Sequence record: NC_133255.1
Length of the DNA stretch: 64,000 bases
Reading direction: 5' to 3' (one strand)
Source: Escherichia phage vB_EcoS-26175I
This document shows, piece by piece, positions 1 through 64,000 of the stretch (positions within the stretch are counted from its first letter, which is position 1; each line of letters starts with the position of its first letter). A program made the position numbers and the translations under genes. The notes beneath the pieces are model-generated. The model was given only the letters and a program-made list of their open reading frames with translations. It made no database searches and had not been told where the DNA came from.

Positions 1-292
1 AAGATAGGAAGATTGTGCAGTAAGCAGAAGCACTAGGACCGAGCAGGTGCCCAATAACCGTTCCACGACAGTTAGCTATTAGGTTAGATAGCTGTGCAGC
101 AGTATCAACGTAACCACCAGGCCCATTAATCATCAGATTAATTTCATCATCTTCACTAGCCTGCATCAGTATCATTGATAGATCACGATACTCATCCGGT
201 GAGCCTAACTCTTCGTCAAAGAAAAAGGTATACTCATTAGATTGGCGAACAGTGTGAAACAGGTTAGTCTTTTCTTCTTTCTTATTAGTCAT
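1..292 (-). CDS. ClpP-like serine peptidase (S14-like), 5' part only; gene runs past window start
   Basis: ATG at 292 on minus strand, open frame to position 1; translated motif INLMINGPGGYVDTAAQ...GPSAS resembles ClpP INSPGG / GQAAS. Confidence 0.4.
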   Translation of the reverse strand, partial: MTNKKEEKTNLFHTVRQSNEYTFFFDEELGSPDEYRDLSMILMQASEDDEINLMINGPGGYVDTAAQLSNLIANCRGTVIGHLLGPSASAYCTIFLS

Positions 293-304
293 AGTGATCC
301 TTAA

Positions 305-1057
305 TTATCCAACTAGTGGTTCTAGCTCTAAGTCACAGAAGTGGTACACATCGGTACGAAGTGCATCAAGTCCATTGAAGGTATTCTCAAATTTATGAGA
401 AATGTATTTTTCAGGAATACCGCTTTCAGACGGATGATCTGTCTCGATGCGATACTTATTAGTAATACCAGATTCAACCTTAATAAGTATGGAATCCATA
501 TCTAGAGTATTGGTTTCCATGATTAGCTCTCCCTCATTGGGAAAACGCACATCGGTAACGATTGCGACGTCTGGGTCGTCTTTATCGATGGATTGCTCCA
601 GAATTATGAGCCAAATGCGTTCATGCACCAGCTGCCTTCCTAACTCAGTACCTACAAGCTGTAGCATTTTTCTTGGGGAGATAAATACGCTATACAGCGC
701 ATCATCAGCTTGCCCAATTAACTGCTGAGGATCAAGGTATTTTCCTTCAAAAATCGGCCAAACGTACGAGAAGTCCTCAAACTTATCGATACCATACTTA
801 AACCATACGTCTCTAGCTCGCTCCAATTGAGATTGTGTGACCGTAAACCATTGGTCAATCTCTTTTCCCCTGCGCTCTCCCAGAAACTCTGGAGTTACCC
901 CGAGGATTACGGATGCAAGTTCGTAAACGGGTTTAGCAAAACTGTAACGACGAGATAAACACGTTGGGAACGTGTCATTACACCAATCAATCATTAATTC
1001 TGCAACGGTATCTTTTCCCGCACCAGCCTCACCATGTAAACCGACTAATACTGACAT
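305..1057 (-). CDS. deoxynucleoside monophosphate kinase-like P-loop kinase
   Basis: 250 aa ORF; N-terminal P-loop GLHGEAGAGKDT. Confidence 0.5.
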   Translation of the reverse strand: MSVLVGLHGEAGAGKDTVAELMIDWCNDTFPTCLSRRYSFAKPVYELASVILGVTPEFLGERRGKEIDQWFTVTQSQLERARDVWFKYGIDKFEDFSYVWPIFEGKYLDPQQLIGQADDALYSVFISPRKMLQLVGTELGRQLVHERIWLIILEQSIDKDDPDVAIVTDVRFPNEGELIMETNTLDMDSILIKVESGITNKYRIETDHPSESGIPEKYISHKFENTFNGLDALRTDVYHFCDLELEPLVG

Positions 1058-1410
1058 TAATCTTTCCTATTTGTAATGGGTGGATAATAAACTAAGCAAC
1101 GTTTTTCTTGTAAATCTTGACGATAGAAGCAAACCATACCGGTCAGTCGTGAAATGTAAGAGTAAACTGCTTCCTCGCATTTTGCTTTTGCATTCCAATC
1201 TTTGTAAGGTACAACAACTACTACGCCATCTTCACCATTTGTAGCTAATTTCTTTTCGAATTTGAAATCAAAGCTACACGGCTGAAGTCCTTTAGGCCAA
1301 TCTATATGAGCTTGCTTTAACTCATGGGATGGCTCCGGTTTTATTTCTTCTGCACAGCCTGTGATTGTGATTGCGGCTGCGAGCAGTACTCCAAGTTTCC
1401 AGTTAAACAC
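1057..1410 (-). CDS. lipoprotein (possible outer-membrane spanin component)
   Basis: signal peptide with lipobox ITGC; overlaps upstream membrane/coiled-coil ORF. Confidence 0.45.
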   Translation of the reverse strand: MFNWKLGVLLAAAITITGCAEEIKPEPSHELKQAHIDWPKGLQPCSFDFKFEKKLATNGEDGVVVVVPYKDWNAKAKCEEAVYSYISRLTGMVCFYRQDLQEKRCLVYYPPITNRKD

Positions 1411-1790
1411 GCTAATCTTTCCTCGAACTCTTTATTCTGCTTTTTAGCAATTAATGTTACCAATCCAGGCTTTGCAGCGATAACATCTTGACGACTAAGA
1501 GCTTTATCTAACTGCTTAATCTTTTTGTCTAGATCTGCTTGCGAAATATTATTCATTGTGAAATACTGGTTCATTCGAGTCTCACGAAGTTCACTCTCAG
1601 TTTTCACTTTATTAAGAGAAGTCTCTAGAGTGGAGATCTTTTTAGTCGCAACTGCAAGATCACCTGCTAGAGTCTCAACCTTATTAACTAAGTGATAAGC
1701 ACCGAACCCGATGCCTATCGCTAGACCTGCTCCCAGGATATACCACTTACCTTGCCATATTCCTGAAAGAAGTTTTTGTATCAAATCCAT
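1341..1790 (-). CDS. N-terminal TM plus coiled-coil protein (possible inner-membrane spanin)
   Basis: hydrophobic segment WYILGAGLAIGIGFGAY followed by heptad-like charged region; 3' end overlaps lipoprotein ORF. Confidence 0.4.
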   Translation of the reverse strand: MDLIQKLLSGIWQGKWYILGAGLAIGIGFGAYHLVNKVETLAGDLAVATKKISTLETSLNKVKTESELRETRMNQYFTMNNISQADLDKKIKQLDKALSRQDVIAAKPGLVTLIAKKQNKEFEERLACLTGNLEYCSQPQSQSQAVQKK

Positions 1791-2445
1791 GTGCTGCTAA
1801 CCTGTCTTTATCTGATACGGTAATCATATCAGGCTCACCAGTTCCTAGTACACCGAAGATATACTGTTCGAGAACTTGGTGTAAACGGTATAAGTTACTT
1901 TCAATTTCCTGCCACGGAATACCTGACTGGTGGAAACGAATGTTTGTCTGAATTACGAAGTTACGAACATCATCGTTATCGTTCTTCTTAATACCTTTCA
2001 CATATGCAATTGGTACGCGCAGTTCAGATAAGATACGTTCTGCTTTAGGTTTTGCTTCAACCAACATATCTCGCATGGTTTCACGAACATCACCACGATT
2101 CTTGTCTAGTAAGTAAGAACGGGCATGTAATCCCATTTCTTCCATTTTATCAAATACAGCATCGATGTTGAACGTTTTGAAACTGAATGCCGGATGCCAG
2201 CAGGACAGCTCATGTAACCAGTAAACTTCACCTGCAATAAACAGCGGATTTACTGAGTATTCGAAATCACCACGGAAGGATAAGGAACCTTCACGAAACA
2301 CCTGACGATTATGAACAATATTCTTTTCTACATCGTCGGTTACTTTTACTAGCAGCTCTTCAGTTTTACGCTCCCAGACACGATCTGGATCAAATAAACT
2401 ATTCTGCAAATCGTATACATCATTGAACTTTGAAATGATTCTCAT
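1747..2445 (-). CDS. hypothetical protein
   Basis: 232 aa ORF; SD AAGGA upstream; promoter at 2477-2505. Confidence 0.4.
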   Translation of the reverse strand: MRIISKFNDVYDLQNSLFDPDRVWERKTEELLVKVTDDVEKNIVHNRQVFREGSLSFRGDFEYSVNPLFIAGEVYWLHELSCWHPAFSFKTFNIDAVFDKMEEMGLHARSYLLDKNRGDVRETMRDMLVEAKPKAERILSELRVPIAYVKGIKKNDNDDVRNFVIQTNIRFHQSGIPWQEIESNLYRLHQVLEQYIFGVLGTGEPDMITVSDKDRLAAHGFDTKTSFRNMAR

Positions 2446-2476
2446 AAATTATCCTTTTGCCTCAATCTATAAACAT

Positions 2477-2505
2477 ATTATACAATACTTGTGGCATCTG
2501 AGCAA
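2477..2505 (-). promoter_or_regulatory. sigma70-type early promoter (TTGCTC-17-TATAAT)
   Basis: plus-strand attata 2477-2482 and gagcaa 2500-2505. Confidence 0.55.
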
Positions 2506-2526
2506 CTGAAATTTTATTACAAAAAT

Positions 2527-2556
2527 AGCCCAGTCGCAAAATTGCAGGCTGGGCTT
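2527..2556 (-). terminator. hairpin terminator
   Basis: inverted repeat agcccag...ctgggct with T-rich tract on minus strand. Confidence 0.45.
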
Positions 2557-2590
2557 TGTCATTATTATTCTTGCTAGGAGGTGATTATCA

Positions 2591-2980
2591 TCACTCTTGT
2601 TTACTTAATTCTCTAGCACGACGTAGCGATCCAGCGGTTCTCCATAGTTTAATGTCGTCAACAACTTCTTTGTAGGGAGCAATAGTAAGACCTAGCGGCC
2701 CCGCTACCAACAGTCCAAAGAAACCAATTACACGCATGTAAAGCAAGCATTCTTTGGGAGTCATTGACTGGACAGCCTGTCTTTCCTCAGCACTGTCGAA
2801 CTCGTGTTCTTGATCGTCTAAACGTAGGTACTTAATAAACCATTCAGCAGAATATTCATCCAGATGACGAATAACTGCAATAGCATAGCCTAAACCAATA
2901 ATAAACCATGCTGCTACAATGAATAAAATAAAGCTCATGATATCTCCAGTTAAAGTTGAGGTCAGCGACCAACTCACCAC
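2591..2980 (-). CDS. small membrane protein
   Basis: two predicted TM segments; hairpin terminator downstream at 2527-2556. Confidence 0.4.
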   Translation of the reverse strand: MVSWSLTSTLTGDIMSFILFIVAAWFIIGLGYAIAVIRHLDEYSAEWFIKYLRLDDQEHEFDSAEERQAVQSMTPKECLLYMRVIGFFGLLVAGPLGLTIAPYKEVVDDIKLWRTAGSLRRARELSKQE

Positions 2981-3054
2981 TTACCGCACTAAGGGGCACG
3001 ACTCCCTTATCCGTAACAGTTGCAGGTGACGCAACTCGGTCCTACGCGAGTTCT

Positions 3055-3339
3055 TTACTTGCTCTGCATTTCAGCACGGAACTTTTTCATCTTACGAGTT
3101 TTACGGAAGAAGAAATAAGTAGCTACTGGCCCGAACAAGGTGTCCATAATAAGCATACCTGACATAATGAATTTGAACATCTTTTCATCGTCAAATTCTG
3201 CTAATTCTGGCGGACGATATTTGTTTATAACATAAAGAATAACATCTTTATTTTTAGAGATATACAGATCATCAATCAGACTGTAAATCGCGACAACTGC
3301 ACCAATAACAAACCACAAAGCAAATGGAGAGATAATCAT
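3055..3339 (-). CDS. small membrane protein
   Basis: 94 aa ORF with hydrophobic segments. Confidence 0.35.
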   Translation of the reverse strand: MIISPFALWFVIGAVVAIYSLIDDLYISKNKDVILYVINKYRPPELAEFDDEKMFKFIMSGMLIMDTLFGPVATYFFFRKTRKMKKFRAEMQSK

Positions 3340-3629
3340 TTAAGATCCTTTTCGTCAATTAGAATAGTAACAAACAATGGTATACAACCTGGGCACAAAT
3401 ATTTACCAAACTTTTCCATCACATCCCAAAGTGGTAAAGTAATCAGACCATTCTTAACTCTAGGATCTGTATACTCAGCTATTCGTTTATTTGCAAAATC
3501 AGTAGCTAAATCTGAGTTATGCTCGTAGCTATAATCAGTCCAGAATTTAACATGATCCTTTCTAAGATATTCTAGTACAGCATCAGTTGCTGGAATCTGT
3601 ACTAGACTGTTGAGATTTAGCTCTTTCAC
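3336..3629 (-). CDS. hypothetical protein
   Basis: 97 aa ORF, start/stop overlap with neighbours. Confidence 0.35.
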   Translation of the reverse strand: MKELNLNSLVQIPATDAVLEYLRKDHVKFWTDYSYEHNSDLATDFANKRIAEYTDPRVKNGLITLPLWDVMEKFGKYLCPGCIPLFVTILIDEKDLK

Positions 3630-4080
3630 GTTCTTCTCTCCGACGTTTGCGTTCTTTCATCATGTAAGCTGCTACAACTTCATGGTAGTAGTCGTTAATG
3701 TTACCTTCAGGTAAGAAATGCTTAATCGTTTCTAGCTGGCAGACAACACGGTAAAGATGTTTATTTGGTAAACATAATTTCATGCCCATAACAAATCCAG
3801 AGAAGCCTGGAACACTGAACATGGGTTGGGCTTCTACGTTGCCCTCTGGGTTGATACTAAGTTCAATCGAGATGCCCATTTTCATGCTATAAAGCTGACA
3901 GCCTTCACCATTGCCAAATCTTGACCAAACAGTGAAGTCCTCATCTATCTGATCTTGGATTTCTTCGACTGCATGTTTAATTCTAGGGTCTAAATTACTC
4001 ATCTTCACCTTCAAAGCCGCAGTCATAACGGCAAGTAAAAGAATCAGAACTATTAGTACGTTGAGTAGTGATTTCACCAC
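3583..4080 (-). CDS. hypothetical protein
   Basis: 165 aa ORF. Confidence 0.35.
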   Translation of the reverse strand: MVKSLLNVLIVLILLLAVMTAALKVKMSNLDPRIKHAVEEIQDQIDEDFTVWSRFGNGEGCQLYSMKMGISIELSINPEGNVEAQPMFSVPGFSGFVMGMKLCLPNKHLYRVVCQLETIKHFLPEGNINDYYHEVVAAYMMKERKRRREERERAKSQQSSTDSSN

Positions 4081-4294
4081 GTTTACTAACAGTAATAGCC
4101 GGAGTAGAGAAGTTTTTATTAGTATAGATTTCTACTTTGCCATTACGTTCTTTAACATCACGTACTTTACCATATTCGGTGGTAATGCCGTTCTGCTGAA
4201 CTTTAACATTACCATTTTTCATAGAAACTTTGGTAGATGCCAGAGAACCGAAACTAACTGCTGAGATTACTAGAGCAATAATAAACTTATTCAT
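3995..4294 (-). CDS. secreted protein (signal peptide)
   Basis: internal Met start MNKFIIALVISAVSFGSLAS looks like a signal peptide; longer ORF extends to 4360. Confidence 0.35.
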   Translation of the reverse strand: MNKFIIALVISAVSFGSLASTKVSMKNGNVKVQQNGITTEYGKVRDVKERNGKVEIYTNKNFSTPAITVSKRGEITTQRTNSSDSFTCRYDCGFEGEDE

Positions 4295-4568
4295 CTTCAT
4301 CGTCCTCTTCACAGTCACGGCATACATCATAATCATTGAAAGAATGTTCGTGAGCTTCACACCACCAAGAACAAGAATCGCACAAGAAAATTTCTGTTTT
4401 CTCTATTGCCTGTCCAAGCAGTTCGTCTGCTTCATCTTCGGTGATTTTCAAACTACAAACATCAGCAACACGTTTAACAATCATTTTACCTGCTTCATGA
4501 TAAGACATACAAGTCCCAACAACATCATGCTCAAGTACGTGAACAGCACAGTCTAGGCGAGTTTTCAT
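4287..4568 (-). CDS. Cys-rich acidic small protein
   Basis: 93 aa; SD GAGAGG and early promoter at 4599-4627 immediately upstream. Confidence 0.4.
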   Translation of the reverse strand: MKTRLDCAVHVLEHDVVGTCMSYHEAGKMIVKRVADVCSLKITEDEADELLGQAIEKTEIFLCDSCSWWCEAHEHSFNDYDVCRDCEEDDEDE

Positions 4569-4598
4569 TTCAAAGCCCTCTCATCAATTTATATAAAT

Positions 4599-4627
4599 AT
4601 TATATCAAAAGGAGAGGGTTTTAGCAA
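4599..4627 (-). promoter_or_regulatory. sigma70-type early promoter (TTGCTA-17-TATAAT)
   Basis: plus attata 4599-4604, tagcaa 4622-4627; SD GAGAGG then ATG 4568. Confidence 0.6.
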
Positions 4628-4644
4628 ATGAATTATTTACGAAA

Positions 4645-5040
4645 TTAGTCGTAGCACCACCATAACCCACGCTTACGCAGATCATGATCGCGATTATAGT
4701 CGTAATTTTCTGGATCTTTCATCACACGATGAAGTTCGCGACGGTTTCCCTGACGAACCATTTTGTTAGAATGCCACTTAACATTCCTACTAACAGAATC
4801 CCACCAGTGCCCATCTTTCTTCTCGTTACGGATGATATTTTCCTGAATCTCCTTCTCAATTTCATCCCAAGTTTTAGCCCATGCTTCATTGGATCGAACT
4901 TGATAATACTTCCACTGCTTACCATCCCTATCCGTGTAGATATACGGAATACGGATATTAGTGCTATGAAAATTATAAGTAGAACGATGTGCATCACGCC
5001 AGTGACGATCACCAGATTGTTTACGATATGTACGGCTCAT
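4645..5040 (-). CDS. hypothetical basic protein
   Basis: 131 aa ORF. Confidence 0.35.
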   Translation of the reverse strand: MSRTYRKQSGDRHWRDAHRSTYNFHSTNIRIPYIYTDRDGKQWKYYQVRSNEAWAKTWDEIEKEIQENIIRNEKKDGHWWDSVSRNVKWHSNKMVRQGNRRELHRVMKDPENYDYNRDHDLRKRGLWWCYD

Positions 5041-5098
5041 ATTACCTCCATTAAGTCTTTTAAATTAACTTAATGTGGGCGAACTTCAAAATATAACA

Positions 5099-5284
5099 TC
5101 AGTAATCTCCGTTGTCGTTGTATACTACCCCACTGCTCGGGAGTTCTTCTACTGTCACATCCTCGAATTCTATAGAACTTCTATGGTTTCTAGCCAGTTC
5201 GATTGCTTCTTCTGCAGTTTCTGCAACGACAATAGCTGTACCACCTAACCACAGGCCGCTATAGTTCACTTTAAAAATTTTCAT
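5099..5284 (-). CDS. hypothetical small protein
   Basis: 61 aa ORF. Confidence 0.3.
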   Translation of the reverse strand: MKIFKVNYSGLWLGGTAIVVAETAEEAIELARNHRSSIEFEDVTVEELPSSGVVYNDNGDY

Positions 5285-5348
5285 TTCGAAAATCCTACAT
5301 ACAAGAAAACCCCAGACTACCTATTCAATAGCTGGGGTTTATTATTAA

Positions 5349-5648
5349 TTAGATAATTTCGACAATATCCTGAGTTACAAAACCGTCGAATTCATCAGAG
5401 ATACCACCTGTAAAGGTGATGCCCATAATCATTGCATCCATCTTTTTAATCTCCGAGATTTTCATACCTGCTTTACTATTCTTATAGTATTTGCGAGGAT
5501 TCCCACACATCCAACAAGAACAGATGCAAGGAGTGGTAGTGATAATGCCTAACCGCTTAGGACTTTCTTCATGTGGGAAGACTGTCCAATACTTTTTGCG
5601 ATTGTTTTTCACACGTTGCCGGTGATGGCGTCTTAATGCTCGATCCAC
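5349..5648 (-). CDS. hypothetical Cys-containing small protein
   Basis: 99 aa ORF with CICSCWMC. Confidence 0.3.
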   Translation of the reverse strand: MDRALRRHHRQRVKNNRKKYWTVFPHEESPKRLGIITTTPCICSCWMCGNPRKYYKNSKAGMKISEIKKMDAMIMGITFTGGISDEFDGFVTQDIVEII

Positions 5649-5729
5649 ACATTTCTCCTAAAACTTGGGAGATAAATGGAGTTTGCTCGACTACCTTGCG
5701 TAGCTGGGAGAAATCGTATCCAAATCCCA

Positions 5730-6098
5730 TTATATCGCCTGAGTAAATGTACGACTAATAACGTCGTTCTGTTGTTCACGCGTCAATGCGTTAAATCGAA
5801 CAGCATAGCCAGAGACACGGATGGTCAACTGAGGATATTTTTCAGGATGTTTCTGTGCATCCAAAAGCTGATCACGGCTTAACACATTGACATTTAGGTG
5901 CTGACCACCCTCGACTTGAGGAACCACTTCCACATCTACAATGCGAAAGGCCTCAGGGTCAAAGTGAGGTGTGATACCTTCTAGATCTTCGACTAGAACT
6001 TTCTGTTTAAGTTCACCATCTTTAGAATATAGTTGAATGATCTGATTGTTATGAACAATGTTAATTACGCCAGACTTAAGACTTTGATATGCTTTCAT
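5730..6098 (-). CDS. grcA: autonomous glycyl radical cofactor (GrcA/YfiD-like)
   Basis: C-terminus [12 protein letters not shown]...[27 protein letters not shown] carries the glycyl-radical RVSGY motif and closely matches enterobacterial GrcA. Confidence 0.85.
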
Positions 6099-6462
6099 TA
6101 GATCTCCCTGATGTTAGAATTTGGCTCAGCTTTTTGTTAACCCAGAAGCAAGATAAAAACTGGAAGGCAGGCTTGCTTATTAAGTGAATACCCGATAATC
6201 GCTCGTAGTCCGGCTTGTGGATTGATAGTCCCATTCAGTTTAATAAGCACAGGAGCTTTGATTTTAACGTTGCGATCTCCTGGTCTGTTGCAACTACGTG
6301 ATTGCTCACGCTAAGACAATGGCTATCTAAAGTCCTAGCTTCTACATTTATACTCCTGGATAGCATGGAGTTGCAGTCTACTTCCTGCTGTCACGCCCGG
6401 CCATTTATAGAATGTGGACTCTCTTCTCAGCAGGATCTGGTACAAAGACCTGATCCTCTGTT

Positions 6463-6538
6463 TGGTAGTTAGTAGTGGATTTGAACCACTGTAGTCGCCC
6501 CGTATGAAGGAGGTGCATAACCACTCTGCCAACTAACT
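6463..6538 (-). tRNA. tRNA-Met/Ile2 (anticodon CAT)
   Basis: minus-strand cloverleaf: T-arm agtgg-atttgaa-ccact, 7-bp acceptor, anticodon loop ttCATac; TGG (CCA rc) encoded. Confidence 0.55.
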
Positions 6539-6544
6539 ATAATT

Positions 6545-6620
6545 TGGTACTCCGAGTTGGAATCGAACCAACGTTTGACGATTATCGGTCGCCCGTTCTA
6601 ACCTATTGAACTATCAGAGC
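6545..6620 (-). tRNA. tRNA-Ile (anticodon GAT), loop ccGATaa with C33
   Basis: T-arm gttgg-aatcgaa-ccaac, acceptor pairs with GU, D-arm gttc/gaac; anticodon loop has C at position 33. Confidence 0.55.
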
Positions 6621-6621
6621 A

Positions 6622-6888
6622 TTAATACGGGTACTTGGCTCTTTTCACTGCTCTTTCAAATTCTCTAATATGTTCTCTAGAGAGTGCAGATAAATCAAAG
6701 GCACAAGATACTAAACGTTCTTTCTTGAAGAATCCTAAATAAAAGGAGGCTGTTATACATTGCGTAGGTCTAGCAAAGATCTTGTAAACTCCGGATTTAG
6801 GGATTCCCATACCCTTTTGATAATTACTGCCATTTGTAGGCCCAGCCATTAAGTTTTTGGGTACTAAGTCAAAACGTATTTTAATCAT
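6622..6888 (-). CDS. hypothetical protein
   Basis: 88 aa ORF. Confidence 0.3.
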   Translation of the reverse strand: MIKIRFDLVPKNLMAGPTNGSNYQKGMGIPKSGVYKIFARPTQCITASFYLGFFKKERLVSCAFDLSALSREHIREFERAVKRAKYPY

Positions 6889-7178
6889 CGCATAATATCC
6901 AAATAAGATTCATAACGATAGTCTGTTAGGCCTTCCTCCGTCACCGTAACCTTCACTGGAGGTACCCGACGAACTAAACCATGAATCATCTTGTACTGAA
7001 TAGACTTAGATGGTTCGTGATCTTTTGGAAATACTTGTTTAACCGTTACTACTTTGAAGCCTTCACGAGGTGTTAGCACAACAACTTGATCACCTTCTTT
7101 TATTTTCCAAGACTCAGGAAATTCGTAAGTATAGCGTTGACCACCAGTTTGGAACACGACAGAAAGATAACGTTTCAT
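6885..7178 (-). CDS. hypothetical protein
   Basis: 97 aa ORF; promoter 7208-7236 upstream. Confidence 0.35.
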   Translation of the reverse strand: MKRYLSVVFQTGGQRYTYEFPESWKIKEGDQVVVLTPREGFKVVTVKQVFPKDHEPSKSIQYKMIHGLVRRVPPVKVTVTEEGLTDYRYESYLDIMR

Positions 7179-7207
7179 TTGGTTTCCCTCTCATTAATTT
7201 ATATAAA

Positions 7208-7236
7208 TATTATAACAAGAAATAAGAGAGAAGGCA
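7208..7236 (-). promoter_or_regulatory. sigma70-type early promoter
   Basis: same conserved element (caatttatataaatattata...gcaa). Confidence 0.55.
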
Positions 7237-7255
7237 AATGAATTTTTTAAATTTG

Positions 7256-7327
7256 ATGCTCCCACCAGGAATCGAACCCAGTTCAGATGCTTACAAGGCA
7301 ACTGCATCGCCAGCAATGCTTTAGGAG
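7256..7327 (-). tRNA. tRNA-Thr (anticodon TGT)
   Basis: T-arm with aatcgaa loop, acceptor gctccca/taggagc, anticodon loop ctTGTaa; no encoded CCA. Confidence 0.55.
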
Positions 7328-7494
7328 CATTAACCCGTTATTTCAACGGGATTTCTTTTTCATATACAGGAGACTTATCAGACATTACTGTCCTAGCCAA
7401 CTGCTGTAGAAATTCGAAGGAGAGTTTTAAACGTTCTTCACCCAACTCAACCTCAACGCACTTCATTTGTTTATCAACCTTTAGCTTTAGATTA

Positions 7495-7716
7495 TCAGCC
7501 ATCTTCGGATTCTCTTTGCTCAGCTATTGCTAGCCAGTTTGGTAAAAGAAACTTCGTACGAAATTCTTCATATGTTTCTTCTGGATGAAAGCTATAACCT
7601 TGCTTTTCATCATTTAATAAAACCGAACCGTCTTCCTGTTCATAAGCTCGGTATGTTTCACCAATAATTAAAACTCGTCTATTAGGATTTTTATTACGAA
7701 ACTCAAAAACGTGCAT
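7495..7716 (-). CDS. hypothetical protein
   Basis: 73 aa ORF. Confidence 0.3.
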   Translation of the reverse strand: MHVFEFRNKNPNRRVLIIGETYRAYEQEDGSVLLNDEKQGYSFHPEETYEEFRTKFLLPNWLAIAEQRESEDG

Positions 7717-7741
7717 AACGTTTCCTTAAATTGGTGCGGGA

Positions 7742-7816
7742 TACGAGAGTCGAACTCGTGTCTACTGGTTGGAAGCCAGTTATTCTAGCCACTGAACTAA
7801 TCACGCATGAATTGGC
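7742..7816 (-). tRNA. tRNA-Gly (anticodon TCC)
   Basis: T-arm acgag-agtcgaa-ctcgt, anticodon stem actgg/ccagt, loop ctTCCaa. Confidence 0.7.
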
Positions 7817-7822
7817 TGGAGA

Positions 7823-7898
7823 AGGAGGAATCGAACCTACCATTAACGGAGTCAAAGGCCGTTGTGCTAACCGTTACACTACTCTCCAAGTATTTGGC
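7823..7898 (-). tRNA. tRNA-Gln (anticodon TTG)
   Basis: T-arm with aatcgaa loop; anticodon loop ctTTGac. Confidence 0.6.
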
Positions 7899-7904
7899 TG
7901 GGAT

Positions 7905-7980
7905 GCCACGGATCGAACGTGGAACCTTCGGAGTCAGAGGCCGACGATCTGCCAATTGATCTACATCCCAATAATTTTTT
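7905..7980 (-). tRNA. tRNA-Gln (anticodon CTG)
   Basis: T-arm ccacg-gatcgaa-cgtgg, perfect acceptor tgggatg/catccca, loop ctCTGac. Confidence 0.6.
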
Positions 7981-8179
7981 ATTCTACAGGAACCGTGGCG
8001 ATTGGATCAGGTTCTTCTAGACGTTTACCATTATGATCAACACGAATAATACCACAACCCTCACAGATTACAACAGCACCATAGCCTTCTTTAACTTCGG
8101 CTTCTGTAATCAGCCCAGAAAGATCACCAGTATCTTTTCCCCACATATCAATGGAACATTCTTTGCAGAAATCAGCCAT
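7979..8179 (-). CDS. Cys-rich small protein (zinc-ribbon-like)
   Basis: 66 aa with CxxC...CxxC. Confidence 0.3.
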   Translation of the reverse strand: MADFCKECSIDMWGKDTGDLSGLITEAEVKEGYGAVVICEGCGIIRVDHNGKRLEEPDPIATVPVE

Positions 8180-8203
8180 ATTTTATTTCCCGTTTAAGTT
8201 AGT

Positions 8204-8278
8204 TGGTGCATCCTCAGGGAATCGAACCCCGATCGTAAAGTTCGTAGCTTTACATTCTTTCCATTGAAATAAGGACGC
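8204..8278 (-). tRNA. tRNA-Arg (anticodon ACG)
   Basis: T-arm with aatcgaa loop; anticodon stem taaag/cttta, loop ctACGaa. Confidence 0.7.
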
Positions 8279-8284
8279 AATATT

Positions 8285-8361
8285 TGGGGTGACTAGTGGA
8301 ATTCGAATCCACATAGGCCTGATTCACAATCAGGATCATTAACCAATTATGATATAGCCAC
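8285..8361 (-). tRNA. tRNA-His (anticodon GTG)
   Basis: T-arm gtgga-attcgaa-tccac; anticodon stem cctga/tcagg, loop ttGTGaa; 74-nt body consistent with the extra 5' G-1 of tRNA-His. Confidence 0.75.
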
Positions 8362-8676
8362 AATTGAAATCTCTAGTTATCCCTTTCGTAGGGGCTAAAG
8401 GGCGATACCCATCCTAAAGACTTCAATTGTGGCGGCTCTCCGAAACTCATCACACTAACAACTAGTTGATTACTTCTGGATTCTCGCCCAGAAAATTCTC
8501 TAGAAAGGTGCACCGTTACTCTTTGAGCCATTGAATATCAAGAAGTAGAAGGACTCGAACCTTCACGAGATAGACCATTTATCTCAGCCTCGTTTTCGGG
8601 TATCTTATGAGGAGTGGATGTTCCCCTTACGCCCTTTAGGAAGCCCCGTCTACCGATTCCGGCATACTTCAAGATT

Positions 8677-8766
8677 TGGCAGAAGATAATGGAGTCGAAC
8701 CATCACCGTATCACTACAGCGGGCCGGTTTTCAAGACCGGTTACGTACCACTACGTCCTATCTTCT
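8677..8766 (-). tRNA. tRNA-Ser (anticodon TGA), long variable arm
   Basis: 87-nt body; acceptor agaagat/atcttct; anticodon stem ccggt/accgg, loop ctTGAaa. Confidence 0.7.
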
Positions 8767-9121
8767 ATTGTTCGTATATTACAAAGTTTACAGATTCAGA
8801 GTAATAACCATTACTAGAACCATGCCATTTAACGGTTACACAGCCTTTAGCTGTGGCAAACTTATACCATGTATGGGTTACTGAATCCCAATCTTCTGTA
8901 GCGTGTGTGATTACTTCCTCTGCTTCTATGATTGGATAACCTAAAAGGTCATGTAAATCACCAATAATATCATCTATATGAACATCTTCACAGCAGTCCT
9001 GCTCATGATAAAACTTATAGTTCTTACCATCAGTACAAATGAAGATAAGAGTATCTTGGTCTTGGCATACATTAGTAAAAATTTTGCCAAGCATTTCATT
9101 ATAGATTGTCACTTCTGACAT
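8765..9121 (-). CDS. hypothetical protein
   Basis: 118 aa ORF. Confidence 0.35.
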   Translation of the reverse strand: MSEVTIYNEMLGKIFTNVCQDQDTLIFICTDGKNYKFYHEQDCCEDVHIDDIIGDLHDLLGYPIIEAEEVITHATEDWDSVTHTWYKFATAKGCVTVKWHGSSNGYYSESVNFVIYEQ

Positions 9122-9143
9122 ATTAGTTTCCTAGTAAGTTGTT

Positions 9144-9233
9144 TGGCGGAAGAAGAGAGATTCGAACTCTCAAGCCGTTTTACCAGTCAGCCACTTTCCA
9201 AGCGGTTTTCGTCACCTATCGATTTGCTCTTCC
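9144..9233 (-). tRNA. tRNA-Ser (anticodon GGA), long variable arm
   Basis: 87-nt body, T-arm gagag-attcgaa-ctctc; anticodon loop ttGGAaa. Confidence 0.5.
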
Positions 9234-9407
9234 GTAGATCTCAGGATTAAATCATAAACTTCATTAGCGGATACTGGAAGTATGAGATTATACATCTTTT
9301 GGTCATACCTCTGACCATACTCTATAAACACATACTCTTTAGTTAATGTATTAACAGCTAACCAGATATCAGTTATAGGAGTTTTCATCATGAGTTAATC
9401 CAATGTT

Positions 9408-9488
9408 TGGTAGGGATGGAGGGACTCGAACCCACACCCGAAGACTAGAACCTAAATCTAGCGCGTCTGCCAATTTCGCCACATCCCC
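9408..9488 (-). tRNA. tRNA-Leu (anticodon TAG), short variable region
   Basis: 78-nt body; anticodon stem ctaga/tctag perfect, loop ttTAGgt. Confidence 0.5.
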
Positions 9489-9495
9489 ATTTTAT

Positions 9496-9714
9496 TTAGT
9501 TAGAAATAAATAATAATCCCGCAACAATAGAACCTACGCCACTGAATACCATTATCAGCATAGCTTCTAAGCTGATAAAGCGGACAGTATATGGAGCGCC
9601 CCAAGAATAATCAGTAAAGAAAGTTTTCTTTTCTTTAGCTAAATCTTTAATAGTTCTAAAATAGATAGCTAGTGCTAAAGCTGCAAGAACTACAGAGGCT
9701 GCTAAGAATACCAT
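9496..9714 (-). CDS. small membrane protein
   Basis: 72 aa, two hydrophobic segments. Confidence 0.3.
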   Translation of the reverse strand: MVFLAASVVLAALALAIYFRTIKDLAKEKKTFFTDYSWGAPYTVRFISLEAMLIMVFSGVGSIVAGLLFISN

Positions 9715-9733
9715 ATTATTTCCTTAATTTGTT

Positions 9734-9809
9734 TGGTGGAGTCACTCAGAATTGAACTGAGTTCCACTGCTTGCAAGGCAGTAAGTTTAACCAAATAACC
9801 TATGACCCC
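9734..9809 (-). tRNA. tRNA-Ala (anticodon TGC)
   Basis: T-arm ctcag-aattgaa-ctgag; anticodon stem actgc/gcagt, loop ctTGCaa. Confidence 0.7.
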
Positions 9810-9814
9810 GAATT

Positions 9815-9893
9815 TGGTGGAGAATAAGAGATTCGAACTCTTCTGATATCCTCGGTGCAAGCGAGGTGTCCACTCCAAGCAGACCCATTCCCC
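9815..9893 (-). tRNA. second tRNA with anticodon TGC (Ala-like), 7-nt variable loop
   Basis: T-arm aagag-attcgaa-ctctt; anticodon stem cctcg/cgagg perfect, loop ctTGCac; atypical positions 8-9. Confidence 0.45.
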
Positions 9894-9902
9894 AAAATTT
9901 AT

Positions 9903-10166
9903 TTATTCTCTATACATATCGAGAACAGTTGCTACAATCTGAGCTTCTAGCCTAGCAATATCTTTATTCACTATATCAGATTCTACTACTAAGTGATTAT
10001 ATATTGCTTCAGTTTTAGCAAGATCTATATCAGATAGTTTATTAAGACTATTATAATACTTAGCATTATTGCAACGTTTCTTCATATCGGAAACTCGTTT
10101 ATGGAGGGTTCTTTGTTGATAACGTTGCGACATTAGTTTCTTAGCCATATCTTTAAGATCAAACAT
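9903..10166 (-). CDS. hypothetical protein
   Basis: 87 aa ORF. Confidence 0.3.
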   Translation of the reverse strand: MFDLKDMAKKLMSQRYQQRTLHKRVSDMKKRCNNAKYYNSLNKLSDIDLAKTEAIYNHLVVESDIVNKDIARLEAQIVATVLDMYRE

Positions 10167-10431
10167 AGATATTCCTTCTAGTTTACTAAGGCTATTAGCT
10201 CGGTGTGCGTATTACCCTCAGACATTAGCCAGTAGAGGATAACCGCTCTTCACAAACCCGATACACTATTCAGTTGCCGCTGAATCTAGTGGACTAATCT
10301 AGAACTTATTGCAAAGTATCCCCTGCCATTAGGGGTCTAATTGCAATTGTGCTTTTTGGCAGCCAGTCCTAGGTCGAGCTAATACCTTAGTGAACTTTGA
10401 TGAGGATTTCTCCTCATCAATTTATATAAAT

Positions 10432-10460
10432 ATTATAACAAGAAATTAAGCATCAAGCAA
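10432..10460 (-). promoter_or_regulatory. sigma70-type early promoter (TTGCTT-17-TATAAT)
   Basis: conserved element; followed leftwards by ~260 nt without annotated ORF. Confidence 0.55.
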
Positions 10461-10812
10461 GTACATTTTTAGCGATTTCTTGTAGTTCCTTAACGTCGCT
10501 AACGAAAAGGTAATCAGAGCTTCCAGAGTGCATACTCTGCATAACCACACCATCCTCTGGTGCATCTTCCTTCAAAGTAAGTCCTAACCAGAACTTGGCA
10601 AAACCAGGTGTTACCTCACCTTGACTTGCCTTGAACACATCGCCTTCTGTGATCTCTTGACCAGTAGAGAGTCCCATGTATGGTACGTTCAGATCAATAT
10701 CTTTGTAGAACTCAGCTAGATCTTGCTCGAAATCCCAACCTTTAGAGATAGCGAACTCCATTGTTACATGACCGAAATAGCCTTGAACCTTGCTTGATAA
10801 TTGCATTTGCAA
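10453..10812 (-). CDS. hypothetical protein
   Basis: 119 aa ORF. Confidence 0.35.
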   Translation of the reverse strand: MQMQLSSKVQGYFGHVTMEFAISKGWDFEQDLAEFYKDIDLNVPYMGLSTGQEITEGDVFKASQGEVTPGFAKFWLGLTLKEDAPEDGVVMQSMHSGSSDYLFVSDVKELQEIAKNVLA

Positions 10813-10831
10813 TTCCTTATTTTGAGTTAAT

Positions 10832-10905
10832 TGGTACTCGGTGATAGAATCGAACTATCGCAACCGCCGTGTAAAGACGGGGTTCTCCCATTAAACTAAC
10901 CGAGT
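10832..10905 (-). tRNA. tRNA-Val (anticodon TAC)
   Basis: perfect acceptor actcggt/accgagt, T-arm gatag-aatcgaa-ctatc, loop ttTACac. Confidence 0.7.
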
Positions 10906-10909
10906 AATT

Positions 10910-10987
10910 TGGTGGATTGCCTGGGATTCGAACCCAGAACTGACGGATTAAAGGTCCGCTACTCTTATCCAGTTGAGCTAGCAATCC
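10910..10987 (-). tRNA. tRNA-Lys (anticodon TTT), loop ccTTTaa with C33
   Basis: perfect acceptor and T-arm (ctggg-attcgaa-cccag); anticodon loop has C at position 33. Confidence 0.55.
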
Positions 10988-11451
10988 AATTTTTCTACTA
11001 ATAATTTAAAAGCATCTAGTACAGGTACTTCAAACCATTCTCCAGATACTCTATAATCTTTAAGAAGATTATGTAATTCTTTCTCTGTACGTCTTTTATC
11101 AGACGAAAATCTGAAATGGTATAGCTTGTAGTCTCTATTAGGTGAATAAGTTTGATAACTTGCTAACCTCTCATTCACATCTATAGTCATACCTATTTTA
11201 TACATGCCTGGCCATGCTGGATTACCAATTACATATACAAAACCTTCCGTTATAGGTATTTTATGCTCCCTTTTATACTTTAAGAGATTTAAGGCTGCCA
11301 TTCGATAACAGAATCTAAACTCTGAAGTTTTTAACTTACCTTCTTTACCCGAAATTTCGTTATATTTGCTCATATAAGCTCTTATGAGCTTATCATCTAT
11401 AATGAAGTTATCAGGAAGGTTTAAGGCAGCTAAAACTTTATTAATTAGCAT
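10978..11451 (-). CDS. T5orf172-type (GIY-YIG-like) domain protein
   Basis: motif GFVYVIGNPAWPGMYKIGMT...R...Y typical of the T5orf172/MUG113 GIY-YIG-like fold. Confidence 0.5.
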   Translation of the reverse strand: MLINKVLAALNLPDNFIIDDKLIRAYMSKYNEISGKEGKLKTSEFRFCYRMAALNLLKYKREHKIPITEGFVYVIGNPAWPGMYKIGMTIDVNERLASYQTYSPNRDYKLYHFRFSSDKRRTEKELHNLLKDYRVSGEWFEVPVLDAFKLLVEKLDC

Positions 11452-11626
11452 AGACTTCCTTAATAGAATAAACTTTTAAGTAAGGGTGATTAATACCAAA
11501 TTCCGCCATCACTTCGTTTTCATCTTTACCGTAATGGGCTAGTGGATACTTCTTACGATCTTTGCTAGAACGTAGATCACTTACTTTTAAACGAAATAAT
11601 TTCATTTCGAAATCCTTCTATTAAAT

Positions 11627-11704
11627 TGGAAGCGGGTGCAGGAATCGAACCTACCTCTTTCTAGCTTATGAGACTAGCGATCTCTACCAGAGATCTAACC
11701 CGCA
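11627..11704 (-). tRNA. tRNA-Met (anticodon CAT)
   Basis: T-arm with aatcgaa loop; anticodon loop ctCATaa; 1-72 pair mismatched. Confidence 0.6.
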
Positions 11705-11710
11705 ATTGTT

Positions 11711-11788
11711 TGGTCTCCGTGGGAGGATTTGAACCCCCGACCCTACCGCCCCAAACGGAACGCTCTGGCCAAACTGAGCTACACGGAG
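11711..11788 (-). tRNA. tRNA-Pro (anticodon TGG)
   Basis: perfect acceptor ctccgtg/cacggag; loop ttTGGgg. Confidence 0.6.
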
Positions 11789-12100
11789 AATATTCTTTGT
11801 TAACTCACTTTATAAAATATATTATACAGATATTTAAGCATAATAGCAAATGAGTTTTTAATAAATTTACTTATTGCGTAGGCCACCTCACGCTTCAAAC
11901 GCTCTGCTGACAAAGAAGTTTGCGAGACTTCTCTTAAATGCCAGAATAGACCCGCCGATCTATCGGAACCTACTCAATAAGTAAACTTTCGTTTACCTAC
12001 ACCTACCTGGTCGGGAGGATTTTCAGCGACTAGAACCGGCCGGAAACTCATCGCCTTGTTTATCTAGGAGTCCGTTCTCTAGGAAGCAGAAACCTAAATT

Positions 12101-12174
12101 TGGTGCGGTCGGAGGGAATCGAACCCTCAACTTCTGGTTGGCAACCAAAAATTATACCTTTTAACTACGAACGC
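12101..12174 (-). tRNA. tRNA-Gly (anticodon GCC)
   Basis: T-arm gaggg-aatcgaa-ccctc; loop ttGCCaa. Confidence 0.6.
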
Positions 12175-12312
12175 ATAATAAGTCAATCTAGGCAGGACTT
12201 GAACCTGCTATCACTTGTGCGGATTTACGAGAACCATTCTTTCACTCGAATCGAACGAGCTTCTACCCTCGGCAAGCTGGTGTCCCCTCTCCACCACGCT
12301 AGAATGTTTAAT

Positions 12313-12390
12313 TGGTACACCTGCTGAGATTCAAACTCAGGATCTTCCGATTAAGAGTCGGTTGCTTTAAGTCAACTAAGCTACAGATGC
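12313..12390 (-). tRNA. tRNA-Lys (anticodon CTT)
   Basis: T-arm ctgag-attcaaa-ctcag; D-arm gctt/aagc; loop ctCTTaa. Confidence 0.55.
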
Positions 12391-12930
12391 ATTTATATCT
12401 TTATAGGACTTACCAGCCAGTCTTGTATAGCGTTTTCGCAAACCATTATCTGACATGCCCAATTCTCTAGAAGCTCTAGACCATGAGTAATTTTTAACCC
12501 AGTACTCTATTTGTTCTACAGTAATTTCTTGTGGATTTTGACAGTGCTGTTTGCAGTAACTAGCTCTTTTAGCTATTTCTTTGTTGCAAATAGGACAGAA
12601 ATTTTTATCTGAACTTAATCCACGTTCTTCTATAGTTTTGAGAATATGATCAGCTTTACTTCGTACAATCAGATTTTCAAGAGAGAAATTTAGTTTATTT
12701 GTATCATCATGATCTACTTCTAAGTCAGAACTCAAAGATGGTAGATCTTTGTATACTCTCGCTAATACTCTGTGTAATAGAAGATGTTTTGATTTTCCAT
12801 TATGTTGAACAGTAAAGAAAGGATACCCAGAAGTATTAATCTGTATTGAAAGTATACGATTAACTTTAGTACTAAATACTTCCCCAGTCTCACTTATTAA
12901 GTATTCTGGATATTCGGGTATTTCTTTCAT
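12376..12930 (-). CDS. free-standing HNH homing endonuclease
   Basis: 184 aa; HNH-type motif LLLHRVLA...EVDHDDTNKLNFSLENL; embedded in tRNA array. Confidence 0.6.
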   Translation of the reverse strand: MKEIPEYPEYLISETGEVFSTKVNRILSIQINTSGYPFFTVQHNGKSKHLLLHRVLARVYKDLPSLSSDLEVDHDDTNKLNFSLENLIVRSKADHILKTIEERGLSSDKNFCPICNKEIAKRASYCKQHCQNPQEITVEQIEYWVKNYSWSRASRELGMSDNGLRKRYTRLAGKSYKDINASVA

Positions 12931-12947
12931 TACTGTTCCTTATAATT

Positions 12948-13024
12948 TGGCGCGACCGATGGGATTCGAACCCACATTCTCTCCCGTGACAGGGGAGTAC
13001 CATTACCAAGCCAGCCCCGATCGC
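12948..13024 (-). tRNA. tRNA-Asp (anticodon GTC)
   Basis: T-arm atggg-attcgaa-cccac; anticodon stem ctccc/gggag perfect, loop ctGTCac. Confidence 0.8.
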
Positions 13025-13033
13025 ATAATTTGT

Positions 13034-13219
13034 TTACTCAGCTTTGAGTTTTTCGATAGCTTCCTCAACCTCTTTTAGAGCTTCACGACGCTCTACTTGA
13101 CCTTGAAGTTCTTCAAGAAGTTCAGCTTTCAGAGCCTTAATAATATTACCACGAACCTTAATATTATTAATCAGATTATCACGATCAGCTTCTAGTCGAG
13201 CAATTGCACGAGTTGTCAT
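13034..13219 (-). CDS. hypothetical coiled-coil small protein
   Basis: 61 aa ORF. Confidence 0.3.
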   Translation of the reverse strand: MTTRAIARLEADRDNLINNIKVRGNIIKALKAELLEELQGQVERREALKEVEEAIEKLKAE

Positions 13220-13246
13220 ATCTATTTCCTCAGTTGTTAGTGAAAT

Positions 13247-13332
13247 TGGCGGGCCGTGTAGGAGTTGAACCTACTTTATCCTTGCGGATACGGATTAACA
13301 GTCCGGCGCTTAAACCGTTCAGCCAACGGCCC
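13247..13332 (-). tRNA. tRNA-Asn (anticodon GTT) with unusually long variable arm
   Basis: 83-nt body, perfect acceptor gggccgt/acggccc, T-arm gtagg-agttgaa-cctac; loop ctGTTaa; variable hairpin atcc-ttgc-ggat. Confidence 0.5.
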
Positions 13333-13339
13333 TAAAATT

Positions 13340-13415
13340 TGGACGACCGCATGAGATTCGAACTCACATAAGGAGGTTTTGCAGGCCTCCGCCTAAGCCA
13401 TTCAGCCAACGGTCG
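13340..13415 (-). tRNA. tRNA-Cys (anticodon GCA)
   Basis: T-arm atgag-attcgaa-ctcac; anticodon stem ggagg/cctcc; loop ctGCAaa. Confidence 0.65.
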
Positions 13416-13593
13416 ATTTATCTTGTTTTTCGAGATTAGTAAATTCTAAGTCTTTGGAATGCCCTATAGATCTAGCATAATAACCATCTCCAGCATCGTA
13501 GCCTGATTTACCACACTCACACATCTTAAACTCCCGATAACGAGTGAATATATGCTCAGAACCACAACACTTAAATTTAACTAACATTTTCAT
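13402..13593 (-). CDS. hypothetical Cys-containing small protein
   Basis: 63 aa ORF. Confidence 0.3.
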   Translation of the reverse strand: MKMLVKFKCCGSEHIFTRYREFKMCECGKSGYDAGDGYYARSIGHSKDLEFTNLEKQDKSTVG

Positions 13594-13832
13594 GAAACAC
13601 GCTCCGGTAGATCTTCTAATTTATACTCAGTAGCTACATTAGTAGCGTCTAGTAATAAACCCATATGTTTAAGGATTTTAGTAATAGATTCGCCTTCAGC
13701 TTCTTCTACAAAAGTGCGTAGTTGAATGAAGTCAATACCACCATCCATACCAGAGAAAATGTTTAGTAAGCGAAGCATTACCAGCTTACGTTCTTTTAAT
13801 TCTTGTTCTGTCATGTTGCTTCTCCAGTTCAA
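13590..13832 (-). CDS. hypothetical protein
   Basis: 80 aa ORF; promoter 13844-13872 upstream. Confidence 0.3.
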   Translation of the reverse strand: MNWRSNMTEQELKERKLVMLRLLNIFSGMDGGIDFIQLRTFVEEAEGESITKILKHMGLLLDATNVATEYKLEDLPERVS

Positions 13833-13843
13833 TTTATGTAATA

Positions 13844-13872
13844 ATTATACAGAACTTTAAGGATTTAAGCAA
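13844..13872 (-). promoter_or_regulatory. sigma70-type early promoter
   Basis: attata 13844-13849, aagcaa 13867-13872. Confidence 0.5.
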
Positions 13873-14152
13873 CTACATTTTTCAGAAATTTGATGCCTTT
13901 CTTTTTCTTCTTATATTTCCACGTTAACGGGTTCTGTCGATTATGAACGCTTGAGATCTTTGTCTCGTCAAAGTTCTTCAATACCATGTAATCACATGCC
14001 AACTGCTCTAGTGGAATGGTTTCTCCATCAAAAGCATAAACATAAGGCTGTTGACTAGCACGATAATGATAGACTTTGTTAATTCTACATTTCAGCGACT
14101 TATCCGCGCAGTAAATAAAGAAGTTTTCAGGATGCATCAGCATCTCCTTCAA
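13865..14152 (-). CDS. hypothetical protein
   Basis: 95 aa ORF. Confidence 0.3.
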   Translation of the reverse strand: MKEMLMHPENFFIYCADKSLKCRINKVYHYRASQQPYVYAFDGETIPLEQLACDYMVLKNFDETKISSVHNRQNPLTWKYKKKKKGIKFLKNVVA

Positions 14153-14154
14153 AT

Positions 14155-14229
14155 TGGTGCACCCTGTTCGTATCGAACGAACCTCTCAAGCTCTTCAGGC
14201 AAGCGCTAATCCATCTCAGCTAAAGGTGC
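14155..14229 (-). tRNA. tRNA-Phe (anticodon GAA), weak anticodon stem
   Basis: T-arm gttcg-tatcgaa-cgaac; standard register gives loop ctGAAga; anticodon stem has two U-U mismatches. Confidence 0.5.
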
Positions 14230-14235
14230 AAATAT

Positions 14236-14312
14236 TGGCAAACCTACTAGGACTCGAACCTAGACCGTACGGTTTTGGAGACCGACATGCTGTCCAGTAA
14301 CACTCTAGGAAT
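14236..14312 (-). tRNA. tRNA-Trp (anticodon CCA)
   Basis: T-arm ctagg-actcgaa-cctag; loop ctCCAaa; acceptor has mismatches. Confidence 0.5.
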
Positions 14313-14320
14313 GCAGAAAT

Positions 14321-14397
14321 TGGCGTCCTGTGCGGGGATCGAACCCGCAAATCCTACCTTGAAAGGGTAGTGACTTTACCAGTTTGTCTAACAGGAC
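14321..14397 (-). tRNA. tRNA-Glu (anticodon TTC)
   Basis: perfect acceptor gtcctgt/acaggac, T-arm gcggg-gatcgaa-cccgc, anticodon stem ctacc/ggtag; loop ctTTCaa. Confidence 0.75.
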
Positions 14398-14404
14398 TTA
14401 AATT

Positions 14405-14486
14405 TGGTGGGGGATGGAGGACTCGAACCTCCGCGTGGTATACCCGGTCTACAGCCAGGCGCCGTCGCCACTGAGCCAATCCCCCC
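14405..14486 (-). tRNA. tRNA-Tyr (anticodon GTA)
   Basis: 79-nt body, perfect acceptor gggggat/atccccc, T-arm ggagg-actcgaa-cctcc; loop ctGTAga. Confidence 0.65.
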
Positions 14487-14676
14487 CTATTTGAATGAAA
14501 AGTAAGTCGGTTAAACTCAAGGTGGAATATTTCAGGATTTCCTGACTTTACCCCTAAAAGTCAACTCGCTTAATTACTTCTCATTCAGATATGTTTCCAA
14601 ATTAGATAACTATTATATCAAGTTTTATGGCACTGAGCAAGTCAAATTTTAAAGAACTTGCTCAGTGCTGTATTAG

Positions 14677-14952
14677 TTAGTCGAACTTAGGAGTGACAGT
14701 TAAGGAGAACGGAAGTTCAAAAACTTCTTCACCCTCATCACTAACAGTGATTACACGACCTTTAAGTTCAGACATTGAAATATCAATATCAGCTTTTGCA
14801 TCTGGAGCCATGCCAGCTTCAACACATTTAGCTTTAATTTCCGGCAGAAGTTCTACATCATAGAAATAAAGCCATTCAATCTCACCTTCCCAGCCTTCCC
14901 AGGATTTACAGATTGCACTTTCAATACCAGTTGTTATAACACGATTTTGCAT
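14677..14952 (-). CDS. hypothetical protein
   Basis: 91 aa ORF; promoter 14983-15012 upstream. Confidence 0.35.
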   Translation of the reverse strand: MQNRVITTGIESAICKSWEGWEGEIEWLYFYDVELLPEIKAKCVEAGMAPDAKADIDISMSELKGRVITVSDEGEEVFELPFSLTVTPKFD

Positions 14953-14982
14953 TCGTTAACTCCTTCATCAATTTATATAACT

Positions 14983-15012
14983 ATTATACCAGAAATTTAA
15001 AGCAAAAGGCAA
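14983..15012 (-). promoter_or_regulatory. sigma70-type early promoter
   Basis: conserved element upstream of 14677-14952. Confidence 0.5.
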
Positions 15013-15042
15013 GTACATTTTTAAAAATTCTGTTTGGAGGAG

Positions 15043-15249
15043 CTAAACTCCAGATTCTTCAGCCAGATCAAGCCCAACCAATGTGATTGCCATAATAGCC
15101 GCGCCATGTTCTTTCTCTCCTAGCTCTTTGGCTTGAGTGAGAATATTTAGGAACTGCTTGTGGAAATCTTCCACTTCTTCTGTCATGCCTGCTTCAGAAA
15201 TAATACCTTTCAGCATAAAGCGCTGTGCAGTAATTTCAGGATTAGCCAT
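15043..15249 (-). CDS. hypothetical protein
   Basis: 68 aa ORF. Confidence 0.3.
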   Translation of the reverse strand: MANPEITAQRFMLKGIISEAGMTEEVEDFHKQFLNILTQAKELGEKEHGAAIMAITLVGLDLAEESGV

Positions 15250-15400
15250 TTATTATCTCCAGTTATTTAGAATGTAAGCCAAACTTAGGATCATAGCGAT
15301 CATAAGTCGTACCATTAGTTGAAGTCTTGATGCTATGAAAACGACAGTACATAAATTTACGTAGTGCTTTCTTAATAGCTTTCATTTTATTTCCTTAATT

Positions 15401-15478
15401 TGGTAGGGGTGGTGGGATTCGAACCCACAAAACCTGAATTTTAAGTCCAGTACCTATGCCAATTCGATTACACCCCCA
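15401..15478 (-). tRNA. tRNA-Leu (anticodon TAA), short variable loop
   Basis: T-arm gtggg-attcgaa-cccac; loop ctTAAaa; type-I length is unusual for Leu. Confidence 0.5.
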
Positions 15479-15486
15479 TGTAATCT

Positions 15487-15834
15487 TTAGAGTTCGTAAC
15501 CCTGAATATATCGAGCAAAACCAGTAATCTCGAACTGAATTGCCCATGCTACTTCCATATGCTCAATCTTACTAAAATGAGCGTCAGACTGTTCTAGGAA
15601 ATAACGAGAGATTATAGGGAACTCAATGTCAAAATCTTCCTTATCCATACCATAGAAGAAGTTTCCAGAAATATTACGAACTTCACGAAAGAAATCCTCA
15701 ATCTGAAAATCCATCAGAGGATAAGTATATTCCTCTTTGCTATCATCCGTTTGGAAGAAGCGGAAATGCACAAGGCAAGAGCCAATCAGATTTACTGCTG
15801 GAGTAGTGTAAATATCCATGTTAACCTCGATCAA
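15487..15834 (-). CDS. hypothetical protein
   Basis: 115 aa ORF. Confidence 0.35.
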   Translation of the reverse strand: MIEVNMDIYTTPAVNLIGSCLVHFRFFQTDDSKEEYTYPLMDFQIEDFFREVRNISGNFFYGMDKEDFDIEFPIISRYFLEQSDAHFSKIEHMEVAWAIQFEITGFARYIQGYEL

Positions 15835-16006
15835 TATCTAGAGAAATTCCAAATTCTGGATTAATACCAGAACCATTACATGCTGCGCATTCCCACTCTT
15901 CAAAACGCATATCGCCAGGTTCAGCATCATTAATAGTACCTGTTCCATGGCAGTGAGTACACATGCACTCTTCTAGTTCTTGTTTAAGCTCTTGAAACTT
16001 AGACAT
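15821..16006 (-). CDS. small Cys-rich protein (two CxxC pairs)
   Basis: 61 aa; CTHCHGTG...CAACNGSG. Confidence 0.3.
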   Translation of the reverse strand: MSKFQELKQELEECMCTHCHGTGTINDAEPGDMRFEEWECAACNGSGINPEFGISLDIDRG

Positions 16007-16023
16007 ATAGTCTCCTAGTTAAT

Positions 16024-16102
16024 TGGTGGCTCCCGGAGGATTCGAACCTACCTACCTTTCGCTTATGAGGCGACGGCTCATACCAAATGAGCTTGAGAAC
16101 CA
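16024..16102 (-). tRNA. tRNA-Met (anticodon CAT)
   Basis: T-arm with attcgaa loop; D-arm gctc/gagc; loop ctCATaa. Confidence 0.55.
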
Positions 16103-16106
16103 AATT

Positions 16107-16196
16107 TGGAGGAAGAAGTGGGAATCGAACCCACAAGGCTATGTTTCAAACCGACAGATTAGCAATCTGCTGCAATACCGTTATGCTATTCTTCCT
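16107..16196 (-). tRNA. tRNA-Ser (anticodon GCT), long variable arm
   Basis: 87-nt body, perfect acceptor ggaagaa/ttcttcc, T-arm gtggg-aatcgaa-cccac; loop ttGCTaa. Confidence 0.7.
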
Positions 16197-16705
16197 TAAT
16201 TATTTCGGGCATATTCCCCATGAAGTTTCTCTCTCAGTTGAATTAGAGCTTCATTTGCTGCTTCAGGAGTACTGTGCAGCCCTGCGGAGTATGACTTACC
16301 TTTAAACATTATTCTATCCTGCCACTGACCAGATGCTTTGTGGTAGGATACTCCCTTAAATCCGCTAGTATTCCTAGAAGATTTACTAGCATTATGAGTA
16401 TTAGTGGTACTATCCGCTGCTCTTAAATTTAAAGGATGTATGTTTAACTTATTGCAGTCTTTATGATCAATCATTTCCGGCCTATACCCATAATATAGTA
16501 TAAATACTATGATATGAGCTAAGTAATCTTGGTGATCAACGTTAACTCTGATATACCCAGAGCTTTTGTGCAAAGATCCCGCAGGTTTATTGGCAAACTT
16601 AGTATTAAATATCTTCTCCTCTCTGGAGTTTCCGGAGAGCGGATTCCACACCAGTACACCATCTTCTAAACGGAATCTATAAAGTATAGACTCATAGTCT
16701 AGCAT
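16196..16705 (-). CDS. free-standing HNH homing endonuclease with AP2-like DNA-binding region
   Basis: 169 aa; IDHKDCNKLNIHPLNLRAA (HNH) followed by SGFKGVSYHKASGQWQ. Confidence 0.55.
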   Translation of the reverse strand: MLDYESILYRFRLEDGVLVWNPLSGNSREEKIFNTKFANKPAGSLHKSSGYIRVNVDHQDYLAHIIVFILYYGYRPEMIDHKDCNKLNIHPLNLRAADSTTNTHNASKSSRNTSGFKGVSYHKASGQWQDRIMFKGKSYSAGLHSTPEAANEALIQLREKLHGEYARNN

Positions 16706-16738
16706 AAATAGTTCCTAATCTTACAAATTTATGAATAT

Positions 16739-16767
16739 ATTATACAGAAAATTTCGGCATTAAGCAA
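16739..16767 (-). promoter_or_regulatory. sigma70-type early promoter
   Basis: attata 16739-16744, aagcaa 16762-16767. Confidence 0.55.
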
Positions 16768-16775
16768 GTGAAATT

Positions 16776-17072
16776 TTACTGAACATTGCACTGATATACC
16801 TGTTTGATACGTGTCACTGACTTCTTAGTTGGGTTGATAGAAGAACCCTGCCACCAACGTGATTCTGAGCTGAGAACAGCACCAGGAACAGCTTGTTCTT
16901 TTGGCAGAACAATATCAAAACACTGTTCACCCATATTATCTTTAATGTGCGACCAAATGTCTAGAGTAAATCGTTCTAGCTTATTACAAACTTGAACTTG
17001 ACAAAGTTCCTGTTGTGGAGCAGCAAATACAGAAGTAGATACTAGAGTCAATGCAAGTACAATGCGTTTCAT
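16776..17072 (-). CDS. secreted small protein (signal peptide)
   Basis: MKRIVLALTLVSTSVFAAPQ signal peptide; promoter 17103-17131. Confidence 0.35.
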   Translation of the reverse strand: MKRIVLALTLVSTSVFAAPQQELCQVQVCNKLERFTLDIWSHIKDNMGEQCFDIVLPKEQAVPGAVLSSESRWWQGSSINPTKKSVTRIKQVYQCNVQ

Positions 17073-17102
17073 ATTTGATTCCTCTCTCAAATTTATAAAT
17101 AT

Positions 17103-17131
17103 ATTATACAGAAATTTTCTATATTAAGCAA
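17103..17131 (-). promoter_or_regulatory. sigma70-type early promoter
   Basis: attata 17103-17108, aagcaa 17126-17131. Confidence 0.55.
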
Positions 17132-17139
17132 GTGAAAAT

Positions 17140-17170
17140 TTCTGTATAATAGCCCTCGCTTAGAGGGCTA
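17140..17170 (-). terminator. hairpin downstream of pnuC
   Basis: stem agccctc / gagggct, loop gctta. Confidence 0.4.
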
Positions 17171-17178
17171 TAGCTACT

Positions 17179-17871
17179 TTATTTGTTAACGCGTACAAAG
17201 TATCCTTTATAGGCTCCCATAATAGAGTTACCTAAGAATACTAGCCACATTGCTAGGATTGCATAAGATGCACCTGTAGATTGAGTAGTTACAAGCCAAA
17301 TGTACACAGTACCAATGTTAATAGCAATCCAGATCAGCCACTGCTCGGCATACTGCTTAACCATAAGCCACATAGCGATCACACTACCTACCGCAGTAAA
17401 TGCATCCAACATTGGGAATGGATCAGCCGTAGTAGCTAAGAAACTACCATACCCTAACGTGGCTACTGCTAGAATCCCTAGAGTCAGCAGAGCTTGGACT
17501 TTAGTCAGAATCTTAGTTGGAACATCTGGCAGATTACTTGGCTTATTTTTATGCCATAAGTACATTCCATAAAACTGCATAGGAACGTAGTATAGCAGGT
17601 TTAGTGCAGCGTTACCATAAAGATCTGCGTTTAAAGCTGTAATACCATAGGTAAGAACACCAACTAAGCCCCAAATATAGTTAGAAACACGTCCTTTAGC
17701 AACCAAAATAACACAAACTACGTTGGTTATCGCAGTAGCCCAATCTAGAGCTGTACCATTATAGTTTGCTAAACTAATAAAGGCGACTGCCATAAACAGC
17801 CACAGATATTCCAAAGGTTTCCAGTTTTTAAAGTCATTTACAAGATAGTTAGTCATATTAAAACTCTCCAA
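17179..17871 (-). CDS. pnuC: nicotinamide riboside transporter PnuC-like membrane protein
   Basis: 230 aa polytopic membrane protein, Trp-rich TM helices, immediately downstream of the NadR-like gene. Confidence 0.6.
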   Translation of the reverse strand: MESFNMTNYLVNDFKNWKPLEYLWLFMAVAFISLANYNGTALDWATAITNVVCVILVAKGRVSNYIWGLVGVLTYGITALNADLYGNAALNLLYYVPMQFYGMYLWHKNKPSNLPDVPTKILTKVQALLTLGILAVATLGYGSFLATTADPFPMLDAFTAVGSVIAMWLMVKQYAEQWLIWIAINIGTVYIWLVTTQSTGASYAILAMWLVFLGNSIMGAYKGYFVRVNK

Positions 17872-18913
17872 CGTTAAAGTGATGAATCAGCCAGTCTACT
17901 GCGTTTACTGCTTCGTCCATACGAACTTTGTAGTCCGGGGAGTCGATGTAAACAGTACGTCCTTCAGGGAACTGATTTGGAAATTCTTTCTTCATCTGCT
18001 CGAACAGTTCAGAAGTAATTGAACGATCGGAGTTAATACGTAAACCATCATCTACCCACTTGACAGTAGGCGCTAGAACAATTACTAAATCGTAATGTTC
18101 TTCTTTTGCAATTGCTGTAACCACAGGATTCTTACGATGTTCATAAAGTCTGTGGTAGAACTCAGTAATAAAAGCATTTGTATCCACAAACATGATCTTA
18201 TTTGCAGTACGTTCTGCTTCAAACTCTAGCTCTTTGTGTCTGAACGCAATTTTACTATAATCTTCGCTGGTAAGCAGATTTTCGTTACCAACTAGATCAA
18301 CTTCACAATACGTTCGACCATATTCTTCTACCCACGAAGTGTTGTATAGCTTCGCAAGGTATTTTGTTAAAGTAGTCTTTCCCGAGCTTTCAGTCCCAAT
18401 GAGTACAACCTTACGCACGTAATCTTTACGAACTACGCTAGGAAGAAACTCCCAATACTTCATAAGATCATTACGAATCATTGTAGCTGAGATTGGAACA
18501 CGAGTCCGATCAGAATCTACAATATAATGACCAAACTTCGGCAGATATTTCTTATATTCTGCATCATAGTCTAGTTCGCTAGAGAAAATGGTGATCTCAG
18601 GCAAATGTCCATAATTTTCATTAAGGATTCTAGCATATTCCGGCCAACCATTCGGATATTCAGGAATATCATCTTCAATAATGTACTCTACCGAAACGTG
18701 CTCAATATCCGCGTAAGTTTGTTCTAACCAACGAAGACGATTCTTTAACTGTAATACTTCCTGATCACGTGTGTTCTGCTTATCCAGCCAACGATTATCA
18801 TGACTAACTACAATAATAACTCGTTCACACATAGTTGCTGCTGTGTTTATTAGGTTAATATGACCACGCGTTAATGGTGCGAACTTACCAATTACTAGAC
18901 CAGTCTTAATCAT
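17858..18913 (-). CDS. nadR: NadR-like bifunctional NMN adenylyltransferase / ribosylnicotinamide kinase (no HTH domain)
   Basis: N-terminal nucleotidyltransferase motif GKFAPLTRGH; C-terminal Walker A GTESSGKTT; Met start at 18913 with SD and promoter 18944-18972. Confidence 0.75.
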   Translation of the reverse strand: MIKTGLVIGKFAPLTRGHINLINTAATMCERVIIVVSHDNRWLDKQNTRDQEVLQLKNRLRWLEQTYADIEHVSVEYIIEDDIPEYPNGWPEYARILNENYGHLPEITIFSSELDYDAEYKKYLPKFGHYIVDSDRTRVPISATMIRNDLMKYWEFLPSVVRKDYVRKVVLIGTESSGKTTLTKYLAKLYNTSWVEEYGRTYCEVDLVGNENLLTSEDYSKIAFRHKELEFEAERTANKIMFVDTNAFITEFYHRLYEHRKNPVVTAIAKEEHYDLVIVLAPTVKWVDDGLRINSDRSITSELFEQMKKEFPNQFPEGRTVYIDSPDYKVRMDEAVNAVDWLIHHFNVGEF

Positions 18914-18943
18914 GTTTGATTCCTCTCTCAAATTTATAAATAT

Positions 18944-18972
18944 ATTATACAGAGAATTTAGCATTCAAGCAA
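18944..18972 (-). promoter_or_regulatory. sigma70-type early promoter driving nadR-pnuC
   Basis: attata 18944-18949, aagcaa 18967-18972. Confidence 0.55.
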
Positions 18973-19110
18973 TCGAATTTTTAAACTTTTTAGTGGAAAA
19001 ATCTCAAGGCATTTAGTGGTAGCACGTTGTTGCTGCAATAATAGTATATGATTCTAAAGAATTAAATACTAAAGACCTTAGTTGAATAACTTATGGGATT
19101 TTCTTTTACC

Positions 19111-19152
19111 TTAAATACAGAAAAGCCCGCGCTCTCGGAGGAAACGCGGGCT
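19111..19152 (-). terminator. rho-independent terminator downstream of SPFH gene
   Basis: stem agcccgcg / cgcgggct followed on minus strand by tttctgtattt. Confidence 0.55.
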
Positions 19153-19176
19153 TGTTTCGAAGATTACGTGGAACTA

Positions 19177-20121
19177 TTACTTATTACGCATATCCATAAT
19201 CATTTGACCATCGTAGCCAGTACCGACAACAGTCTGCGGTACACCACCTTGGTATTTTTCAGCACGAAGCATTTCAACTTCCAGCTGCTTCCAACGAATC
19301 ATTTCAGGAGTAATGGTACGTTGCAGAGCGGCGTTAGCTTCAGCTTCTTTCTTAGCTGCGTACAGTTTAGCATCTGCGTCACGTTCGTTAGCTACTGCCA
19401 TGTTTTCACGAGCGGAACGATCTGCCTCAGCTTGCTTAACTTTCTGCTGTGCTTCTTGTTCAACACGAGCCAGTTCAGCTTTTGCAGCGTTAACTTGTTC
19501 TTCACGAACTTTAGTGTTCTGTACCTGTTCCATGATTACCGGTGGCAGAGTAATATCCTGAAGGAATACTTGCTTAACCGTGTAACCATAAGGACGCGCG
19601 TACTCTTCTACCTCTTGCTGAATAGCAGTTTGCAGTTGAGCCTGAATCTTAGCGTCGAACAGATCTTGTGCTTTTGGTACGGACTTACCAAACTCACGAA
19701 TCGTAGACAGCATCTTCTCTTCAACGTATTTGTTCAGAGCCTGATCCTGAGTACCTGCGTTAACACGGTTCATAGGAGCTTTAGCACCATCAAACTGCAA
19801 CATAACGGTAATGTCAACAGTAGACTTAAACTTATCCTGGCTAGGAACCTGAAGTTTATCCAGTTTCATGGAAATATCTTTCGTACTAAAAGTATCAAAA
19901 GAAGCAAATGGGTTAACAATATGGAAGCCTGGCAATACAGGATTAGGGCTAACTTTACCCAGGAAGGTTTGAGTCTTAACAGTACCATCCTGAACAACTG
20001 TATAGGAATTGAGAGCCAGAATAAGAGCACCAAGACCAACAGCAGCACCAACACCCCAACGTTTAATAGTACGAATTACTTTTTGCTCAGAAGTCAGTTC
20101 TTTAGTGTTTTTAGTAAACAT
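19177..20121 (-). CDS. SPFH/band-7 (prohibitin/HflC-like) membrane protein
   Basis: N-terminal TM, SPFH-like core, C-terminal Ala/Glu/Gln-rich coiled coil; terminator hairpin 19111-19152 downstream. Confidence 0.65.
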   Translation of the reverse strand: MFTKNTKELTSEQKVIRTIKRWGVGAAVGLGALILALNSYTVVQDGTVKTQTFLGKVSPNPVLPGFHIVNPFASFDTFSTKDISMKLDKLQVPSQDKFKSTVDITVMLQFDGAKAPMNRVNAGTQDQALNKYVEEKMLSTIREFGKSVPKAQDLFDAKIQAQLQTAIQQEVEEYARPYGYTVKQVFLQDITLPPVIMEQVQNTKVREEQVNAAKAELARVEQEAQQKVKQAEADRSARENMAVANERDADAKLYAAKKEAEANAALQRTITPEMIRWKQLEVEMLRAEKYQGGVPQTVVGTGYDGQMIMDMRNK

Positions 20122-20132
20122 ATATTTCCTTA

Positions 20133-20333
20133 TTATTTAGAAGAGTTATCTACTACAGTTACTTTAGTTGCAGAAATAAATAGGCTAGCATCCACAGCAA
20201 ATTCAGGAGCTTTGATATCTCCATTATGAAATATGACTATACCGGAGACTACTTCAAATGCTAGTGCTGTAACATCGGTGGTCTTTAGTTGTGAATGTTC
20301 ACCTACTACTTTTACTATATATCGTGTTTTCAC
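20133..20333 (-). CDS. hypothetical protein
   Basis: 66 aa ORF. Confidence 0.3.
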   Translation of the reverse strand: MKTRYIVKVVGEHSQLKTTDVTALAFEVVSGIVIFHNGDIKAPEFAVDASLFISATKVTVVDNSSK

Positions 20334-20359
20334 TTTATTTTCCTAGCAGTTAATAAAAT

Positions 20360-20434
20360 TGGCCGAGGTGACAGGATTCGAACCTGCATAAAGGAATTTA
20401 GAAGACTCCTGCCTATCCCTTAGACTACACCCCG
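20360..20434 (-). tRNA. tRNA-Arg (anticodon TCT)
   Basis: T-arm acagg-attcgaa-cctgc; anticodon stem ggaat/actcc (one GU); loop ctTCTaa. Confidence 0.65.
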
Positions 20435-20442
20435 AGAATAAA

Positions 20443-20952
20443 TTACTTAATGATTTCGTTCAGTTTGGTTTGGCTTTCTAGCGCTGCTTTAGCTGATTTC
20501 TCAGCATCCCTAGCAGCACGTCGTGCTTTAGAGTCAATCAATAGCTTGTCATACTTGATATTAACGAACTCTTTAATATCATGGTAGAAACGTTGATGTG
20601 CCATGTATTCTTGTGCATCTGCATCGTAACAGCGCATATAGAAGTAATCACTAGGCTCTCCACGAAGTGTACGCTCTAGAATCTGAGGTCGATAACGACG
20701 TAATGTATCTTTCGCCATTTTTATTTCATCAGTTTCTTCACCAAGCTGAACTAGGTGATAAAGACGAGTATTGTCGATGTAATCCAAAGCTACGCTAAAG
20801 TATTCACCTTCTCGAAGATTGTATCCTGTAATCTCACTCATTTTCTCACGAGCTTGATCAAGTGTCAGGCGTTCTGGAAAATGTGCTATATGCAGAATAC
20901 GAGGGCAACACATTTCTTGATGATCAAAGATACAAGTTGTTCCTAGATTCAT
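20443..20952 (-). CDS. hypothetical protein
   Basis: 169 aa ORF downstream of the 1-kb ORF-poor region. Confidence 0.4.
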   Translation of the reverse strand: MNLGTTCIFDHQEMCCPRILHIAHFPERLTLDQAREKMSEITGYNLREGEYFSVALDYIDNTRLYHLVQLGEETDEIKMAKDTLRRYRPQILERTLRGEPSDYFYMRCYDADAQEYMAHQRFYHDIKEFVNIKYDKLLIDSKARRAARDAEKSAKAALESQTKLNEIIK

Positions 20953-21921
20953 ATTGATTCCTTTTGTTAGGTATTTTTAAGAACTCTCGTAAAAGTCCTT
21001 AAAGATACCCGGCGGTAGGTAGGGTCAGCCCCCTCAGATTAAGCTCTGCAGCCCTTCCGTCAGACAATATCTTCCAGTTTAAGTCAGGGTGACTTTGTGG
21101 TTATTCAGCTAAGGCTGATCGGCAGCTCTTAGGTCATGACTCCTCGTCGCTCTTTACTCACCGGCTAGGAAGTTATCTCGAGTTCTTCCTAGCTCTTTAG
21201 TCGTGCCATTAAGGTGCCTTCTAAGAGACTTACCTTTTCCCACTTTCGATTTGGGCATGTATCAGGTAAGGGTAGCCAAATCAGCATCCTAGTCCTACGG
21301 GGTCTCATCAAATTACATACCACCGCTTTTCGATATGTAATGCCCATGTCTATACGGGAGAAGAAAATGGGCATCTTTCTCTTCGTCTGATAGCTTGAAA
21401 AACGACTCCTCATGGAGGAAAAACTTCACTATCTAGGCTAAAGCCTAAAGTTCTTCTTTAATCCGGCAAAGCAAAACCGTAGTATATACTTTTCAGGAAT
21501 GGTTGGTTAGTCTGGAACCAACTACCGCGTGGTTTTGGCAGTGCACAGCTGCCTGCGATTGCTTCGCCATTAGAAGCACCAGTTATCCAACTCTTTCCGA
21601 CCGTGGGACTCGAACCCACATCTTCAGGCGGTGAAGCCCTAATAATACCTATTATACTAGGACGGCAGTGTTGTTACATAAGTGGTTTCGGCACCCCACT
21701 AACATAAACTAGAGAAGAGTTTACGAGATTTCGGGACAGCTCCCGAGTTTTCCGCAGATTTTCAGTTCCCTATCAATAGCAATAAGCGTTAGCTCGTAGC
21801 CTCTCTCAGAGTACTTACTAGTCTCCAACTCACCGACTCTATTCAGTGGAATAGCTATCCTAGTAGGAGTCACTAAACTCACTCAGCGTAATCGGCTCGC
21901 TGTTCTCTAATTTATGAATCT

Positions 21922-21950
21922 ATTATACAGAATTTTGAAGCGTTTAGCAA
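21922..21950 (-). promoter_or_regulatory. sigma70-type early promoter reading into the 1-kb ORF-poor region
   Basis: attata 21922-21927, tagcaa 21945-21950. Confidence 0.5.
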
Positions 21951-21958
21951 ATCAATTT

Positions 21959-22393
21959 TTAATTAAATTCGCCAGCAACCTGAGCAGCAACTTTACCCTC
22001 GTAACGACCAGGAAACTCTTCCTTAATCGCTTTCATTAGCTGGCCTTTAGTGATTCCAGAATTTAATTTAACCAGTTCGGCAAAGTAATTACGAATCTGT
22101 ACTTCTGATAACTGCTCTAACGCGTATTCGTATTCTAGACCCGCTAACAGATCGAGATATTCAGCATCCGGAGTATATTCAATGTTTGCCTTTTCAGCAG
22201 CCGCCTGAGTATTTTCGATTGCTTTGAACTGCGATTTAATCCAGTTAGTAAATTCTAACTTAGTTACGCAGTCCTTATCAATACGCTGCAAGTCACCTAA
22301 AATCGTACTTAGGTGCTTAACCGACACAGTGTCACCACGTTTGCGAGCAGCTTCAATCAACTCTCGCAGTACACGAATCATATTCGTACCCAT
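21959..22393 (-). CDS. hypothetical protein
   Basis: 144 aa ORF. Confidence 0.4.
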   Translation of the reverse strand: MGTNMIRVLRELIEAARKRGDTVSVKHLSTILGDLQRIDKDCVTKLEFTNWIKSQFKAIENTQAAAEKANIEYTPDAEYLDLLAGLEYEYALEQLSEVQIRNYFAELVKLNSGITKGQLMKAIKEEFPGRYEGKVAAQVAGEFN

Positions 22394-22584
22394 TATTTTA
22401 TTCCTAATGCTTGGTTAAAAGATTGTTCTGTCATAACTGCTGAGACTTTGGCGAAATCAAACTTCTTAGGATTTGTAGTAATTTCAGCAACGTTAGTAGT
22501 TTTAACTGTTTTCGTAGTACGAATACCGTGAGTGTTAACACCAATAATTACAACTGATTTCATATTTCGCTTTCCTCTCATCAA
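22393..22584 (-). CDS. hypothetical protein
   Basis: 63 aa ORF; promoter 22596-22624. Confidence 0.3.
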   Translation of the reverse strand: MMRGKRNMKSVVIIGVNTHGIRTTKTVKTTNVAEITTNPKKFDFAKVSAVMTEQSFNQALGIK

Positions 22585-22595
22585 TTTATACAGTT

Positions 22596-22624
22596 ATTAT
22601 ACAGAAATTTAAGGCTTTAAGCAA
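22596..22624 (-). promoter_or_regulatory. sigma70-type early promoter
   Basis: attata 22596-22601, aagcaa 22619-22624. Confidence 0.5.
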
Positions 22625-22632
22625 TCGAATTT

Positions 22633-23100
22633 TTAAGTTTTCTTAACCACAGGCTTGTAGAACGTATGGCCTTGAATCTTCGTTGTTTTCTTAAACTTCT
22701 TTGTCCAGTACGGTTTATCTTTACCACTATGGAAGTATAACGCTCCATGTGTTGGATCTTGTGGTAAATCAACGTAGTATATCACTCTAGCTAAATTCTT
22801 AGCAACTTGCCAAGCCTCATCGGTTTTATCAACTTTTGGTCTCTTGGCCACCCAAGAGAACTGGTTAGACTGATATACTACTTTACAGTAAGAATCAGGA
22901 AAAGTACCAGAGTTAACACGGTTTTTAGTAACCTGTGCAACTGCGATCATTCCTTTAGTGCCCTCACCTCGTGCTTCGAAGTAGATATTTTTTGCAATGC
23001 AATCAATCTGCTTTGAGTCGTAGGTCGCATGACTATTGAAGCTATAGGTTAGGGCAGCTATTAAAAGCAAAGCTGCCTTCATTTTATTTACTCCGGCCAA
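22633..23100 (-). CDS. SleB-like cell wall hydrolase
   Basis: signal peptide; NIYFEARGEG...AVAQVTKNRV...QFSWV matches SleB/Hydrolase_2 signature. Confidence 0.7.
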   Translation of the reverse strand: MAGVNKMKAALLLIAALTYSFNSHATYDSKQIDCIAKNIYFEARGEGTKGMIAVAQVTKNRVNSGTFPDSYCKVVYQSNQFSWVAKRPKVDKTDEAWQVAKNLARVIYYVDLPQDPTHGALYFHSGKDKPYWTKKFKKTTKIQGHTFYKPVVKKT

Positions 23101-23405
23101 TCGTACTCAATACGATTAGGGCTTTCTTGATACCCTTCGTCAAGCAAATCATTGCGCATGTTCTGCTTAGCTACAGGGTTCGAGGTTACTAGTACCACTT
23201 TCTTGGGTCTCTGACCAAATTCTAGGAGTAAACGAAGAATTTGATAACCTTCCATACCATCTACAGCCAGATCGTTATCCATATAAACGAAATGACCCGT
23301 GGTATCGGTTGTATTCAGAAACTCAATAGCGGCTTCGGGGGTTCGAATGATAATGTCCATTCCATGGAGGTTACGCACATCATCAATCAGAATATGAAAA
23401 ATCAT
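23088..23405 (-). CDS. hypothetical protein
   Basis: 105 aa ORF; promoter 23435-23464. Confidence 0.35.
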   Translation of the reverse strand: MIFHILIDDVRNLHGMDIIIRTPEAAIEFLNTTDTTGHFVYMDNDLAVDGMEGYQILRLLLEFGQRPKKVVLVTSNPVAKQNMRNDLLDEGYQESPNRIEYDWPE

Positions 23406-23434
23406 AATAGCCTCGTCTCATCAATTTAAAAATA

Positions 23435-23464
23435 TATTATACAGATAATTAAACTGTTTTGCAA
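23435..23464 (-). promoter_or_regulatory. sigma70-type early promoter
   Basis: attata 23435-23440, ttgcaa 23459-23464. Confidence 0.5.
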
Positions 23465-23845
23465 ATACATTTTTAGATTGAGAGAACTAGTAAACCGATA
23501 AACAGCCTAGAGGCGCCACAGGCCATATCTTATGAGCCATGTACCTTTGATCTAGGGTTTGAATCATCAACGAATACTTTGCATCTTTTAGCTTTAGAAG
23601 GTTAGAAGTTTGAGTGCTTTTAACTTTTCAGCTTTCATACTTGAGCGTTGATCTTTGAAGTTGTGTTGGTACTACCAACGACCGTTTTTACAGTTCAGCT
23701 TAAGAGGCTGGTGTAATAAACATAATCTCCAATAGATTATACTTTATAGTATGGTCAGCGGTCTTATTTAACCTCGTATTTCAACCGCTGCTGCGAGGTA
23801 AGATGCTTGGGCTTTCGTCTACCGATTTACTAGTCTTTTAAATTA

Positions 23846-24484
23846 TTACTCTACTTCGATAAAAGTAGAGGCGTTGGACTCAGACAGAACAAAGTCAACG
23901 TTGGTTGCAAAGTCCTGGTATTCTTCGTCGTGTTGCTTGATCAGCTTTTCCAGCTCCAGTGGATCGATCAGGAACGGAGTGTTCTTGAGTTCCAGCAGGT
24001 TAAGCTGCATCTTAACTTCATCCTCGGAAGTCTTCTTGTCGCGGGTAGCCATGGTATCCTGCAAACGCTCATACTTAGCATCAAACTGAGCTTTCTGAGT
24101 GTTAAACTTAACAGTAGCAGCATGGAACTGCTTACGCATGTTAGCCAGCAACTGAGCTTTGAGTTCCATAGAACGCTTAGCTTCGATTGCTTCCGCAACA
24201 GTCATAGAGCGCGAACCGATCTCTACAACAGTTTCAGCATTGCTCTTGATCAGCGCAGCTTTCAGACGATCACGCTGGGACATCATATCCAGCAGAGACT
24301 GGAAATCAGTCTTAATACGGGTAGACAGAGCATCTACTTCGATTGCAGCGCCAACGACAACTTGGTTCTTGTCCTTACCTTCACCAACAGCGATCAAAAG
24401 CTGTTGTTCAGTAGCTTTACGGATTTTAGCTTCCAGAGACTTGATAGTTGCCAGAGCACGAGTTTTAGAGATACGAGTAGTCAT
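23846..24484 (-). CDS. hypothetical coiled-coil protein
   Basis: 212 aa ORF. Confidence 0.4.
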   Translation of the reverse strand: MTTRISKTRALATIKSLEAKIRKATEQQLLIAVGEGKDKNQVVVGAAIEVDALSTRIKTDFQSLLDMMSQRDRLKAALIKSNAETVVEIGSRSMTVAEAIEAKRSMELKAQLLANMRKQFHAATVKFNTQKAQFDAKYERLQDTMATRDKKTSEDEVKMQLNLLELKNTPFLIDPLELEKLIKQHDEEYQDFATNVDFVLSESNASTFIEVE

Positions 24485-24538
24485 TATTTGCTTCCTTATA
24501 TGAAGTTTGAGATTTGAATTTGTTTTAAAAACGGTCTA

Positions 24539-24721
24539 TTACAGACCGATTGCCAGCATAGTGCGCAGAACAGTATCAGAACTGTTATCAATATTCGGAT
24601 TGGCGCGATTCAGTACGTTAAAGATTTTCTGGATGCCGGACTGACGTTCAGCCATACGACGCAGACCCAGGTTACGTTTTGCTACTTTACCATTTTTACG
24701 GACGTTTTTAGATACTGGCAT
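24539..24721 (-). CDS. small basic protein
   Basis: 60 aa Lys/Arg-rich; promoter 24762-24790. Confidence 0.3.
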   Translation of the reverse strand: MPVSKNVRKNGKVAKRNLGLRRMAERQSGIQKIFNVLNRANPNIDNSSDTVLRTMLAIGL

Positions 24722-24761
24722 AATTATTTTCCTTTTGTTGTTCTCTCAAATTTATGAATAT

Positions 24762-24790
24762 ATTATACAGAATTTTGGAGCTGAAAGCAA
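24762..24790 (-). promoter_or_regulatory. sigma70-type early promoter
   Basis: attata 24762-24767, aagcaa 24785-24790. Confidence 0.5.
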
Positions 24791-24791
24791 A

Positions 24792-25493
24792 TCAAATTTT
24801 GATTTTTTCGATCATGACGGCTACACAATAACTTTCAACTAAAGCATCGAATGCTGGATCATGCTTCACAGGATAGATTCCATAACGAATGGTGTCCATC
24901 TTTTCCATTTTAGCTTTTGCCCAGCTAGCACCTTCGGCTTCTAGATCTTTATAGCTATAACCAGCTTGCATCCACTGATTACGGAAAGATCGAACGTTAC
25001 CTAAGTTCCAGAATTTCCACGGAACTATTTCTTCATGAGTTCCGGCATGGAACGTATTTGCAGAGTAGATTGTCATATCAAACTCTGGGCCATTGCCGTA
25101 ATACAGAGCATTATCTCCTAGAGACAATTCCATAATGTTCTGAGCCATAGAGAAGGCAGCATAATTAGAGCCTACGTCATTAGTGCAGTGATGCTTACCA
25201 TCACGGAAGGCAATCAGTTTAGGATTACGATCATTTAGAGCCTCCATAATATGGAGCGCAGATGGACTGTTTTTAGCTTGATCCATCCAGAATGCAATAG
25301 TAGAGGCAGTTACCTTAGCACCCGCATTAAGCTGATCTTGAACGTCTAGAGTAACGAATACCAGATCAGGATCTTTATCAATTCCGTGCATCGCTACAAA
25401 AGCGAAAGAAGGCATTGCAATATGAGTAGTACCGCAATTTCCTGGAGTACCTAGAGATTCAATGTCCAGCATACCAAAGGGCTTGAATTTCAT
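24792..25493 (-). CDS. DEDDh-type 3'-5' exonuclease (DexA-like)
   Basis: Exo I motif MLDIESLG and Exo III-like HDPAFDAL. Confidence 0.5.
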   Translation of the reverse strand: MKFKPFGMLDIESLGTPGNCGTTHIAMPSFAFVAMHGIDKDPDLVFVTLDVQDQLNAGAKVTASTIAFWMDQAKNSPSALHIMEALNDRNPKLIAFRDGKHHCTNDVGSNYAAFSMAQNIMELSLGDNALYYGNGPEFDMTIYSANTFHAGTHEEIVPWKFWNLGNVRSFRNQWMQAGYSYKDLEAEGASWAKAKMEKMDTIRYGIYPVKHDPAFDALVESYCVAVMIEKIKI

Positions 25494-25523
25494 AATTATG
25501 TCCTTTATTGTTGTAGAAAACTA

Positions 25524-25736
25524 TTAAAGAGCTGTCTCTTTAATAGACTCCCACTGTTTGGGGTCTTTCAGAGGAAGTTCCTCTTCTTCAAACAGGTCTA
25601 TTCCACTTTCGTTAACATCCCAATTTTCTTCCATGATCTCTTCTAGAAGCTCATGTTTAGAAAGACGAGTGTAGTCTCTAGCAGATTTATGAGTGCTAGC
25701 ACGGTTAAAATCATTCTTTGCAACGAAGTTACGCAT
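25524..25736 (-). CDS. hypothetical acidic small protein
   Basis: internal Met start avoids intergenic hairpin 25752-25767. Confidence 0.3.
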   Translation of the reverse strand: MRNFVAKNDFNRASTHKSARDYTRLSKHELLEEIMEENWDVNESGIDLFEEEELPLKDPKQWESIKETAL

Positions 25737-25774
25737 AGTTTCTCCAAATAAGAGGGGCTTTCGCCCCCTGCATA

Positions 25775-26092
25775 TCAAAGATAAGTTCTACAGTAGTGCT
25801 CTAAAGCACTCTGAGCTTCTCCAGGCGTAACGAAGTATCCCTCGCTAAACTGTTCACACTCATCAGAGTATTCATACCAAGTAAATGTTTGGTTGTACAA
25901 AGAATCTGGATCATCTGATATCCGAAACTCTAGTTTCCAGATATTTGGAAATTCAGTTTTGTACGCTTTTACTGCACCATCGTAGAACAGGCGTTGCAGC
26001 ATACCTGACATAATACGAGCGTTATTTTCTCTCATATTACTTGCCCAGCAGTTTAAGGATGTTTTCCTTAATAGTTTGAGCAGATTTTTCAC
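25775..26092 (-). CDS. hypothetical protein
   Basis: 105 aa ORF. Confidence 0.35.
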   Translation of the reverse strand: MKNLLKLLRKTSLNCWASNMRENNARIMSGMLQRLFYDGAVKAYKTEFPNIWKLEFRISDDPDSLYNQTFTWYEYSDECEQFSEGYFVTPGEAQSALEHYCRTYL

Positions 26093-26252
26093 TCTTATTG
26101 GTTTCAGCCAGTTTCAGAGCGAGTTCTTCCTGCTGTTTCTGAATATCAGCAGCAGTTTTCTGGTCCGCTTCAATACGAGCTTGAAGTTCATCAGTAATAA
26201 TGGTAAAGGAAGCAACGATTTCAGTAACGGAACGTGGTTTCTTAGAGAACAT
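26037..26252 (-). CDS. hypothetical protein
   Basis: 71 aa ORF. Confidence 0.3.
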   Translation of the reverse strand: MFSKKPRSVTEIVASFTIITDELQARIEADQKTAADIQKQQEELALKLAETNKSEKSAQTIKENILKLLGK

Positions 26253-26313
26253 AAAGATATCCTTAATTAGTCAGAGAAAGAGTTAGTATATGGGGCTTTC
26301 GCCCCATCAATCA

Positions 26314-26829
26314 TTACTTCGCTTTACGCTTACGAGTAGGTTTAGCGGATTTACGATCGGAAGCACCAGTAAACTTAATACCGATACCGTAGCACAGAGC
26401 GCGAACGTTGTCACGGCTATACTCTACACCGAAAATATTCGGTTTAACGGAGCCAAACTGTCCACGGGATTCACGCATTACGTCAGCCATTGGCTTACGC
26501 TTCTGATTGACTGCTTTTTCGTAGTCTTTCAGAGCCATACCGTTGCGGGCGAACATCTCAGCACCGCCGTTAAAGCTCAGAGTTACCGGTACAGACTTAT
26601 GACCTTCACCCTTGATGAACACAACCTGCTTAGCAGTTGCGCGAGTAGAGTTCTTGGCCTTCGGCTTCTGGCGAACCGGAGCCGGAGACTTCAGGGCAGT
26701 CTGAGCCTGAGCATCAGTAGGATGCTTACGCAGATGACGTTCCAGACGAGCCTTACGATTGGCTTCGGTCTGGGCGAAAGTTTTAACTGCCGGAGCTGCC
26801 TGAGTTTTTGCGTTTTTCTGCTTAGCCAT
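26314..26829 (-). CDS. basic protein (possible nucleic-acid binding)
   Basis: 171 aa, Lys/Arg/Ala-rich termini; promoter 26868-26896. Confidence 0.4.
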   Translation of the reverse strand: MAKQKNAKTQAAPAVKTFAQTEANRKARLERHLRKHPTDAQAQTALKSPAPVRQKPKAKNSTRATAKQVVFIKGEGHKSVPVTLSFNGGAEMFARNGMALKDYEKAVNQKRKPMADVMRESRGQFGSVKPNIFGVEYSRDNVRALCYGIGIKFTGASDRKSAKPTRKRKAK

Positions 26830-26867
26830 TATTTGTTTTCCTTTTTGTTGATCAATTTATGAGATAT

Positions 26868-26896
26868 ATTATACGAAATTTTGAAGCGTTTAGCAA
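26868..26896 (-). promoter_or_regulatory. sigma70-type early promoter
   Basis: attata 26868-26873, tagcaa 26891-26896. Confidence 0.5.
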
Positions 26897-26912
26897 ATGA
26901 ATTTTTTAAAAA

Positions 26913-27191
26913 TTATCTGCCGATCATCTTAGCTTGTTCCTCACTGGAAACGTACTGATAACCACCCTTGTTATATGCAGGAGCAGTACACAGTTTCTTG
27001 CGCTCAATTTCTTCTTGAGCTTTGCGTTCCCTTTCGGCTAATTCTTCATCTAGATAAACTAGACGCTGCTCCGGAGGTGGTGGAAGCCTAGTTTCTGGCT
27101 CACCAATATTTGCCTTTCTGATCTGACGCGGAGATTGTGCGCGTTTTCTCAACGGTTTAAATCCTAATGAATTTGAGTTGTAAATTCGCAT
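26913..27191 (-). CDS. hypothetical protein
   Basis: 92 aa; promoter 27219-27247. Confidence 0.3.
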   Translation of the reverse strand: MRIYNSNSLGFKPLRKRAQSPRQIRKANIGEPETRLPPPPEQRLVYLDEELAERERKAQEEIERKKLCTAPAYNKGGYQYVSSEEQAKMIGR

Positions 27192-27218
27192 AAAGCCCTC
27201 CTCACTTTCAATACGAAT

Positions 27219-27247
27219 ATTATACTAAATTCTAGGGCTTTAAGCAA
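27219..27247 (-). promoter_or_regulatory. sigma70-type early promoter
   Basis: attata 27219-27224, aagcaa 27242-27247. Confidence 0.5.
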
Positions 27248-27267
27248 GTGAATTTTTAAATTATTTA

Positions 27268-27744
27268 TTACATCTCAGCAAGTTCTTGCTCAGTAATTAC
27301 AGTATTGCATAGAGCATCAACTTCTTCATTACCACGAATACCTGAGTGACCTTTAACCTTAACAAAGGTTGGATTGGTATCATGGAAGTTAATATACTGT
27401 TGAGTTAGTTTAAATGCTTCTTGCCAGAGTTCTAGATTGAGAGGAGTTTCACCATCTCCCTTCTTCCAGCCTTTCTTCTGCCAAGACCACATCCAGCTTT
27501 CCATACCATTTTTACAGTAAGCAGAATCAGTGTAGATAATTACTGGACGATTATCTTTCTTAGTAGACCAACGAAGAACTTCAACAATTGCAGTAAGTTC
27601 CATTTCGTTATTAGTAGTTTTAGGGCTGAAGCCAGATTTAGAGCCAATACGATCATCATTATCATTATAGACAACGAATCCCCACGCACCTAAACCAGGA
27701 TTGCCTTTACATGCACCATCTGTATATATGTGGAAAACCGACAT
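27268..27744 (-). CDS. rnhA: ribonuclease H
   Basis: IYTDGACKGNPG...IYTDSAYCKNG...HSGIRGNEEVDAL carries the RNase HI catalytic signature. Confidence 0.8.
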   Translation of the reverse strand: MSVFHIYTDGACKGNPGLGAWGFVVYNDNDDRIGSKSGFSPKTTNNEMELTAIVEVLRWSTKKDNRPVIIYTDSAYCKNGMESWMWSWQKKGWKKGDGETPLNLELWQEAFKLTQQYINFHDTNPTFVKVKGHSGIRGNEEVDALCNTVITEQELAEM

Positions 27745-28013
27745 TATTTGCTCCAATCAATTTCAAGCCAAAAACCTTCACGCTGTTCATACTTAGCTTC
27801 TACAACATAACCTAGTTTGCTAAGTTTTTGCATGACGCTATTTCTAGCGTTTTCTGAGTATTCAGTTAATCCCTGGATGTGACAGTTAAATTCTTTATCT
27901 TTAATAGCTTTGTCAATCTCTACGGCAATAAGTGATTCTAGGTCAATTACTTCCTTTTTAATGCTAGCAATAGTATTTTGTTTTGCTTCTAAAGCAGATA
28001 AAAGAATAGACAT
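27744..28013 (-). CDS. hypothetical protein
   Basis: 89 aa ORF. Confidence 0.3.
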   Translation of the reverse strand: MSILLSALEAKQNTIASIKKEVIDLESLIAVEIDKAIKDKEFNCHIQGLTEYSENARNSVMQKLSKLGYVVEAKYEQREGFWLEIDWSK

Positions 28014-28015
28014 AT

Positions 28016-28594
28016 TTATTCTCCAATTACTAAAACATCATGTTGAGAAGATACACCACACATATAATCTGCACAATGCGTAAAAGCCAGATCAATGATT
28101 TCAAATATATCATCTACATCTAAATCTGTGGCTCGACAATCCGCAATAGCTAAACCTGTACGAATACTGGAAAGTACATCTTCTCCTCCACAGCCTACAC
28201 CGGCATATTCAACTTCTAGAATAGAAGCATTAGATTGGAAAATAAAGATTCTTCCTTTGTAGAGCATAATAAATTGTCCCAGATTAGGTTCAGCATATTT
28301 TTCATTTTTCTTTTCGCCAAAATCTTTCTGGTTAAACATATCACGTAATTTAGGTACTATTTCCGTATATAAATATTTATCATCGGAAATATCCGCTAAA
28401 CGTGGTGGTACAGTAAAGCTATGCTCTAGTAATTGTCCCATGTAGAAGGAACTAGTGTATCCGAAGTACAAATCATCAGAGATTTTGAATACTTTCGGAT
28501 TTTTAACCAGCAGTTTCGTATAGCCATTAGAACCCATACGATCACCAGCTAAGTATACTTTATCTTTATATTTAAATGCTACTATGGCTGTCAT
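28016..28594 (-). CDS. Ntn-hydrolase (HslV/proteasome-like) peptidase candidate
   Basis: MTAIVAFKYKDKVYLAGDRMGS: Thr at position 2 and HslV-like N-terminal pattern; promoter 28625-28653. Confidence 0.4.
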   Translation of the reverse strand: MTAIVAFKYKDKVYLAGDRMGSNGYTKLLVKNPKVFKISDDLYFGYTSSFYMGQLLEHSFTVPPRLADISDDKYLYTEIVPKLRDMFNQKDFGEKKNEKYAEPNLGQFIMLYKGRIFIFQSNASILEVEYAGVGCGGEDVLSSIRTGLAIADCRATDLDVDDIFEIIDLAFTHCADYMCGVSSQHDVLVIGE

Positions 28595-28624
28595 TATTAA
28601 ATCCTTCTGTCAAATTAGAAGTAT

Positions 28625-28653
28625 ATTATATTTGAATTTCACTCAGTAAGCAA
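28625..28653 (-). promoter_or_regulatory. sigma70-type early promoter
   Basis: attata 28625-28630, aagcaa 28648-28653. Confidence 0.5.
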
Positions 28654-28659
28654 ATGAAA

Positions 28660-28687
28660 TTTAAGTATAATAGCCCCGAAGGGCTAT
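28660..28687 (-). terminator. hairpin downstream of membrane-protein gene
   Basis: stem agccc-cgaa-gggct; element shares gtataatagccc with 17142-17160. Confidence 0.4.
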
Positions 28688-28692
28688 TTGAA

Positions 28693-29046
28693 TTAGATTA
28701 TAATCAAGATTATTAGGGCGTATGTCAGATAATGCAGTAACTGATCAAATCCTAAAGCTATCCAAAACTTAGCGTCGCTTATAGCGTATTTACAGCGTTG
28801 TGCTTTCCAATAATCTATAATAAAGTGTAGAATTAATTCCATAATAGCTAAAGCTATAGACATTCCTAGTGATGTGAATAGGATTAGAATTGCAAATGTT
28901 AATCCAGCATGTACTAGCGAATGGGTTAATAATGGAAGTTTCCACCCTATTTTATGCGTCTTTCTTAGCATATATGGTGTTTGGAGGGGATAATCGGCCA
29001 TAAAATGTTTTAGAAAGAATATGACAAATAATAGTATAATTAACAT
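28693..29046 (-). CDS. membrane protein
   Basis: 117 aa, multiple hydrophobic helices. Confidence 0.35.
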   Translation of the reverse strand: MLIILLFVIFFLKHFMADYPLQTPYMLRKTHKIGWKLPLLTHSLVHAGLTFAILILFTSLGMSIALAIMELILHFIIDYWKAQRCKYAISDAKFWIALGFDQLLHYLTYALIILIII

Positions 29047-29049
29047 ATG

Positions 29050-29904
29050 TTACACCGTAAATGGATATGCAATAGCAGGATGGTGTTCATAGCCACGAAC
29101 AGTAAAATCATCCTTACTTACCCACGTTAATACATCATCCAAAGTTCTAATATTTGGATTGATTTCTAAAGTAGGGGGTGCAAAAGGTTCACGATCGAAT
29201 TGCTTGTGCTCCATCAGAACATTATACTGATCTTCATAGATATGAAGATTAATAATCTTTTGACGAGCAATACCTGGCTTAAGACCTGTAATCTGTGCCA
29301 TAATAGCTAGAAGTGCATAGCATTGCACCATATTAAATACTTGGCCCAGCAAGAAATCATTAGACCTCTGGAAAGAGTTTAGGTATAGTGTATCACCTAA
29401 AATAGAGAATTGATGGGTATGCATACACGGACGTAGGCATCCTTTACGAAATTCCCCAGGGTTCCAAAAAGTTAAAATTTCTCCACGATCGTCAATCCCT
29501 CTTTTCAAATTATGATAGACTTTGGCTAACTGATCAAATACCATACCATCAGAATTAGTCCAATGACGTCCTTGAACACCATAGACTCGTCCCATATCAT
29601 CCTCGCCTTTACGGAATGGATTACCTAGCCAGGCAATATTTTCATTTGCATTAGCATTCCATGTATTAACACCAATAGCGCGGAATTGTGCTGCTGAGTC
29701 GTACCCACGGAGATATCCGATCATTTCCATTATTGCTTGTTTAGCAAATGCTTTACGAGTAGTTACTAGCGGCAGTTCTCCTGCTCCTACGTTAAAGGTA
29801 AAGTCTGCATCAATAATAGTTAGGCAACGAATCCCTGTTCTAGGATTCGTTACCCATACACCCTCTTCAAGAATACGTTTTCCAGTTTCAATATATTGGC
29901 GCAT
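29050..29904 (-). CDS. thyA: thymidylate synthase
   Basis: [21 protein letters not shown] matches the ThyA WNP...PPCH active-site region; adjacent to DHFR. Confidence 0.8.
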
Positions 29905-30431
29905 TAATAAGTCACCAGTTCTTGTACAAAAGATAAACTTTTGTCTGCATTATGCCCTACTGCATAGTCCATCCTAGTTGCTGTTGAATTAGTCATAGTA
30001 ATATGATGGTGAAGATGTACATCAGCAGATAATGGTGTGGCTGAATTAATAGTAGATACATACGCCATATCTAGATGATTATTGACGTACATTTCAAGAA
30101 GCAGAGTTGCTCCTCCTAATACTACAGTTACTTCTTCCTTGAGGAAATCAGGCAGACTGTATCCAATATTACTTATGCGTGTGGCTGATCCTACAGAGTT
30201 AGGTAGTGGTCTATTTGCATAAATAAATAGGTCAGAATCTCCTAGTATTCTTTTTTGCAGAGTCTCAGGGAAGGCTAACCAAGTCCCTGCTCCTACAATA
30301 ATATTATCAGGTGCTAGAGAATCCAAAGTAGCGTAGAAGATATCTAGTTCTTCTTTGAAAGAACCCCAAGGGAGTTTACCGTTGAGGCCGAACTCCCCAT
30401 TCGGCCCAGTTGCATAGATTGCTGCTATCAT
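29904..30431 (-). CDS. dihydrofolate reductase
   Basis: [23 protein letters not shown]-terminus typical of DHFR; 175 aa. Confidence 0.75.
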
Positions 30432-31576
30432 TAGAACATACCCTCAAATTCGTTGCCAAGATCTTTCAGAGTATCAGCAGAGGTTTCTGTGACTTGACCT
30501 ACGCGGTAGGCTGCACCAATCTGAATCTCTTGCGGAGCAGGTTGTAGAGAAGTAGTATCCAACCAGTTCATGATCCACGGAATCGGATTCTTAGTAATTA
30601 CAGGTAAGTGGCTTGGCCATTCTACACCAATGTGCATAAATGCGTTACGTCCTACAAAGTAAAGGTATTCTTCAAGCAGTTCTGCGTTCAAACCAATCAG
30701 ACTACGGCCTTTAAAGATAAAGTGACCCCATTCAATCTCAGTTTTCAGAGTTTTTAGGAGTTGTGCTGGTGCTTTAGCTAATGCTTCATCTACCAGATCT
30801 TTATCAAACTGCTGGAACATAATCTGGATGATAGCTTTAGACATTTGAGTATGTAGAGCTTCATCTTTAGCGATTAATTGCAGGTTCTTAGCAATACCTT
30901 GCAGAATATCGTTCTCTGCTAGAGCAAAGGTACATGCAAAGGATGCGTAGAACTGCATTGCTTCCAGACCGTAGATTGCAAAGTAAGCATCTAACAGCTT
31001 AGCCTGAGTTTCACGTTTAACTTCAGGGAACTCAGTTTCTGGATAAGTATTATCACCACGATGATCACGTACTGCAAGGAAATACTGACCTAACAGATAC
31101 AATTCATCAAACAGTTCAACAGAATCTGCGATACGTGCAAATGCTTCTTGGTTTTTAGTTACAGAATCAATAAATTCTGCTGGATCAGTCAGAACGTTAC
31201 GAATAATGTTACTATATGCACGGCTATGCAGATCTTCGAAGTAGCTCCACTGCTTGAGCATACCCTCCAATTCAGGACGGCTTACAAGCGGCATAATAGC
31301 TGCTTCAGGAGCACGGCTAATGAAAGAATCTGTTTGAGTCTGCCATGCTAAGTTCAGGAGAGTAATTTCCTGAATATCACGCGGGAGGTTTGGCCATTGT
31401 TTCTTATCGGCTTCCAGACTGATTTCAGTTTCAGTCCAGAATTGAGAGCGAGCTAATAACGCCAGCCTTTCTAGCTCTGGATGAGCTACTCGTACATAAT
31501 CTGCAATACCAAGAGAATCACCGAGAAATAGATCTTTATTGGTATGATCCCAGTTTAAGTTAAGTAAAGTTGTCAT
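30431..31576 (-). CDS. nrdB: ribonucleotide reductase class Ia beta subunit
   Basis: 381 aa; size and helical di-iron R2 pattern; adjacent to nrdA. Confidence 0.85.
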   Translation of the reverse strand: MTTLLNLNWDHTNKDLFLGDSLGIADYVRVAHPELERLALLARSQFWTETEISLEADKKQWPNLPRDIQEITLLNLAWQTQTDSFISRAPEAAIMPLVSRPELEGMLKQWSYFEDLHSRAYSNIIRNVLTDPAEFIDSVTKNQEAFARIADSVELFDELYLLGQYFLAVRDHRGDNTYPETEFPEVKRETQAKLLDAYFAIYGLEAMQFYASFACTFALAENDILQGIAKNLQLIAKDEALHTQMSKAIIQIMFQQFDKDLVDEALAKAPAQLLKTLKTEIEWGHFIFKGRSLIGLNAELLEEYLYFVGRNAFMHIGVEWPSHLPVITKNPIPWIMNWLDTTSLQPAPQEIQIGAAYRVGQVTETSADTLKDLGNEFEGMF

Positions 31577-31584
31577 TAGTTCTC

Positions 31585-32100
31585 CTATTTATCTGTGTTT
31601 CTAAGTAGTGTTGGGTCTTTGGTTATAGAGAGGATTAAAGAATCTCGATACTCTATCGCCTCTTCGAGAGTTGGAAGAGTTTTCACGTATTCTTTTCCGT
31701 TAATGGATTTTCTAACTTGAAATCCAGACCCTTTCTTCCGAATATTCTTAGTACCCAATATATTATTTTTACTGGTTTTTCTGTTTTGACTATTTAACTG
31801 CCAGTCTGCTTCTCTTAGATTAGTCCACTTATAGTTTAGTGAATCTCCATCTATATGATCAACCATAACTTTAGGTAAGTTTCCTGTCATGTACAGGAAA
31901 GCAATATTTTGTGCAGGATATTTCTTACCATTGATTTGTATTACTAAGTCTTTTCGGTTAGGATCTACTGAGTGGGGTTTTAAACAACCAGCAGGTAGTC
32001 CTCTTACTTTATTGTGTACTTCTTGGTTATTTAACCAAGTAAATGTTCCTTCATCTGGATTATACTCCAGAATCCTTTTTAATTCATCTTGTGTTATCAA
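31585..32100 (-). CDS. free-standing HNH homing endonuclease (between nrdA and nrdB)
   Basis: 171 aa; VDHIDGDSLNYKWTNLREA HNH motif plus AP2-like GFQVRKSINGKEY. Confidence 0.55.
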   Translation of the reverse strand: MITQDELKRILEYNPDEGTFTWLNNQEVHNKVRGLPAGCLKPHSVDPNRKDLVIQINGKKYPAQNIAFLYMTGNLPKVMVDHIDGDSLNYKWTNLREADWQLNSQNRKTSKNNILGTKNIRKKGSGFQVRKSINGKEYVKTLPTLEEAIEYRDSLILSITKDPTLLRNTDK

Positions 32101-32201
32101 AACTAATCTCCTTAACTAATGGAGATATTATAGCAAATCTGGTAGCAATTAGCAAGTAAAATTTCAAAGAAAAAGGAGACCCGAAGATCTCCTTGTTTTT
32201 A

Positions 32202-34592
32202 TTACAGGTTACAACCGCCTGATGCACAACCTGCTGCTTCTTCACCAGCTCCACCACCATTTTCAGTGTTGAAGTTAGCGTAGTACCAAGTTTTCCAACC
32301 GTACTTAACAGCAGTCATAAAGTCACGAACTACTACTGGGCCAGGAATTACCTCATTCTCAAACTTAGTATAGTCATAGTACATATTCGTACTGATAGAC
32401 TGGCTAAAGAATTTCTGCATAGTTGCTACCCATTTGATCCACTCGATACGATCTACATCATAAGCCAGTTTATAGCTCATTAATGTATCCCAATCGGTTG
32501 CACCTGGAGCAATTGCAATTACTTTATTCACTGCACTACCCTTGATAGATACAATCTTACGAGGTGGTTCAATAGAGTTAGTAACACCTAGCAGTACAGA
32601 GGAACTTTCACCCGGCATCTGAGCAGTCAGAACAGAGTTGCGCATACCATATTTCAGAATATCTGCACGCAGAGATTCCCAATCCATTTCTAGACCTACA
32701 GTTACCAGTTCATCAACAGTTTTCTTGTACGTGTCGATTACCAGAGTTCCTTGCGAAGGCTTAGTACGATTAAACCAGTCACATGCACCTTGTTCTTTAG
32801 CCAGACGTACAGAGGCTTTATGCAGGAAGTAGGACAGCTTTTCAGCTTCACGGTGAATCCAGTTACGAGCTTCAACACCTTCGTAAGCCAAACCTTCTGC
32901 TGCCATTGCGCCTGCTGCGTTCATCAGACCAATACCAACGTTACGACGTTTCTTAGCCGTGTACTCCATAGTTGGGAATGGGTAATCCTGAATCTCGATG
33001 ATTGTATCAACGAATTTCAGAAGAATGTAGCAAGTTTTCTCCCATTCAGCCAGAGATTCCATGCGACCTAGCACAACACCACCTAAGTTACACAGAGATA
33101 CTTCACCAATATCTTCTGGACGCATATCATCTAACTGATCTTGGGTCTTATACAGTTCCGTAATATGGTGGAATGGGCGAGTTGGCTGAGTAATTTCAAC
33201 ACAAAGGTTGGTCATACGAATCGGGTCAAGGAAGTTACCATGACGGTTAGATTCACCAATGTGATGAGCATACATACGCCCTGTTTCCATACGGATACGT
33301 AACCAAGTATCTAGGATTTCTTTTGCAGAGATTCTAGGAGCTGCTGGAATTGTTTTTCCTTCATGGTCGATCTTTGTAAGAGATGCCACACGTTTCTCCG
33401 CTGCCACGTAGATTTCTTCAAACTTAGCCTCATCTTCGCCATAAAACGCTTCATGAACTTCTGGTGCGTAGAAGTAGGACATTAGCGTAATATCTTCGTT
33501 TTTCAGGTAACGTTTTAACAGAAGGTTGTTAAAGCTCAGAGAGTAATCCATCTTATCGATTTTATTCTCGTCTGTAGCACGTTGTTGTTTAACCTGCATC
33601 AACTGAATGATTTCAGGATCGAAGTATGGATAAGACACAGTAGCAGAACCGCCACGGGTTTGCTGAGTGTTAGCTTTTACTGATCGGTCAATGTGTCGAT
33701 AATATGGCAGTTTTCCGGAATGCGGGAATGCCCCATTTCGCACCGGATCAGCAATTGATCGGCTTTCAAGATGATACCCGATTCCCGCTCTGGCTGCGAC
33801 CATTTTGAAGACGATGTGCTCGGCTGTGTCGATTGAATCGAGCGTGTCAGTGGAATCCACGAGGCAGCAACTAGCAAATCCACGGTCACTAGAGCGCAGG
33901 CCAACCAGTGGCGGCGTAGGAACGTTGATTTTGTGGAGTGACATTGCATTGTAGAGGTCGATTGCATCTAGAATTGTCCAGTTAGGTTGAGATAACATCG
34001 CCATTGCCATACCCATGTAGGCAAACTGCGGGGTTTCATAAATTTCACCAGTTGCAATATTACGACGAGAATACTTGTCGAAGAACTGTTTCAGTCCACC
34101 ACTAGTGAATAAACGATCGCGATCATGATCAATAACTTGGTTCAGAGCGTCAAACTGATCATCGCTAATCCATGCACTCATATTTTCCCAAGCGCCAACA
34201 CGAACCATATGATCGTGGAAGAAACGCAGAGAAGGTGGTTCGAAGGAATCATATAGGCGTTTACGCATCTGCGCAAGACGTAATTCCTTCGCTACAGTAT
34301 CATATGCTGGATTGTCTTTGATAAGACCTTCAGCAGCTTTAATTAACACATCTTGGAGTGTATCGGAGTCTACAACACCTTTGGGTAGATTTTTCAGGGC
34401 AGCCATAACTACGGCAGACCAACTTACGTCAGTATCTTTACATGCCCATGCAGCCCAATCATTGAGTTTTTCAGGAGCAAAGTCCTGAACAGTACCGTCA
34501 CGTTTAATTACTTTTTCTATGCGATGGCTCATTTGGCTTTCCTTTTTGTAGTTATCAGGATTTAAATAGTATTCTACTTTATTCTCAGTCAT
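32202..34592 (-). CDS. nrdA: ribonucleotide reductase class Ia alpha subunit
   Basis: 796 aa; ATP-cone N-terminus, C-terminal Cys pair ...GCASGGCNL. Confidence 0.9.
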   Translation of the reverse strand: MTENKVEYYLNPDNYKKESQMSHRIEKVIKRDGTVQDFAPEKLNDWAAWACKDTDVSWSAVVMAALKNLPKGVVDSDTLQDVLIKAAEGLIKDNPAYDTVAKELRLAQMRKRLYDSFEPPSLRFFHDHMVRVGAWENMSAWISDDQFDALNQVIDHDRDRLFTSGGLKQFFDKYSRRNIATGEIYETPQFAYMGMAMAMLSQPNWTILDAIDLYNAMSLHKINVPTPPLVGLRSSDRGFASCCLVDSTDTLDSIDTAEHIVFKMVAARAGIGYHLESRSIADPVRNGAFPHSGKLPYYRHIDRSVKANTQQTRGGSATVSYPYFDPEIIQLMQVKQQRATDENKIDKMDYSLSFNNLLLKRYLKNEDITLMSYFYAPEVHEAFYGEDEAKFEEIYVAAEKRVASLTKIDHEGKTIPAAPRISAKEILDTWLRIRMETGRMYAHHIGESNRHGNFLDPIRMTNLCVEITQPTRPFHHITELYKTQDQLDDMRPEDIGEVSLCNLGGVVLGRMESLAEWEKTCYILLKFVDTIIEIQDYPFPTMEYTAKKRRNVGIGLMNAAGAMAAEGLAYEGVEARNWIHREAEKLSYFLHKASVRLAKEQGACDWFNRTKPSQGTLVIDTYKKTVDELVTVGLEMDWESLRADILKYGMRNSVLTAQMPGESSSVLLGVTNSIEPPRKIVSIKGSAVNKVIAIAPGATDWDTLMSYKLAYDVDRIEWIKWVATMQKFFSQSISTNMYYDYTKFENEVIPGPVVVRDFMTAVKYGWKTWYYANFNTENGGGAGEEAAGCASGGCNL

Positions 34593-34654
34593 TTAGCAAG
34601 TACAATTTTTCTGATAGAAAAGGCCCGAGTATTTTCATACCCAGGCCTTCTATA

Positions 34655-34897
34655 TTACCAGTCTAGTTTTTCGGCTTGATTAATTACTTTTGCTTTCGCA
34701 TTCGCCCTCAGAAGAATATCTACTGATGTTGAAAGTTCATTATAATTAAAAGGCCGATTTGGATTAGAGGCTACAATTTTCCATGCTAGGGTAGTCTTAG
34801 GACTTTCTTCCCCTTCCTTACGTGTAATCATATTAGCAGCACTCAATGAAGTACGGTGGATCTTAGTTTTGCGGTGCAGATGTACGACGTTTCCCAT
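34655..34897 (-). CDS. hypothetical protein
   Basis: 80 aa ORF. Confidence 0.3.
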   Translation of the reverse strand: MGNVVHLHRKTKIHRTSLSAANMITRKEGEESPKTTLAWKIVASNPNRPFNYNELSTSVDILLRANAKAKVINQAEKLDW

Positions 34898-34898
34898 A

Positions 34899-35660
34899 CT
34901 ACACCTTCCCCATATCCTTAAAGATATCGTAGAATGCTTTAGACTCTGGTGAGCGAACGTTGTCGATCAGTTCGATCATAGAGAAAGGAGAGTTTTCGTA
35001 CTTCTCATAGACTTCCATAAGAAGTGCTAGACCTGAATCACCCTTGATGTCTTTCTGAGCTATATCCCCACAGATAATTAAACGACAATCTTGTCCTACA
35101 CGAGTCAGGAGACAGATCATTGCTTCAACGGAGATATTCTGAGCTTCATCGACAATTACATAGGAGTTGTTGAAAGTTCGGCCACGGGCATGTTCGATAG
35201 CCAGGAATTTGATTTTCTGACGTTCGACATATCCTTTGTAGGCGTGATCACCGATTGCCCATTTCATGCCATCGGCTATTGGTTCCAACCAAGGTTCTAG
35301 CTTTTCTGCTAGATCACCTGGGAGCATACCAAGAGATTTACCTAGAGGTTCGTTCGGACGCACGAGGATCACTTGCTCAATATCTGAGTGAATGTCTACG
35401 AGTTCCTGAGCTGCAAGAACGGACGGAATAAAGGTTTTACCAGTACCTGGTTCACCGATACCCACAGTCACTGTGTTGTTCTTGATCATATTGATATATG
35501 ATTTTTGCTCACGGTTTTTACCAACTAGGGATTTAGCAACTGGATTGGCGTAATCACCAGAGAAATCTGCTTGAATTACGTTACTCTCGTACTTGTTGCC
35601 ACGCTTTCTTGAACCATTGCGGTTCTCTCTTTTTTGACGTGCTTTTCCCATAAATAACAC
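34899..35660 (-). CDS. phoH: PhoH-like ATPase
   Basis: Walker A GIGEPGTGKTF and Walker B VIVDEAQN. Confidence 0.7.
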   Translation of the reverse strand: MLFMGKARQKRENRNGSRKRGNKYESNVIQADFSGDYANPVAKSLVGKNREQKSYINMIKNNTVTVGIGEPGTGKTFIPSVLAAQELVDIHSDIEQVILVRPNEPLGKSLGMLPGDLAEKLEPWLEPIADGMKWAIGDHAYKGYVERQKIKFLAIEHARGRTFNNSYVIVDEAQNISVEAMICLLTRVGQDCRLIICGDIAQKDIKGDSGLALLMEVYEKYENSPFSMIELIDNVRSPESKAFYDIFKDMGKV

Positions 35661-35724
35661 TCCTATAGTGTACTTCGCTAACAGAGGATCAACAAAAAGA
35701 TCTTGTTTATCAACTTACAAATAT

Positions 35725-35753
35725 ATTATACCAATATATACGGGAGAAAGCAA
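35725..35753 (-). promoter_or_regulatory. sigma70-type promoter for the phoH-nrdA-nrdB leftward unit
   Basis: attata 35725-35730, aagcaa 35748-35753. Confidence 0.5.
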
Positions 35754-35945
35754 CTACAATTTTAAATAAGCCTATGATATTGCATTTAAATAAAAAATTT
35801 GCTTGCTTTTATTGGGAAATGTATGGTACTAGATAATCATTTTATATCGCGTACACGGGTGCGTGATTATACTATTTTTAGTAGAGGTTGGCAAATAAAA
35901 TTTTTTGACTCAGATCAATTTACAGAATGTTATAGTAAAATATTG

Positions 35946-35974
35946 TTGACATCCGCCTTCGAATGAGTTATAAT
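35946..35974 (+). promoter_or_regulatory. consensus sigma70 promoter (TTGACA-17-TATAAT) for nrdD
   Basis: ttgaca 35946-35951, tataat 35969-35974, RBS gaaggagag, ATG 36004. Confidence 0.7.
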
Positions 35975-36003
35975 AGTAGTCTTAGTTAGAGAAGGAGAGT
36001 ATA

Positions 36004-37878
36004 ATGAATCGCAATGAAGAACTAAAGTATAAAGGAATGCAGTCCTTGATTCGAAACTGCAAAGAAATTATCGAAGGTTCAGCAGATGAAGAGCTGCTGT
36101 TTAATAATGCCAATAAGCCCTCAGAACGTTTCCCTACACAAAGGGATATGCTTGCAGGGGAATTGAGTAAATATCTGATTCTGGAAGAAATGCCAATCCA
36201 GATTCGAAATGCTCACATGATTGGTGATATTCACTTCCATGATGCTGATTACGCTGCGTTAGGTATGACTAACTGTTGCCTGGTTGCTTTGGAAGATATG
36301 TTGAAGAATGGTATGAAGGTTGGTAATGCTGAAATCAGTACACCAAACTCTATTACTACTGCGGCTGCTATCACAGCTCAGATTATCACTCAGGTTAGTT
36401 CACATCAATATGGTGGTACTTCTGTAGACCGATTAGATGAAGTACTGGCTCCTTATGTTCGTAAGTCTTATGATAAGAATCATGCGTTTGCAAAACGTTG
36501 GACTAAGGATGAAGCCAAAGCATCTGTAATGGCTACGGAAATGACTGAGAAAGAAGTTTACGATGCCTGTCAGGGCCTGGAGTATGAAATCAATACGATG
36601 TTCAACTCTAATGGTCAGAGTCCATTTATTACCTTTGGTTTTGGTCTAGGAACTTCCTGGGAAGCACGTCTTGTACAGAAAGCAATCTTAGAAGTGCGTA
36701 TGGATGGTTTGGGTATCAATAAACGTACAGCTATCTTCCCTAAACTGGTATTTGTTTTGCGTGATGGCGTAAACATGAAACCTGGTGATGTTAACTATGA
36801 TATCAAGAAGTTAGCTATGAAATGTACTGCCGAACGTATGTACCCCGACTATATCAGTTATGATAAGGTTGTAGAAGTTACTGGTGACTATAAAGTCTCT
36901 ATGGGTTGTCGTTCATTCCTGGCTGCTGCGGAAGATGGTGAAACTTCTGGTCGTAACAACTTAGGCGTTGTTTCCGTAAACCTTCCTCGAATCGCTATCG
37001 AAGCAGAAGGAAATATTGATCTATTCTTCGATCTGCTTGAGCTGCGTGTGGATACCGCGTTAAAAGCATTGGAGTGGAGGGTTGATCGCTTAAAATACAT
37101 TCAAGCTAAAGCTGCGCCCATCCTCTATATGTCAGGAGCCTTTGGATTACGTCTGGGACCCGATGAATATGTATTTGATCATTTCTACAAGCGTGCTTCT
37201 GTATCTCTAGGATATATTGGTTGCCACGAAATGTTGCAGCTCATGTTTGGTAAAGATGTAGATACAATGTCTGAGTCTTGTATCAAGTTCGTTCAACGTG
37301 TGCTACAATATATGCGTGATCGTGCTGATCAGAAGAAGGAAGAGACTCAGTTAGGTTATAGTCTGTATGCTACACCATCTGAATCTCTGTGTGATCGCTT
37401 CTGTCGTCTAGACCGTGAGTACTTCCCAGAGCATGAGGATATTCTGGCTAAAGGATACTACACTAACTCCCATCACCTTGATGTAGAACGTAAGGTTGCT
37501 CCAAATGTGAAATTTGATTATGAGTCTAACTTTACTCCTATTGCTTCTGGTGGGTGCATTTCCTACGTGGAATTACCTGACATGAAGAAATTCCCAGATG
37601 CCCTAGAATGGGTAATTAACTATGCTGCAAGTAAAGTTCACTACTTTGGTATTAATACTCCAGTTGATTCTTGTGGTGAGTGTGGATTCTTAGGCGAAAC
37701 AATTGCTTCTGAAGATGGATTTAAATGCCCAATTTGTGGCAACCATGATCCTGAGACTCTTGAGGTAACACGTCGTGTTTGTGGGTACCTTGGTAATCCA
37801 GGTGCACGCCCATTTAACCCAGGTAAACAGCATGAGGTTATGGGACGAATCAAGCATGCAGATGTAAGAGCTAAATAA
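36004..37878 (+). CDS. nrdD: anaerobic ribonucleoside-triphosphate reductase (class III)
   Basis: 624 aa; C-terminal Zn ribbon CGECG...CPICG and glycyl radical motif RRVCGYLG; consensus promoter and RBS upstream. Confidence 0.9.
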   Translation: MNRNEELKYKGMQSLIRNCKEIIEGSADEELLFNNANKPSERFPTQRDMLAGELSKYLILEEMPIQIRNAHMIGDIHFHDADYAALGMTNCCLVALEDMLKNGMKVGNAEISTPNSITTAAAITAQIITQVSSHQYGGTSVDRLDEVLAPYVRKSYDKNHAFAKRWTKDEAKASVMATEMTEKEVYDACQGLEYEINTMFNSNGQSPFITFGFGLGTSWEARLVQKAILEVRMDGLGINKRTAIFPKLVFVLRDGVNMKPGDVNYDIKKLAMKCTAERMYPDYISYDKVVEVTGDYKVSMGCRSFLAAAEDGETSGRNNLGVVSVNLPRIAIEAEGNIDLFFDLLELRVDTALKALEWRVDRLKYIQAKAAPILYMSGAFGLRLGPDEYVFDHFYKRASVSLGYIGCHEMLQLMFGKDVDTMSESCIKFVQRVLQYMRDRADQKKEETQLGYSLYATPSESLCDRFCRLDREYFPEHEDILAKGYYTNSHHLDVERKVAPNVKFDYESNFTPIASGGCISYVELPDMKKFPDALEWVINYAASKVHYFGINTPVDSCGECGFLGETIASEDGFKCPICGNHDPETLEVTRRVCGYLGNPGARPFNPGKQHEVMGRIKHADVRAK

Positions 37879-37910
37879 TGAATCAGCCAGGTCGCTAGTC
37901 GATCTGGCTT
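37874..37910 (+). terminator. rho-independent terminator after nrdD
   Basis: inverted repeat gccag...ctggc followed by ttttatttt. Confidence 0.5.
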
Positions 37911-37919
37911 TTATTTTAC

Positions 37920-37948
37920 TTGCTTTCTAGCTAAAACTTATGTATAAT
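37920..37948 (+). promoter_or_regulatory. sigma70 promoter with extended -10 (TGTATAAT)
   Basis: ttgctt 37920-37925, tataat 37943-37948. Confidence 0.55.
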
Positions 37949-37977
37949 TGATTTATAAATTTGAGAGGAGAAAACGA

Positions 37978-38196
37978 ATGGCAAAAGTACCACAAGAATT
38001 TACGGATGGAATTAAGGCAGATCTAGATGTAATGCTAATGGCCCAATGGGAGTCTGGCTTCCGAGATGGAATTGATTGTTGTGTGGCCGTGCTCGATACT
38101 ATTAGTTGGCAGCTTATTCAATCTGGAAATGATGCAGAAGGCAACCTTCTAGCTAACCTTTCTAAACAAATTAGGGAAATGAAATGCGCAGATTAA
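37978..38196 (+). CDS. hypothetical small protein
   Basis: SD GAGAGGAG before ATG 37978; promoter 37920-37948. Confidence 0.3.
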   Translation: MAKVPQEFTDGIKADLDVMLMAQWESGFRDGIDCCVAVLDTISWQLIQSGNDAEGNLLANLSKQIREMKCAD

Positions 38197-39035
38197 TTAT
38201 TGTTAGTGGTGCAGGTTTGAGTGTAGACAGTGGTGTTCGTGCTTTCCGTACTGATACTTCTAGTGGAAAATCTTTGTGGGATGAGTACGATCTAGAGGAA
38301 GTATGTAGCTTGCCTAACTTTGAAGCTGGCTTCCGTCGCTTCTGTGGTGAAGATGATCCTAACTACTTCAGTGCTCGTTTCCCTGGCATTGATGAAGATG
38401 GTAACGATCTGTATCTCAAGACTCATGAGTTCTACAACATGCGTCGTCAGGAATTACAGACTGTTGAGCCTAACATTGCCCATCTGCGAATTGCAGAATG
38501 GTTCCAGCGTTATGGTGCGGATAGCGTGAAGAACTTCACTACTAACGTTGATGACCTTCTGGAACGTGCTGGTATCCCTCGTGATGAAATCATCCATGCT
38601 CACGGATACTTGAAAGAGGTGATCTATCGTCGGGGTCGCAATCAAATCATCGAAGATGTTGGATACACTGCAATTGTTCCTGAAGATTACGAATGGGTAA
38701 AACCAAACGTGGTGTTCTTTGGTGAGACAGCTCCGTGGTACATGGGTCAAATCAACCTGTTTGATACTCTTACTAGCAATGACATGGTTATTGTGGTGGG
38801 TTGTAGTAACCAAGTTATCAACTTCAACTGGGAATTATTTCCTGCTGTATGTCGTGGAACTAAGATGATGGTTGTTAACCCACAAGTTCGTTATGACGAG
38901 CAGCTTGAGTATGAGAAACGTGGTGTTACTGTATGGCGTGCTGGAGCTGCCGAAGTTTTTGGTAACAAGCATTTCATTGATCAAGTTGAAGCCTTTATGG
39001 AAGGAACTATTTATGCACCAGAAAAACATAGGTGA
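38184..39035 (+). CDS. Sir2-family (sirtuin-like) NAD-dependent protein, no zinc-ribbon module
   Basis: GAGLSVDSGVRAFR (cf. GAGISxxSGIPxFR), TTNVDDL, HAHG, KPNVVFFGE, VIVVGCS; the four Zn-binding Cys are absent. Confidence 0.6.
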   Translation: MRRLIIVSGAGLSVDSGVRAFRTDTSSGKSLWDEYDLEEVCSLPNFEAGFRRFCGEDDPNYFSARFPGIDEDGNDLYLKTHEFYNMRRQELQTVEPNIAHLRIAEWFQRYGADSVKNFTTNVDDLLERAGIPRDEIIHAHGYLKEVIYRRGRNQIIEDVGYTAIVPEDYEWVKPNVVFFGETAPWYMGQINLFDTLTSNDMVIVVGCSNQVINFNWELFPAVCRGTKMMVVNPQVRYDEQLEYEKRGVTVWRAGAAEVFGNKHFIDQVEAFMEGTIYAPEKHR

Positions 39036-39175
39036 TCTTTTAGTATGGCCGGATGGTAGTTGGTGCTACCGTTTCGAATTTGCTACCGATGACTTCTCAT
39101 GGAAGAGTGATGATTTCTGCGTTATCTACGAAGATACAGCGGAATGGAAAGAATTCCTGATTAAGGAGGGAGAAT

Positions 39176-39361
39176 ATGGTGAAGAAGATTTTTAAGGGTA
39201 TCTGGAAAGGTCTAGTATGGTTTGTCAACCTAATTGGTATGATTACCATTTATTCTCTGTTCCTATCTGTTATGTGGGGTAAAGGTGAACTGAAGGTTCC
39301 GGTTCCTTTTACTAATGAAGTTAAAGTCTGGACGTGGGATGCTACTGGTGGAAATAAGTAA
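39176..39361 (+). CDS. small membrane protein
   Basis: 61 aa with one TM helix. Confidence 0.3.
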   Translation: MVKKIFKGIWKGLVWFVNLIGMITIYSLFLSVMWGKGELKVPVPFTNEVKVWTWDATGGNK

Positions 39362-39854
39362 TACTCCTGTGATTTTCCTGGATATTGATGGGGTGCTCAA
39401 TTCGAGCATCTCTCACCATCATGCTCCAGATAATGAAAAGCTGTTCTTTGGCAGTGATTGGGTTTATAAACCGTTACTCCAGGCTTTTCAGAACTTCCTT
39501 AAACCTTCTCCAATAATGATTGTTGGGGTATCTTCATGGTTTTCTGTACGAAACGAGATGGAGAACGTTCAGATTATGACCGGGCTCGGTTTGATCGATC
39601 GTTTTCTTGGTACAACAGATTTTACTGGTGGCGGTTTATCTCGTGGTAATTCTGTCTTACGTTTCGTAGAAAAACATAAGCTCAAGCATTGGTGCGTCCT
39701 AGATGATGCTGGTGCTATGATGTATCAATTTCCTACTGTTATTGTAAATGGCAGGACTGGAATAAACTTTCAAGATTTAAATGCTATCAGCTATACGCTG
39801 GAATTTAGTCCAGATCTTGAAATGTGTAAGGCTCTTCAGAAACTCAAGGTGTAG
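39339..39854 (+). CDS. HAD-superfamily phosphatase (possible nucleotidase)
   Basis: HAD motif I FLDIDGVLN near N-terminus. Confidence 0.5.
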   Translation: MLLVEISNTPVIFLDIDGVLNSSISHHHAPDNEKLFFGSDWVYKPLLQAFQNFLKPSPIMIVGVSSWFSVRNEMENVQIMTGLGLIDRFLGTTDFTGGGLSRGNSVLRFVEKHKLKHWCVLDDAGAMMYQFPTVIVNGRTGINFQDLNAISYTLEFSPDLEMCKALQKLKV

Positions 39855-39856
39855 AT

Positions 39857-40285
39857 ATGTTCGATAATCTTTTCATGAAAGAGGTAAACCCTATGCTTCT
39901 CAACTTCTGGCGTTCTCTCCCTAATGGTATGTACAATGAAACCATCAATCTGCTTAAGATTTGGTGTGAGAATAACGATATCTTCTTATCCTTTAAAGGC
40001 CCACTAGAGGAAGCTCCGTGTATTGGAGTTAGTGTGGATTTAGGGGAGGGAGTAGAAGAAATTGTGGACTGGAAAGAACTCGATGAAATGGGTCTGGTTT
40101 TTGCCTTGAACCATAAGCTGTTTATGCCTGCAAATCACCGTCTTATTGTAAATTATCGCACTGGTGAAGCTCCTGCTTTCCAGGTAAATGAACGTGAGGG
40201 CTGGTCATATTCGCCCGAGGAAGTAAATGAGGGGATTCAGAAACTTCGTCGTTTCGGGTATATGATCCCAGGTTTAACTGCTTAA
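39857..40285 (+). CDS. acidic protein, tandem paralog A
   Basis: shares W-EL--MGL--ALN...TGE-P...PGL pattern with next ORF. Confidence 0.4.
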   Translation: MFDNLFMKEVNPMLLNFWRSLPNGMYNETINLLKIWCENNDIFLSFKGPLEEAPCIGVSVDLGEGVEEIVDWKELDEMGLVFALNHKLFMPANHRLIVNYRTGEAPAFQVNEREGWSYSPEEVNEGIQKLRRFGYMIPGLTA

Positions 40286-40294
40286 GGAGGCAGA

Positions 40295-40690
40295 ATGGAA
40301 CAAGTATTTTGGCGTCAGATAGATCCTAGTTTGGTAGAGCGTGCTGAAGGGCTCCTTGCACGTTGGTTGGGGGTTGACAAGGTTAGTGTAACATTTCCGT
40401 TTACTTCTGTAACAGACCCTAGTGTAGGTGTCTTTGTGGACGAAGATGAAGATGATGGTTGGGAAGCTGACTGGAATGAATTGTCCAGCATGGGCTTGAT
40501 TGTTGCCCTCAACTTCTCTATATTCCATCCACGTGGCTTAGCCATTACACGTGACCCCGAGACTGGTGAATCCCCTTATCTTTTGCAAGTAGAAGATGAT
40601 ATTTGGGAGTACACCGAAGATATTCTCGAAGAAGCTAAAGGTCAATTAAATCTCATTGGAATCTATGTCCCAGGCCTAAATGTTGATTGA
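40295..40690 (+). CDS. acidic protein, tandem paralog B
   Basis: paralogous to 39857-40285; terminator-like hairpin downstream. Confidence 0.4.
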   Translation: MEQVFWRQIDPSLVERAEGLLARWLGVDKVSVTFPFTSVTDPSVGVFVDEDEDDGWEADWNELSSMGLIVALNFSIFHPRGLAITRDPETGESPYLLQVEDDIWEYTEDILEEAKGQLNLIGIYVPGLNVD

Positions 40691-40781
40691 TTTTCATTAG
40701 TTCAATCCTGATTACCGAGTCATTTTGGCTCGGTTTTCTCCGTGCTCAAAGACACTGATAGCACCTTCGGAAAAATTTTAC

Positions 40782-40810
40782 TTGCAGGATGCTCAAAATC
40801 TTGGTATAAT
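40782..40810 (+). promoter_or_regulatory. sigma70 promoter with extended -10 (TGgTATAAT)
   Basis: ttgcag 40782-40787, tataat 40805-40810; followed by ~590-nt leader. Confidence 0.55.
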
Positions 40811-41402
40811 ATTTATATTGAATTGAGAGACATTAGTAAAAATTGATTTTGCTAATTTTTCTTAATGAAGCTGACAATGGATTTACGGCGAGAGCGATCG
40901 ATGACCCGTAAATAGCTGCATAAGGTACGTTGCTAGAGCTTTATGAAAAAGTTTTTCTTGTTTACAATCCGCAATACGGAACAGTTAGGCTGCCCCATTA
41001 AAGGTTGTTTTAACTATTACTAGTGTTTATACTGCATTAGTTAATTATCAATTAAGTGATCTGCGTACCCTGAATTCGGAAAGGTAAATCCAAACCGTGC
41101 ATATTTAGCTCGTTATATAGGCAGAGCTTTATATGGGGGTGCGAACGAAAAGAGCAGCGAATGGTGACACGTCCAGTAGCCACCTACCAATAGGATAGTG
41201 AGGGCAATCAGAATCGGCTTAGCGGCCAATGACCTAGGTTCTGATCTGGATAAGAGTTAAGAGAGCGCAGCACTGAGGTATGATAACTTATTCATACTGC
41301 TTGATGATGATTAATGTTTGTGTAAATGGTAGTAATAGTTGTTCTATTCTTTTGAATAGTCCTAAAGAAAGATATCCGAATAACCAACATAGGAGTATTG
41401 TT

Positions 41403-44192
41403 GTGTTCTCAATCCTACAAGGTCACGCAGGATTTTCCAGAGATAAAGCCACTGGCATCTGGAAAGAGATCAAAGTGGAAGATTACACCTTTGCAAAGCG
41501 ATTCTCTAAAGAGCATCCAGAAGGTAAACCAGCTTCCATGCCCTTCAAATTTGACGTACTTGAAGAACTTGACCCGCAAAACCTTGCTGAAATGTTACCT
41601 ATCATGCGTCGTCTTACCAAAGATCCGCATATTGTAGCTATTCGTGGTAAATGTCTAGCTCCAAAAGATAATGTGCGTCGTACCAGAGGAAACTTTAACG
41701 TATCCAATCCTAGTCATATTATTGCTATGGACGTGGATGGTATTGTAGATACTGGTGGCTATGACAAGTTTAATCTTGTTGGCATGGCACGTCATATTAT
41801 TAAGATGTTGAATAGTATTAGTGAGGATATGTTTCCTCTTGATGCAGGGTTTATTGCCCATGCATCGTCTTCGGCTGGATTAAAACCAGGTATCCGAATG
41901 CACTTAATGCTAGAATCTAATGTCAAGGTAACGCAGGGACAGTTAAAGTTCTTATTTACATCTATCAATGATAGTAGTAAGCAAAAGTACGGCTTTGATA
42001 TTGCTGACTTAGCTTATTATTCTTCTGTTCAGCTTCACTATTTCGCAGATCCCTTATTTGATGATGGTATAGTCGATCCGTTTAAAGCGGAGAATAAACC
42101 ACGTCTTGTGTATGTTAAGGGTTCGAAGGTGAATCTACCTAATAACCTAGTTGACTTTGAGACAACTAGAGGTGAGTTTAAAGAAGAATTCTATTCCTTA
42201 CTTGACCAAATTAAAGGCAAGAAGGCTGCATCTGATAAAGTGGAAGAAACCATCAGCGAACTAGAAGAAGCTGAGGATGGAGTGTACCTGCGTATTATCC
42301 CAAAGCTGTATCACAGAGCATTGGAAGATGGTGTGGACTTCGCATGGTTAGAAAAGGAGATTAAACCAGCCTTATCTGAGTATATTGCAACTAAGGATAA
42401 TAGTCGTAACATTCAAGATTACTTTAATAACGGTCGTAAGCAGGCTCTCAAAGCCTTTGTAAATAACTCCAAACGTGAGATTCCACCAAACTTAAAAGGT
42501 GTACCATTAAAACGTCTAGATACAGATTCACCACCAGAAGTTCCATACCTGAAAATTAACATTGTACCACCAAAAGGACATTTAACATTTGTTAAGGCAA
42601 GTCTTGGTACGGGTAAAACTACAGCAGTAACTAAGTGGCTAGATGCAGGTGTTCTTCCAGGAAACTTTATTGCAATCACGAATACTAGGGCACTTGTATC
42701 TTCAAACGCGAAGAAATTCAGTGCTGGCCAGTATGATAAGTCAGTTGATATGCTAAACTTCAAACGTGGTGCTATTGATCGTATGTCTTCAACTATTCAC
42801 TCTATCCATAAGTTCAAGAGCTTTGTGGGTCAGATTGATACGATCTTTATTGATGAATGTGATGCAGTAATGAATGATCTGTTATTCGCTCCGGTTGTTA
42901 AAAACCGTCGTGAATGTATTCAGGTTCTTCGTGATATCCTTATTACTGCTAAAACTGTTATCTTATCTGATGGTGATATCAGTGCAGAAACGATTGAAGC
43001 CTATGGTTCTTTGATTGATTTTGATAAACCAGTTGCATTCTATAATCATCACCGTAAAATGCTGGCGAAAGCTCACGCTTATGAATTCCCTGACGAATCC
43101 AGTATTTGGGTTGCACTTCAAACATCTCTAGAGATGGGGGAGAAGTCAATCCTAGTATCTGACTGTGGACCGGATGAACTGAATGAAAAGGGAATGGCGT
43201 TACGTCGTAATACTGGTGCGTTAGTTAAAGAAATTCACTCAAACTCTACATCTGATGTAGATATCCGACGTATTCTGGATTATACAACTAATGAGCTAAT
43301 TGATCAACAGATTGATTGTTTGTTATGTAGTCCATCTGTAACGAGTGGTGTTGACTTTAACTATTTTGATAACGTATTCGTAATCACTAGAACCTCAAAC
43401 CAAGCGCCAAACATGCGTTTCCAAGCAATCAGGCGCGACCGTGGTGCTCAGAATATCTATTACTTCATTGATAAGTCTACAAGTGGATTTTCTGCGGGTT
43501 CCGAGCAGTATAATATTGATGAAGGTTGGATTGAGTTAGCCCAACAACTGTACGCACGTCGTCGTGAGCTGGAATCTAAAAACTATACTAGTACTTTGCG
43601 TTATTATCTACTTGATCAGGGTGCAACTATTGATATTTTCAGTGAAAGCTGGGGAACTATCGAAGGTGCAGGCAAAGAGTATACAGAAGAGCGAATCAAA
43701 GCTATTTTGTACTCAACTCCTGAATATTGCGCACCACGTCATGCAGATGCCTATGAAGCCAAGATACTTCTGGTTCGCTATTATCATCTGGATTCTATTA
43801 AAGATGTAACAGTGGAACACGTTGAACAGTATATCAAGGATAAACCGAATGATCGAGCTGCATTTTTCCATAAGATGCACGAGATGTTCTGGGAAGATAT
43901 TAAAAAGTGTTCAAACGTAACAATCAAACCGTTTATCGAAGCTCTTAAGAATAAGAAGAAGGATTTCTTCCTTAAGACAGGTCAGAGCGCTAACCCAAAA
44001 TATGCTCGTATGTATCTTGGCATGATGGGTATCGGTAAAGATCTGGATACGGAAAAGATTGTGGACTGGTACAGAACTTACTGTAAGATCGAATGTATGC
44101 CGATTCCAGTTAAGTTTATGACAGATGAAGAACGTCAGATGCATGAGGAAGCTCTTGCTGAATTGGGAGCTAGAAATGACAGTGAAGAATAA
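41403..44192 (+). CDS. large P-loop NTPase/helicase-like replication protein
   Basis: Walker A ASLGTGKTTAV and Walker B IFIDECD; probable GTG start at 41403 after SD AGGAG (longest ORF begins 41280). Confidence 0.55.
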   Translation: MFSILQGHAGFSRDKATGIWKEIKVEDYTFAKRFSKEHPEGKPASMPFKFDVLEELDPQNLAEMLPIMRRLTKDPHIVAIRGKCLAPKDNVRRTRGNFNVSNPSHIIAMDVDGIVDTGGYDKFNLVGMARHIIKMLNSISEDMFPLDAGFIAHASSSAGLKPGIRMHLMLESNVKVTQGQLKFLFTSINDSSKQKYGFDIADLAYYSSVQLHYFADPLFDDGIVDPFKAENKPRLVYVKGSKVNLPNNLVDFETTRGEFKEEFYSLLDQIKGKKAASDKVEETISELEEAEDGVYLRIIPKLYHRALEDGVDFAWLEKEIKPALSEYIATKDNSRNIQDYFNNGRKQALKAFVNNSKREIPPNLKGVPLKRLDTDSPPEVPYLKINIVPPKGHLTFVKASLGTGKTTAVTKWLDAGVLPGNFIAITNTRALVSSNAKKFSAGQYDKSVDMLNFKRGAIDRMSSTIHSIHKFKSFVGQIDTIFIDECDAVMNDLLFAPVVKNRRECIQVLRDILITAKTVILSDGDISAETIEAYGSLIDFDKPVAFYNHHRKMLAKAHAYEFPDESSIWVALQTSLEMGEKSILVSDCGPDELNEKGMALRRNTGALVKEIHSNSTSDVDIRRILDYTTNELIDQQIDCLLCSPSVTSGVDFNYFDNVFVITRTSNQAPNMRFQAIRRDRGAQNIYYFIDKSTSGFSAGSEQYNIDEGWIELAQQLYARRRELESKNYTSTLRYYLLDQGATIDIFSESWGTIEGAGKEYTEERIKAILYSTPEYCAPRHADAYEAKILLVRYYHLDSIKDVTVEHVEQYIKDKPNDRAAFFHKMHEMFWEDIKKCSNVTIKPFIEALKNKKKDFFLKTGQSANPKYARMYLGMMGIGKDLDTEKIVDWYRTYCKIECMPIPVKFMTDEERQMHEEALAELGARNDSEE

Positions 44193-44409
44193 AAAGTGGG
44201 AAACAAGGAAGTTTCCAGTAAAAGAACGTAAAACTTCTGTTTACGATACCGCGGAGAAACTATGTAGGGTTGTACCACCTCGTCTCGCTGGCATCCCTAA
44301 CGTCTCCATATGGTTACTTAAACAACGGAAGACTCGTGTGTCTCTTCGCATTGGCTTTGAGTTAGATAAAGTCTATGCTGAACTTGCTTCTTTGCTCAAA
44401 GAATCATAA
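44176..44409 (+). CDS. hypothetical small protein
   Basis: overlaps stop of upstream gene. Confidence 0.3.
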   Translation: MTVKNKKWETRKFPVKERKTSVYDTAEKLCRVVPPRLAGIPNVSIWLLKQRKTRVSLRIGFELDKVYAELASLLKES

Positions 44410-44416
44410 AAATTTA

Positions 44417-44445
44417 TTTGCTTTCAGGAAAAATTTTCTGTATAA
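44417..44445 (+). promoter_or_regulatory. sigma70 promoter
   Basis: ttgctt about 44418-44423, tgtataat ending 44445; SD GAGAGAGGAG. Confidence 0.5.
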
Positions 44446-44477
44446 TAGATTCATAAATTTGAGAGAGGAGTTTAAAT

Positions 44478-45182
44478 ATGGCTGGTTCTCGTAGAAAGAA
44501 ACTTATCCATGAAATCCCTGATGAAACCTTTAAAAAGGTTATTGAACATCTGGAGAATGGTGGTACTAAGAAAGCAGCATGTGAAATGCTCGGTGTTTCT
44601 TCTAACCCAACTATGGAACGAATGATCGAAGAATGGAGAGATCGTCAGGTTCAGGTTGCGGAAATGAAAAAGAAGAAGCGCGGAACACTGATTGAAGGTG
44701 TTGAGCTTGCAAACGTAATTGAACAGTATCTTTCTGGTGATTCTTTTGAAGAAATTGCTGATCGTAACTATCGTTCTGTAGCGATGATTAAATCTGTTCT
44801 GGAACGTTATGGTGCTCTGCTTCGTTTAAACGATATTGTTGATCCATTGAATCCTCCATTGATTCCTGATGATGCGATGGCAGAAGAATTTGAAGTTGGT
44901 GAACTTGTTTGGGTTCCTGGATATCAGTGTATTGGTGAAATCAAGAAAGCAATGACTAATCCAGTTGGTTGCTATCGTGTTTGGTTGTTATCAGAAGGTA
45001 AACAACAGAACGTTCACTATATGCACTACGAATTAGCTTCTGTTAAACATCTGGAAAAGCTGGGTGTTGATGTTAAGGCTCTGGGCTTTAAGTGGAGTCG
45101 TGAAGAAGTTATCACGTTGGTTAATGAAGCTGTTAAAGCTGCCTTGAAACTCGATAAAGAGAAAGGAAAACGCCGTGAGTAA
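44478..45182 (+). CDS. HTH-domain DNA-binding protein
   Basis: N-terminal HTH-like TKKAACEMLGVS; promoter 44417-44445. Confidence 0.4.
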   Translation: MAGSRRKKLIHEIPDETFKKVIEHLENGGTKKAACEMLGVSSNPTMERMIEEWRDRQVQVAEMKKKKRGTLIEGVELANVIEQYLSGDSFEEIADRNYRSVAMIKSVLERYGALLRLNDIVDPLNPPLIPDDAMAEEFEVGELVWVPGYQCIGEIKKAMTNPVGCYRVWLLSEGKQQNVHYMHYELASVKHLEKLGVDVKALGFKWSREEVITLVNEAVKAALKLDKEKGKRRE

Positions 45183-45438
45183 ACTAACTGATCTGTTAAA
45201 AGCTGGAGACGTAAAATATCTCCAGCGAGATAGTTGGGTTAACTGGGATGTTCGTAGCTGCTACTCTACCATTATAAAGGTAGATGTTGATAATAATGAT
45301 ATTATCGAATTTACTTGGTGGCCTGATGTAGATGGATATACTAATCTCTCTTTTGAGAAAGCATCGTGGAAAACCACTGAGCTGACTCTAGACGAAGCTC
45401 TGGCCGACGATTGGGAGATCATTGAACTAGATGTGTAG
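45175..45438 (+). CDS. hypothetical protein
   Basis: 87 aa ORF, translationally coupled. Confidence 0.3.
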   Translation: MSKLTDLLKAGDVKYLQRDSWVNWDVRSCYSTIIKVDVDNNDIIEFTWWPDVDGYTNLSFEKASWKTTELTLDEALADDWEIIELDV

Positions 45439-45458
45439 CAGTTACTGAAAAATTTCAG

Positions 45459-45487
45459 TTGCTTAATCCTGTAATTCTTGATATAAT
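45459..45487 (+). promoter_or_regulatory. sigma70 promoter
   Basis: ttgctt 45459-45464, tataat 45482-45487. Confidence 0.55.
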
Positions 45488-45545
45488 ATTCTCATAGTTT
45501 GAAAGAACTATTCTGTTTAATTCTTAATTAAGGAAATCGAAAAAT

Positions 45546-45956
45546 ATGACTACTCCAACTCAGTGGACTGATGAACTGTTCGAAAAAATGTCTTCCGACT
45601 ACGTTGCTCGTATGGAGCAATTCCCAGAAGATGAGCGTCCGGGCGTTAGCATGGAAATTGTTAGCGAAATTGCTCAGGAAAATGGTGTAACTCCGAATGG
45701 TTTCCGTATGAAGCTGACCAAAGCAGGTCTGTATATCAAGAAAGCTGCTGGCTCTACTTCTAAATCAAGCGCATCTACTGGAGAAAAAGCTTCTGGGGGT
45801 TCTCGTACTTCCAAAGCTCAGGCTCACTCCGATCTACGCTCTGCATTCTCTGATGCTGGCTTAGCACCGGACTTCCTGGACGACGCAATCATCGACAAGC
45901 TGACCGGTAAAGCAGCTGCTCATCTGGCAGAAGCTATCCGAGCTATCACTAAGTAA
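45546..45956 (+). CDS. hypothetical protein
   Basis: 136 aa; promoter 45459-45487. Confidence 0.35.
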   Translation: MTTPTQWTDELFEKMSSDYVARMEQFPEDERPGVSMEIVSEIAQENGVTPNGFRMKLTKAGLYIKKAAGSTSKSSASTGEKASGGSRTSKAQAHSDLRSAFSDAGLAPDFLDDAIIDKLTGKAAAHLAEAIRAITK

Positions 45957-45992
45957 TTCTTAGATAAATCCACCAATACAAGGAATACAGTT

Positions 45993-46289
45993 ATGAATAA
46001 AGCTGAAATTATTGCTCAATGCGAAAAATTTGGTGAGTTTTATCTTCATTACGAAAAACTTCGTCAGAAAGGAACCACGTACCTTCAGGGTACGATGGAA
46101 TTTGATCCAGCTCAGGATAAATACCTGGCTGAGCGTATTAAACGTGAGCGCATCCGTAAGCCGAAAGAAGATGAAATCCTCGTTTTCTCTCGTACTAACG
46201 ATAGCTTCCGTTTCATTCCTGTTGCGAAAGTTCGCCGTGTGACGAGCCTCCAGTCAGAGTTAGATCGTGCTTCTCCAGTAGGCCGATAA
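45993..46289 (+). CDS. hypothetical protein
   Basis: 98 aa; terminator 46300-46322. Confidence 0.35.
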   Translation: MNKAEIIAQCEKFGEFYLHYEKLRQKGTTYLQGTMEFDPAQDKYLAERIKRERIRKPKEDEILVFSRTNDSFRFIPVAKVRRVTSLQSELDRASPVGR

Positions 46290-46299
46290 GAAACCAATT

Positions 46300-46322
46300 A
46301 GCCCCTATATGGGGCTTTTTGT
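46300..46322 (+). terminator. rho-independent terminator
   Basis: gcccc-tatat-ggggc followed by ttttt. Confidence 0.65.
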
Positions 46323-46339
46323 GTATTTGGGATATGTAA

Positions 46340-46648
46340 ATGAGCGATCAAGTAAATCAAAACTATGAAGGACACGTTGACGACCAGTCCATCATGCTTT
46401 GGGAGAAGGAGGGGGAACAAGTAAGATTAACCGTATCTGAATTTCGTGGGAATCTATACATGGGAATTCGTTACTGGCTCCAAGATATTACTGGAGAGTG
46501 GTTTCCAACGAAATCCGGCTTCTCTTTTCCTTATACCCTAGAAACTACATCACAGCTATTCTACGCTTTTACGCAAATCCTCAGTGAATCAGAGGTCTTG
46601 CATGAAGTACAGAAACGAGCTGAAGAACTCAAAGCCAAGAATGCCTAG
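46340..46648 (+). CDS. hypothetical protein
   Basis: 102 aa; hairpin plus T-run 46633-46665. Confidence 0.35.
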   Translation: MSDQVNQNYEGHVDDQSIMLWEKEGEQVRLTVSEFRGNLYMGIRYWLQDITGEWFPTKSGFSFPYTLETTSQLFYAFTQILSESEVLHEVQKRAEELKAKNA

Positions 46649-46675
46649 TTCTTGGCTTTTTCTTTATAAATGTAC

Positions 46676-46704
46676 TTGCTTTCTTCCCTATTTTCTTATA
46701 TAAT
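46676..46704 (+). promoter_or_regulatory. sigma70 promoter
   Basis: ttgctt 46676-46681, tataat 46699-46704. Confidence 0.55.
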
Positions 46705-46726
46705 AGTTATATAAATTAATGAGAGG

Positions 46727-47005
46727 GTGAATATGAAAAAGATAAAAATAAGTCCACTCAAACCTTTACCGTACATAGGACAGTCTTTAGTTCTTTCCTG
46801 GGAAGAAAAGCTCAATGGAGAGAAGGTACGTATGGTTCGACAGGGATATAAACTTATATCTCTCGCTTACGAAGCAAACACATTAGTTGCTGATATTTAC
46901 TCTCCAATAACTCAAAGAGTGGGAAGGACTACCTATCTTTGCTTATGTAAGAACTTTACATGGCAGGGAGATACTATTCATCCTAAAGCATATGAGGTAC
47001 AGTAA
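46727..47005 (+). CDS. hypothetical protein
   Basis: 92 aa; promoter 46676-46704, SD GAGAGGG. Confidence 0.3.
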   Translation: MNMKKIKISPLKPLPYIGQSLVLSWEEKLNGEKVRMVRQGYKLISLAYEANTLVADIYSPITQRVGRTTYLCLCKNFTWQGDTIHPKAYEVQ

Positions 47006-47200
47006 ATGACAATAACACTTCCAAAGATTCAAGCAAAACTTAATTTGCTCTCCATGGCAAGAAGCAACTATCAGGATAGTATCGGCACCCCAAACCAGAA
47101 AGCATACAAAGATGCATGGTTGAAAGAAGCTGCTGATTTAGCTGGTATGGCTGCTCAGTATAATAAAGAACTCAAAATGGAAATCGCAGACGATGAATAA
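47006..47200 (+). CDS. hypothetical protein
   Basis: 64 aa ORF. Confidence 0.3.
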   Translation: MTITLPKIQAKLNLLSMARSNYQDSIGTPNQKAYKDAWLKEAADLAGMAAQYNKELKMEIADDE

Positions 47201-48164
47201 TGTAAAAGACTTTATCAAACGTTGTCAAGAAGCGTACTACCAGGGAATGAGTCTTATTTCCGATGAAGAATATGATCGTCTAATTAAAAGATTCCCTCTA
47301 GAGGAAGAAATCGGACCGAAAGGTGATATCCCTCATTTGTATCGTATGTATTCTTTGCAGAAAGTCTATTATGGTCGTGGTGATAAATCTCCGTTCAATC
47401 CATTAGGTCAGGTTGAAACTGATAAGTTAGATGGTTGTGCGATTTCCCTATTATATATTAATGGTGAGTTTGTTCAAGCGTTAACTCGTGGTAACGGTAT
47501 TCTAGGGAATGATGTAACGCATAATGTTAAAATGCTGAACATCCCCAAAACTATTTCCCAAAAAGTACCAACTCAAATCACTGGTGAAGTTCTCATTACT
47601 AAAGAAGTAGAGAACAAACGTAACTATGCTTCTGGTGCTATTAACCTGAAAGATAGTGATGATTTCATGCAACGTATTGGTGAAGGTGGTTTAATCTTCG
47701 TTGCATATGGTATCCAGTGTTCAGCGGAAACAGTCGGTATTACAGAAGCCTATTTAAAAGATATGCTTTGGCTAGAGAATGAGAACTTCTTGACAGTTGT
47801 TAATGTTCGTTCCTTCTTTAAATGGATTCCGACAGATGGTAAAGTTGTTCGCATTAACGACAATAATAAATTCTTCCGTGAAGGTTGGACTAATAAATTT
47901 CCTCGTGGTGCATTTGCTATTAAAGAGGATGAAGAAGGCGAAATTACCACACTTGTTAAAGTTGAATGGCAAGTAGGGGCTTCTGGTAAGGTAACTCCAG
48001 TTGGTTATTTCGAACCGGTGATTATTGATGATGCCACAATCGTTAAAGCAACTCTTAATAACGTTGATTATATTAACGCTCTCGATTTAGAGATCGGTTG
48101 CCAGATTCGAGTGATTCGTGCTGGTGGTGTAATCCCTTGTATAGTAGAGCGAGTATACGACTAA
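47193..48164 (+). CDS. NAD-dependent DNA ligase, N-terminal (adenylation/OB) part
   Basis: N-terminus EEYDRLIKRF like LigA Ia domain; adenylation lysine motif KLDG. Confidence 0.75.
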   Translation: MNNVKDFIKRCQEAYYQGMSLISDEEYDRLIKRFPLEEEIGPKGDIPHLYRMYSLQKVYYGRGDKSPFNPLGQVETDKLDGCAISLLYINGEFVQALTRGNGILGNDVTHNVKMLNIPKTISQKVPTQITGEVLITKEVENKRNYASGAINLKDSDDFMQRIGEGGLIFVAYGIQCSAETVGITEAYLKDMLWLENENFLTVVNVRSFFKWIPTDGKVVRINDNNKFFREGWTNKFPRGAFAIKEDEEGEITTLVKVEWQVGASGKVTPVGYFEPVIIDDATIVKATLNNVDYINALDLEIGCQIRVIRAGGVIPCIVERVYD

Positions 48165-48307
48165 TTCGTAACCCTTTGCTACCCGTTTACCATGTCGGAA
48201 TTATAAAGTGGTTATTGACATTTTCGCCGCTTAGGTATATACTATTATCATTCAGTTGAGGGATAGAAAGTTATGGCGAGGGTAAGCAAAGTTAGTTAAA
48301 ATTGTAG

Positions 48308-48336
48308 TTGCTAAATGCTTAAATACTTGCTATAAT
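48308..48336 (+). promoter_or_regulatory. sigma70 promoter between the two ligase ORFs
   Basis: ttgcta 48308-48313, tataat 48331-48336. Confidence 0.55.
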
Positions 48337-48363
48337 ATTTATATAAATTGATAAGGAAGAAAT

Positions 48364-49146
48364 TTGATGAAAATCGAAATTCCAACACAATGTCCCTCTT
48401 GTGGTTCTAAGCTAGATCTTGTCAACGGGCAATTATTCTGTAGGAATAAGTCCAACTGTCCAGCGCAATCAAGTAAGTTAATCGAGAACTTCTGCACAAA
48501 AATGAAGTTAAAGGGCTTTGGCCCGAAAACTATTGAGAAGCTGGAGCTGACTAAGATCTCAGAACTGTTTTACCTGACCGAAGAAGATTTGGTCGGAGCT
48601 GTGGGTAGCAAGGTTGCCACTAAGTTGATTAGCGAGTTAAATACTAAGGTTCGCGGAGACATTGACTTTGGTTCAGTTCTCGGTTCTTTAGGAATTCCTC
48701 TTATTGGAGAGGTTGCAGCAAAGAAACTGTCCCAAAATTGCACTAGCTTCCACGATGTGAAGGCTGACGGCAAGGCTGGAGAAAATTACAAAACCTGGCT
48801 AAATTCCCCACAAGGCAAGGATGTTATTGAATTACCGTGGAAATTCTCAACTGGTATTCGAGGCATTAAAGCTGATATCATCATTACGGATGATTTAGTT
48901 GCCCAACCAAATGGAATCACGGTCTGTATTACCGGATCTTTGCAAGATTTTGCAAATCGAACGGATGCAACAAACTATTTAGAAAGTCTAGGATATACGG
49001 TTAAGAAGTCCGTTACCAAAGATGTCAAATACCTAATCTGTGAGGATGAATCAAAACGTTCTTCCTCATCTTATAAGAAAGCCGAAACGAATGGGATAGA
49101 AATCCTGTCGATTAAAGAACTATTGGAGAAAAATAATAATGTCTAA
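48364..49146 (+). CDS. NAD-dependent DNA ligase, C-terminal (Zn-finger/HhH/BRCT) part
   Basis: CPSCGSKL...CRNKSNCPAQ zinc finger then HhH-like and BRCT-like regions; own promoter 48308-48336. Confidence 0.75.
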   Translation: MMKIEIPTQCPSCGSKLDLVNGQLFCRNKSNCPAQSSKLIENFCTKMKLKGFGPKTIEKLELTKISELFYLTEEDLVGAVGSKVATKLISELNTKVRGDIDFGSVLGSLGIPLIGEVAAKKLSQNCTSFHDVKADGKAGENYKTWLNSPQGKDVIELPWKFSTGIRGIKADIIITDDLVAQPNGITVCITGSLQDFANRTDATNYLESLGYTVKKSVTKDVKYLICEDESKRSSSSYKKAETNGIEILSIKELLEKNNNV

Positions 49147-49906
49147 ACTGAACTGGAACGTAGAAGGTGTAACCGAGTCTCTGAAAGCAAAAGCCACTGC
49201 TCTGGGTGTTGCTGTAATCTCTCAAGAACAAGTAGCTGCTATCGCTGCTGAACTGGCTACCGAGACTGGTAAAGACGTTACCGCCCGCTCTGTTGGCTCT
49301 AAGCTGCGTAAAGAAGGTTTTGAAGTACAGAAAGCTAACGAAGTACAGAAATCCCCGTGGACTCCTGAGCAGGAAGCTGAACTGGTTGATTTCCTGAACG
49401 CTCATGCTGGTCAGTATACTTACGCTGAAATCGCTGCTGCTGTAGCTGGTGGTCAGTTTGGTGCTAAGCAGGTACAGGGAAAGATCCTGAGTCTGGAAAT
49501 GACCGCTTCTGTTAAGCCAACTGAAAAAGCTGCTGCTGTTCGTTCCTTCACTCCGGACGAAGAAACTGATTTCGTTAATCAGGTTGTTGCTGGTGCTACT
49601 ATTGAAGCTATCGCTGCTCACTTCGGTCGCAATATTAAGCAGATCCGTGGTAAAGCTCTGAGCCTGCTTCGTGAAGGTCGTATCGCTGCTATGCCGGTAC
49701 AGGAAACTTCAAGTGCTAAAACTCGTGAAGATCTGTTAGAAGGTCTGGATCTGGCTAACATGACTGTTGCTGAGATCGCTGAAAAAACTGGTAAGTCTGA
49801 GCGCGGTGTTAAATCTATGCTGTCTCGTCGTGGTCTGGTTGCTAAGGACTATGATGGTGCCGCTAAGCGTGCTAAACTGGATGCAAAAGCTGCGGCTGCT
49901 GAATAA
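49139..49906 (+). CDS. Ala-rich protein with three HTH-like repeats
   Basis: repeats TYAEIAAAVAG / TIEAIAAHFGRNIKQIRGKALSL / TVAEIAEKTGKSERGVKSMLSRRGL; GCT/CTG-rich codon usage unlike neighbours. Confidence 0.45.
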   Translation: MSKLNWNVEGVTESLKAKATALGVAVISQEQVAAIAAELATETGKDVTARSVGSKLRKEGFEVQKANEVQKSPWTPEQEAELVDFLNAHAGQYTYAEIAAAVAGGQFGAKQVQGKILSLEMTASVKPTEKAAAVRSFTPDEETDFVNQVVAGATIEAIAAHFGRNIKQIRGKALSLLREGRIAAMPVQETSSAKTREDLLEGLDLANMTVAEIAEKTGKSERGVKSMLSRRGLVAKDYDGAAKRAKLDAKAAAAE

Positions 49907-49915
49907 TCTGGTAAA

Positions 49916-49948
49916 TTAAACCTAAGGGGAGGGGGCTATGCTCCTTCC
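49916..49948 (+). terminator. rho-independent terminator
   Basis: aaggggagg...ccttcccct followed by ttttt. Confidence 0.6.
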
Positions 49949-49988
49949 CCTTTTTGCATTTAGAAGGCACGAAAGCGTGCAAAGGAGA

Positions 49989-51461
49989 ATGACCTTGTTT
50001 AACGTGCAAGCTGTAGTGTTGAAGATGCTTCTCGCTTCTGAACAGAAGCAAATAGCATTGGAAACATTCTCAAAACTGCATAAAGATCATTTTAATGACG
50101 CTTTCTCCTCAATTTACCAAGCCGTCCAGAATTATTATAAGAAATATAACGCAATGCCGTCCATTGACGCACTGATGCTTGAGGCCAATAGGAACGCCCG
50201 CCTTTCTCAAGCTCTTGTCGTCTTAGCTAACACTCAAATTCCAGAAGTGAGCATGGAACAGGCACTTGAAGTCCTAGAAGCCGAATATACACAGGATCTA
50301 TTCCTGAAACTTCTAGAAACAGACGTGCTTCAAGATTTAACAATGCTGGATCAGGGAGAAATTCTCAACCGAGTTGCCTCCCTTCACTTAAAATTAGAAG
50401 AGAAAGTAACGAATACTGGAAAGGTATTCAACGCAGACACAATGCGTATTTTCCAGAGAGAAGAAGATACCAAACTGAACTTGATCGCTCTTGGTATTTG
50501 TAATGAGTTCGACGCTCAAATTGGTTTAGCTCGCACAGAAACGTTACTGCTTGGTGGTTGGCGTGGTACTGGTAAATCCATTATCTGTTCAAACATACAG
50601 GTTCAGCAATATTTGAATGGAGACATTGCTCCATATTTCTCAATTGAGATGAAAGAGCACGAAGTGTTTAGACGTAATCTGGCTATGTTAGCTGGAGTAT
50701 CTGCATTAGCAATGCGTAATAACACTCTTGAAGGTGCTGCTCTGTTGAGATTAGCCAGAACTAGGGCTAGAATGTTTAATGGTGGTGAAGAGCTTTTCGA
50801 TAACTTCGTTAAGCAGTACACTATGGCTAAAATGAGTGACTTCTATGATATGGAAAGTAAACTCATTGAAGGCTATGAGCTTCACACTCCTATGATCATC
50901 GTTTACGACCCTGAACTGTCTATTACGACGGTTGACGTAGAATTAAATAAACTAGTTGCTAAGTATGGTGATAAGGTTACTGTAGCTCTTCTAGACTACA
51001 TTAACCAAACAAGACTTCCAGATTCAAAGACCATTGACATGTATGACTGGAAAGAACAGATGGTTGTTAGTTCATCTTTCAAATCTATCTGCCAGAAACA
51101 TAACGTGGCTGGTGTTGCCCCTTACCAGATTGACCAAGATGGTAGAACGCGTATGTCTAAAGGGATTCTTGATTCCGCAGATATGGCTGCTAATCTTAAT
51201 GCTGCAAAAGCTGATAACGGTCAAGGTGCTATTATGTTTGACTTCGTTAAGACTCGTTCCTCTGATAGTGTGAAGTTTATGCCTAAGATGAACTGGGAAA
51301 CTCTGCGAATGGATAATACTACCAACCTAGCAATGGAAGATATTGCGCAAATGGAAGCTGAGTTCGTTATTCCTATTGAAAAGGATAAACCAGCTCAACC
51401 TAAACGTGCTAAGAAAGACAAAGCTGAAAATTCAACAGGTGAACAGGCCAGCGATATATGA
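49989..51461 (+). CDS. DnaB-like replicative helicase
   Basis: Walker A GGWRGTGKS; start at ATG 49989 after SD AAAGGAGA. Confidence 0.6.
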   Translation: MTLFNVQAVVLKMLLASEQKQIALETFSKLHKDHFNDAFSSIYQAVQNYYKKYNAMPSIDALMLEANRNARLSQALVVLANTQIPEVSMEQALEVLEAEYTQDLFLKLLETDVLQDLTMLDQGEILNRVASLHLKLEEKVTNTGKVFNADTMRIFQREEDTKLNLIALGICNEFDAQIGLARTETLLLGGWRGTGKSIICSNIQVQQYLNGDIAPYFSIEMKEHEVFRRNLAMLAGVSALAMRNNTLEGAALLRLARTRARMFNGGEELFDNFVKQYTMAKMSDFYDMESKLIEGYELHTPMIIVYDPELSITTVDVELNKLVAKYGDKVTVALLDYINQTRLPDSKTIDMYDWKEQMVVSSSFKSICQKHNVAGVAPYQIDQDGRTRMSKGILDSADMAANLNAAKADNGQGAIMFDFVKTRSSDSVKFMPKMNWETLRMDNTTNLAMEDIAQMEAEFVIPIEKDKPAQPKRAKKDKAENSTGEQASDI

Positions 51462-52348
51462 GTAGAATAACAGAACTACTTGATCTGAAAGGCATTGAAT
51501 ACAAAGACACAGGTGGGGACATCCTCATCTGTTGTCTCAATCCAGATCATGATGATAGACACCCAAGCTTGCGTATTGATCCTGCATCAGGTATTATGCA
51601 TTGCTTGAGCTGTGGCTTCGGTAGAGGAATACCGAGCATTTACCATTATTTTAATGAGACTCAGTACAGACAGTCCCCAAGATTGTCACAAGTACGTAAA
51701 AAGATTTCAGAGATTAGGAATGGATCTACGAATCTTGCAATTCCTGAATCTGCTTACCTTTTCGAAGGTGATTTCCGAGGTATCAGTTCTAAGACCTTGA
51801 AGAAATATTTTGCTTTCCAACATCAAGCAGACTGGGAAGGCAGAATTGTATTCCCAATAACAGATGCTGTTGGACGCAATATCCTATTCCTGGGACGTTC
51901 TATAAACAGTTCTGCCCCTCCTAAATACTTAGTAAAACCAAAACAAGTTTCACCACCGATTTTCCCTGTACGATATAATACACCAGTTCTTGTTCTAGTT
52001 GAAGGTATCTTTGATATGTTAAATCTAGAAGATAACGGTGTGGATTATGCTTCTTGCTGCTTTGGTACACATCAGTTTACATCTGATAACATTGCTGATA
52101 AGTTCAGTTCTTACATTATTGCTGGAGTAAGAGTAGTTGTTATCTTGCTAGATAACGATGCCTCTGGTAATAAAGCTGCCCAAGCACTAGCGAAGCTAAT
52201 TCGTACAAAAACACGTTTAACACCTGTAGTTGGTAACTTCCTTCTTCCAGAAGGCAAAGACCCAGGTGATTTAAATAAAGAAGAGATCGATATGTTGGCT
52301 CAACGTATTGAAATTTTAGTTGCCGAATCGCTCAAAGATTTGGTATAA
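51458..52348 (+). CDS. DnaG-like DNA primase
   Basis: N-terminal zinc-binding CCLNPDHDDRHPS...HCLSCG, TOPRIM-like VLVEGIFDMLNL. Confidence 0.65.
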   Translation: MSRITELLDLKGIEYKDTGGDILICCLNPDHDDRHPSLRIDPASGIMHCLSCGFGRGIPSIYHYFNETQYRQSPRLSQVRKKISEIRNGSTNLAIPESAYLFEGDFRGISSKTLKKYFAFQHQADWEGRIVFPITDAVGRNILFLGRSINSSAPPKYLVKPKQVSPPIFPVRYNTPVLVLVEGIFDMLNLEDNGVDYASCCFGTHQFTSDNIADKFSSYIIAGVRVVVILLDNDASGNKAAQALAKLIRTKTRLTPVVGNFLLPEGKDPGDLNKEEIDMLAQRIEILVAESLKDLV

Positions 52349-52349
52349 T
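52321..52349 (+). promoter_or_regulatory. putative promoter with extended -10 upstream of DNA polymerase
   Basis: tggtataat 52341-52349; weak -35. Confidence 0.35.
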
Positions 52350-52410
52350 ATATTGGTAAGTTAGAGAAGAAACACTGAAGTTATACTTACTTACCAAAAG
52401 GAGACTAAAT

Positions 52411-54978
52411 TTGAAAATTGCAGTAGTTGATAAAGCTCTAAATAACACTCGTTATGATAAACACTTCCAGCTTTATGGTGAGGAAGTTGATGTATTCCAT
52501 ATGTGTAACGAGAAGTTATCTGGCCGTTTGCTGAAAAAACATATTACAATCGGAACTCCAGATAACCCGTTCGATCCGAACGATTACGATTTTGTTGTAC
52601 TAGTTGGTGCTGAACCTTTCCTGTATTTCGCAGGTAAGAAAGGTATCGGTGATTATACTGGTAAACGTGTAGAGCATGGCGGCTATGCCAATTGGATTGC
52701 AAGCATTAGTCCAGCTCAGTTACACTTTAAACCTGAAATGAAACCAGTTTTCGATGCAACTGTAGAAAGTATTCACGATATTATTAATGGTCGTGAGAAG
52801 ATTGCAAAAGCTGGTGATTATCGTCCTATTACTGATCCAGATGAAGCTGAAGAATATATCAAGATGGTGTATAACATGGTTATCGGACCTATCGCATTCG
52901 ACTCCGAAACCTCAGCTTTGTACGCTCGTGATGGTTATCTGCTTGGTGTTTCTATGTCTCACCAAGAGTATCAGGGTGTTTATATTGACTCTGATAGCAT
53001 CACCGAAGTAGCTGTACATTATCTCCAGAAAATTCTGGATAGCAAGAATCATCAGATCGTTTTTCATAACTTGAAGTTCGATATGCACTTTTATTCCTAT
53101 CATCTAGGACTTTCCTTCGAGAAAGCACATAAAGAGCGTAGACTTCATGATACCATGTTGCAACACTATGTTCTCGATGAACGTCGTGGTACTCACGGCT
53201 TGAAATCTCTGGCTATGAAGTATACGGACATGGGCGATTATGACTTTGAACTGGATAAGTTCAAGGATGATTATTGCAAGGCACATAAGATCAAAAAAGA
53301 GGATTTCAGCTATGATCTGATTCCTTTTGATATTATGTGGCCATATGCTGCAAAAGATACCGATGCTACTCTGCGTCTGCATAACTTCTTCTTACCAAAA
53401 ATTGAGAAGAACGAAAAGCTTTGCAGTCTATACTACGAAGTTCTGATGCCTGGTTGTGTATTCCTGCAACGTGTTGAAGATCGTGGTGTACCAATTTCTG
53501 TTGATCGCTTAAAAGAAGCTCAGTATCAATTAACTCACAATCTGAATAAGGCTCGTGAGAAGCTGTATACTTATCCAGAAGTCGTTCAGCTAGAGAAAGA
53601 TCAGAACGAAGCGTTTAATCCGAACTCTGTTAAGCAACTCCGTGTTCTTCTGTTTGATTATGTTGGTTTAACTCCAACTGGTAAATTGACGGATACAGGT
53701 GCAGATTCTACAAACGCAGAAGCTCTGAACGAACTGGCTACTCAGCACCCGATTGCTAAAACTCTGCTAGAGATTCGTAAGCTGACTAAGCTGATCTCTA
53801 CTTATGTTGAAAAGATTCTTCTGAGCATCGATGCAGATGGTTGTATTCGTACCGGTTTCCACGAACATATGACTACTTCTGGTCGTCTGAGTTCTTCTGG
53901 TAAGCTGAACCTACAACAGTTACCACGTGATGAATCTATTATCAAGGGTTGTGTAGTAGCTCCTCCTGGATATCGTGTAATTGCATGGGACTTAACAACT
54001 GCGGAAGTTTACTATGCTGCTGTTCTGTCTGGTGACAGAAATATGCAACAAGTATTTATCAACATGAAGAATGAGCCTGATAAATACCCTGACTTCCACT
54101 CAAACATCGCCCACATGGTATTTAAACTGACTTGTGAACCACGTGATGTTAAGAAGCTGTTCCCAGCTCTGCGTCAGGCTGCTAAGGCAATTACCTTCGG
54201 TATTCTGTATGGTTCTGGCCCAGCGAAAGTAGCTCATTCTGTTAACGAAGCTCTTCTGGAACAGGCTGCTAAGACAGGCGAACCGTTTGTTGAATGTACC
54301 GTTGCAGATGCGAAGGACTATATCGAAACTTACTTCGGTCAGTTCCCTCAGCTTAAGCGTTGGATTGATAAGTGCCACGATCAGATCAAGAACTTTGGGT
54401 TCATCTATAGTCACTTTGGTCGTAAGCGTCGTCTGCACAACATCCATTCCGAAGATCGTGGTGTTCAGGGTGAAGAAATCCGTTCTGGATTTAACGCAAT
54501 CATTCAGTCTGCATCTTCTGATAGCCTGTTGTTAGGTGCTATTGATGCTGATGAAGAAATCCTGTCCCTGGGTCTAGGAAAAGAGATGAAGATCGTCATG
54601 TTGGTTCACGACTCCGTGGTTGCTATTGTACGTGAAGATCTGATTGATCAGTATAACGAGATTCTGATTCGTAACATCCAGAAGGATCGTGGTATTAGTA
54701 TCCCTGGCTGCCCAATCGGTATTGATTCTGATTCTGAGAAAGGTGGTTCTCGTGACTACTCTTGTGGTAAGATGAAGAAACAGCACCCATCAATCGCTTG
54801 TATTGATGATGATGAATATACTCGTTATGTTAAGGGTGTATTACTCGATGCAGATTTCGAGTATAAGAAGTTAGCTGCAATGGATAAAGAGCATCCAGAC
54901 CACAGCAAGTACAAGGATGATAAGTTTATTGCTGTATGTAAAGATCTGGATAATGTGAAAAGGATTTTAGGTGCTTGA
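52411..54978 (+). CDS. DNA polymerase, family A, with 3'-5' exonuclease domain
   Basis: 855 aa; exo motif FDSETSALY; Pol I-type palm motifs; apparent TTG start at 52411 after SD AAGGAGA. Confidence 0.9.
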   Translation: MKIAVVDKALNNTRYDKHFQLYGEEVDVFHMCNEKLSGRLLKKHITIGTPDNPFDPNDYDFVVLVGAEPFLYFAGKKGIGDYTGKRVEHGGYANWIASISPAQLHFKPEMKPVFDATVESIHDIINGREKIAKAGDYRPITDPDEAEEYIKMVYNMVIGPIAFDSETSALYARDGYLLGVSMSHQEYQGVYIDSDSITEVAVHYLQKILDSKNHQIVFHNLKFDMHFYSYHLGLSFEKAHKERRLHDTMLQHYVLDERRGTHGLKSLAMKYTDMGDYDFELDKFKDDYCKAHKIKKEDFSYDLIPFDIMWPYAAKDTDATLRLHNFFLPKIEKNEKLCSLYYEVLMPGCVFLQRVEDRGVPISVDRLKEAQYQLTHNLNKAREKLYTYPEVVQLEKDQNEAFNPNSVKQLRVLLFDYVGLTPTGKLTDTGADSTNAEALNELATQHPIAKTLLEIRKLTKLISTYVEKILLSIDADGCIRTGFHEHMTTSGRLSSSGKLNLQQLPRDESIIKGCVVAPPGYRVIAWDLTTAEVYYAAVLSGDRNMQQVFINMKNEPDKYPDFHSNIAHMVFKLTCEPRDVKKLFPALRQAAKAITFGILYGSGPAKVAHSVNEALLEQAAKTGEPFVECTVADAKDYIETYFGQFPQLKRWIDKCHDQIKNFGFIYSHFGRKRRLHNIHSEDRGVQGEEIRSGFNAIIQSASSDSLLLGAIDADEEILSLGLGKEMKIVMLVHDSVVAIVREDLIDQYNEILIRNIQKDRGISIPGCPIGIDSDSEKGGSRDYSCGKMKKQHPSIACIDDDEYTRYVKGVLLDADFEYKKLAAMDKEHPDHSKYKDDKFIAVCKDLDNVKRILGA

Positions 54979-55468
54979 TTTCAAATTGCCCGTATATGCT
55001 TTACGGGCATTTGTATCAATTGAGCAGGAAGGTGATTATTCCGTAATTACAACAAGATATAATAAATATGTGCTAGATAACAGGGAGTTGCCTGGCACAT
55101 TCTCTCAACGTAGGTTAGCCTTATTTGAGAAGCGGAAAGAATTACCTTATAAGCTCTACCCTATTCGTGGTAGAATATCAATGTTGTCCCAATTAGTTGG
55201 GTCAAAGCGTAGCCAGTTCATAGATTCTGATGGAAATCTAATTAACTGGAAGAAAACTACGTTCTATGATGTTATCACGTCTAAAGTTCTGCATTCTGCA
55301 AGAATTTATAATGGAAAGTATCAATGCTATGTGGCTAAAGTCCCGTATCCATTCGTGCTATCCTATGTTCCAGCTTATATAAGCTATATTCTGGTAAATA
55401 ATAGCCCTGTTATTTATCAAGTCCATCAAGAGGAGCCTGAAATTCCTAGACTTAGAATAAAATTATGA
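54971..55468 (+). CDS. hypothetical protein
   Basis: 165 aa ORF. Confidence 0.35.
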   Translation: MLDFKLPVYALRAFVSIEQEGDYSVITTRYNKYVLDNRELPGTFSQRRLALFEKRKELPYKLYPIRGRISMLSQLVGSKRSQFIDSDGNLINWKKTTFYDVITSKVLHSARIYNGKYQCYVAKVPYPFVLSYVPAYISYILVNNSPVIYQVHQEEPEIPRLRIKL

Positions 55469-56817
55469 AGGTTGTTATATCTAATAAAGCCTATTTCAAG
55501 CCCGATGATGAACTCTGGGATTACTGTAGTAAGCAAACCACTTATCACATCGAGACAATGACTAGTAAATACCCTATTATGTATAAGAATAGTGGTGTTG
55601 TTGCTAAAGAGATTAAGTGGATTCCCATTACGCGTCTGGATTTGCTAGATGCTAAGGGAGTAAAATACGAATTAGTTGATAAACGCACGTTAGCTCCGGT
55701 AAAAATACCAGAACCTCAGTTCAAGCTGCGTGAAGAAGATCAACTCCCTATATATGAAGAGTGTGATGATACTTGTATTATCAATGGTAAGCCCGGATTT
55801 GGTAAAACTATCCTAGCTTTAGCTCTTGCATATAAGTTTGGCCAGAAAACTCTGGTAATCTGCACCAACACATCCATACGGGAAATGTGGGCTGCAGAAG
55901 TTCGTAAATGGTTTGGATTCGAGCCTGGTATTATAGGTTCTGGAAAGTATAATATTGATCCACCAATCGTGGTCAGTAATATACAAACAGTGAACAAACA
56001 TGCGAATAATCTTTCTAAGGTGTTCGGTACTGTTATAGTTGATGAAGTTCACCACTGTGTGGCTACAACTTTCACTAATTTCTTAGAGATCTCGTGTGCT
56101 CGCTACAAGATTGGTTTATCGGGTACGTTAAAACGTAAAGATGGCCTACAAGTTATGTTCAAAGATTTCTTTGGATATAAGATCTTTAGTCCGCCTGTCA
56201 ATAACACTGTTCCACCCACAATCCATAGGTACTCCGTACCTGTCGAGTTATCAGGAAACCAGAACGTACCGTGGGCACTACGTGCTAATGATGTATATAA
56301 TCATCCTGAATATCGGGAAACTATTATAAACCTAGCACATTTATATGTGTCTATGGGGCATAAGGTTCTCTTTGTAAGTGATAGGACGGAACTAATCCAA
56401 ACAATATTAGAAGCTCTCGCACAACGTGGTGTTACAACCTATGAGATTATAGGTGCAACTCCTTTGGATGATCGATTGAGAATCCAGAAAGATGTAGCAG
56501 AGGGCGGTCCATGTGTACTTGCAGCAGCTCAGAGTATCTTCTCAGAAGGTATTTCTCTTAACGAGCTGTCTTGTTTAATAATGGGAAGTCTCATTAATAA
56601 TGAATCTCTCATAGAACAGCTAGCAGGTCGCGTTCAACGTATTGTTGACGGAAAACTAGATCCGATTGTTGTAGATTTAATTATGAAAGGAGGTACTGGT
56701 TTAAGACAGGCTTCTGGACGTATGGCTGTATATCGCAATAATGCATGGAAAACTATTACTATGACTCCGGAGAAAGCAGTACAATTAGCTAAAATTGCAT
56801 TTGGCAACTGCTCATAA
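55465..56817 (+). CDS. SF2 DNA helicase
   Basis: Walker A GKPGFGKT, Walker B/DEAH-like VDEVHH. Confidence 0.7.
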   Translation: MKVVISNKAYFKPDDELWDYCSKQTTYHIETMTSKYPIMYKNSGVVAKEIKWIPITRLDLLDAKGVKYELVDKRTLAPVKIPEPQFKLREEDQLPIYEECDDTCIINGKPGFGKTILALALAYKFGQKTLVICTNTSIREMWAAEVRKWFGFEPGIIGSGKYNIDPPIVVSNIQTVNKHANNLSKVFGTVIVDEVHHCVATTFTNFLEISCARYKIGLSGTLKRKDGLQVMFKDFFGYKIFSPPVNNTVPPTIHRYSVPVELSGNQNVPWALRANDVYNHPEYRETIINLAHLYVSMGHKVLFVSDRTELIQTILEALAQRGVTTYEIIGATPLDDRLRIQKDVAEGGPCVLAAAQSIFSEGISLNELSCLIMGSLINNESLIEQLAGRVQRIVDGKLDPIVVDLIMKGGTGLRQASGRMAVYRNNAWKTITMTPEKAVQLAKIAFGNCS

Positions 56818-56829
56818 TTATTGTATAAT
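56801..56829 (+). promoter_or_regulatory. sigma70 promoter (first of a tandem pair)
   Basis: ttggca 56801-56806, tgtataat ending 56829. Confidence 0.5.
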
Positions 56830-56900
56830 ATACACATAAATTTGAGAGAGAAAGTTTCGGATTGATAAGAAAGTCCGAAGCAGAAAAATAAAAATTGTAC

Positions 56901-56930
56901 TTGTCAAATCCTCCCGATTTAATGTATAAT
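56901..56930 (+). promoter_or_regulatory. sigma70 promoter (second of a tandem pair)
   Basis: ttgtca 56901-56906, tataat 56925-56930. Confidence 0.5.
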
Positions 56931-56957
56931 ATATACATAAATTGATGAGAGACAAAA

Positions 56958-57320
56958 ATGAAATTCTTTGATTACGAGAGAATTTACCTCTTAGCTAGAG
57001 GAAACTCCGACCTGATTGTCAAGCTATTTAATAGAATGCTTGCAGAGCCTGATGCTCACCAACTACTGGTCGGTTCTTCATTCATCTTGAATGAATCAAC
57101 TATTGTTGATAACCCTTACAAATTGTCTAATAGACAACTGGCAGAATATCTAGGAATTCTAAGTCTACGAAATTATGCCGAATATAAGTTTACAAACGAT
57201 CCGAGTTTGGACATGCAATATGTTCCCGTATGGATACCACGTTCTGTAATCGACACTAACCCACTAATTGCAATCAATAAATCGAAGATAATCTTTAAAG
57301 AGGAAATAAAATATGTCTAA
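56958..57320 (+). CDS. hypothetical protein
   Basis: 120 aa; tandem promoters 56801-56829 and 56901-56930 upstream. Confidence 0.35.
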   Translation: MKFFDYERIYLLARGNSDLIVKLFNRMLAEPDAHQLLVGSSFILNESTIVDNPYKLSNRQLAEYLGILSLRNYAEYKFTNDPSLDMQYVPVWIPRSVIDTNPLIAINKSKIIFKEEIKYV

Positions 57321-58086
57321 GTCTTGGGGCGAAACTACTGGCGGTTCTAACGATAAAATCGACTTCCTGAAATTCAACAACGGTGTAACTCGTGTTCGTA
57401 TCGTTTCTGGTGTTCTTCCACGTTATGTATACTGGCTGACTAACAAAGATGGTAATGCAGCTCCGTTTGAGTGCCTGCGTTTCAACCGTACTAAAGAGAG
57501 CTTCGTTCGCGGTAAAGCTGACCCGATTCACGAAATGGGCTTCTTTGAAAAAGAGCTGGATAAAGATGGTAATCGTGTTCCGCTGAAACCGAAGAAAAAT
57601 TACATAGCTTTCGTTATCGACCGTTCCGATAACAAACTGAAAGTTATGGAAGTTAAAGCTACTATCCTGAAAGGCATCCAGTCTATCATGAAGCAGCTTG
57701 AACTGGCAGATCCATTCGATATCGATATTTCTATCGAGAAGAAAGGTAAAGGCTTCGATACTGAGTACGATGTACAGCAGATCGCAGCAATGCAGTTCCA
57801 GATGAAACTGAAAGATCCTACCAGTGCTGAGTCTAAACTGCACGCCGCAGATGCCGATATTCTCGGTGAAGCTATGTGTGATGATACTGGTGAGTTCATC
57901 AAGTTTGAAAAAGTTCCTTCTCTGGAAGAAACCTACCCGGTTCCGTCCTACGAAGAGCAGAAAGAAGCTATTCTCGCCTTCATGGAAGGTCGTGAGAAGC
58001 AAGACGGCGGTGATGCTAAGTCTGGTGGAGATGCTGGTTCTCAGAAAGGCATCGACGCTGAAGCTGCTAGCGATCTGGACGACTAA
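57313..58086 (+). CDS. single-stranded DNA-binding protein-like (acidic C-terminal tail)
   Basis: 257 aa, acidic tail ...DAEAASDLDD; terminator 58094-58120. Confidence 0.45.
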   Translation: MSKSWGETTGGSNDKIDFLKFNNGVTRVRIVSGVLPRYVYWLTNKDGNAAPFECLRFNRTKESFVRGKADPIHEMGFFEKELDKDGNRVPLKPKKNYIAFVIDRSDNKLKVMEVKATILKGIQSIMKQLELADPFDIDISIEKKGKGFDTEYDVQQIAAMQFQMKLKDPTSAESKLHAADADILGEAMCDDTGEFIKFEKVPSLEETYPVPSYEEQKEAILAFMEGREKQDGGDAKSGGDAGSQKGIDAEAASDLDD

Positions 58087-58093
58087 TAAACCA

Positions 58094-58120
58094 AGGGGAG
58101 CTACGGCTCCCTTTCTTTTT
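58094..58120 (+). terminator. rho-independent terminator
   Basis: gggagc-tacg-gctccc followed by tttcttttt. Confidence 0.6.
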
Positions 58121-58125
58121 AACTT

Positions 58126-59103
58126 ATGAGAATACTATTTAGTGCTGATCATCATATCAAATTAGGACAAGATAAAGTTCCAAAGGAATGGCAAAAGCGT
58201 CGCTTCCTGATGCTAGGAGAACGGTTAAATGACATATTCCATAATCATAACTGTGATCTGCATATTGCTGGTGGTGATATTCTTGATGTTGCCGACCCAT
58301 CGTCGGAAGAAATAGAACTTCTTGAACAGTTCATGTCAAGACTTGACCATCCAGGCAAGATCTTCACTGGTAACCATGAAATGTTAACTAAAACTATTTC
58401 ATGTCTATATCATTATGCAGGAGTTATTAATAAAGTAACAAACGGAAATTGGGAAGTCATTACTAAACCATATCGTTCTCCTGAATTTGATATTATCCCT
58501 TATGATGAAATCCACAAACCAAAGTGGAAACCATCTGAATCAAAATTATGTTTCACGCATGTTCGTGGTGAAATCCCCCCACATGTAAAACCAGAGATTG
58601 ATCTAACTAGGTATAACTGTTATGACACTGTAGTTGCTGGCGATTTACATTCTTATACTAATAGTCAAACTGTTGGTTCTACTAGACTTCTTTATCCAGG
58701 ATCTCCATTAACTACATCGTTCCACAGAGAACGCACAAAAGGTACAAATGGTTGTTTTATCATTGATACCGACACATTAAAAGTAGAGTGGATTGAACTT
58801 GGTGACTTACCACAACTGATTCGTAAAACAATCGGAGTTGGTGAGGAAATGGAGCCTAGTGACTATGACCGTGTAATTTATGAAGTCACTGGTGACGTCG
58901 TTCAGTTAAAGTCTATTAAAGATTCCGATCTCTTAGATAAAAAGATTAACCATCGAGTTACTAAAGATGCTAAGCTAAATCTTGTTGATCTTGATATGTT
59001 AGGCGAGCTTGAGCTTTACTTCCGTGAAGTTGAAAAGCTGTCTCAAGGCGACATTGATAGAATCTTGGCTAGAGCTGCTAAATATGTCAAAGATTATAAT
59101 TAA
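58126..59103 (+). CDS. sbcD: SbcD/Mre11-like nuclease
   Basis: phosphoesterase motif MRILFSADHH...GGDILD...GNHE. Confidence 0.75.
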   Translation: MRILFSADHHIKLGQDKVPKEWQKRRFLMLGERLNDIFHNHNCDLHIAGGDILDVADPSSEEIELLEQFMSRLDHPGKIFTGNHEMLTKTISCLYHYAGVINKVTNGNWEVITKPYRSPEFDIIPYDEIHKPKWKPSESKLCFTHVRGEIPPHVKPEIDLTRYNCYDTVVAGDLHSYTNSQTVGSTRLLYPGSPLTTSFHRERTKGTNGCFIIDTDTLKVEWIELGDLPQLIRKTIGVGEEMEPSDYDRVIYEVTGDVVQLKSIKDSDLLDKKINHRVTKDAKLNLVDLDMLGELELYFREVEKLSQGDIDRILARAAKYVKDYN

Positions 59104-60922
59104 GACACTAAAATTCAGCAACGTTATGTCTTACGGTAAGGATATCGTAATTCATTTCGATAAGAATCCAGTTACTCAGTTAATCGGAGGAAACGGTCTA
59201 GGGAAGTCCACTATTGCTACTGTTATTGAGGAATTGTTTTATAACAAGAACTCACGTGGTATCAAGAAAGACGCCTTATTCTCTTGGGGTTCTCCGAAGA
59301 AAGAGTACGATATGCACGCTTACTTCTCGAAAGATGAAGATGAGTATGAGTTGCATAAAGTAGTTAAATCAACTGCTAAGGTTACACTGATTAAGAATGG
59401 AGAAGATATCAGTGGACACACAGCAACCCAAACATATAAGATGATTGAAGAGATTATGGGTGGTGACTTCCAAACATTCACTAAACTGATCTATCAATCT
59501 GTAGGTTCCAATCTAGACTTCCTCAAAGCAACTGATGCGACACGTAAAGCTTTTCTTGTTAATCTGTTTAATCAGGAACAGTATAAAGAGATGTCAGAAA
59601 CTATTAAGGCCGATCGTAAAGAAGTGGCAAGTACATTAAGTAACTTGCAAGGCCAGATGGCCGTAATTACGAAAATTCTTAATGGAAAGAATAACTTGGG
59701 AACCTTACAAGAACCAGTCGAAGTTCCAGAGTTTAATGAAGAACCGTTATCACAAGAACTTACTGAATCGAAAATTAAGGCGGCATTAGCCAAGTCACAA
59801 GAGGCTAATATTACTAAACTCCGTAATTTGGACAAAGCTGTACAAGTTGCCGAACAATCTTTCGAGCCTTTCAAAAATTTCCCTGCGCCCACTGACCAAT
59901 CTGAAGAGATCTCAAGTGTTACGCGTGACCTAACGATTGTTACCTCACGTGCGGGAGAAGTCAAGAAACGTTATCAGAAGTTCAAGCAAGAGGCTTCAAA
60001 TACTGAATGTCCTACTTGTGGTACTCACCTTGATACAACTGCTGCTCAAAAAGCAATGGATATGGCTAGAACAGAGTATGATCCTCTGTTTAAAGAGAAA
60101 CAATCTCTTGAAGATACACTAGAGCAGTTGAAGAAAGAACAAGTCGAGTACACTGCGTATACTAGAGCTAAAGATGCTTTAGATAAGGCAGTAGCAGCTA
60201 GAGACGAGTTCAAAAATTCAATGAGTGATGCTTCTTTCGAAGAACTCAATGTGCAAATCCTACAGGTGCAAATCCGACAATTAGAACAGGAAATCGCTGA
60301 TGGACGTTCTAAAGTTGCAATTGCCAAAGAGCATAATGCAAATGTCGAGTTAGCCAATGCAAAATATAAAGCGAAACTAGAACAGATTGAGAAAGCTGAG
60401 GCAGAAATGTCTGAGATAACATCCAAACTGGATGGAGTATCAGAAGCTGTTGCTGATCTTGATATTCTGATCGCTGCATTGAAAAATCTGGTAGGATATA
60501 AACTAGAGCATAGTGTGAAAGTATTTGAGGAATTGATTAATAAATATCTTTCTATTATGACTGGTGGTAAGTTCGCACTTGGATTTGAGCTTGATGAAAC
60601 TAAATTACAAGTAGTAATCTTCAATGATGGAAACCGTACCAGTATGGAGAACTGCTCTACTGGTCAGCAAAGTAGAATTAACCTAGCAACTCTGTTAGCA
60701 ATTCGAATGCTGTTAACATCTATTAGTAAAGTTAATATTAATCTTCTGTTCCTTGACGAAGTTATTAGCTTTATTGATACGAAAGGACTTGATACTCTCG
60801 TTGAATTATTAAATGAAGAGGATAGTCTGAATTCTATCATTGTTTCTCATGGGCACTCTCACCCGCTGGCCCATAAGATTACAGTTAAAAAAGATGCAGA
60901 AGGATTCTCTTATTTAGAATGA
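59084..60922 (+). CDS. sbcC: SbcC/Rad50-like ATPase
   Basis: Walker A GGNGLGKST, long coiled-coil middle, C-terminal signature/Walker B LLFLDEVISFID. Confidence 0.75.
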   Translation: MSKIIIKTLKFSNVMSYGKDIVIHFDKNPVTQLIGGNGLGKSTIATVIEELFYNKNSRGIKKDALFSWGSPKKEYDMHAYFSKDEDEYELHKVVKSTAKVTLIKNGEDISGHTATQTYKMIEEIMGGDFQTFTKLIYQSVGSNLDFLKATDATRKAFLVNLFNQEQYKEMSETIKADRKEVASTLSNLQGQMAVITKILNGKNNLGTLQEPVEVPEFNEEPLSQELTESKIKAALAKSQEANITKLRNLDKAVQVAEQSFEPFKNFPAPTDQSEEISSVTRDLTIVTSRAGEVKKRYQKFKQEASNTECPTCGTHLDTTAAQKAMDMARTEYDPLFKEKQSLEDTLEQLKKEQVEYTAYTRAKDALDKAVAARDEFKNSMSDASFEELNVQILQVQIRQLEQEIADGRSKVAIAKEHNANVELANAKYKAKLEQIEKAEAEMSEITSKLDGVSEAVADLDILIAALKNLVGYKLEHSVKVFEELINKYLSIMTGGKFALGFELDETKLQVVIFNDGNRTSMENCSTGQQSRINLATLLAIRMLLTSISKVNINLLFLDEVISFIDTKGLDTLVELLNEEDSLNSIIVSHGHSHPLAHKITVKKDAEGFSYLE

Positions 60923-61428
60923 AAAAGCAAGATATAACTGTAGAGTTCCTACAGGATAGGTATGAAATTAGAGACGGTACTCTATTTCATAGAAAATCAG
61001 TAGGATCAGCTAAGAAAGGATCTAGAGTCGGATCCCTGTCTAAAGATGGGTATTATAGAACAAGTATTAAAGGGACAGAATACAGAGTATACGATTTAAT
61101 TTACTTTATGGCCAACGGTACCTGGGCAGACTCAGTGGATCATAAAGATAGAAATAGGCAAAATGATATTCCAGATAACTTACGTAATGCTTCTAAGTCT
61201 CAGCAAGCTCAAAATAGATCTTCTAGGTCTAAGGCTACTAAGTATAAAGGTTTAGATTTCCCTAACGGTAGAGATGGTAAACCCAGGGCTAGAATTAAGA
61301 ACCCTAATACTGGTATTAGAGAAAACTTAGGATCTTTTAATACTCTAGAGGAGGCTGCCAAAGCATATGATATTAAAGCAAAAGAATACTTCGGAGATTT
61401 CGCAGTATTAAATTTCCCAGAGGAATAA
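60919..61428 (+). CDS. free-standing HNH homing endonuclease
   Basis: VDHKDRNRQNDIPDNLR HNH motif plus AP2-like GLDFPNGRDGKPRARI. Confidence 0.55.
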   Translation: MKKQDITVEFLQDRYEIRDGTLFHRKSVGSAKKGSRVGSLSKDGYYRTSIKGTEYRVYDLIYFMANGTWADSVDHKDRNRQNDIPDNLRNASKSQQAQNRSSRSKATKYKGLDFPNGRDGKPRARIKNPNTGIRENLGSFNTLEEAAKAYDIKAKEYFGDFAVLNFPEE

Positions 61429-61910
61429 TGGCCGTAGATAGTAGAGAGAAAGGTAAACGTGGTGAATATCAGGTAAGAGATATACTGCGTGAACGTACAG
61501 GTCTTGAGTGGGAACGTGTTCCAGGCTCTGGTGCTTTTGGCCAGAGCCATGGACTGAAGGGCGACATCTACCTTCCACCACAAAGCGGACGCATTAGTAA
61601 ATACTGCTTCGAAGTTAAGTGGTATAAAGATGATAATATATCAAGTAATTTATTTAACGTTGGTGAATCCACTCTAGAGAAGTGGTGGCAGCAGTGTTCC
61701 CGTGAAGGTGAACAGATGAACTCCAAACCAGCCTTAATATTCAAGAAAGACAGAGGACAGTGGTTAATTGCTTTGGATAGCTCAGACCCGATGGTTGACA
61801 ACTTAATGAGTCGTACCCATATGGTATTAAATAAGAAAGACATAGAAATCGTAATCGGGTTATTCGAACCGTGGTTACATCACGCATCTGTTGAGGACTT
61901 AATTAAATAA
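61428..61910 (+). CDS. PD-(D/E)xK nuclease, Hjc-like Holliday junction resolvase candidate
   Basis: GKRGEYQVRDIL...GSGAFG...GDIY...FEVKW pattern. Confidence 0.45.
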   Translation: MAVDSREKGKRGEYQVRDILRERTGLEWERVPGSGAFGQSHGLKGDIYLPPQSGRISKYCFEVKWYKDDNISSNLFNVGESTLEKWWQQCSREGEQMNSKPALIFKKDRGQWLIALDSSDPMVDNLMSRTHMVLNKKDIEIVIGLFEPWLHHASVEDLIK

Positions 61911-62785
61911 TGAGTAAATCCTGGGGAAAATTTATTGAAGAGGAAGAAGCTGAGCTGGCTTCTCGTCGCAACCTAATGATTGTTGATGGAACTAACTTGG
62001 GCTTCCGCTTCAAACATAATAATAGTAAGAAACCATTCGCTTCAAGTTATGTTTCCACTATTCAGTCTCTAGCAAAATCTTATTCTGCTAGAACTACAAT
62101 AGTTTTAGGAGATAAAGGGAAGTCTGCATTCCGTTTGGAGCATCTTCCTGACTATAAGGGCAACCGTGACGAAAAATATGCTCAACGCACAGAAGAAGAG
62201 AAAGCACTAGACGAACAGTTCTTTGAGTATCTTCGTGATGCTTTCGAGTTGTGTGAAACCACATTCCCAACCTTCACTATTCGTGGTGTAGAAGCAGATG
62301 ATATGGCAGCTTATATTGTTAAGCTCATTGGTCACTTATATGATCACGTTTGGCTAATCTCTACTGATGGTGACTGGGATACTCTATTAACTGATCGAGT
62401 TTCTCGGTTCTCCTTTACCACACGTCGTGAATATCACCTCCGTGATATGTATGAGCATCACAACGTTGATGATGTGGACCAGTTTATCTCTCTGAAAGCA
62501 ATTATGGGAGATCTAGGCGATAACATCCGTGGTGTTGAAGGAATTGGTGCGAAACGTGGTTATAATATTATCCGTGAATTTGGTAATGTTCTGGATATTA
62601 TTGATCAACTCCCTCTGCCTGGGAAACAGAAATATATACAGAATCTGAACGCATCGGAGGAGTTGCTTTTTCGAAATCTGATTCTGGTTGATTTACCGAC
62701 CTATTGTATAGATGCTATTGCTGCTGTGGGTCAAGACGTACTAGATAAGTTTACGAAAGATATTTTGGAGATCGCAGGACAATGA
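61910..62785 (+). CDS. flap endonuclease / 5'-3' exonuclease
   Basis: 291 aa; N-terminal MIVDGTNLGFRF and acidic metal-binding clusters of the FEN/5' nuclease family. Confidence 0.85.
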   Translation: MSKSWGKFIEEEEAELASRRNLMIVDGTNLGFRFKHNNSKKPFASSYVSTIQSLAKSYSARTTIVLGDKGKSAFRLEHLPDYKGNRDEKYAQRTEEEKALDEQFFEYLRDAFELCETTFPTFTIRGVEADDMAAYIVKLIGHLYDHVWLISTDGDWDTLLTDRVSRFSFTTRREYHLRDMYEHHNVDDVDQFISLKAIMGDLGDNIRGVEGIGAKRGYNIIREFGNVLDIIDQLPLPGKQKYIQNLNASEELLFRNLILVDLPTYCIDAIAAVGQDVLDKFTKDILEIAGQ

Positions 62786-63228
62786 TTAAAATTAAACTAA
62801 CTCATCCAGATTGCATGCCAAAGATTGGTTCTAATGATGCCGCAGGTATGGATCTGCGTGCATTCTTTGGTACTAACCTTGCAGCAGATTTACGTGCTAT
62901 TGCACCAGGCAAATCCCTTATGATTGACACCGGTGTCGCGGTGGAAATTCCGCGAGGTTGGTTTGGTTTGGTAGTTCCTCGCAGCTCTTTAGGTAAGCGT
63001 AAACTGATGATCGCAAATACCGTAGGAGTGATCGACTCAGACTACCGTGGTACTATTAAGATGAACCTGTTTAACTACGGTTCTGAGATGCAAACTCTGG
63101 AGAATTTCGAGAGACTTTGTCAGCTAGTGGTACTACCACACTACTCAACCCATCATTTTGAAATCGTTGACGAACTAGAGGAGACTGATCGTGGAGAAGG
63201 CGGCTTTGGAAGCTCAGGAAGTAAGTAA
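62782..63228 (+). CDS. dut: dUTP pyrophosphatase
   Basis: 148 aa; dUTPase motifs AAGMDLRA, GLVVPRSSLG, GVIDSDYRG. Confidence 0.85.
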   Translation: MIKIKLTHPDCMPKIGSNDAAGMDLRAFFGTNLAADLRAIAPGKSLMIDTGVAVEIPRGWFGLVVPRSSLGKRKLMIANTVGVIDSDYRGTIKMNLFNYGSEMQTLENFERLCQLVVLPHYSTHHFEIVDELEETDRGEGGFGSSGSK

Positions 63229-63457
63229 TTTTGCTGACCCTAATATGGTAGGAGTAGACGTAGATCAATCTAACTTTTACAAGATTGATGTTAAATACGT
63301 AGAACCTGAGAAAATAGTACTGAGAGTTGATGTATCTGGTGTAGTAGAACAGTGGGATGAGGAAGGATTTATAGCACTTTGTAGTGAATCCCAAGATCCC
63401 ATGCTTAAAGCTATGTTAGCAGTATATAACTTAGGTATTATTGCAGGTAGTAGATAA
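63191..63457 (+). CDS. hypothetical protein
   Basis: 88 aa ORF overlapping dut end. Confidence 0.3.
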   Translation: MEKAALEAQEVSNFADPNMVGVDVDQSNFYKIDVKYVEPEKIVLRVDVSGVVEQWDEEGFIALCSESQDPMLKAMLAVYNLGIIAGSR

Positions 63458-63461
63458 TAAT

Positions 63462-63496
63462 AAACCCCAGTGGATTATCCACTGGGGTTTTCTTTT
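63462..63496. terminator. bidirectional terminator between converging plus-strand early and minus-strand tail-fibre transcripts
   Basis: ccccagtgg-attat-ccactgggg flanked by A-run upstream and ttttctttt downstream. Confidence 0.6.
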
Positions 63497-64000
63497 ACTT
63501 AGAACTTCTTAGTGCATTAAGTTCTCTCTGCATATATTCTAACTGTTCCTTATAGTCCACTATTTGTTTTTGTAGTTCCTGTACAACTGTGATAATATCA
63601 GCCATAACAGCCTTATCATTTACGTTTAGAATCTCAAATTCTTTTCCATTATCATCTACAGACTGACCTCCACTAAAAACATAAATAGGGTCAATAGCTT
63701 CCATCTGCTGTGCTAAATACCCACGCTGGGGAACTACATTTCCTTTATATGTGAATTCTACGATCCCTATTTGTTCAATTCGTTCCCACGCACCCGATTT
63801 CGGCAATTTAAAATTGTCTTTGATACGAACATCAGAACCTTGAATAGCAACTTGCCCTAAAGGAGTATGCATTGTGCTGTCCGCTCGCATAGAATACCAG
63901 AGATTTATATTATCAGATCTTGTTAATTGCCATGTATATTGTGCAACTCCATCTACGGTATAAATGTAGTTGGCTACCGTACAGTCAGAGTTTTCAAGAT
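63495..64000 (-). CDS. tail fibre protein, C-terminal intramolecular chaperone-like domain; gene continues past window end
   Basis: minus-strand frame open to window end; C-terminus has coiled-coil tail (QELQKQIVDYKEQLEYMQRELNAL) typical of self-cleaving fibre chaperone domains. Confidence 0.45.
   Translation of the reverse strand, partial: LENSDCTVANYIYTVDGVAQYTWQLTRSDNINLWYSMRADSTMHTPLGQVAIQGSDVRIKDNFKLPKSGAWERIEQIGIVEFTYKGNVVPQRGYLAQQMEAIDPIYVFSGGQSVDDNGKEFEILNVNDKAVMADIITVVQELQKQIVDYKEQLEYMQRELNALRSSK

What the first reader, a model, noticed from the sequence alone, without database searches (positions are those of the whole stretch)
12184..12305. Second atypical ~120-nt tRNA-like element with two T-arm-like hairpins
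Two hairpins with T-loop-like sequences (gcagg-acttgaa-cctgc at 12192-12208 and actcg-aatcgaa-cgagc at 12244-12260) are bracketed by a 6/7-bp terminal helix (aatctag at 12185-12191 with ctagaat at 12299-12305). No standard anticodon or D arm is recognisable. It sits between tRNA-Gly(GCC) and tRNA-Lys(CTT).
Basis: seen in the sequence. Interest (0 to 1): 0.55.

Follow-up and report, generated by a model that had tools for sequence, protein, structure and literature searches.

The report
Phage T5 "RNA2" tRNA-like RNA gene
This is the gene for "RNA2", a tRNA-shaped RNA of T5-like phages that has been annotated for about 20 years without a known function; its anticodon loop is replaced by a highly conserved second tRNA-like knob, so it cannot decode codons, and the same RNA turns up in the tRNA clusters of many unrelated phages.

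Summary
The window is a T5-like phage. The element lies on the minus strand (RNA 5' end at 12305, 3' end at 12184) between tRNA-Lys(CTT) and tRNA-Gly(GCC). It is the ortholog of "rna2 / RNA2, tRNA-like RNA with unknown functions", annotated in GenBank for T5, BF23 and Salmonella phage 5, so it is already known. It is absent from Rfam and its function is unknown.

Comparison of about 50 homologs gives a fold supported by covariation. In place of the anticodon loop there is a ~55-nt module. This module is a helical extension ending in a three-way junction that carries the second T-loop hairpin and a mini-hairpin with a UGG loop.

The module has the strand order of an acceptor-less, circularly permuted tRNA core, as in YrlA. 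It is much more conserved than the tRNA body. It is not a decayed tRNA pair, not an intron, and not a YrlA, tmRNA or T4 species 1/2 homolog.

Homologs occur in T5-like phages, Acinetobacter T4-like phages, jumbo and ~50-kb phage contigs, and a 47-tRNA array. They nearly always sit inside tRNA arrays on the same strand.

Most likely function (inferred): a processed, non-decoding tRNA mimic that presents the conserved module to a partner.

The parts
12184..12305 (-). Whole RNA2 gene. RNA position p corresponds to window coordinate 12306-p. It runs from A1 at 12305 to the discriminator G122 at 12184. No CCA is encoded.
   Evidence: CM R1 hit at 12184-12304, 118.4 bits, E 6e-28. 115 of 125 positions are identical to the annotated rna2 of AJ604531.
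12299..12305 (-). Acceptor stem, 5' strand (AUUCUAG).
   Evidence: Pairs with 12185-12191. All 6 modelled pairs show compensatory changes.
12185..12191 (-). Acceptor stem, 3' strand (CUAGAUU), which follows the T arm directly as in a tRNA.
   Evidence: In 3 other lineages N73-CCA is encoded right after this strand.
12278..12296 (-). D arm: stem UGGUG/CACCA and loop GAGAGGGGA, which contains the GG.
   Evidence: 5 of 5 pairs have compensatory changes and 89% of cells are paired. Metagenomic homologs have the canonical UAGCUUAACGGUAGAGC.
12273..12276 (-). Anticodon-type stem, 5' strand (CUUG), preceded by G29, the equivalent of tRNA position 26.
   Evidence: Pairs with 12214-12217 (CAAG). 100% paired in A3, with types UA/CG/GC/AU.
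12214..12217 (-). Anticodon-type stem, 3' strand (CAAG), followed by the 5-nt variable loop UGAUA (12209-12213).
12265..12268 (-). Extension helix P_ext, 5' strand (GGGU).
   Evidence: Pairs with AUCC at 12221-12224. The closing pair alternates U-A and C-G in several independent lineages (CG 21, UA 8; 0 of 500 shuffles as good).
12218..12229 (-). Nearly invariant 3' strand CGUAAAUCCGCA. It comprises C77 (pairs with G43), G78, the UAA bulge, AUCC (pairs with GGGU) and GCA.
12262..12263 (-). Junction helix Pj, 5' strand (G43, A44). A44 pairs with U76 (12230) and G43 pairs with C77 (12229).
   Evidence: The A44-U76 pair shows all four Watson-Crick types (AU 21, UA 6, CG 2, GC 1). In the independent set there are 6 U-A, 3 G-C, 2 C-G and 1 A-U.
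12244..12260 (-). Hairpin H1: a second T arm (GCUCG-UUCGAUU-CGAGU) at the three-way junction.
   Evidence: 4 of 5 pairs have compensatory changes. The G-C pair that closes the loop and the UUCRAUU loop are invariant.
12231..12239 (-). Mini-hairpin H2 (GAA-UGG-UUC). It is D-arm-like, with GG in its loop, and stacks directly on Pj.
   Evidence: Invariant in close relatives. Compensatory GUA/UAC and UUA/UAA variants occur in distant ones (pair 71-90: UA 10, AU 3, CG 1).
12192..12208 (-). T arm of the tRNA body (GCAGG-UUCAAGU-CCUGC).
   Evidence: 4 of 5 pairs have compensatory changes and 97% of cells are paired.

Best explanation
This is the rna2 gene of a T5-like phage. It encodes a conserved, structured, non-decoding tRNA mimic.

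Shown here:
- It lies on the same strand as the flanking tRNA genes, 7 nt after tRNA-Lys and 9 nt before tRNA-Gly, with no promoter or terminator of its own.
- It folds as a class-I tRNA body whose anticodon loop is replaced by a ~55-nt module.
- The module consists of a helical extension (GGGU/AUCC, a UAA bulge, then 2-3 more pairs) ending in a three-way junction. The junction carries a T-loop hairpin and a GAA-UGG-UUC mini-hairpin.
- The strand order of the module (stem, short linker, T arm, linker, D-like arm, stem) is that of an acceptor-less, circularly permuted tRNA core.
- The module is far more conserved than the body.

Inferred:
- The RNA is co-transcribed with the tRNA operon.
- It is excised by the tRNA-processing enzymes (RNase P at A1, 3' trimming) and given CCA by the host enzyme. 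It is then stabilised by its tRNA fold.
- The UGG loop docks on the second T-loop to form a second 'elbow' at the far end of a long rod.
- This invariant head is the functional part and binds a host or phage partner. The RNA therefore acts as a decoy or adaptor for a factor that handles tRNAs, for example a tRNA-targeting defence or a tRNA-processing enzyme.
- It does not decode codons on the ribosome.
For: - Identity: 100% identical to T5-like phage genomes, and ~91% identical to the feature annotated 'rna2: RNA2, tRNA-like RNA with unknown functions' in AJ604531. It is also annotated in AJ604530 and AY692264.
- Fold: 94% of cells paired against 74% in shuffles, with slid controls at 26-50% and 24 of 32 pairs compensatory. 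An independent set of 22 more distant homologs gives 87% against 58%, with covariation score 0.67 against 0.16.
- Inner helices: supported.
- Conservation: 21 of 55 module columns are invariant, against 0 of 31 and 5 of 31 in the two halves of the body.
- Context: the RNA sits inside same-strand tRNA arrays in 13 of 15 newly found loci, and in the Acinetobacter T4-like phages.
- 3' end: N73-CCA is encoded exactly after the acceptor strand in 3 independent lineages.
- No own signals and no coding: no promoter or terminator in the flanking spacers and no meaningful ORF.
- Not a decoding tRNA: ARAGORN does not call it, and the Rfam tRNA model gives 12.5 bits against the threshold of 29.
Against: - No expression, end-mapping or binding data were available, so the processing route and the partner are inference only.
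- The window copy encodes no CCA, although its neighbouring tRNAs do.
- U8 is replaced by C in T5-like copies.
- The acceptor stem has one U.U mismatch here, and it is weak in several Acinetobacter-phage copies (in phage 133 it runs into the next tRNA).
- The UGG-loop/T-loop contact involves only invariant bases, so covariation cannot test it.
- No conserved neighbouring protein gene points to a partner.
- The single sequence folds no better than shuffles.
Confidence: 0.6

Rival explanations
1. It is a pure processing signal (a 't-element'). The tRNA-shaped body only recruits RNase P and 3' processing enzymes to cut the long tRNA/ORF transcripts, and the excised RNA itself has no function in trans.
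For: It sits in polycistronic tRNA/small-ORF regions. It has the acceptor/T-arm minihelix that RNase P needs.
Against: A processing signal needs only the acceptor and T arm. Here those parts vary freely, while the distal module has 21 of 55 invariant columns across different phage families. The flanking tRNAs already provide processing sites 7 and 9 nt away. Copies also exist with no tRNA gene within the 5-14 kb of flanking sequence held (L003, L110, L138).
Confidence: 0.1
2. It is a Y-RNA-like RNA of the YrlA type. The inner module would be the circularly permuted tRNA-like domain, and the stem with the 5'-strand motif GNCGAGGG would bind a Ro60/Rsr protein.
For: The inner module has the same strand order as YrlA, which runs stem 5' strand, V, T, AS, D, stem 3' strand (PMC4201824; bioRxiv 10.1101/312249). 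The T5-type 5' strand GGCGAGGG resembles the YrlA motif GNCGAAN0-1G. YrlA-like RNAs do occur in phages.
Against: The Rfam YrlA model RF02553 finds the Bxz1 YrlA-like RNA (32.5 bits) but reports nothing on RNA2 at E up to 10. RNA2 has no acceptor-like hairpin between its T and D elements, and its D element is only 3 bp with a 3-nt loop. No ORF of 90 aa or more within about 4 kb matches a TROVE/Ro60 domain. The CGAG part of the motif is not conserved in distant homologs, where only AGGGU is kept. From my own knowledge, E. coli K-12 lacks Rsr.
Confidence: 0.07
3. It is a tRNA precursor with an unusual intron. The ~55-nt insert would be removed to give a normal decoding tRNA.
For: The insert sits exactly where the anticodon loop should be, and the rest is a complete class-I tRNA body.
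Against: The insert is much more conserved than the 'exons'. No sensible 7-nt anticodon loop with U33 can be made from the flanking bases (CCGA...GCA). There is no bulge-helix-bulge motif, and 55 nt is too short for a group I intron (from established knowledge of those classes). Covariation shows that the insert forms a helix continuous with the anticodon-type stem.
Confidence: 0.04
4. It is a decayed tRNA pair or pseudogene: two degenerate tRNA genes fused together, with no function.
For: It has two T arms in 120 nt, no anticodon loop, and is missed by tRNA finders.
Against: It is conserved in more than 400 T5-like genomes, in T4-like Acinetobacter phages and in many metagenomic phages. Compensatory changes occur in every helix, and long stretches are invariant.
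Confidence: 0.01
5. It is a miniature tmRNA-like RNA. The module would fold as a pseudoknot like tmRNA PK1, with CGAGGG/UUCUCG plus UGG/CCG.
For: It has a tRNA-like domain with a long helix in place of the anticodon arm. From memory only, E. coli tmRNA has UGCCGAGGGG...CCUCGUAAAAAGCCGCA, against UGCCGAGGGU...UCUCGUAAAUCCGCA here. RNAalifold proposes the UGG/CCG pairing.
Against: The helix CGAGGG/UUCUCG has no covariation support (166 of 500 shuffles are as good). It is also broken by the U-to-A change, which is compensated within H2 instead. There is no ARAGORN tmRNA call and no Rfam tmRNA hit. There is no G3.U70 pair and no reading frame.
Confidence: 0.03

Closest known systems
rna2 / RNA2 of bacteriophages T5, BF23 and Salmonella phage 5 (GenBank AY692264, AJ604530, AJ604531; 'tRNA-like RNA with unknown functions')
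   Same: It is the ortholog: ~91% identical over the full length, with the same position in the tRNA gene region and the same strand as the tRNAs.
   Different: Nothing essential differs. In this phage the gene sits between tRNA-Lys(CTT) and tRNA-Gly(GCC), whereas in T5 it sits between an ORF and RNAIV. The records give no structure or function.
YrlA (Y RNA-like A, Rfam RF02553), a circularly permuted tRNA mimic bound by Ro60/Rsr
   Same: The inner module has the same permuted order (stem, variable linker, T arm, D-like arm, stem), a canonical T-loop and a GG loop that could form an elbow. The family also occurs in phages.
   Different: RNA2 gives no match to the YrlA covariance model. It has no acceptor-like hairpin and only a minimal D element. 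There is no Ro60 gene nearby. In RNA2 the stem is capped by a complete tRNA body with free acceptor ends rather than by free 5'/3' ends.
Canonical tRNA (Rfam RF00005)
   Same: A 7-bp acceptor stem, D arm with GG, anticodon-type stem, 5-nt variable loop, T arm with UUCRANU, discriminator, sometimes an encoded CCA, and a location in tRNA arrays.
   Different: There is no anticodon loop: ~55 nt are inserted in its place. It scores 12.5 bits against the threshold of 29, ARAGORN does not call it, and U8 is C in T5-like copies.
T4 species 1 and species 2 RNAs (rnaC, rnaD), stable small RNAs in the T4 tRNA cluster
   Same: The concept is the same: small RNAs of unknown function encoded within a phage tRNA cluster. 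By inspection of its sequence, rnaC also ends in a T arm plus an acceptor-like strand.
   Different: They are not homologous. The RNA2 model finds only ordinary tRNAs in the T4 region (L054), and the sequences differ.
tmRNA
   Same: A tRNA-like domain whose anticodon arm is replaced by a long helix leading to a functional module.
   Different: RNA2 has no reading frame, no pseudoknots supported by covariation and no G3.U70. It is about 120 nt long, against about 360 nt for tmRNA, and it is not detected by ARAGORN or Rfam.

Membership tests
T5-type rna2 (annotated phage small RNA) | Full-length sequence homology to the annotated rna2 features | tested here: met
   115 of 125 positions are identical to AJ604531 rna2. 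blastn hits overlap the 'rna2' features in AJ604531, AJ604530 and AY692264.
T5-type rna2 (annotated phage small RNA) | Location in the tRNA gene region of a T5-like phage, on the same strand as the tRNAs | tested here: met
   The window is 100% identical to T5-like genomes. The element lies between two minus-strand tRNAs.
T5-type rna2 (annotated phage small RNA) | Expressed as a discrete RNA | not testable with these tools
   No RNA-seq data were available. The GenBank notes call RNA1-3 'tRNA-like' and other RNAs 'stable', so expression of RNA2 may never have been shown.
tRNA (RF00005) | Acceptor stem, D arm and T arm in cloverleaf order | tested here: met
   All three helices covary.
tRNA (RF00005) | 5-bp anticodon stem closed by a 7-nt loop with U33 and an anticodon | tested here: not met
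   The stem is closed by a ~55-nt structured insert. ARAGORN gives no call, and Rfam tRNA scores 12.5 bits against the threshold of 29.
YrlA (RF02553) | Match to the family covariance model | tested here: not met
   No hit at E up to 10 on the 137-nt region. The same model finds the Bxz1 RNA at 32.5 bits.
YrlA (RF02553) | Encoded within about 4 kb of a Ro60/Rsr (TROVE) gene on the same strand | tested here: not met
   Of the 8 ORFs of 90 aa or more within about 4 kb, the 6 of 115 aa or more were scanned. They are DUF7448, T5orf172/MUG113, two HNH endonucleases and two with no match; none is TROVE.
YrlA (RF02553) | Permuted order: stem, V, T arm, acceptor-like hairpin, D arm, stem | tested here: inconclusive
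   The order is the same, but the acceptor-like hairpin is replaced by a 3-5-nt linker and the D arm is reduced to 3 bp plus UGG.
tmRNA | tRNA-like domain with G3.U70, pseudoknots and a tag reading frame | tested here: not met
   No ARAGORN or Rfam tmRNA call. Position 3:70 is never G.U in the distant set and is G.U in only 1 of 32 sequences in A3. The PK1-like helix is not supported.
T4 species 1/2 RNAs (rnaC, rnaD) | Sequence or structure homology | tested here: not met
   The RNA2 model gives only tRNA hits of 24 bits or less in the T4 tRNA region that contains rnaC and rnaD.

The most novel reading that the evidence does not exclude
RNA2 may define a widespread RNA class, not catalogued in Rfam, that travels with phage (and possibly cellular) tRNA arrays. 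It would be a 'double-elbow' tRNA mimic, in which a complete tRNA body is fused through its anticodon stem to an acceptor-less, circularly permuted tRNA core. It would act in trans as a decoy or adaptor for a conserved bacterial factor that handles tRNAs, for example a tRNA-targeting immune nuclease, a tRNA-modifying toxin, or a processing or quality-control enzyme. That would add an RNA-based layer to the counter-defence role already proposed for phage tRNA sets.
Probability: 0.3. Interest if true: 0.75.

Novelty: already known. Interest (0 to 1): 0.45.

Why it matters
Large phage tRNA sets are now viewed as tools for surviving degradation of the host's translation machinery and attack by tRNA-cleaving defences. 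RNA2 travels with these sets in T5-like, T4-like, jumbo and other phages, yet it has been ignored since it was annotated and is missing from Rfam and from current genome annotations. Some records even lay a 'hypothetical protein' over it.

This work gives a fold supported by covariation, a searchable model and a clear functional 'head' (AGGGU ... T-loop hairpin ... AUGGU ... CGUAAAUCCGCA). These make the long-open question of what these phage tRNA-like RNAs do directly testable, by deletion, point mutation and pull-down. For the scan itself, the finding is a correct detection of a known but uncharacterised gene, not a new one.

Tried and rejected
1. Rfam 15 over 16 kb and over the element alone: no family is hit; tRNA scores only 12.5 bits.
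2. ARAGORN: no tRNA or tmRNA call for the element.
3. Single-sequence folding: no better than shuffles, so uninformative.
4. Inner helix CGAGGG/UUCUCG, which was my first by-eye guess: no covariation support, and contradicted by distant homologs.
5. UGG/CCR pairing proposed by RNAalifold: all bases are invariant, so it is untestable. It is also incompatible with the supported GGGU/AUCC helix.
6. Hairpin CG-UAAAUC-CG, modelled on the 23S GTPase-centre loop recalled from memory: the variants CA...A do not pair.
7. Homology to T4 rnaC/rnaD: none.
8. YrlA membership: not met.
9. Intron reading: rejected on conservation and the lack of splice motifs.
10. Antisense target in the window for the invariant UGAAAGAAUGGUUC: matches are no more frequent than chance.
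11. Coding potential: only short spurious ORFs.
12. A conserved neighbouring protein as partner: none seen in L003 or in the window.
13. Literature: no paper in the held library discusses T5 RNA2.
14. One genome-collection match (Chitinibacter, L052) lies in what reads as protein-coding sequence by eye and gave no RNA2-level score with the model (no listed hit at all; every non-homolog scored 31 bits or less), so I treat it as a false positive.

Full report
**What the window is and where the element lies.** ARAGORN finds 31 tRNA genes in the window, all on the minus strand. The 501 bases around the finding are 100% identical to several T5-like phages (Demerecviridae), for example Escherichia phage vB_EcoS-26175. 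The element fills the gap between tRNA-Lys(CTT) (12313-12390) and tRNA-Gly(GCC) (12101-12174). Read on the minus strand, the RNA is:

AUUCUAG CG UGGUG GAGAGGGGA CACCA G CUUG CCGA GGGU AGAA GCUCG UUCGAUU CGAGU GAAA GAA UGG UUC U CG UAA AUCC GCA CAAG UGAUA GCAGG UUCAAGU CCUGC CUAGAUU G

RNA position p corresponds to window coordinate 12306-p.

**The observation.** They are the reverse complements of two canonical T arms (loops UUCGAUU and UUCAAGU) and of a 7-position acceptor stem with one U.U mismatch. There is indeed no anticodon loop. Rfam has no family for the element, and ARAGORN does not call it.

**It is a known, annotated gene.** A blastn search with the element finds 425 phage records, 416 of them covering at least 80% of it. 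In AJ604531 (Salmonella phage 5 tRNA gene region) the matching stretch is annotated 'rna2: RNA2, tRNA-like RNA with unknown functions'. AJ604530 (BF23) and AY692264 (T5) also annotate rna2. Most other genomes leave it unannotated or lay a 'hypothetical protein' over it. Aligning the annotated small RNAs of AJ604531 to the window also places three others, all on the minus strand: rna1 at 8536-8673, rnaIV at 11875-11975 and rna2H at 10190-10384. No paper in the held library discusses RNA2.

**Homologs far outside the T5 group.** The central part of the element is 84% identical to an unannotated gap between two tRNAs of the T4-like Acinetobacter phage 133. Pattern scans and blastn then recovered further copies:
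- Other Acinetobacter T4-like phages: AB1I1M-1, Acj9 and ZZ1.
- Divergent Demerecviridae: Pantoea AAS21, Erwinia KEY, Providencia PSTCR5, Serratia Slocum and Salmonella SIY1lw.
- Metagenomic contigs.

I built a covariance model (R1) from 17 diverse sequences. It separates true homologs (82-126 bits; the window copy scores 118.4 bits, E 6e-28) from ordinary tRNAs (31 bits or less). A looser gapped pattern scan of IMG/VR, screened with R1, added 22 more distant members (51-103 bits) in contigs of 14 to 363 kb. In 13 of 15 of these new loci the RNA lies inside a same-strand tRNA array. Three copies (L003, L110, L138) have no tRNA gene in the 5-14 kb of flanking sequence held. One copy sits in a 47-tRNA array on a 1.46-Mb metagenomic contig.

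**Secondary structure of the tRNA body.** On the 32-sequence alignment A3:
- 94.2% of pair cells form standard pairs, against 73.9% in shuffles. When the partners are slid by 1-3 columns the figure falls to 26-50%.
- 24 of 32 pairs show compensatory changes.

A3 was fitted to the model, so it leans towards it. However, RNAalifold independently recovers the acceptor stem, D stem, H1 and T arm. The set A4, nearly all of whose sequences were not used to build the model, gives 87.0% against 57.7% and a covariation score of 0.67 against 0.16.

The body is a class-I tRNA. It has a 7-bp acceptor stem, two linker bases, a D arm, one base equivalent to position 26, a 4-6-bp anticodon-type stem (CUUG/CAAG here; CCUG/CAGG, CCUC/GAGG, CCCAU/AUGGG, GCGCUG/CAGUGC and others elsewhere), a 5-nt variable loop, a T arm and a discriminator.

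**Secondary structure of the insert.** I tested several alternatives for the insert.
- My first guess, CGAGGG/UUCUCG, has no support.
- The helix GGGU/AUCC is supported. Its closing pair switches between U-A and C-G repeatedly within the T5-like, the Acinetobacter and the metagenomic groups.
- Beyond an invariant UAA bulge the helix continues with G43-C77 and A44-U76. The A44-U76 pair shows all four Watson-Crick combinations.
- The helix ends in a three-way junction carrying the T-loop hairpin H1 and the mini-hairpin GAA-UGG-UUC (H2).
- H2 is invariant among close relatives but shows compensatory GUA/UAC and UUA/UAA variants in distant ones.

**What the architecture amounts to.** Going 5' to 3' from the extension helix, the order is stem strand, short linker, T arm, 3-5-nt linker, D-like hairpin with a GG loop, stem strand. 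This is the order of a circularly permuted tRNA without an acceptor stem. It is the same topology described for the tRNA-like domain of YrlA (PMC4201824 and bioRxiv 10.1101/312249). RNA2 therefore looks like two tRNA-like cores joined head to head through their anticodon stems, with only the outer core having free acceptor ends. That the UGG loop docks on the H1 T-loop to form a second elbow is an inference from tRNA and YrlA structures. All the bases involved are invariant, so covariation cannot test it.

**Where selection acts.** Among 16 diverse representatives, the insert has 21 invariant columns out of 55 (mean entropy 0.56 bits). The two halves of the tRNA body have 0 of 31 and 5 of 31 invariant columns (1.2-1.5 bits). 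In the widest set, the constant elements are AGGGU, GUUCGAUUC, AUGGU and CGUAAAUCCGCA. The body is thus maintained only as a shape, while the distal module is maintained as sequence. This is the opposite of what is expected for an intron or for a mere processing signal.

**Maturation.** There is no promoter-like or terminator-like site in the 7-nt and 9-nt spacers to the flanking tRNAs and no meaningful ORF. Co-transcription with the tRNA operon, followed by excision by the tRNA-processing enzymes, is therefore the natural reading, but it is inferred. The window copy encodes no CCA. In three independent lineages (AAS21/KEY, SIY1lw, L039) N73-CCA is encoded exactly after the acceptor strand. 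This is unlikely by chance (about 0.003 by a rough binomial estimate of my own) and suggests that the mature 3' end is tRNA-like. Acceptor-stem sequences and discriminators vary freely, and position 3:70 is essentially never G.U. No conserved aminoacylation identity is therefore visible.

**Comparison with known families.**
- The element is not a YrlA. RF02553 detects the YrlA-like RNA next to the putative Ro60 gene (gp220, annotated 'RNA-binding protein') of mycobacteriophage Bxz1 at 32.5 bits, but reports nothing on RNA2. No ORF of 90 aa or more within about 4 kb of the element matches a TROVE domain.
- It is not related to T4 species 1/2 RNAs.
- It is not a tmRNA. A resemblance of the window sequence to the PK1 region of E. 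coli tmRNA is recalled from memory only. It is limited to bases that are not conserved across the family, and the PK1-like fold is contradicted by covariation.

**Function.** Nothing here shows function. I commit to the following. RNA2 is a processed, stable, non-decoding tRNA mimic. Its tRNA body gives it maturation and stability, and its invariant distal module binds a partner common to many Gammaproteobacteria and other hosts. Its constant association with phage tRNA arrays points to a role around the tRNA pool. It could be a decoy or inhibitor of a tRNA-targeting defence or toxin, or an adaptor for a tRNA-processing or quality-control enzyme. I put about 0.9 on the structural and genetic part of this statement, and about 0.25-0.3 on the decoy/adaptor part.

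**Verdict.** The finding is a correct detection of a real RNA gene that is under selection and already annotated (T5 rna2), so its novelty is 'already known'. Three things appear not to be catalogued: the fold, the family's breadth, and the permuted-tRNA nature of its conserved head. They make an old open question testable, which is why I give moderate interest.

Noticed in passing
window 8536-8673 (minus strand): The other 'atypical tRNA-like element' is the ortholog of the annotated rna1/RNA1 of AJ604531 (120 of 138 aligned positions identical). By eye it has a class-II-like D arm and a T arm (GAAGGUUCGAGUCCUUC), with a large insert. The RNA2 model gives it at most ~20 bits as a tRNA body with an insertion.
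   Followed up: partly
window 11875-11975 and 10190-10384 (minus strand): These are orthologs of the annotated 'stable RNAs with unknown functions' rnaIV and rna2H of T5-like phages. By contrast, rnaI, rnaIII and rna3 of AJ604531 have no good counterpart in this window.
   Followed up: partly
window 21594-21667 (minus strand): ARAGORN calls a 74-nt 'tRNA-SeC' with anticodon UCA, and the Rfam tRNA model scores it at only 33 bits. It is too short for a real selenocysteine tRNA, so it may be an opal-suppressor-like or Trp-like phage tRNA.
   Followed up: no
window 12376-12930, 16196-16705 and 10978-11451 (minus strand): Mobile endonuclease genes are interspersed with the tRNAs: two HNH endonucleases (NUMOD4+HNH_3, and HNH_3+AP2) and a T5orf172/MUG113 (GIY-YIG-like) protein. 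The first starts 15 nt inside tRNA-Lys(CTT) in ORF terms.
   Followed up: partly
L038 (metagenome contig Ga0308158_10000004, 1.46 Mb), RNA2 homolog at 6024-6138: An RNA2 homolog with a fully canonical U8/A9/D arm lies inside an array of 47 tRNA genes within 8.3 kb. The contig is larger than any known phage genome, so the family may also exist in cellular tRNA arrays.
   Followed up: no
L053 7053-7127, L020 6751-6823, L039 4834-4910, L069 12400-12474: Several phage contigs that carry RNA2 also encode a tRNA with anticodon CUA (called 'tRNA-Pyl' by ARAGORN), which is a likely amber suppressor. In L053 it lies directly upstream of RNA2.
   Followed up: no
L002 2464-2572 (Acinetobacter phage 133): In this copy only 4 nt separate the T arm from the 5' end of the next tRNA (tRNA-Cys). 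The acceptor 3' strand is therefore missing or shared with the neighbouring tRNA. The record annotates nothing in this gap.
   Followed up: partly
A3/A4 alignments; pair G43-C77 of the window RNA: The otherwise invariant G-C pair next to the covarying A44-U76 pair is replaced by U.U in three independent homologs (L039, L150, L148). This hints at a non-Watson-Crick alternative at that position.
   Followed up: no

What the first reader, a model, noticed from the sequence alone, without database searches (positions are those of the whole stretch)
12376..16705. Two free-standing HNH endonuclease genes inserted within the tRNA array
HNH ORFs at 12376-12930 and 16196-16705 each abut a tRNA gene; the first overlaps the 5' end of tRNA-Lys(CTT) and the second ends at the start of tRNA-Ser(GCT). 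This juxtaposition suggests homing or intron-less homing near tRNA genes and may drive variation in the array between related phages.
Basis: partly seen in the sequence, partly recalled or inferred. Interest (0 to 1): 0.45.

Follow-up and report, generated by a model that had tools for sequence, protein, structure and literature searches.

The report
Homing endonuclease genes inside phage tRNA array
Two intact HNH homing-endonuclease genes sit in the tRNA gene cluster of a T5-like coliphage and are patchily distributed among its relatives; this kind of selfish element is already known from phage T5, so the finding is correct but ordinary.

Summary
The window is Escherichia phage vB_EcoS-26175, a T5-like Epseptimavirus. 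ORF 12376-12930(-) has NUMOD4 and HNH_3 domains and overlaps tRNA-Lys(CTT) by 15 nt. ORF 16196-16705(-) has HNH_3 and a weak AP2 match, and ends one base before tRNA-Ser(GCT). Catalytic residues are intact in both.

The homing interpretation is supported by comparison, not by the juxtaposition, because ORFs and tRNAs are tightly packed all along this array.
- HNH1 occurs at >=99% identity in only 16 of about 560 related phage records. HNH2 occurs at >=95% in 56.
- Each lies in a sharply bounded cassette, 12310-12942 and 16131-16715.
- The HNH1 cassette is 99.4-100% identical between phages whose flanks are 87-98% identical.
- Each cassette includes a strongly divergent allele of the downstream tRNA.
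- Relatives show empty sites, other small ORFs, a paralogous HNH one slot over, and one chimeric dead tRNA-Asp.

This is the known T5 F-TflI/II/IV and T4 SegB phenomenon. HNH1 is a 57% paralogue of F-TflII in a different slot. I rate it a new member of a known kind, of low to moderate interest.

Cleavage and target sites remain untested.

The parts
12376..12930 (-). HNH1: free-standing HNH homing-endonuclease gene, 184 aa. Domains are NUMOD4, HNH_3, a Cys4 cluster (C112, C115, C126, C130) and a C-terminal region shared with T5 F-TflI/II/IV. An AAGGA ribosome-binding site lies 7 nt before the ATG.
   Evidence: It is 57% identical to T5 hegD/F-TflII. It is not annotated in MK907269.
12313..12390 (-). 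tRNA-Lys(CTT), allele A. Its first 15 nt encode the last four codons and the stop codon of HNH1. It is very different from allele B carried by HNH1-less phages.
   Evidence: Rfam tRNA score is 59.3 bits, against 64.8 and 63.9 for allele B. Allele A is found in 33 phage records and allele B in about 250.
12310..12942 (-). HNH1 cassette: 17-nt spacer, HNH1 and tRNA-Lys(CTT)-A. This is the segment with no homology in HNH1-less relatives. It is bounded by the 3' ends of tRNA-Asp and tRNA-Lys.
   Evidence: Breakpoints at 12306-12309 and 12941-12944 in rutana, Eps7, 1Sgal2PP and S132. The cassette is 99.4-100% identical in all five HNH1+ relatives examined, against 86.7-98% in the flanks.
12948..13024 (-). 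tRNA-Asp(GTC), common allele. It is the upstream neighbour of HNH1. Other phages carry a divergent tRNA-Asp allele preceded by a paralogous HNH.
16196..16705 (-). HNH2: free-standing HNH homing-endonuclease gene, 169 aa, with HNH_3 and an AP2-like DNA-binding module. An AGGA ribosome-binding site lies 7 nt before the ATG. Some relatives annotate it by transfer as 'F-TflVI'.
   Evidence: pN/pS is 0.05-0.07 between its two allele groups.
16107..16195 (-). tRNA-Ser(GCT), allele A, 89 nt. It starts one base after the HNH2 stop codon. HNH2-less Epseptimaviruses carry a 94-nt allele B.
16131..16715 (-). HNH2 cassette: 5' UTR, HNH2 and the 5' 65 nt of tRNA-Ser(GCT)-A. This segment is absent from HNH2-less relatives.
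   Evidence: Breakpoints at 16130 and 16716 in 118970_sal2, Sds2 and Eps7. The next-ranked HNH2-less records listed start to align at the same position 16716.
16716..16778 (-). Promoter-type repeat (TTGCTT, 17 nt, TATAAT) immediately upstream of HNH2. In empty-site phages the same promoter abuts tRNA-Ser directly. It corresponds to the T5 P15a/P15b early promoters ('repeat c').
   Evidence: Sequence. T5 annotation. Repeat copies. The simple consensus scan did not list it.
10978..11451 (-). It overlaps tRNA-Lys(TTT) 10910..10987 by 10 nt.
   Evidence: E 1.3e-18. It is present in 7 of 14 sampled genomes, always with its own tRNA-Lys(ttt) allele. It is not annotated in MK907269.

Best explanation
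Both ORFs are free-standing (intron-less) HNH homing endonucleases of the type known from the phage T5 tRNA region (F-TflI/II/IV). Each is part of a small mobile cassette that also contains the tRNA gene just downstream.

Shown here:
- The genes are intact and have complete active-site motifs.
- HNH2 is under strong purifying selection.
- Both are patchily distributed among closely related phages and assort independently of each other.
- Each occupies a sharply bounded segment, for which relatives have an empty site or a different occupant.
- The HNH1 cassette, with about 100-200 nt on either side, is nearly identical in otherwise diverged backgrounds.
- Each nuclease gene is accompanied by a strongly divergent but well-formed allele of the next tRNA.

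Inferred:
- In a mixed infection the enzyme nicks or cuts the nuclease-less genome in or next to the corresponding tRNA gene or intergenic site.
- Recombinational repair from the nuclease-bearing genome then copies in the nuclease gene together with its linked tRNA allele.
- The carrier's own allele escapes cutting because its sequence differs.
- HNH2 is transcribed from the tRNA-Ser promoter, as the leader of the tRNA precursor. HNH1 is co-transcribed within the tRNA transcript.
- RNase P cutting at the tRNA 5' end would remove the HNH1 stop codon. This is the expression-limiting device proposed for T4 SegB and the T5 F-Tfl enzymes.
For: Identity of the phage: 100% match to Escherichia phage vB_EcoS-26175, Epseptimavirus.

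Domains and motifs.

Relation to T5: HNH1 is 57% identical over its full length to T5 hegD = F-TflII. In T5, F-TflII overlaps tRNA-Gln2 and F-TflI overlaps tRNA-Ser2 in the same way.

Patchy distribution: HNH1 is >=99% identical in 16 records, then 57%. HNH2 is >=95% identical in 56 records, then <60%. About 560 records share the array.

Independent assortment: Sds2 and 118970_sal2 have HNH1 only. PMBT26, 1Sgal2PP and SE3 have HNH2 only.

Breakpoints and alternative occupants.

Cassette versus flank identity: in 118970_sal2 there are 4 differences in the 633-nt cassette against 79 in the next 558 nt.

Linked tRNA alleles. tRNA pairs that differ in whether a nuclease lies upstream have a median identity of 68%. 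Pairs with no nuclease have 97.5%, and pairs that both have one have 100%. All alleles score as good tRNAs.

Selection: HNH2 pN/pS is 0.05-0.07.

Recombination scar: the tRNA-Asp of phage smaug is a chimera of the two alleles, joined in the shared anticodon arm.

Literature: the F-Tfl HNH enzymes of T5 are recognised homing endonucleases and the main source of differences among T5-like genomes (PMC10644984). Their ORFs lie in the tRNA cluster, and tRNA processing is proposed to limit their expression (PMC2330249).
Against: No cleavage, target site or biased inheritance has been measured for these two proteins.

Linkage between nuclease and tRNA allele is not exclusive. tRNA-Lys(ctt)-A occurs in about 17 records without HNH1. 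tRNA-Ser(gct)-A is the normal allele of T5, which lacks HNH2. The divergent tRNA may therefore be a pre-existing allele into which the nuclease inserted, rather than an evolved immunity allele.

Some tRNAs with no adjacent nuclease in the sample are also polymorphic, for example Tyr, Ile, Glu and Pro.

Counts are database records, which include RefSeq/GenBank duplicates and four isolates of this same phage. The pairwise comparisons are not independent.

An IMG/VR scan found no further copy of HNH1.
Confidence: 0.8

Rival explanations
1. The nucleases are kept because they benefit the phage, not only themselves. By cutting in or near tRNA genes they might stimulate recombination that amplifies or reshuffles tRNA and anti-defence genes under pressure from tRNA-cleaving host defences. 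This was shown in 2026 for the GIY-YIG enzyme SegB in the T6 tRNA cluster. It is compatible with homing rather than exclusive of it.
For: SegB drives segmental amplification of tRNA-Tyr and is widely co-located with tRNAs. Whether HNH enzymes do the same is stated to be unknown (PMC13096335). T5-type tRNAs counter retron and other tRNA-targeting defences. HNH2 is under strong purifying selection, with 22% synonymous divergence between its allele groups, so it is long-lived and not a decaying parasite.
Against: No tandem amplification is present in this window or in the sampled relatives. HNH1 is rare, at 16 records, and nearly invariant. That pattern fits recent selfish spread better than a broadly useful function.
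Confidence: 0.2
2. The pattern reflects vertical descent with repeated deletion. The nuclease genes and their tRNA alleles would be ancestral to one sub-lineage of Epseptimavirus and simply lost elsewhere, with no active mobility.
For: Deletions do occur in the array, as in smaug and the T5 st0 deletion. The two HNH2 allele groups differ by 22% at synonymous sites, which suggests long residence.
Against: The HNH1 cassette is 99.4-100% identical in backgrounds whose adjacent DNA differs by up to 13%. HNH1 and HNH2 assort independently. Nuclease-less genomes carry a different, intact tRNA allele rather than a deletion scar. Breakpoints are identical in many genomes.
Confidence: 0.08
3. The ORFs are inactive relics, or repurposed DNA-binding proteins that have lost nuclease activity.
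For: HNH1 is not annotated in the source record. The AP2 match in HNH2 is below the Pfam cut-off. The HNH2 match to I-HmuI is weak (E 0.72).
Against: The active-site D-H...N...H/N residues are complete in both. The reading frames are full-length in every copy examined. Both have ribosome-binding sites. HNH2 is under strong purifying selection.
Confidence: 0.04

Closest known systems
Phage T5 F-TflII (hegD, T5.061), with its relatives F-TflI (hegC) and F-TflIV (hegA). Reference: Akulenko et al. 2004, Mol Biol (Mosk) 38:632, cited. The paper itself was not readable here.
   Same: HNH1 is 57% identical to F-TflII over its full length. It has the same NUMOD4, HNH and C-terminal DNA-binding layout. 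It is a free-standing gene inside the tRNA cluster on the tRNA strand, with its 3' end and stop codon inside the next tRNA gene. The overlap is 23 nt for F-TflII, 14 nt for F-TflI and 15 nt here.
   Different: The slot differs. F-TflII precedes tRNA-Gln(CUG) in T5. That slot holds only a 66-aa ORF in this window, and HNH1 precedes tRNA-Lys(CTT), a tRNA that ARAGORN did not find in the T5 region examined. Identity is at paralogue level. The target site is unknown.
'F-TflVI', the label that some T5-like genome records give to the HNH2 orthologue
   Same: The HNH2 orthologues in YZU-L1, mar003J3 and vB_SenS-3 carry this product name.
   Different: The name is transferred by annotation. I found no experimental description of F-TflVI in the searchable literature. 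Outside the 56 near-identical copies, the best matches are below 60% identity.
I-HmuI (PDB 1u3e), the HNH homing endonuclease of Bacillus phage SPO1. It belongs to His-Me finger group 2 (HNH_3) of Jablonska et al. 2017 (PMC5714182).
   Same: It has the same N-terminal sheet and HNH core. HNH1 aligns over residues 4-87 with E 6e-6. The catalytic D-H and N positions are conserved. NUMOD and AP2 modules are typical of this group.
   Different: I-HmuI is encoded in a group I intron and nicks the intron-less DNA polymerase gene. The enzymes here are free-standing and lie between tRNA genes.
T4/T6 SegB, a GIY-YIG homing endonuclease in the T-even tRNA cluster
   Same: It is a free-standing nuclease gene embedded in a phage tRNA cluster. 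It cuts within tRNA genes of a related phage and causes preferential inheritance of the tRNA region. Its mRNA is proposed to be cut at the stop codon by tRNA processing (PMC2330249; PMC13096335).
   Different: It belongs to a different nuclease superfamily (GIY-YIG, not HNH) and a different phage family. Its amplification role has been shown only for SegB.

Membership tests
HNH_3 / I-HmuI-like His-Me finger homing endonucleases (group 2) | HNH_3 domain scoring above the Pfam curated cut-off | tested here: met
   HNH1 scores 24.9 bits against a cut-off of 24.8, which is marginal. HNH2 scores 34.4 against 24.8. PHROG HNH families match at E 9e-27 and 8.5e-51.
HNH_3 / I-HmuI-like His-Me finger homing endonucleases (group 2) | Catalytic Asp-His general-base pair and the metal-binding Asn or His of the beta-beta-alpha-metal motif. 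In I-HmuI these are D74, H75 and N96; the roles of these residues are recalled from Shen et al. 2004, which I did not read here. | tested here: met
   HNH1 has D73, H74 and H95. HNH2 has D80, H81 and N102. Positions come from the HMMER alignments to 1u3e. The HNH2 alignment is weak (E 0.72), but the motif columns match.
HNH_3 / I-HmuI-like His-Me finger homing endonucleases (group 2) | Modular DNA-binding domains attached to the nuclease core (NUMOD, AP2 or helix-turn-helix) | tested here: met
   HNH1 has NUMOD4 at 27.1 bits against a cut-off of 23.4. Its C-terminal 45 aa are shared with F-TflI/II/IV. For HNH2 the evidence is weaker: AP2 scores 23.6 against 33.3, below the cut-off, and there is a weak match to a plant AP2 structure.
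HNH_3 / I-HmuI-like His-Me finger homing endonucleases (group 2) | Site-specific nicking or cleavage of DNA | not testable with these tools
   This needs purified protein and substrate DNA.
Free-standing (intron-less) homing endonuclease genes | Sporadic presence among closely related genomes, with precise presence/absence boundaries between conserved genes | tested here: met
   16 and 56 records of about 560. Breakpoints are at 12310/12942 and 16131/16715. Empty sites are seen in Eps7, Sds2 and 118970_sal2.
Free-standing (intron-less) homing endonuclease genes | The element and its short flanks are more similar between genomes than the surrounding DNA, the signature of recent transfer with co-conversion | tested here: met
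   For HNH1 the cassette is 99.4-100% identical against flanks of 86.7-98%, and the identical tract ends about 100-200 nt outside the cassette. For HNH2 the picture is mixed: 94.5-99.8% against 84% downstream and 97% upstream.
Free-standing (intron-less) homing endonuclease genes | The nuclease cuts the allele that lacks it, and the carrier's own allele is resistant | not testable with these tools
   The sequences are consistent with this. The adjacent tRNA allele differs at roughly 30 of 76 positions from the allele of nuclease-less phages. However, allele A also exists without the nuclease.
Free-standing (intron-less) homing endonuclease genes | Preferential inheritance of the element in mixed infection | not testable with these tools
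   This needs phage crosses.
Orthologue of T5 F-TflII (hegD) | Same genomic slot, upstream of and overlapping tRNA-Gln(CUG), with orthologue-level identity | tested here: not met
   HNH1 lies between tRNA-Asp and tRNA-Lys(CTT). The tRNA-Gln(ctg) slot of the window holds only ORF 7979..8179. Identity is 57%. HNH1 is a paralogue within the F-Tfl family, not F-TflII itself, despite that label in YZU-L1 and 100268_sal2.

The most novel reading that the evidence does not exclude
The tRNA array of T5-like phages may be an arena of competing 'nuclease plus private tRNA allele' cassettes. On this reading each nuclease (HNH1, HNH2, the tRNA-Asp-linked HNH, the T5orf172 ORF, F-TflI, F-TflII) specifically cuts the rival isoacceptor allele and carries a resistant allele.

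Nuclease traffic, rather than codon-usage or host-defence selection, would then be the main driver of tRNA-repertoire turnover. It would occasionally destroy tRNAs, as in the chimeric tRNA-Asp of smaug.

It might also purge neighbouring anti-defence genes. None of the 56 HNH2+ records carries the anti-retron gene Rad, which sits beside the same tRNA-Ser in T5, rutana and S132.
Probability: 0.3. Interest if true: 0.5.

Novelty: new member of a known kind. Interest (0 to 1): 0.27.

Why it matters
The finding adds two uncharacterised members, one of them unannotated in its own GenBank record, to the small F-Tfl family of homing endonucleases that live in phage tRNA clusters.

The comparative picture gives concrete, testable predictions. 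It specifies which DNA to offer as substrate (tRNA-Lys(CTT)-B, tRNA-Ser(GCT)-B and the empty sites) and which phage pairs to cross.

It also has practical relevance. T5-like Salmonella and E. coli phages are used for biocontrol and therapy. Such nucleases make cocktail members exchange tRNA and anti-defence genes, and they confound whole-genome phylogeny.

It does not change how these elements are understood.

Tried and rejected
1. Juxtaposition as evidence of homing: rejected as diagnostic. ORFs end 1-11 nt from, or overlap, the next tRNA all along the array.

2. Strict one-to-one linkage of HNH1 with tRNA-Lys(ctt) allele A: rejected. Allele A is in 33 records and HNH1 in 16. SE3, mar003J3 and smaug carry allele A without HNH1.

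3. HNH2 and Rad as alternative occupants of exactly the same slot: refined. Rad lies upstream of the P15b-type promoter, between two promoter repeats. HNH2 lies downstream of that promoter. They could in principle co-occur but do not in the 56 HNH2+ records.

4. The nuclease-linked tRNAs as pseudogenes: not supported. Rfam scores are 59-63 bits and the cloverleaves are normal. The T5 annotation does mark the F-TflII-overlapped tRNA-Gln2 as a pseudogene.

5. An IMG/VR scan for HNH1 relatives found none.

6. The original F-Tfl paper (PMID 15456135) is not held, so statements about F-Tfl cleavage sites rest on citing papers only.

7. The consensus promoter scan did not list the promoter upstream of HNH2, because its -35 matches only 3 of 6 positions. 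I identified it by homology to annotated T5 promoters instead.

8. Structure prediction and the large protein-database searches were not run. They would not have changed the verdict.

Full report
**What the window is.** The 5-kb stretch around the finding is 100% identical to Escherichia phage vB_EcoS-26175 (MK907268-71). This is a T5-like siphovirus of Demerecviridae, Markadamsvirinae, genus Epseptimavirus. About 560 phage records share this DNA at 80-99% identity. ARAGORN finds 31 tRNA genes, all on the minus strand, from 6463 to 21667, interspersed with small ORFs. Transcription therefore runs from high to low coordinates.

**Check of the observation.** Both ORFs exist exactly as described.

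- HNH1 (12376-12930, minus strand, 184 aa) matches Pfam NUMOD4 and HNH_3 above their cut-offs. PHROG HNH families match at E 9e-27.
- HNH2 (16196-16705, minus strand, 169 aa) matches HNH_3, with a sub-threshold AP2 match. Its PHROG match has E 8.5e-51.
- The last 15 nt of HNH1 (GCA TCT GTA GCT TAG) are the first 15 nt of tRNA-Lys(CTT).
- The HNH2 stop codon ends one base before tRNA-Ser(GCT).
- Aligned with the solved HNH homing endonuclease I-HmuI (1u3e), both keep the Asp-His pair and the metal-ligand position. These are D73/H74/H95 in HNH1 and D80/H81/N102 in HNH2.
- Both have Shine-Dalgarno sequences 7 nt before the ATG.

- Tight ORF-tRNA spacing is general here. Eight unrelated ORFs end 1-11 nt before a tRNA and two overlap one. 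Juxtaposition alone says little.
- There is a third nuclease-like ORF in the array, 10978-11451 (T5orf172/MUG113, E 1e-18). It overlaps tRNA-Lys(TTT) by 10 nt.

HNH1 and this third ORF are missing from the GenBank annotation of the phage. My guess, not checked, is that the annotation pipeline dropped ORFs that overlap tRNAs.

**Distribution.**

- A translated search of 50,697 phage records finds HNH1 at >=99% identity in 16 records. These represent about ten distinct phages, including four isolates of this one. The next best match drops to 57%, which is T5 hegD = F-TflII.
- HNH2 is >=95% identical in 56 records and below 60% everywhere else.
- The two genes assort independently. Sds2 and 118970_sal2 have only HNH1. 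PMBT26, 1Sgal2PP and SE3 have only HNH2. Eps7, rutana, S132 and T5 have neither.

**Anatomy of the sites.** I fetched 13 related genomes and mapped tRNAs and nuclease homologues. Homology with HNH1-less phages stops at 12306-12309 and resumes at 12941-12944. The variable segment is therefore a 17-nt spacer, HNH1 and tRNA-Lys(CTT), bounded by the 3' ends of two tRNAs.

Relatives have one of the following in its place:

- a 192-nt ORF plus a different tRNA-Lys(CTT) (rutana, S132);
- a 72-nt spacer plus that other allele (Eps7);
- tRNA-Asp and tRNA-Lys directly adjacent, with a 43%-identical paralogous HNH sitting one slot upstream and overlapping a divergent tRNA-Asp (1Sgal2PP, PMBT26, SE3, mar003J3).

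For HNH2, homology stops at 16130, inside tRNA-Ser(GCT), and resumes at 16716. The next-ranked HNH2-less records listed start to align at that same position.

- In empty-site phages a promoter of the T5 P15 type abuts the tRNA directly.
- In this window HNH2 is inserted between that promoter and the tRNA. It is therefore the first gene of the tRNA-Ser/tRNA-Met transcript.
- In T5, rutana and S132 the anti-retron gene Rad (T5 ORF071; PMC10644984) lies just upstream, between two copies of the promoter repeat.
- None of the 56 HNH2+ records has any insertion there.
- The window has no Rad homologue.

**Signature of transfer.** The HNH1 cassette is 99.4-100% identical in all five HNH1+ relatives examined, while neighbouring DNA is 86.7-98% identical. 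In 118970_sal2 there are 4 differences in the 633 cassette bases and 79 in the next 558. The near-identical tract ends about 100-200 nt beyond the cassette, as expected for co-conversion of flanks.

HNH2 exists as two allele groups. They differ at 22% of synonymous sites but only 1.2-1.5% of non-synonymous sites (pN/pS 0.05-0.07). It is therefore a constrained, functional protein.

**Linked tRNA alleles.** The tRNA immediately downstream of each nuclease gene is a very different allele from the one in nuclease-less phages, although the anticodon loop is the same.

- This holds for HNH1 with tRNA-Lys(CTT) and for HNH2 with tRNA-Ser(GCT), where the alleles are 89 and 94 nt.
- It holds for the T5orf172 ORF with tRNA-Lys(TTT) and for the paralogous HNH with tRNA-Asp.
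- It holds for T5 F-TflII with tRNA-Gln(CUG) and F-TflI with tRNA-Ser(GGA).
- Across 14 genomes, tRNA pairs that differ in whether a nuclease lies upstream have a median identity of 68%. Pairs with none have 97.5%, and pairs that both have one have 100%. These pairs are not independent, so the accompanying P value is only descriptive.
- All alleles look like working tRNAs, with Rfam scores of 46-65 bits.

The linkage is not exclusive.

- tRNA-Lys(CTT)-A is in 33 records and HNH1 in only 16.
- tRNA-Ser(GCT)-A is the normal allele of T5 and most Tequintaviruses.
- Several tRNAs without adjacent nucleases are also polymorphic.

The divergent tRNA may therefore be an evolved resistant site, or simply the allele into which the nuclease first inserted and which is now dragged along.

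Phage smaug shows what this traffic can cost. Its tRNA-Asp is a chimera of the two alleles, joined in the shared anticodon arm. Its acceptor-stem halves do not match and ARAGORN does not call it as a tRNA.

**Mechanism.** The best-supported reading is intron-less homing. The enzyme nicks or cuts the nuclease-less genome at or near the tRNA or intergenic site during co-infection. Repair then copies in the nuclease gene and its neighbouring tRNA allele.

Steps shown here are gene integrity, patchiness, exact boundaries, conserved cassette with co-converted flanks, allele linkage, purifying selection and a recombination scar. Steps inferred are the cleavage itself, its site, resistance of the carrier allele and biased inheritance.

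RNase P cutting at the tRNA-Lys 5' end would remove the HNH1 stop codon. This is the same expression-limiting arrangement proposed for T4 SegB and the T5 F-Tfl enzymes (PMC2330249). It is not tested here.

A non-exclusive alternative is a benefit to the phage through nuclease-stimulated amplification or reshuffling of tRNA and anti-defence genes. This was recently shown for SegB and is explicitly left open for HNH enzymes (PMC13096335). No amplification is visible in these genomes.

[quoted passage not shown] F-Tfl-type genes are recognised as the main source of differences among T5-like genomes.

- HNH1 belongs to this family but is not F-TflII. It is 57% identical and sits in a different slot. 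The tRNA-Gln(CUG) slot is empty in this window.
- The HNH2 orthologues are labelled 'F-TflVI' by annotation transfer. I found no experimental account of that enzyme.
- Both fit His-Me finger group 2, the I-HmuI-like enzymes with NUMOD or AP2 modules.

**Verdict.** It is a new member of a known kind, of modest interest.

The most novel defensible extension treats the array as a battleground of 'nuclease plus private tRNA allele' cassettes. These would drive tRNA turnover, break tRNAs and perhaps purge Rad. That would be more interesting, but it needs cleavage mapping and crosses.

Noticed in passing
window 10978-11451 (-), with tRNA-Lys(ttt) 10910-10987: A third nuclease-like mobile ORF lies in the tRNA array. 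It has a T5orf172/MUG113 domain (GIY-YIG-like) and is 157 aa. It overlaps the tRNA 5' end by 10 nt and is not annotated in MK907269. It is present in 7 of 14 sampled genomes, always with its own tRNA-Lys(ttt) allele. A homologue in T5 (T5.069) and in phage 2-3 sits in a different slot, between tRNA-Cys and tRNA-Asn.
   Followed up: partly
window 31585-32100 (-) and 60919-61428 (+): Two further HNH_3 ORFs (171 and 169 aa), distantly related to HNH2, lie outside the array. One is next to a ribonucleotide-reductase beta-like ORF (30431-31576). The other lies between an SbcC-like ATPase ORF (59009-60922) and ORF 61428-61910. They are probably further free-standing homing endonucleases.
   Followed up: partly
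L016 (Salmonella phage smaug, MT074461) about 5578-5660: tRNA-Asp is a chimera. Its 5' half comes from the common allele and its 3' half from the HNH-linked allele, joined in the shared anticodon arm. The acceptor-stem halves do not pair and ARAGORN does not call it as a tRNA. This phage appears to have lost a functional tRNA-Asp through recombination at the nuclease hot spot.
   Followed up: partly
window 16716-17178; compare L008 9017-9601, L012 6103-6688, L013 11205-11789: The anti-retron gene Rad (T5 ORF071, Toprim-like) is absent from the window. In T5, rutana and S132 it lies just upstream of tRNA-Ser(gct), between two copies of a promoter repeat of about 55 nt. None of the 56 HNH2-bearing records has an insertion there, so HNH2 and Rad do not co-occur in the database.
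   Followed up: partly
window 11809-11861, 16724-16778, 17069-17141: A repeat of about 55 nt carries a TATAAT box. It corresponds to the T5 'repeat c' and early promoters P15a/P15b. There are several copies per genome. They may act as recombination substrates for gain or loss of the genes between them.
   Followed up: no
window 21594-21667 (-); also 9144-9233 and 9815-9893: ARAGORN calls a tRNA-SeC(tca) that scores only 33 bits with the Rfam tRNA model. In T5 the corresponding region is annotated as a pseudo-tRNA. Two other ARAGORN tRNAs, Ser(gga) and the second Ala(tgc), do not reach the Rfam gathering score.
   Followed up: no
L009 5811-5880 (tRNA-Ser(gct) allele B of HNH2-less Epseptimaviruses): This allele is 87.5% identical to the tRNA-Ser of several phages that I take to be FelixO1-like (Felixounavirus) myoviruses. 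It is unlike the T5-type allele carried by the window. This hints at exchange of tRNA genes between phage families.
   Followed up: no
window 13402-13593 (-) and 8765-9121 (-): Two ORFs that are not nucleases also overlap the 5' end of the next tRNA. The first overlaps tRNA-Cys by 14 nt and the second overlaps tRNA-Ser(tga) by 2 nt. ORF-tRNA overlap is therefore a general feature of this compact array.
   Followed up: yes
L006 (Salmonella phage 2-3) 2620-2988: In phage 2-3 the slot that holds tRNA-Gly(gcc) in the window holds a 122-aa classical HNH-domain ORF instead. A 51%-identical homologue sits before tRNA-Phe in rutana. This is another nuclease-associated difference in tRNA content.
   Followed up: no
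window 17179-18964 (-): PnuC-like nicotinamide riboside transporter and NadR-like NMN adenylyltransferase/kinase genes lie directly upstream of the tRNA block. They are conserved in the Epseptimavirus relatives examined.
   Followed up: no

What the first reader, a model, noticed from the sequence alone, without database searches (positions are those of the whole stretch)
17179..18913. Phage-encoded NAD salvage pair: PnuC-like transporter plus NadR-like NMNAT/NR kinase under its own early promoter
A nicotinamide riboside importer and a bifunctional NMN adenylyltransferase/ribosylnicotinamide kinase form a two-gene unit with a dedicated promoter (18944-18972) and hairpin (17140-17170). NAD depletion is a common abortive-infection mechanism, so a phage route to rebuild NAD from nicotinamide riboside could act as counter-defence. 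Whether it does so here is untested.
Basis: partly seen in the sequence, partly recalled or inferred. Interest (0 to 1): 0.7.

Follow-up and report, generated by a model that had tools for sequence, protein, structure and literature searches.

The report
Phage NadR–PnuC vitamin B3 salvage operon
A T5-like phage carries its own early-expressed importer and two-step enzyme for turning nicotinamide riboside into NAD+. The gene pair is real, but it is already annotated, already proposed as a possible counter-defence route, and its enzyme has a solved structure.

Summary
A 351-aa NadR-type enzyme (18913→17858) has an NMN adenylyltransferase domain and a ribosylnicotinamide kinase domain but no HTH domain. 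One base downstream lies a 225-aa PnuC transporter (17856→17179). The pair is driven by a TTGCTT-17-TG-TATAAT promoter of the T5 N25/"repeat c" early type. It is preceded by a strong terminator and followed by a conserved hairpin that lacks a U-tract.

The window is an Epseptimavirus, 100% identical to Escherichia phage vB_EcoS-26175. About 200 such phages carry the pair, while T5 and other Tequintaviruses lack it at the same promoter. Unrelated phages (ICP1, jumbo, Bacillus, Enterococcus and Lak phages) keep the same nadR→pnuC order.

Catalytic motifs are invariant and dN/dS is 0.03–0.05. PDB entries 9x6f/9x6h hold a protein 347/351 identical to this one.

Osterman et al. 2024 already proposed this operon, in BASEL T5-like phages, as an untested NAD+ reconstitution route. 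I found no test of it. The predicted chemistry needs imported nicotinamide riboside or NMN, not the ADP-ribose and nicotinamide that defence NADases release. It is therefore best read as an early, host-independent NAD+ top-up. A counter-defence role is plausible but unproven. The finding is already known and of modest interest.

The parts
19123..19153 (-). Intrinsic terminator ending the upstream SPFH/band-7 gene. It isolates the nadR-pnuC unit from read-through.
   Evidence: 12-bp GC-rich stem followed by a T-run. Folding energy is -20.7 kcal/mol, z = -3.7. It aligns with the terminator and 'major nick 3' region of T5. Shivani has compensatory stem changes.
18944..18972 (-). Sigma-70 early promoter of the T5 N25/'repeat c' type: -35 TTGCTT (18972-18967), 17-nt spacer, extended -10 TG-TATAAT (18951-18944).
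   Evidence: Read from the sequence. There are four cassette copies in the window. It is near-identical to the T5 promoter at 37,712-37,797 and similar to annotated early promoter T5P33. It is conserved in Bas26, UTK0009 and TrudiGerster and in Shivani, where it drives another gene.
18914..18937 (-). Predicted 24-nt leader with a Shine-Dalgarno GAGG (18925-18922) 8 nt before the ATG. The +1 position is placed by analogy with N25.
   Evidence: ATAAATTTGAGAGAGGA is invariant in all aligned cassette copies. The transcription start is inferred, not measured. No riboswitch or other Rfam family matches here.
17858..18913 (-). nadR-like gene: 351-aa bifunctional NMN adenylyltransferase (about residues 1-160) and ribosylnicotinamide kinase (about residues 165-330). 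It has no HTH domain.
   Evidence: Pfam and NCBIfam hits. PDB 9x6f is 347/351 identical, and 1lw7 matches at 1.1e-54. Invariant motifs are G9 K10 F11, G17 H18, I141 S142 A143 R147, G173 E175 S176 G178 K179 and D244. The AF2 model has pLDDT 93.4 and TM 0.80-0.83 to 8x7f and 1lw7. dN/dS is 0.04.
17179..17856 (-). pnuC gene: 225-aa Pnu-family nicotinamide riboside transporter, probably translationally coupled to nadR (1-nt gap, GGAG upstream).
   Evidence: PF04973 at 9e-43. TIGR01528 equivalog scores 120 bits against a cut-off of 42. It aligns to 4qtn PnuC at 8e-33 over residues 9-215. phrog_1880 at 2e-72. dN/dS is 0.03.
17149..17171 (-). Conserved stem-loop 8 nt after the pnuC stop (9-bp stem ATAGCCCTC/GAGGGCTAT, 5-nt loop). 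It has no U-tract, so it is a possible weak terminator or a 3'-end stabiliser.
   Evidence: Folding energy is -17.1 kcal/mol, z = -3.2. The terminator scan did not call it. The stem is invariant while the loop varies in four phages.
17074..17131 (-). Second copy of the promoter/5'UTR cassette, which drives the next gene (98-aa ORF 16779-17072). It marks the downstream boundary of the unit and forms a direct repeat with the nadR promoter.
   Evidence: An exact 37-nt repeat of 18951-18915 lies at 17110-17074. Alignments show the conservation.

Best explanation
This is an early-expressed nicotinamide riboside (NR) salvage module of an Epseptimavirus, a T5-like phage. It does not depend on host regulation.

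Soon after infection, host RNA polymerase reads the N25-type promoter and makes one nadR-pnuC transcript. PnuC inserts into the inner membrane and lets NR diffuse in. The kinase domain of the NadR-like protein phosphorylates NR to NMN with ATP, which traps it in the cell. The adenylyltransferase domain then joins NMN and ATP to give NAD+.

The protein lacks the HTH domain of enterobacterial NadR, so it is an enzyme and not a repressor. Its expression escapes the host's NAD-responsive repression and the phage's shut-off of host genes.

The net effect is to raise or hold the NAD+ pool of the infected cell. The inputs are external NR, and NMN released by NAD-dependent ligases. This would help whenever NAD+ is limiting, including partial relief from NAD+-depleting defences. 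It differs from NARP1 and NARP2 because it does not rebuild NAD+ from the NADase products.

Shown here: gene structure, domains, motifs, fold, purifying selection, promoter homology and conserved synteny. Inferred: substrates, timing, the effect on NAD+, and any benefit to the phage.
For: - Domains pass curated cut-offs. The NadR match starts at profile position 65 of 411, so there is no HTH.
- The motifs T15-x-G17-H18, I141-S-A-T-x-x-R147, Walker A G173-x-E-S-x-G-K179 and D244 are invariant or nearly so across 44 homologues down to 43% identity.
- The AF2 model (pLDDT 93.4) superposes on NadR structures solved with NAD or NR bound: 8x7f, 1lw7 and 6gyf, TM 0.74-0.83.
- PDB 9x6f/9x6h, named nicotinamide-nucleotide adenylyltransferase, is 347/351 identical. 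Its reconstructed sequence is 100% identical to the protein of many Salmonella Epseptimaviruses.
- PnuC aligns along its whole length to the NR-bound transporter 4qtn.
- Both genes are under strong purifying selection, dN/dS 0.03-0.05 at dS of about 1.2.
- The nadR→pnuC adjacency recurs in unrelated phages at 26-47% identity: ICP1, S4-7, pEa_SNUABM_12 and the Vibrio D-phages.
- The promoter is homologous to annotated T5 early promoters.
- PHROGs files both proteins under auxiliary metabolic genes.
- The same pathway reading appears in Osterman et al. 2024 and in the jumbo-phage study PMC11662467.
Against: - No activity, expression or NAD+ measurement is available here.
- The NadR-like protein misses the stricter TIGR01526 cut-off (270 against 341). 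PnuC misses the enterobacterial PnuC subfamily cut-off (66 against 335). Both proteins are therefore diverged from the characterised enteric ones.
- E. coli and Salmonella already have nadR and pnuC (established knowledge), so the phage copies are redundant in function.
- T5 and other Tequintaviruses replicate without the pair while carrying the same NAD-dependent ligase and Sir2-like genes. The module is therefore dispensable.
- The downstream hairpin is not a clear terminator, so the 3' end of the transcript is uncertain.
Confidence: 0.75

Rival explanations
1. The pair is a dedicated counter-defence system. It exists mainly to defeat NAD+-depleting immunity (Thoeris, DSR, SIR2-HerA and similar) by resynthesising NAD+ fast enough for the phage to finish, as a third route beside NARP1 and NARP2.
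For: - Osterman et al. 2024 proposed this for this very operon in BASEL phages. Iyer et al. 2022 list phage NadR among NAD+ synthesis genes that counter NADase effectors.
- The pair is an accessory module with patchy distribution. It is present in about 200 Epseptimavirus records and absent from Tequintaviruses at the same promoter.
- It was acquired independently or kept in many unrelated phage lineages.
- It is expressed early from a strong promoter.
Against: - The predicted substrates are NR or NMN plus ATP. NADases release ADP-ribose and nicotinamide, and neither protein is predicted to use either. This follows from established NadR and PnuC chemistry and from the domain content.
- Flux is limited by external NR, while an active NADase keeps destroying the product.
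- No experiment was found in the searched literature.
Confidence: 0.35
2. The pair is housekeeping support for the phage's own NAD+ consumers. The adenylyltransferase domain recycles the NMN released by the phage's split NAD-dependent DNA ligase directly back to NAD+. It also compensates for NAD+ used by the phage Sir2-like protein. PnuC only supplements this.
For: - The window encodes a Sir2-like protein (38184-39014) and NAD-dependent ligase subunits A and B (47193-48161, 48367-49143) (phrog_2162).
- The ligase reaction yields NMN, which is the direct NMNAT substrate (established biochemistry).
Against: - T5 has the same ligase and Sir2-like genes but no nadR-pnuC, so the consumers do not require it.
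- A rough estimate from general knowledge puts the ligations in one burst at 10^4-10^5, against about 10^6 NAD+ molecules per cell. Ligase demand alone therefore looks small.
- This model does not explain why a transporter and the kinase domain are strictly co-conserved.
Confidence: 0.25
3. The NadR homologue is a transcriptional regulator, as many GenBank records name it ('NadR transcriptional regulator'). On this reading it represses host NAD genes.
For: Only the annotation in several phage records supports this.
Against: - The match to the trifunctional NadR profile covers positions 65-407 of 411. The protein begins directly with the GKFAPLTxGH nucleotidyltransferase motif.
- No HTH domain appears in Pfam.
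- The AF2 model shows only the two enzymatic domains.
Confidence: 0.02
4. The transporter and enzyme act on a different riboside or nucleotide. Other Pnu-family members carry thiamine, riboflavin or other substrates, and the product might be a modified dinucleotide rather than NAD+.
For: - Both proteins are diverged from the characterised enteric orthologues. They fall below TIGR01526 and PRK15397 and are 28-35% identical to solved NadRs.
- Pnu-family members differ in substrate (established knowledge).
Against: - PnuC passes the NR-specific equivalog TIGR01528.
- It is paired with an NR kinase, the classical marker of NR specificity.
- The NMNAT and kinase motifs are intact.
- The depositors of 9x6f name the protein nicotinamide-nucleotide adenylyltransferase.
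Confidence: 0.05

Closest known systems
Haemophilus influenzae / Lactococcus lactis NadR (bifunctional NMNAT + ribosylnicotinamide kinase; PDB 1lw7, 6gye/6gyf/6gzo) working with PnuC
   Same: - It has the same two-domain architecture and the same catalytic motifs.
- The predicted fold matches, TM 0.74-0.81.
- It has the same partnership with a PnuC transporter and the same predicted route, NR → NMN → NAD+.
   Different: - It is only about 28-35% identical.
- It is encoded by a virulent phage and driven by a constitutive T5-type early promoter rather than by NAD-responsive control.
- Its closest cellular relatives (57% identity, 349 aa) are also HTH-less.
Enterobacterial trifunctional NadR (E. 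coli/Salmonella; NCBIfam PRK08099; cryo-EM 8x7f) and PnuC (PRK15397)
   Same: The enzymatic core matches profile positions 65-407 above the curated cut-off. The fold has TM 0.83 to 8x7f.
   Different: - It has no N-terminal HTH repressor domain.
- PnuC scores far below the enteric PnuC subfamily cut-off, 66 against 335.
- It is therefore not a recent copy of the host genes.
Phage NAD+ reconstitution pathways NARP1 (Adps + Namat) and NARP2 (Nampt + Nmnat), Osterman et al. 2024
   Same: It is a two-gene phage operon predicted to end in NAD+. That paper itself names it as a possible further pathway.
   Different: - The enzymes and substrates differ. NARP1 uses ADP-ribose and nicotinamide, and NARP2 uses nicotinamide and PRPP, both of which are NADase products or derived from them.
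- NadR-PnuC needs imported NR or pre-existing NMN.
- Counter-defence activity was shown for NARP1 and NARP2 but has not been tested for this pair.
NadR-PnuC pairs of other phages (Vibrio phage ICP1, Klebsiella jumbo phage FBKp24, Bacillus, Enterococcus, Lactobacillus LP65, Lak megaphages; jumbo-phage NAD clusters of PMC11662467)
   Same: They share the gene order nadR→pnuC on one strand, the same domains and the same PHROG families.
   Different: - They are 23-61% identical.
- Some jumbo phages add NadM or NadV, so they can also use nicotinamide. The window shows no such gene next to the pair.
PDB 9x6f / 9x6h 'Nicotinamide-nucleotide adenylyltransferase'
   Same: It is 347/351 identical to the window protein. 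The reconstructed sequence is 100% identical to the allele of many Salmonella Epseptimaviruses.
   Different: - It differs at four conservative positions (I34V, V73I, L171I, R260S).
- No paper describing the entries is in the searchable library.
- The entries are absent from the structure library that holds releases up to 2026-04-08. That points to a 2026 release.

Membership tests
NadR-type bifunctional NMNAT/ribosylnicotinamide kinase | N-terminal nucleotidyltransferase domain with (H/T)xGH and ISxTxxR motifs | tested here: met
   GKFAPLT15-R-G17-H18 and I141-S-A-T-M-I-R147 are present. G17, H18, A143 and R147 are invariant, and I141 and S142 are at least 90% conserved, in 44 homologues. These motifs align with GKFYPVHTGH and VSATKIR of 1lw7. 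PF01467 gives 4.7e-07.
NadR-type bifunctional NMNAT/ribosylnicotinamide kinase | C-terminal P-loop kinase domain with Walker A and Walker B | tested here: met
   G173-T-E-S-S-G-K179-T and F-V-D244-T-N are present. G173, E175, S176, K179 and D244 are invariant. PF13521 AAA_28 gives 1.7e-31.
NadR-type bifunctional NMNAT/ribosylnicotinamide kinase | Score above curated family cut-offs | tested here: inconclusive
   PRK08099 scores 252.2, above its cut-off of 201. TIGR01526 scores 270.5, below its cut-off of 341.15.
NadR-type bifunctional NMNAT/ribosylnicotinamide kinase | Two-domain NadR fold | tested here: met
   The AF2 model has pLDDT 93.4. Foldseek gives 8x7f at 7e-32 with TM 0.83 and 1lw7 at 1.6e-29 with TM 0.80.
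NadR-type bifunctional NMNAT/ribosylnicotinamide kinase | NR kinase and NMN adenylyltransferase activity | not testable with these tools
   The only support is by homology and by the depositors' name for the 99%-identical PDB entry 9x6f.
Trifunctional enterobacterial NadR (repressor) | N-terminal HTH DNA-binding domain | tested here: not met
   The profile match starts at position 65 of 411. The protein starts at the NMNAT motif, and no HTH domain appears in Pfam.
PnuC nicotinamide riboside transporter (Pnu family) | Full-length match to PF04973 / TIGR01528 above cut-off | tested here: met
   PF04973 scores 146.7 bits against a cut-off of 27.3. TIGR01528 scores 120.4 bits against a cut-off of 42.45.
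PnuC nicotinamide riboside transporter (Pnu family) | Collinear with the solved NR-bound PnuC, including the conserved EQW..W...N segment | tested here: met
   4qtn aligns at 8.2e-33, residues 9-215 against 12-225. AEQWLIWIAINIGT aligns with REQWALWIVVNILT. Which residues contact NR is recalled from memory and was not checked.
PnuC nicotinamide riboside transporter (Pnu family) | Genomic pairing with the trapping kinase (NadR RNK), the marker of NR specificity | tested here: met
   There is a 1-nt gap to nadR. The adjacency is conserved in unrelated phages.
PnuC nicotinamide riboside transporter (Pnu family) | NR transport | not testable with these tools
Phage NAD+ reconstitution pathway (NARP-type counter-defence) | Rebuilds NAD+ from the products of defence NADases (ADP-ribose and/or nicotinamide) | tested here: not met
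   The domain content predicts NR/NMN plus ATP chemistry only. The pair has no Nampt, Adps or Namat domains.
Phage NAD+ reconstitution pathway (NARP-type counter-defence) | Deletion sensitises the phage to NAD+-depleting defence systems | not testable with these tools
   Osterman et al. state that the pair was not examined. No later test was found.
T5 N25-type ('repeat c') early promoter | -35 TTGCTT, 17-nt spacer, TG-extended TATAAT, and the conserved initial transcribed sequence ATAAATTTGAGAGAGGA | tested here: met
   Alignment with T5 37,712-37,797 and with annotated early promoter T5P33 shows this. There are four copies in the window. That T5P33 equals the classical N25 promoter is my recollection.

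The most novel reading that the evidence does not exclude
The most novel reading not excluded is that NadR-PnuC is a third phage route for escaping NAD+-depleting immunity, one that depends on import. Its success would depend on nicotinamide riboside or NMN in the surroundings, for example in gut contents or released by neighbouring lysed cells. Escape from Thoeris/SIR2-type defence would then be conditional on nutrients. This could explain why Epseptimaviruses carry the cassette and Tequintaviruses do not. The cassette also appears to be gained and lost by recombination between the repeated early-promoter cassettes that flank it.
Probability: 0.3. Interest if true: 0.6.

Novelty: already known. 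Interest (0 to 1): 0.3.

Why it matters
NAD+ depletion is one of the commonest outcomes of bacterial anti-phage immunity, and phage routes that restore NAD+ shape host range. If this operon protects phages, it would add a precursor-import strategy to the two proven recycling pathways. It would also be relevant to the choice of T5-like Salmonella and E. coli phages for therapy or biocontrol. As it stands, the finding repeats an existing annotation and a published hypothesis. What this analysis adds is:

- The enzyme cannot be a repressor.
- The chemistry does not use NADase products.
- The module sits behind a conserved T5 early promoter, as a cassette flanked by repeats that Tequintaviruses lack.

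Tried and rejected
- **Literature.** Nine full-text searches looked for any test of phage NadR-PnuC, for 'NARP3', and for the PDB codes 9x6f/9x6h. Only the Osterman preprint's untested proposal, the Iyer survey and a jumbo-phage survey turned up.
- **Riboswitch or other RNA element.** An Rfam scan of 14000-22000 at E ≤ 1 found only tRNAs and two sub-threshold chance hits. The leader is about 24 nt, which is too short for a riboswitch.
- **Generic promoter and terminator scan.** It did not call the true promoter because the -35 matches at only 3 of 6 positions. It did not call the pnuC hairpin because there is no T-run. I therefore relied on homology to annotated T5 promoters.
- **Release date of 9x6f.** I looked for it through the Foldseek PDB library. 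The entry is absent from that copy, so the only conclusion is that it was probably released after 2026-04-08.
- **Covariation in the pnuC hairpin.** The stem is invariant in the four phages compared, so this test says nothing about structure.
- **The 368-aa ORF from 18964 and the antisense ORF 19093-20229.** I rejected both as artefacts of mechanical ORF calling.
- **Not run.** I did not run a PnuC structure prediction or a second deep protein search, because the assignment was already unambiguous.
Full report
**What is in the sequence.** Both genes lie on the minus strand.

- The upstream gene starts at ATG 18913 and ends with the stop at 17860-17858 (351 aa). The mechanically listed 368-aa ORF from 18964 begins inside the promoter and is not the real start. 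Relatives annotate a 1056-nt CDS.
- One base after that stop, ATG 17856 opens a 225-aa ORF that ends at 17181-17179. A GGAG lies just upstream, so translational coupling is likely.
- These coordinates match the finding exactly.

**Identity of the two proteins.**

- The 351-aa protein has a cytidylyltransferase-like domain (residues 7-147, 4.7e-07) and an AAA_28 P-loop kinase domain (168-314, 1.7e-31).
- It scores 252 bits against NCBIfam PRK08099 (NadR, cut-off 201). The match covers only profile positions 65-407 of 411, so the HTH repressor domain is missing. It falls short of the stricter TIGR01526 cut-off, 270 against 341.
- Catalytic motifs are intact in an alignment of 44 homologues down to 43% identity. 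In the TxGH motif G17 and H18 are invariant. In ISATxxR, A143 and R147 are invariant and I141 and S142 are at least 90% conserved. The Walker A residues G173, E175, S176 and K179 and the Walker B D244 are invariant.
- An AlphaFold model (pLDDT 93.4) superposes on solved NadR structures: 8x7f at TM 0.83, 1lw7 at 0.80 and the 6gy* entries at about 0.75.
- The 225-aa protein matches PF04973 (9e-43) and the nicotinamide riboside (NR) transporter equivalog TIGR01528 (120 bits against 42). It aligns over residues 9-215 with the solved PnuC 4qtn (8e-33). It does not reach the enterobacterial PnuC subfamily cut-off, 66 against 335.
- PHROGs places both proteins in the category of morons, auxiliary metabolic genes and host takeover.
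- Both genes are under strong purifying selection. dN/dS is 0.03-0.05 against relatives with dS of about 1.2.

**Transcription signals.**

- The promoter at 18972-18944 reads TTGCTT, a 17-nt spacer ending in TG, then TATAAT. A leader ATAAATTTGAGAGAGGAATCAAAC follows, and then the ATG.
- The generic scanner missed this promoter because TTGCTT matches the -35 consensus at only 3 of 6 positions.
- The 37-nt segment spanning the -10, leader and ribosome-binding site occurs four times in the window. Two copies are exact, at 18951 and 17110.
- The T5 record annotates the same element as 'putative early promoter' and 'repeat c'. The window copy at about 44439 and T5P33 match what I recall as the classical T5 N25 early promoter. 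That identification is from memory.
- Upstream, a strong terminator at 19153-19123 (-20.7 kcal/mol, with a T-run) closes the SPFH/band-7 gene.
- Downstream, a stem-loop lies at 17171-17149 (-17.1 kcal/mol, z = -3.2). Its stem is invariant in four phages. It has no U-tract and was not called as a terminator, so its role is uncertain. It may terminate weakly or stabilise the 3' end.
- No riboswitch or other Rfam family lies in the region.

**Where the window comes from and how the pair is distributed.**

- The region is 100% identical to Escherichia phage vB_EcoS-26175 II-V and 97-99% identical to many Salmonella, Escherichia and Citrobacter phages of the genus Epseptimavirus (Demerecviridae).
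- Many of these records already annotate the two genes as nicotinamide-nucleotide adenylyltransferase / ribosylnicotinamide kinase and PnuC-like transporter. Some name the first, wrongly, 'NadR transcriptional regulator'.
- The NadR-like protein is found in 789 of 50,697 phage records and PnuC in 777. About 205 are Epseptimaviruses at 80% identity or more. The rest are unrelated phages: Vibrio cholerae phage ICP1 at 46%, Klebsiella jumbo phages at 61%, and Bacillus, Enterococcus, Lactobacillus, Erwinia, Caulobacter and Lak megaphages.
- The order nadR→pnuC on one strand is kept wherever both hits could be compared in one record or in isolates of one phage.
- T5 itself and the Tequintavirus Shivani lack the pair.
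- In those two phages the orthologous intergenic region and promoter are conserved up to the start codon, but they drive a different gene.
- In the window, nadR-pnuC plus the hairpin is bracketed by two copies of the promoter cassette. This looks like a cassette that can be gained or lost by recombination between promoter repeats. That step is inference.

**Prior knowledge.**

- Osterman et al. 2024 (bioRxiv 10.1101/2024.02.11.579819) state that phage NadR genes usually sit in an operon with PnuC. They suggest that this could form another pathway for phage NAD+ production. Their Fig. S3 lists BASEL phages carrying the operon and says it was not examined.
- Iyer et al. 2022 (PMC9503650) list phage NadR among NAD+ synthesis genes.
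- PMC11662467 describes nadR-pnuC clusters in jumbo phages.
- The PDB holds 9x6f/9x6h, 'Nicotinamide-nucleotide adenylyltransferase', 347/351 identical to the window protein. The reconstructed sequence is 100% identical to the allele of many Salmonella Epseptimaviruses.
- These PDB entries are absent from the structure library covering releases up to 2026-04-08, and no paper citing them is in the searchable library.
- I found no paper that tests the counter-defence idea.

**Most likely mechanism.** Steps 2 and 3 below follow from homology to characterised NadR and PnuC systems and were not measured here.

1. Host RNA polymerase transcribes the pair early from the N25-type promoter.
2. PnuC lets NR diffuse in, and the kinase domain traps it as NMN.
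3. The adenylyltransferase domain makes NAD+ from NMN and ATP.
4. The protein has no HTH and has a phage promoter. The route therefore bypasses the host's NAD-responsive repression and survives the shut-off of host genes.

**How far this supports counter-defence.**

- Defence NADases yield ADP-ribose and nicotinamide, and neither protein is predicted to use either. The module is therefore an import-dependent top-up, not a reconstitution pathway like NARP1 or NARP2.
- It could still blunt NAD+ depletion when NR or NMN is available.
- A housekeeping role is the main rival. The phage encodes its own NAD+ consumers, a Sir2-like protein at 38184-39014 and a split NAD-dependent ligase at 47193-49143.
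- T5 has those same consumers without the pair, so the module is an accessory, not a requirement.

**Verdict.**

- The counter-defence interpretation is plausible and untested. It is also already published as a hypothesis.
- The finding is already known.

Noticed in passing
window 18972-18914 (-) and 17131-17074 (-); also 24769-24733 (-) and 44439-44475 (+): There are four copies of a T5 'repeat c'/N25-type early promoter plus 5'UTR cassette. The two flanking nadR-pnuC share an exact 37-mer. The nadR copy is orthologous to the promoter that drives a different gene in T5 and Shivani. nadR-pnuC therefore looks like a cassette inserted between promoter repeats.
   Followed up: partly
window 17149-17171 (-); L002 (Bas26) 21970-22075: The stem of the hairpin after pnuC is invariant in four phages. 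The 5-nt loop is TAAGC in the window and its reverse complement GCTTA in Bas26, which suggests the palindrome has inverted.
   Followed up: no
window 19123-19153; T5 AY587007 39,659-39,686: The terminator hairpin after the SPFH/band-7 gene aligns with the T5 region annotated as 'major single-stranded nick 3'. The window has a 1-nt deletion in the annotated nick motif, CCC-GCGC against CCCTGCGC. Shivani shows compensatory stem changes.
   Followed up: partly
window 38184-39014 (+): A phage Sir2-like gene lies here (phrog_2162, 1.6e-107; 97% identical to Bas26 bas26_0052). It is a potential NAD+-consuming enzyme of unknown role, and T5 has it too (gene cobb).
   Followed up: partly
window 47193-48161 (+) and 48367-49143 (+): A split NAD-dependent DNA ligase lies here, with subunits A and B more than 99% identical to those of Bas26. 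It is a phage NAD+ consumer that releases NMN.
   Followed up: partly
window 16196-16705 (-): An HNH homing-endonuclease ORF (F-TflVI-like) sits between the 98-aa gene and the tRNA genes. It is present in only some close relatives, since many hits begin just past it.
   Followed up: no
window 16779-17072 (-): A 98-aa ORF sits under the second promoter copy. Some records annotate it 'lipoprotein'. It has an N-terminal signal-like sequence (MKRIVLALTLVSTSVFAAP) but no obvious lipobox cysteine. It matches phrog_6894, of unknown function.
   Followed up: no
L002 (Bas26) 18227-19978; L006 (TrudiGerster) 675-1435: The space between the SPFH gene and nadR is variable. Bas26 has four extra opposite-strand ORFs there. 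TrudiGerster has two same-strand ORFs directly upstream of nadR. The window has only about 210 bp.
   Followed up: no
window 19093-20229 (+): This 378-aa ORF is antisense to the SPFH/band-7 gene. It has low-complexity, leucine/serine-rich content and no support, so it is almost certainly spurious.
   Followed up: no
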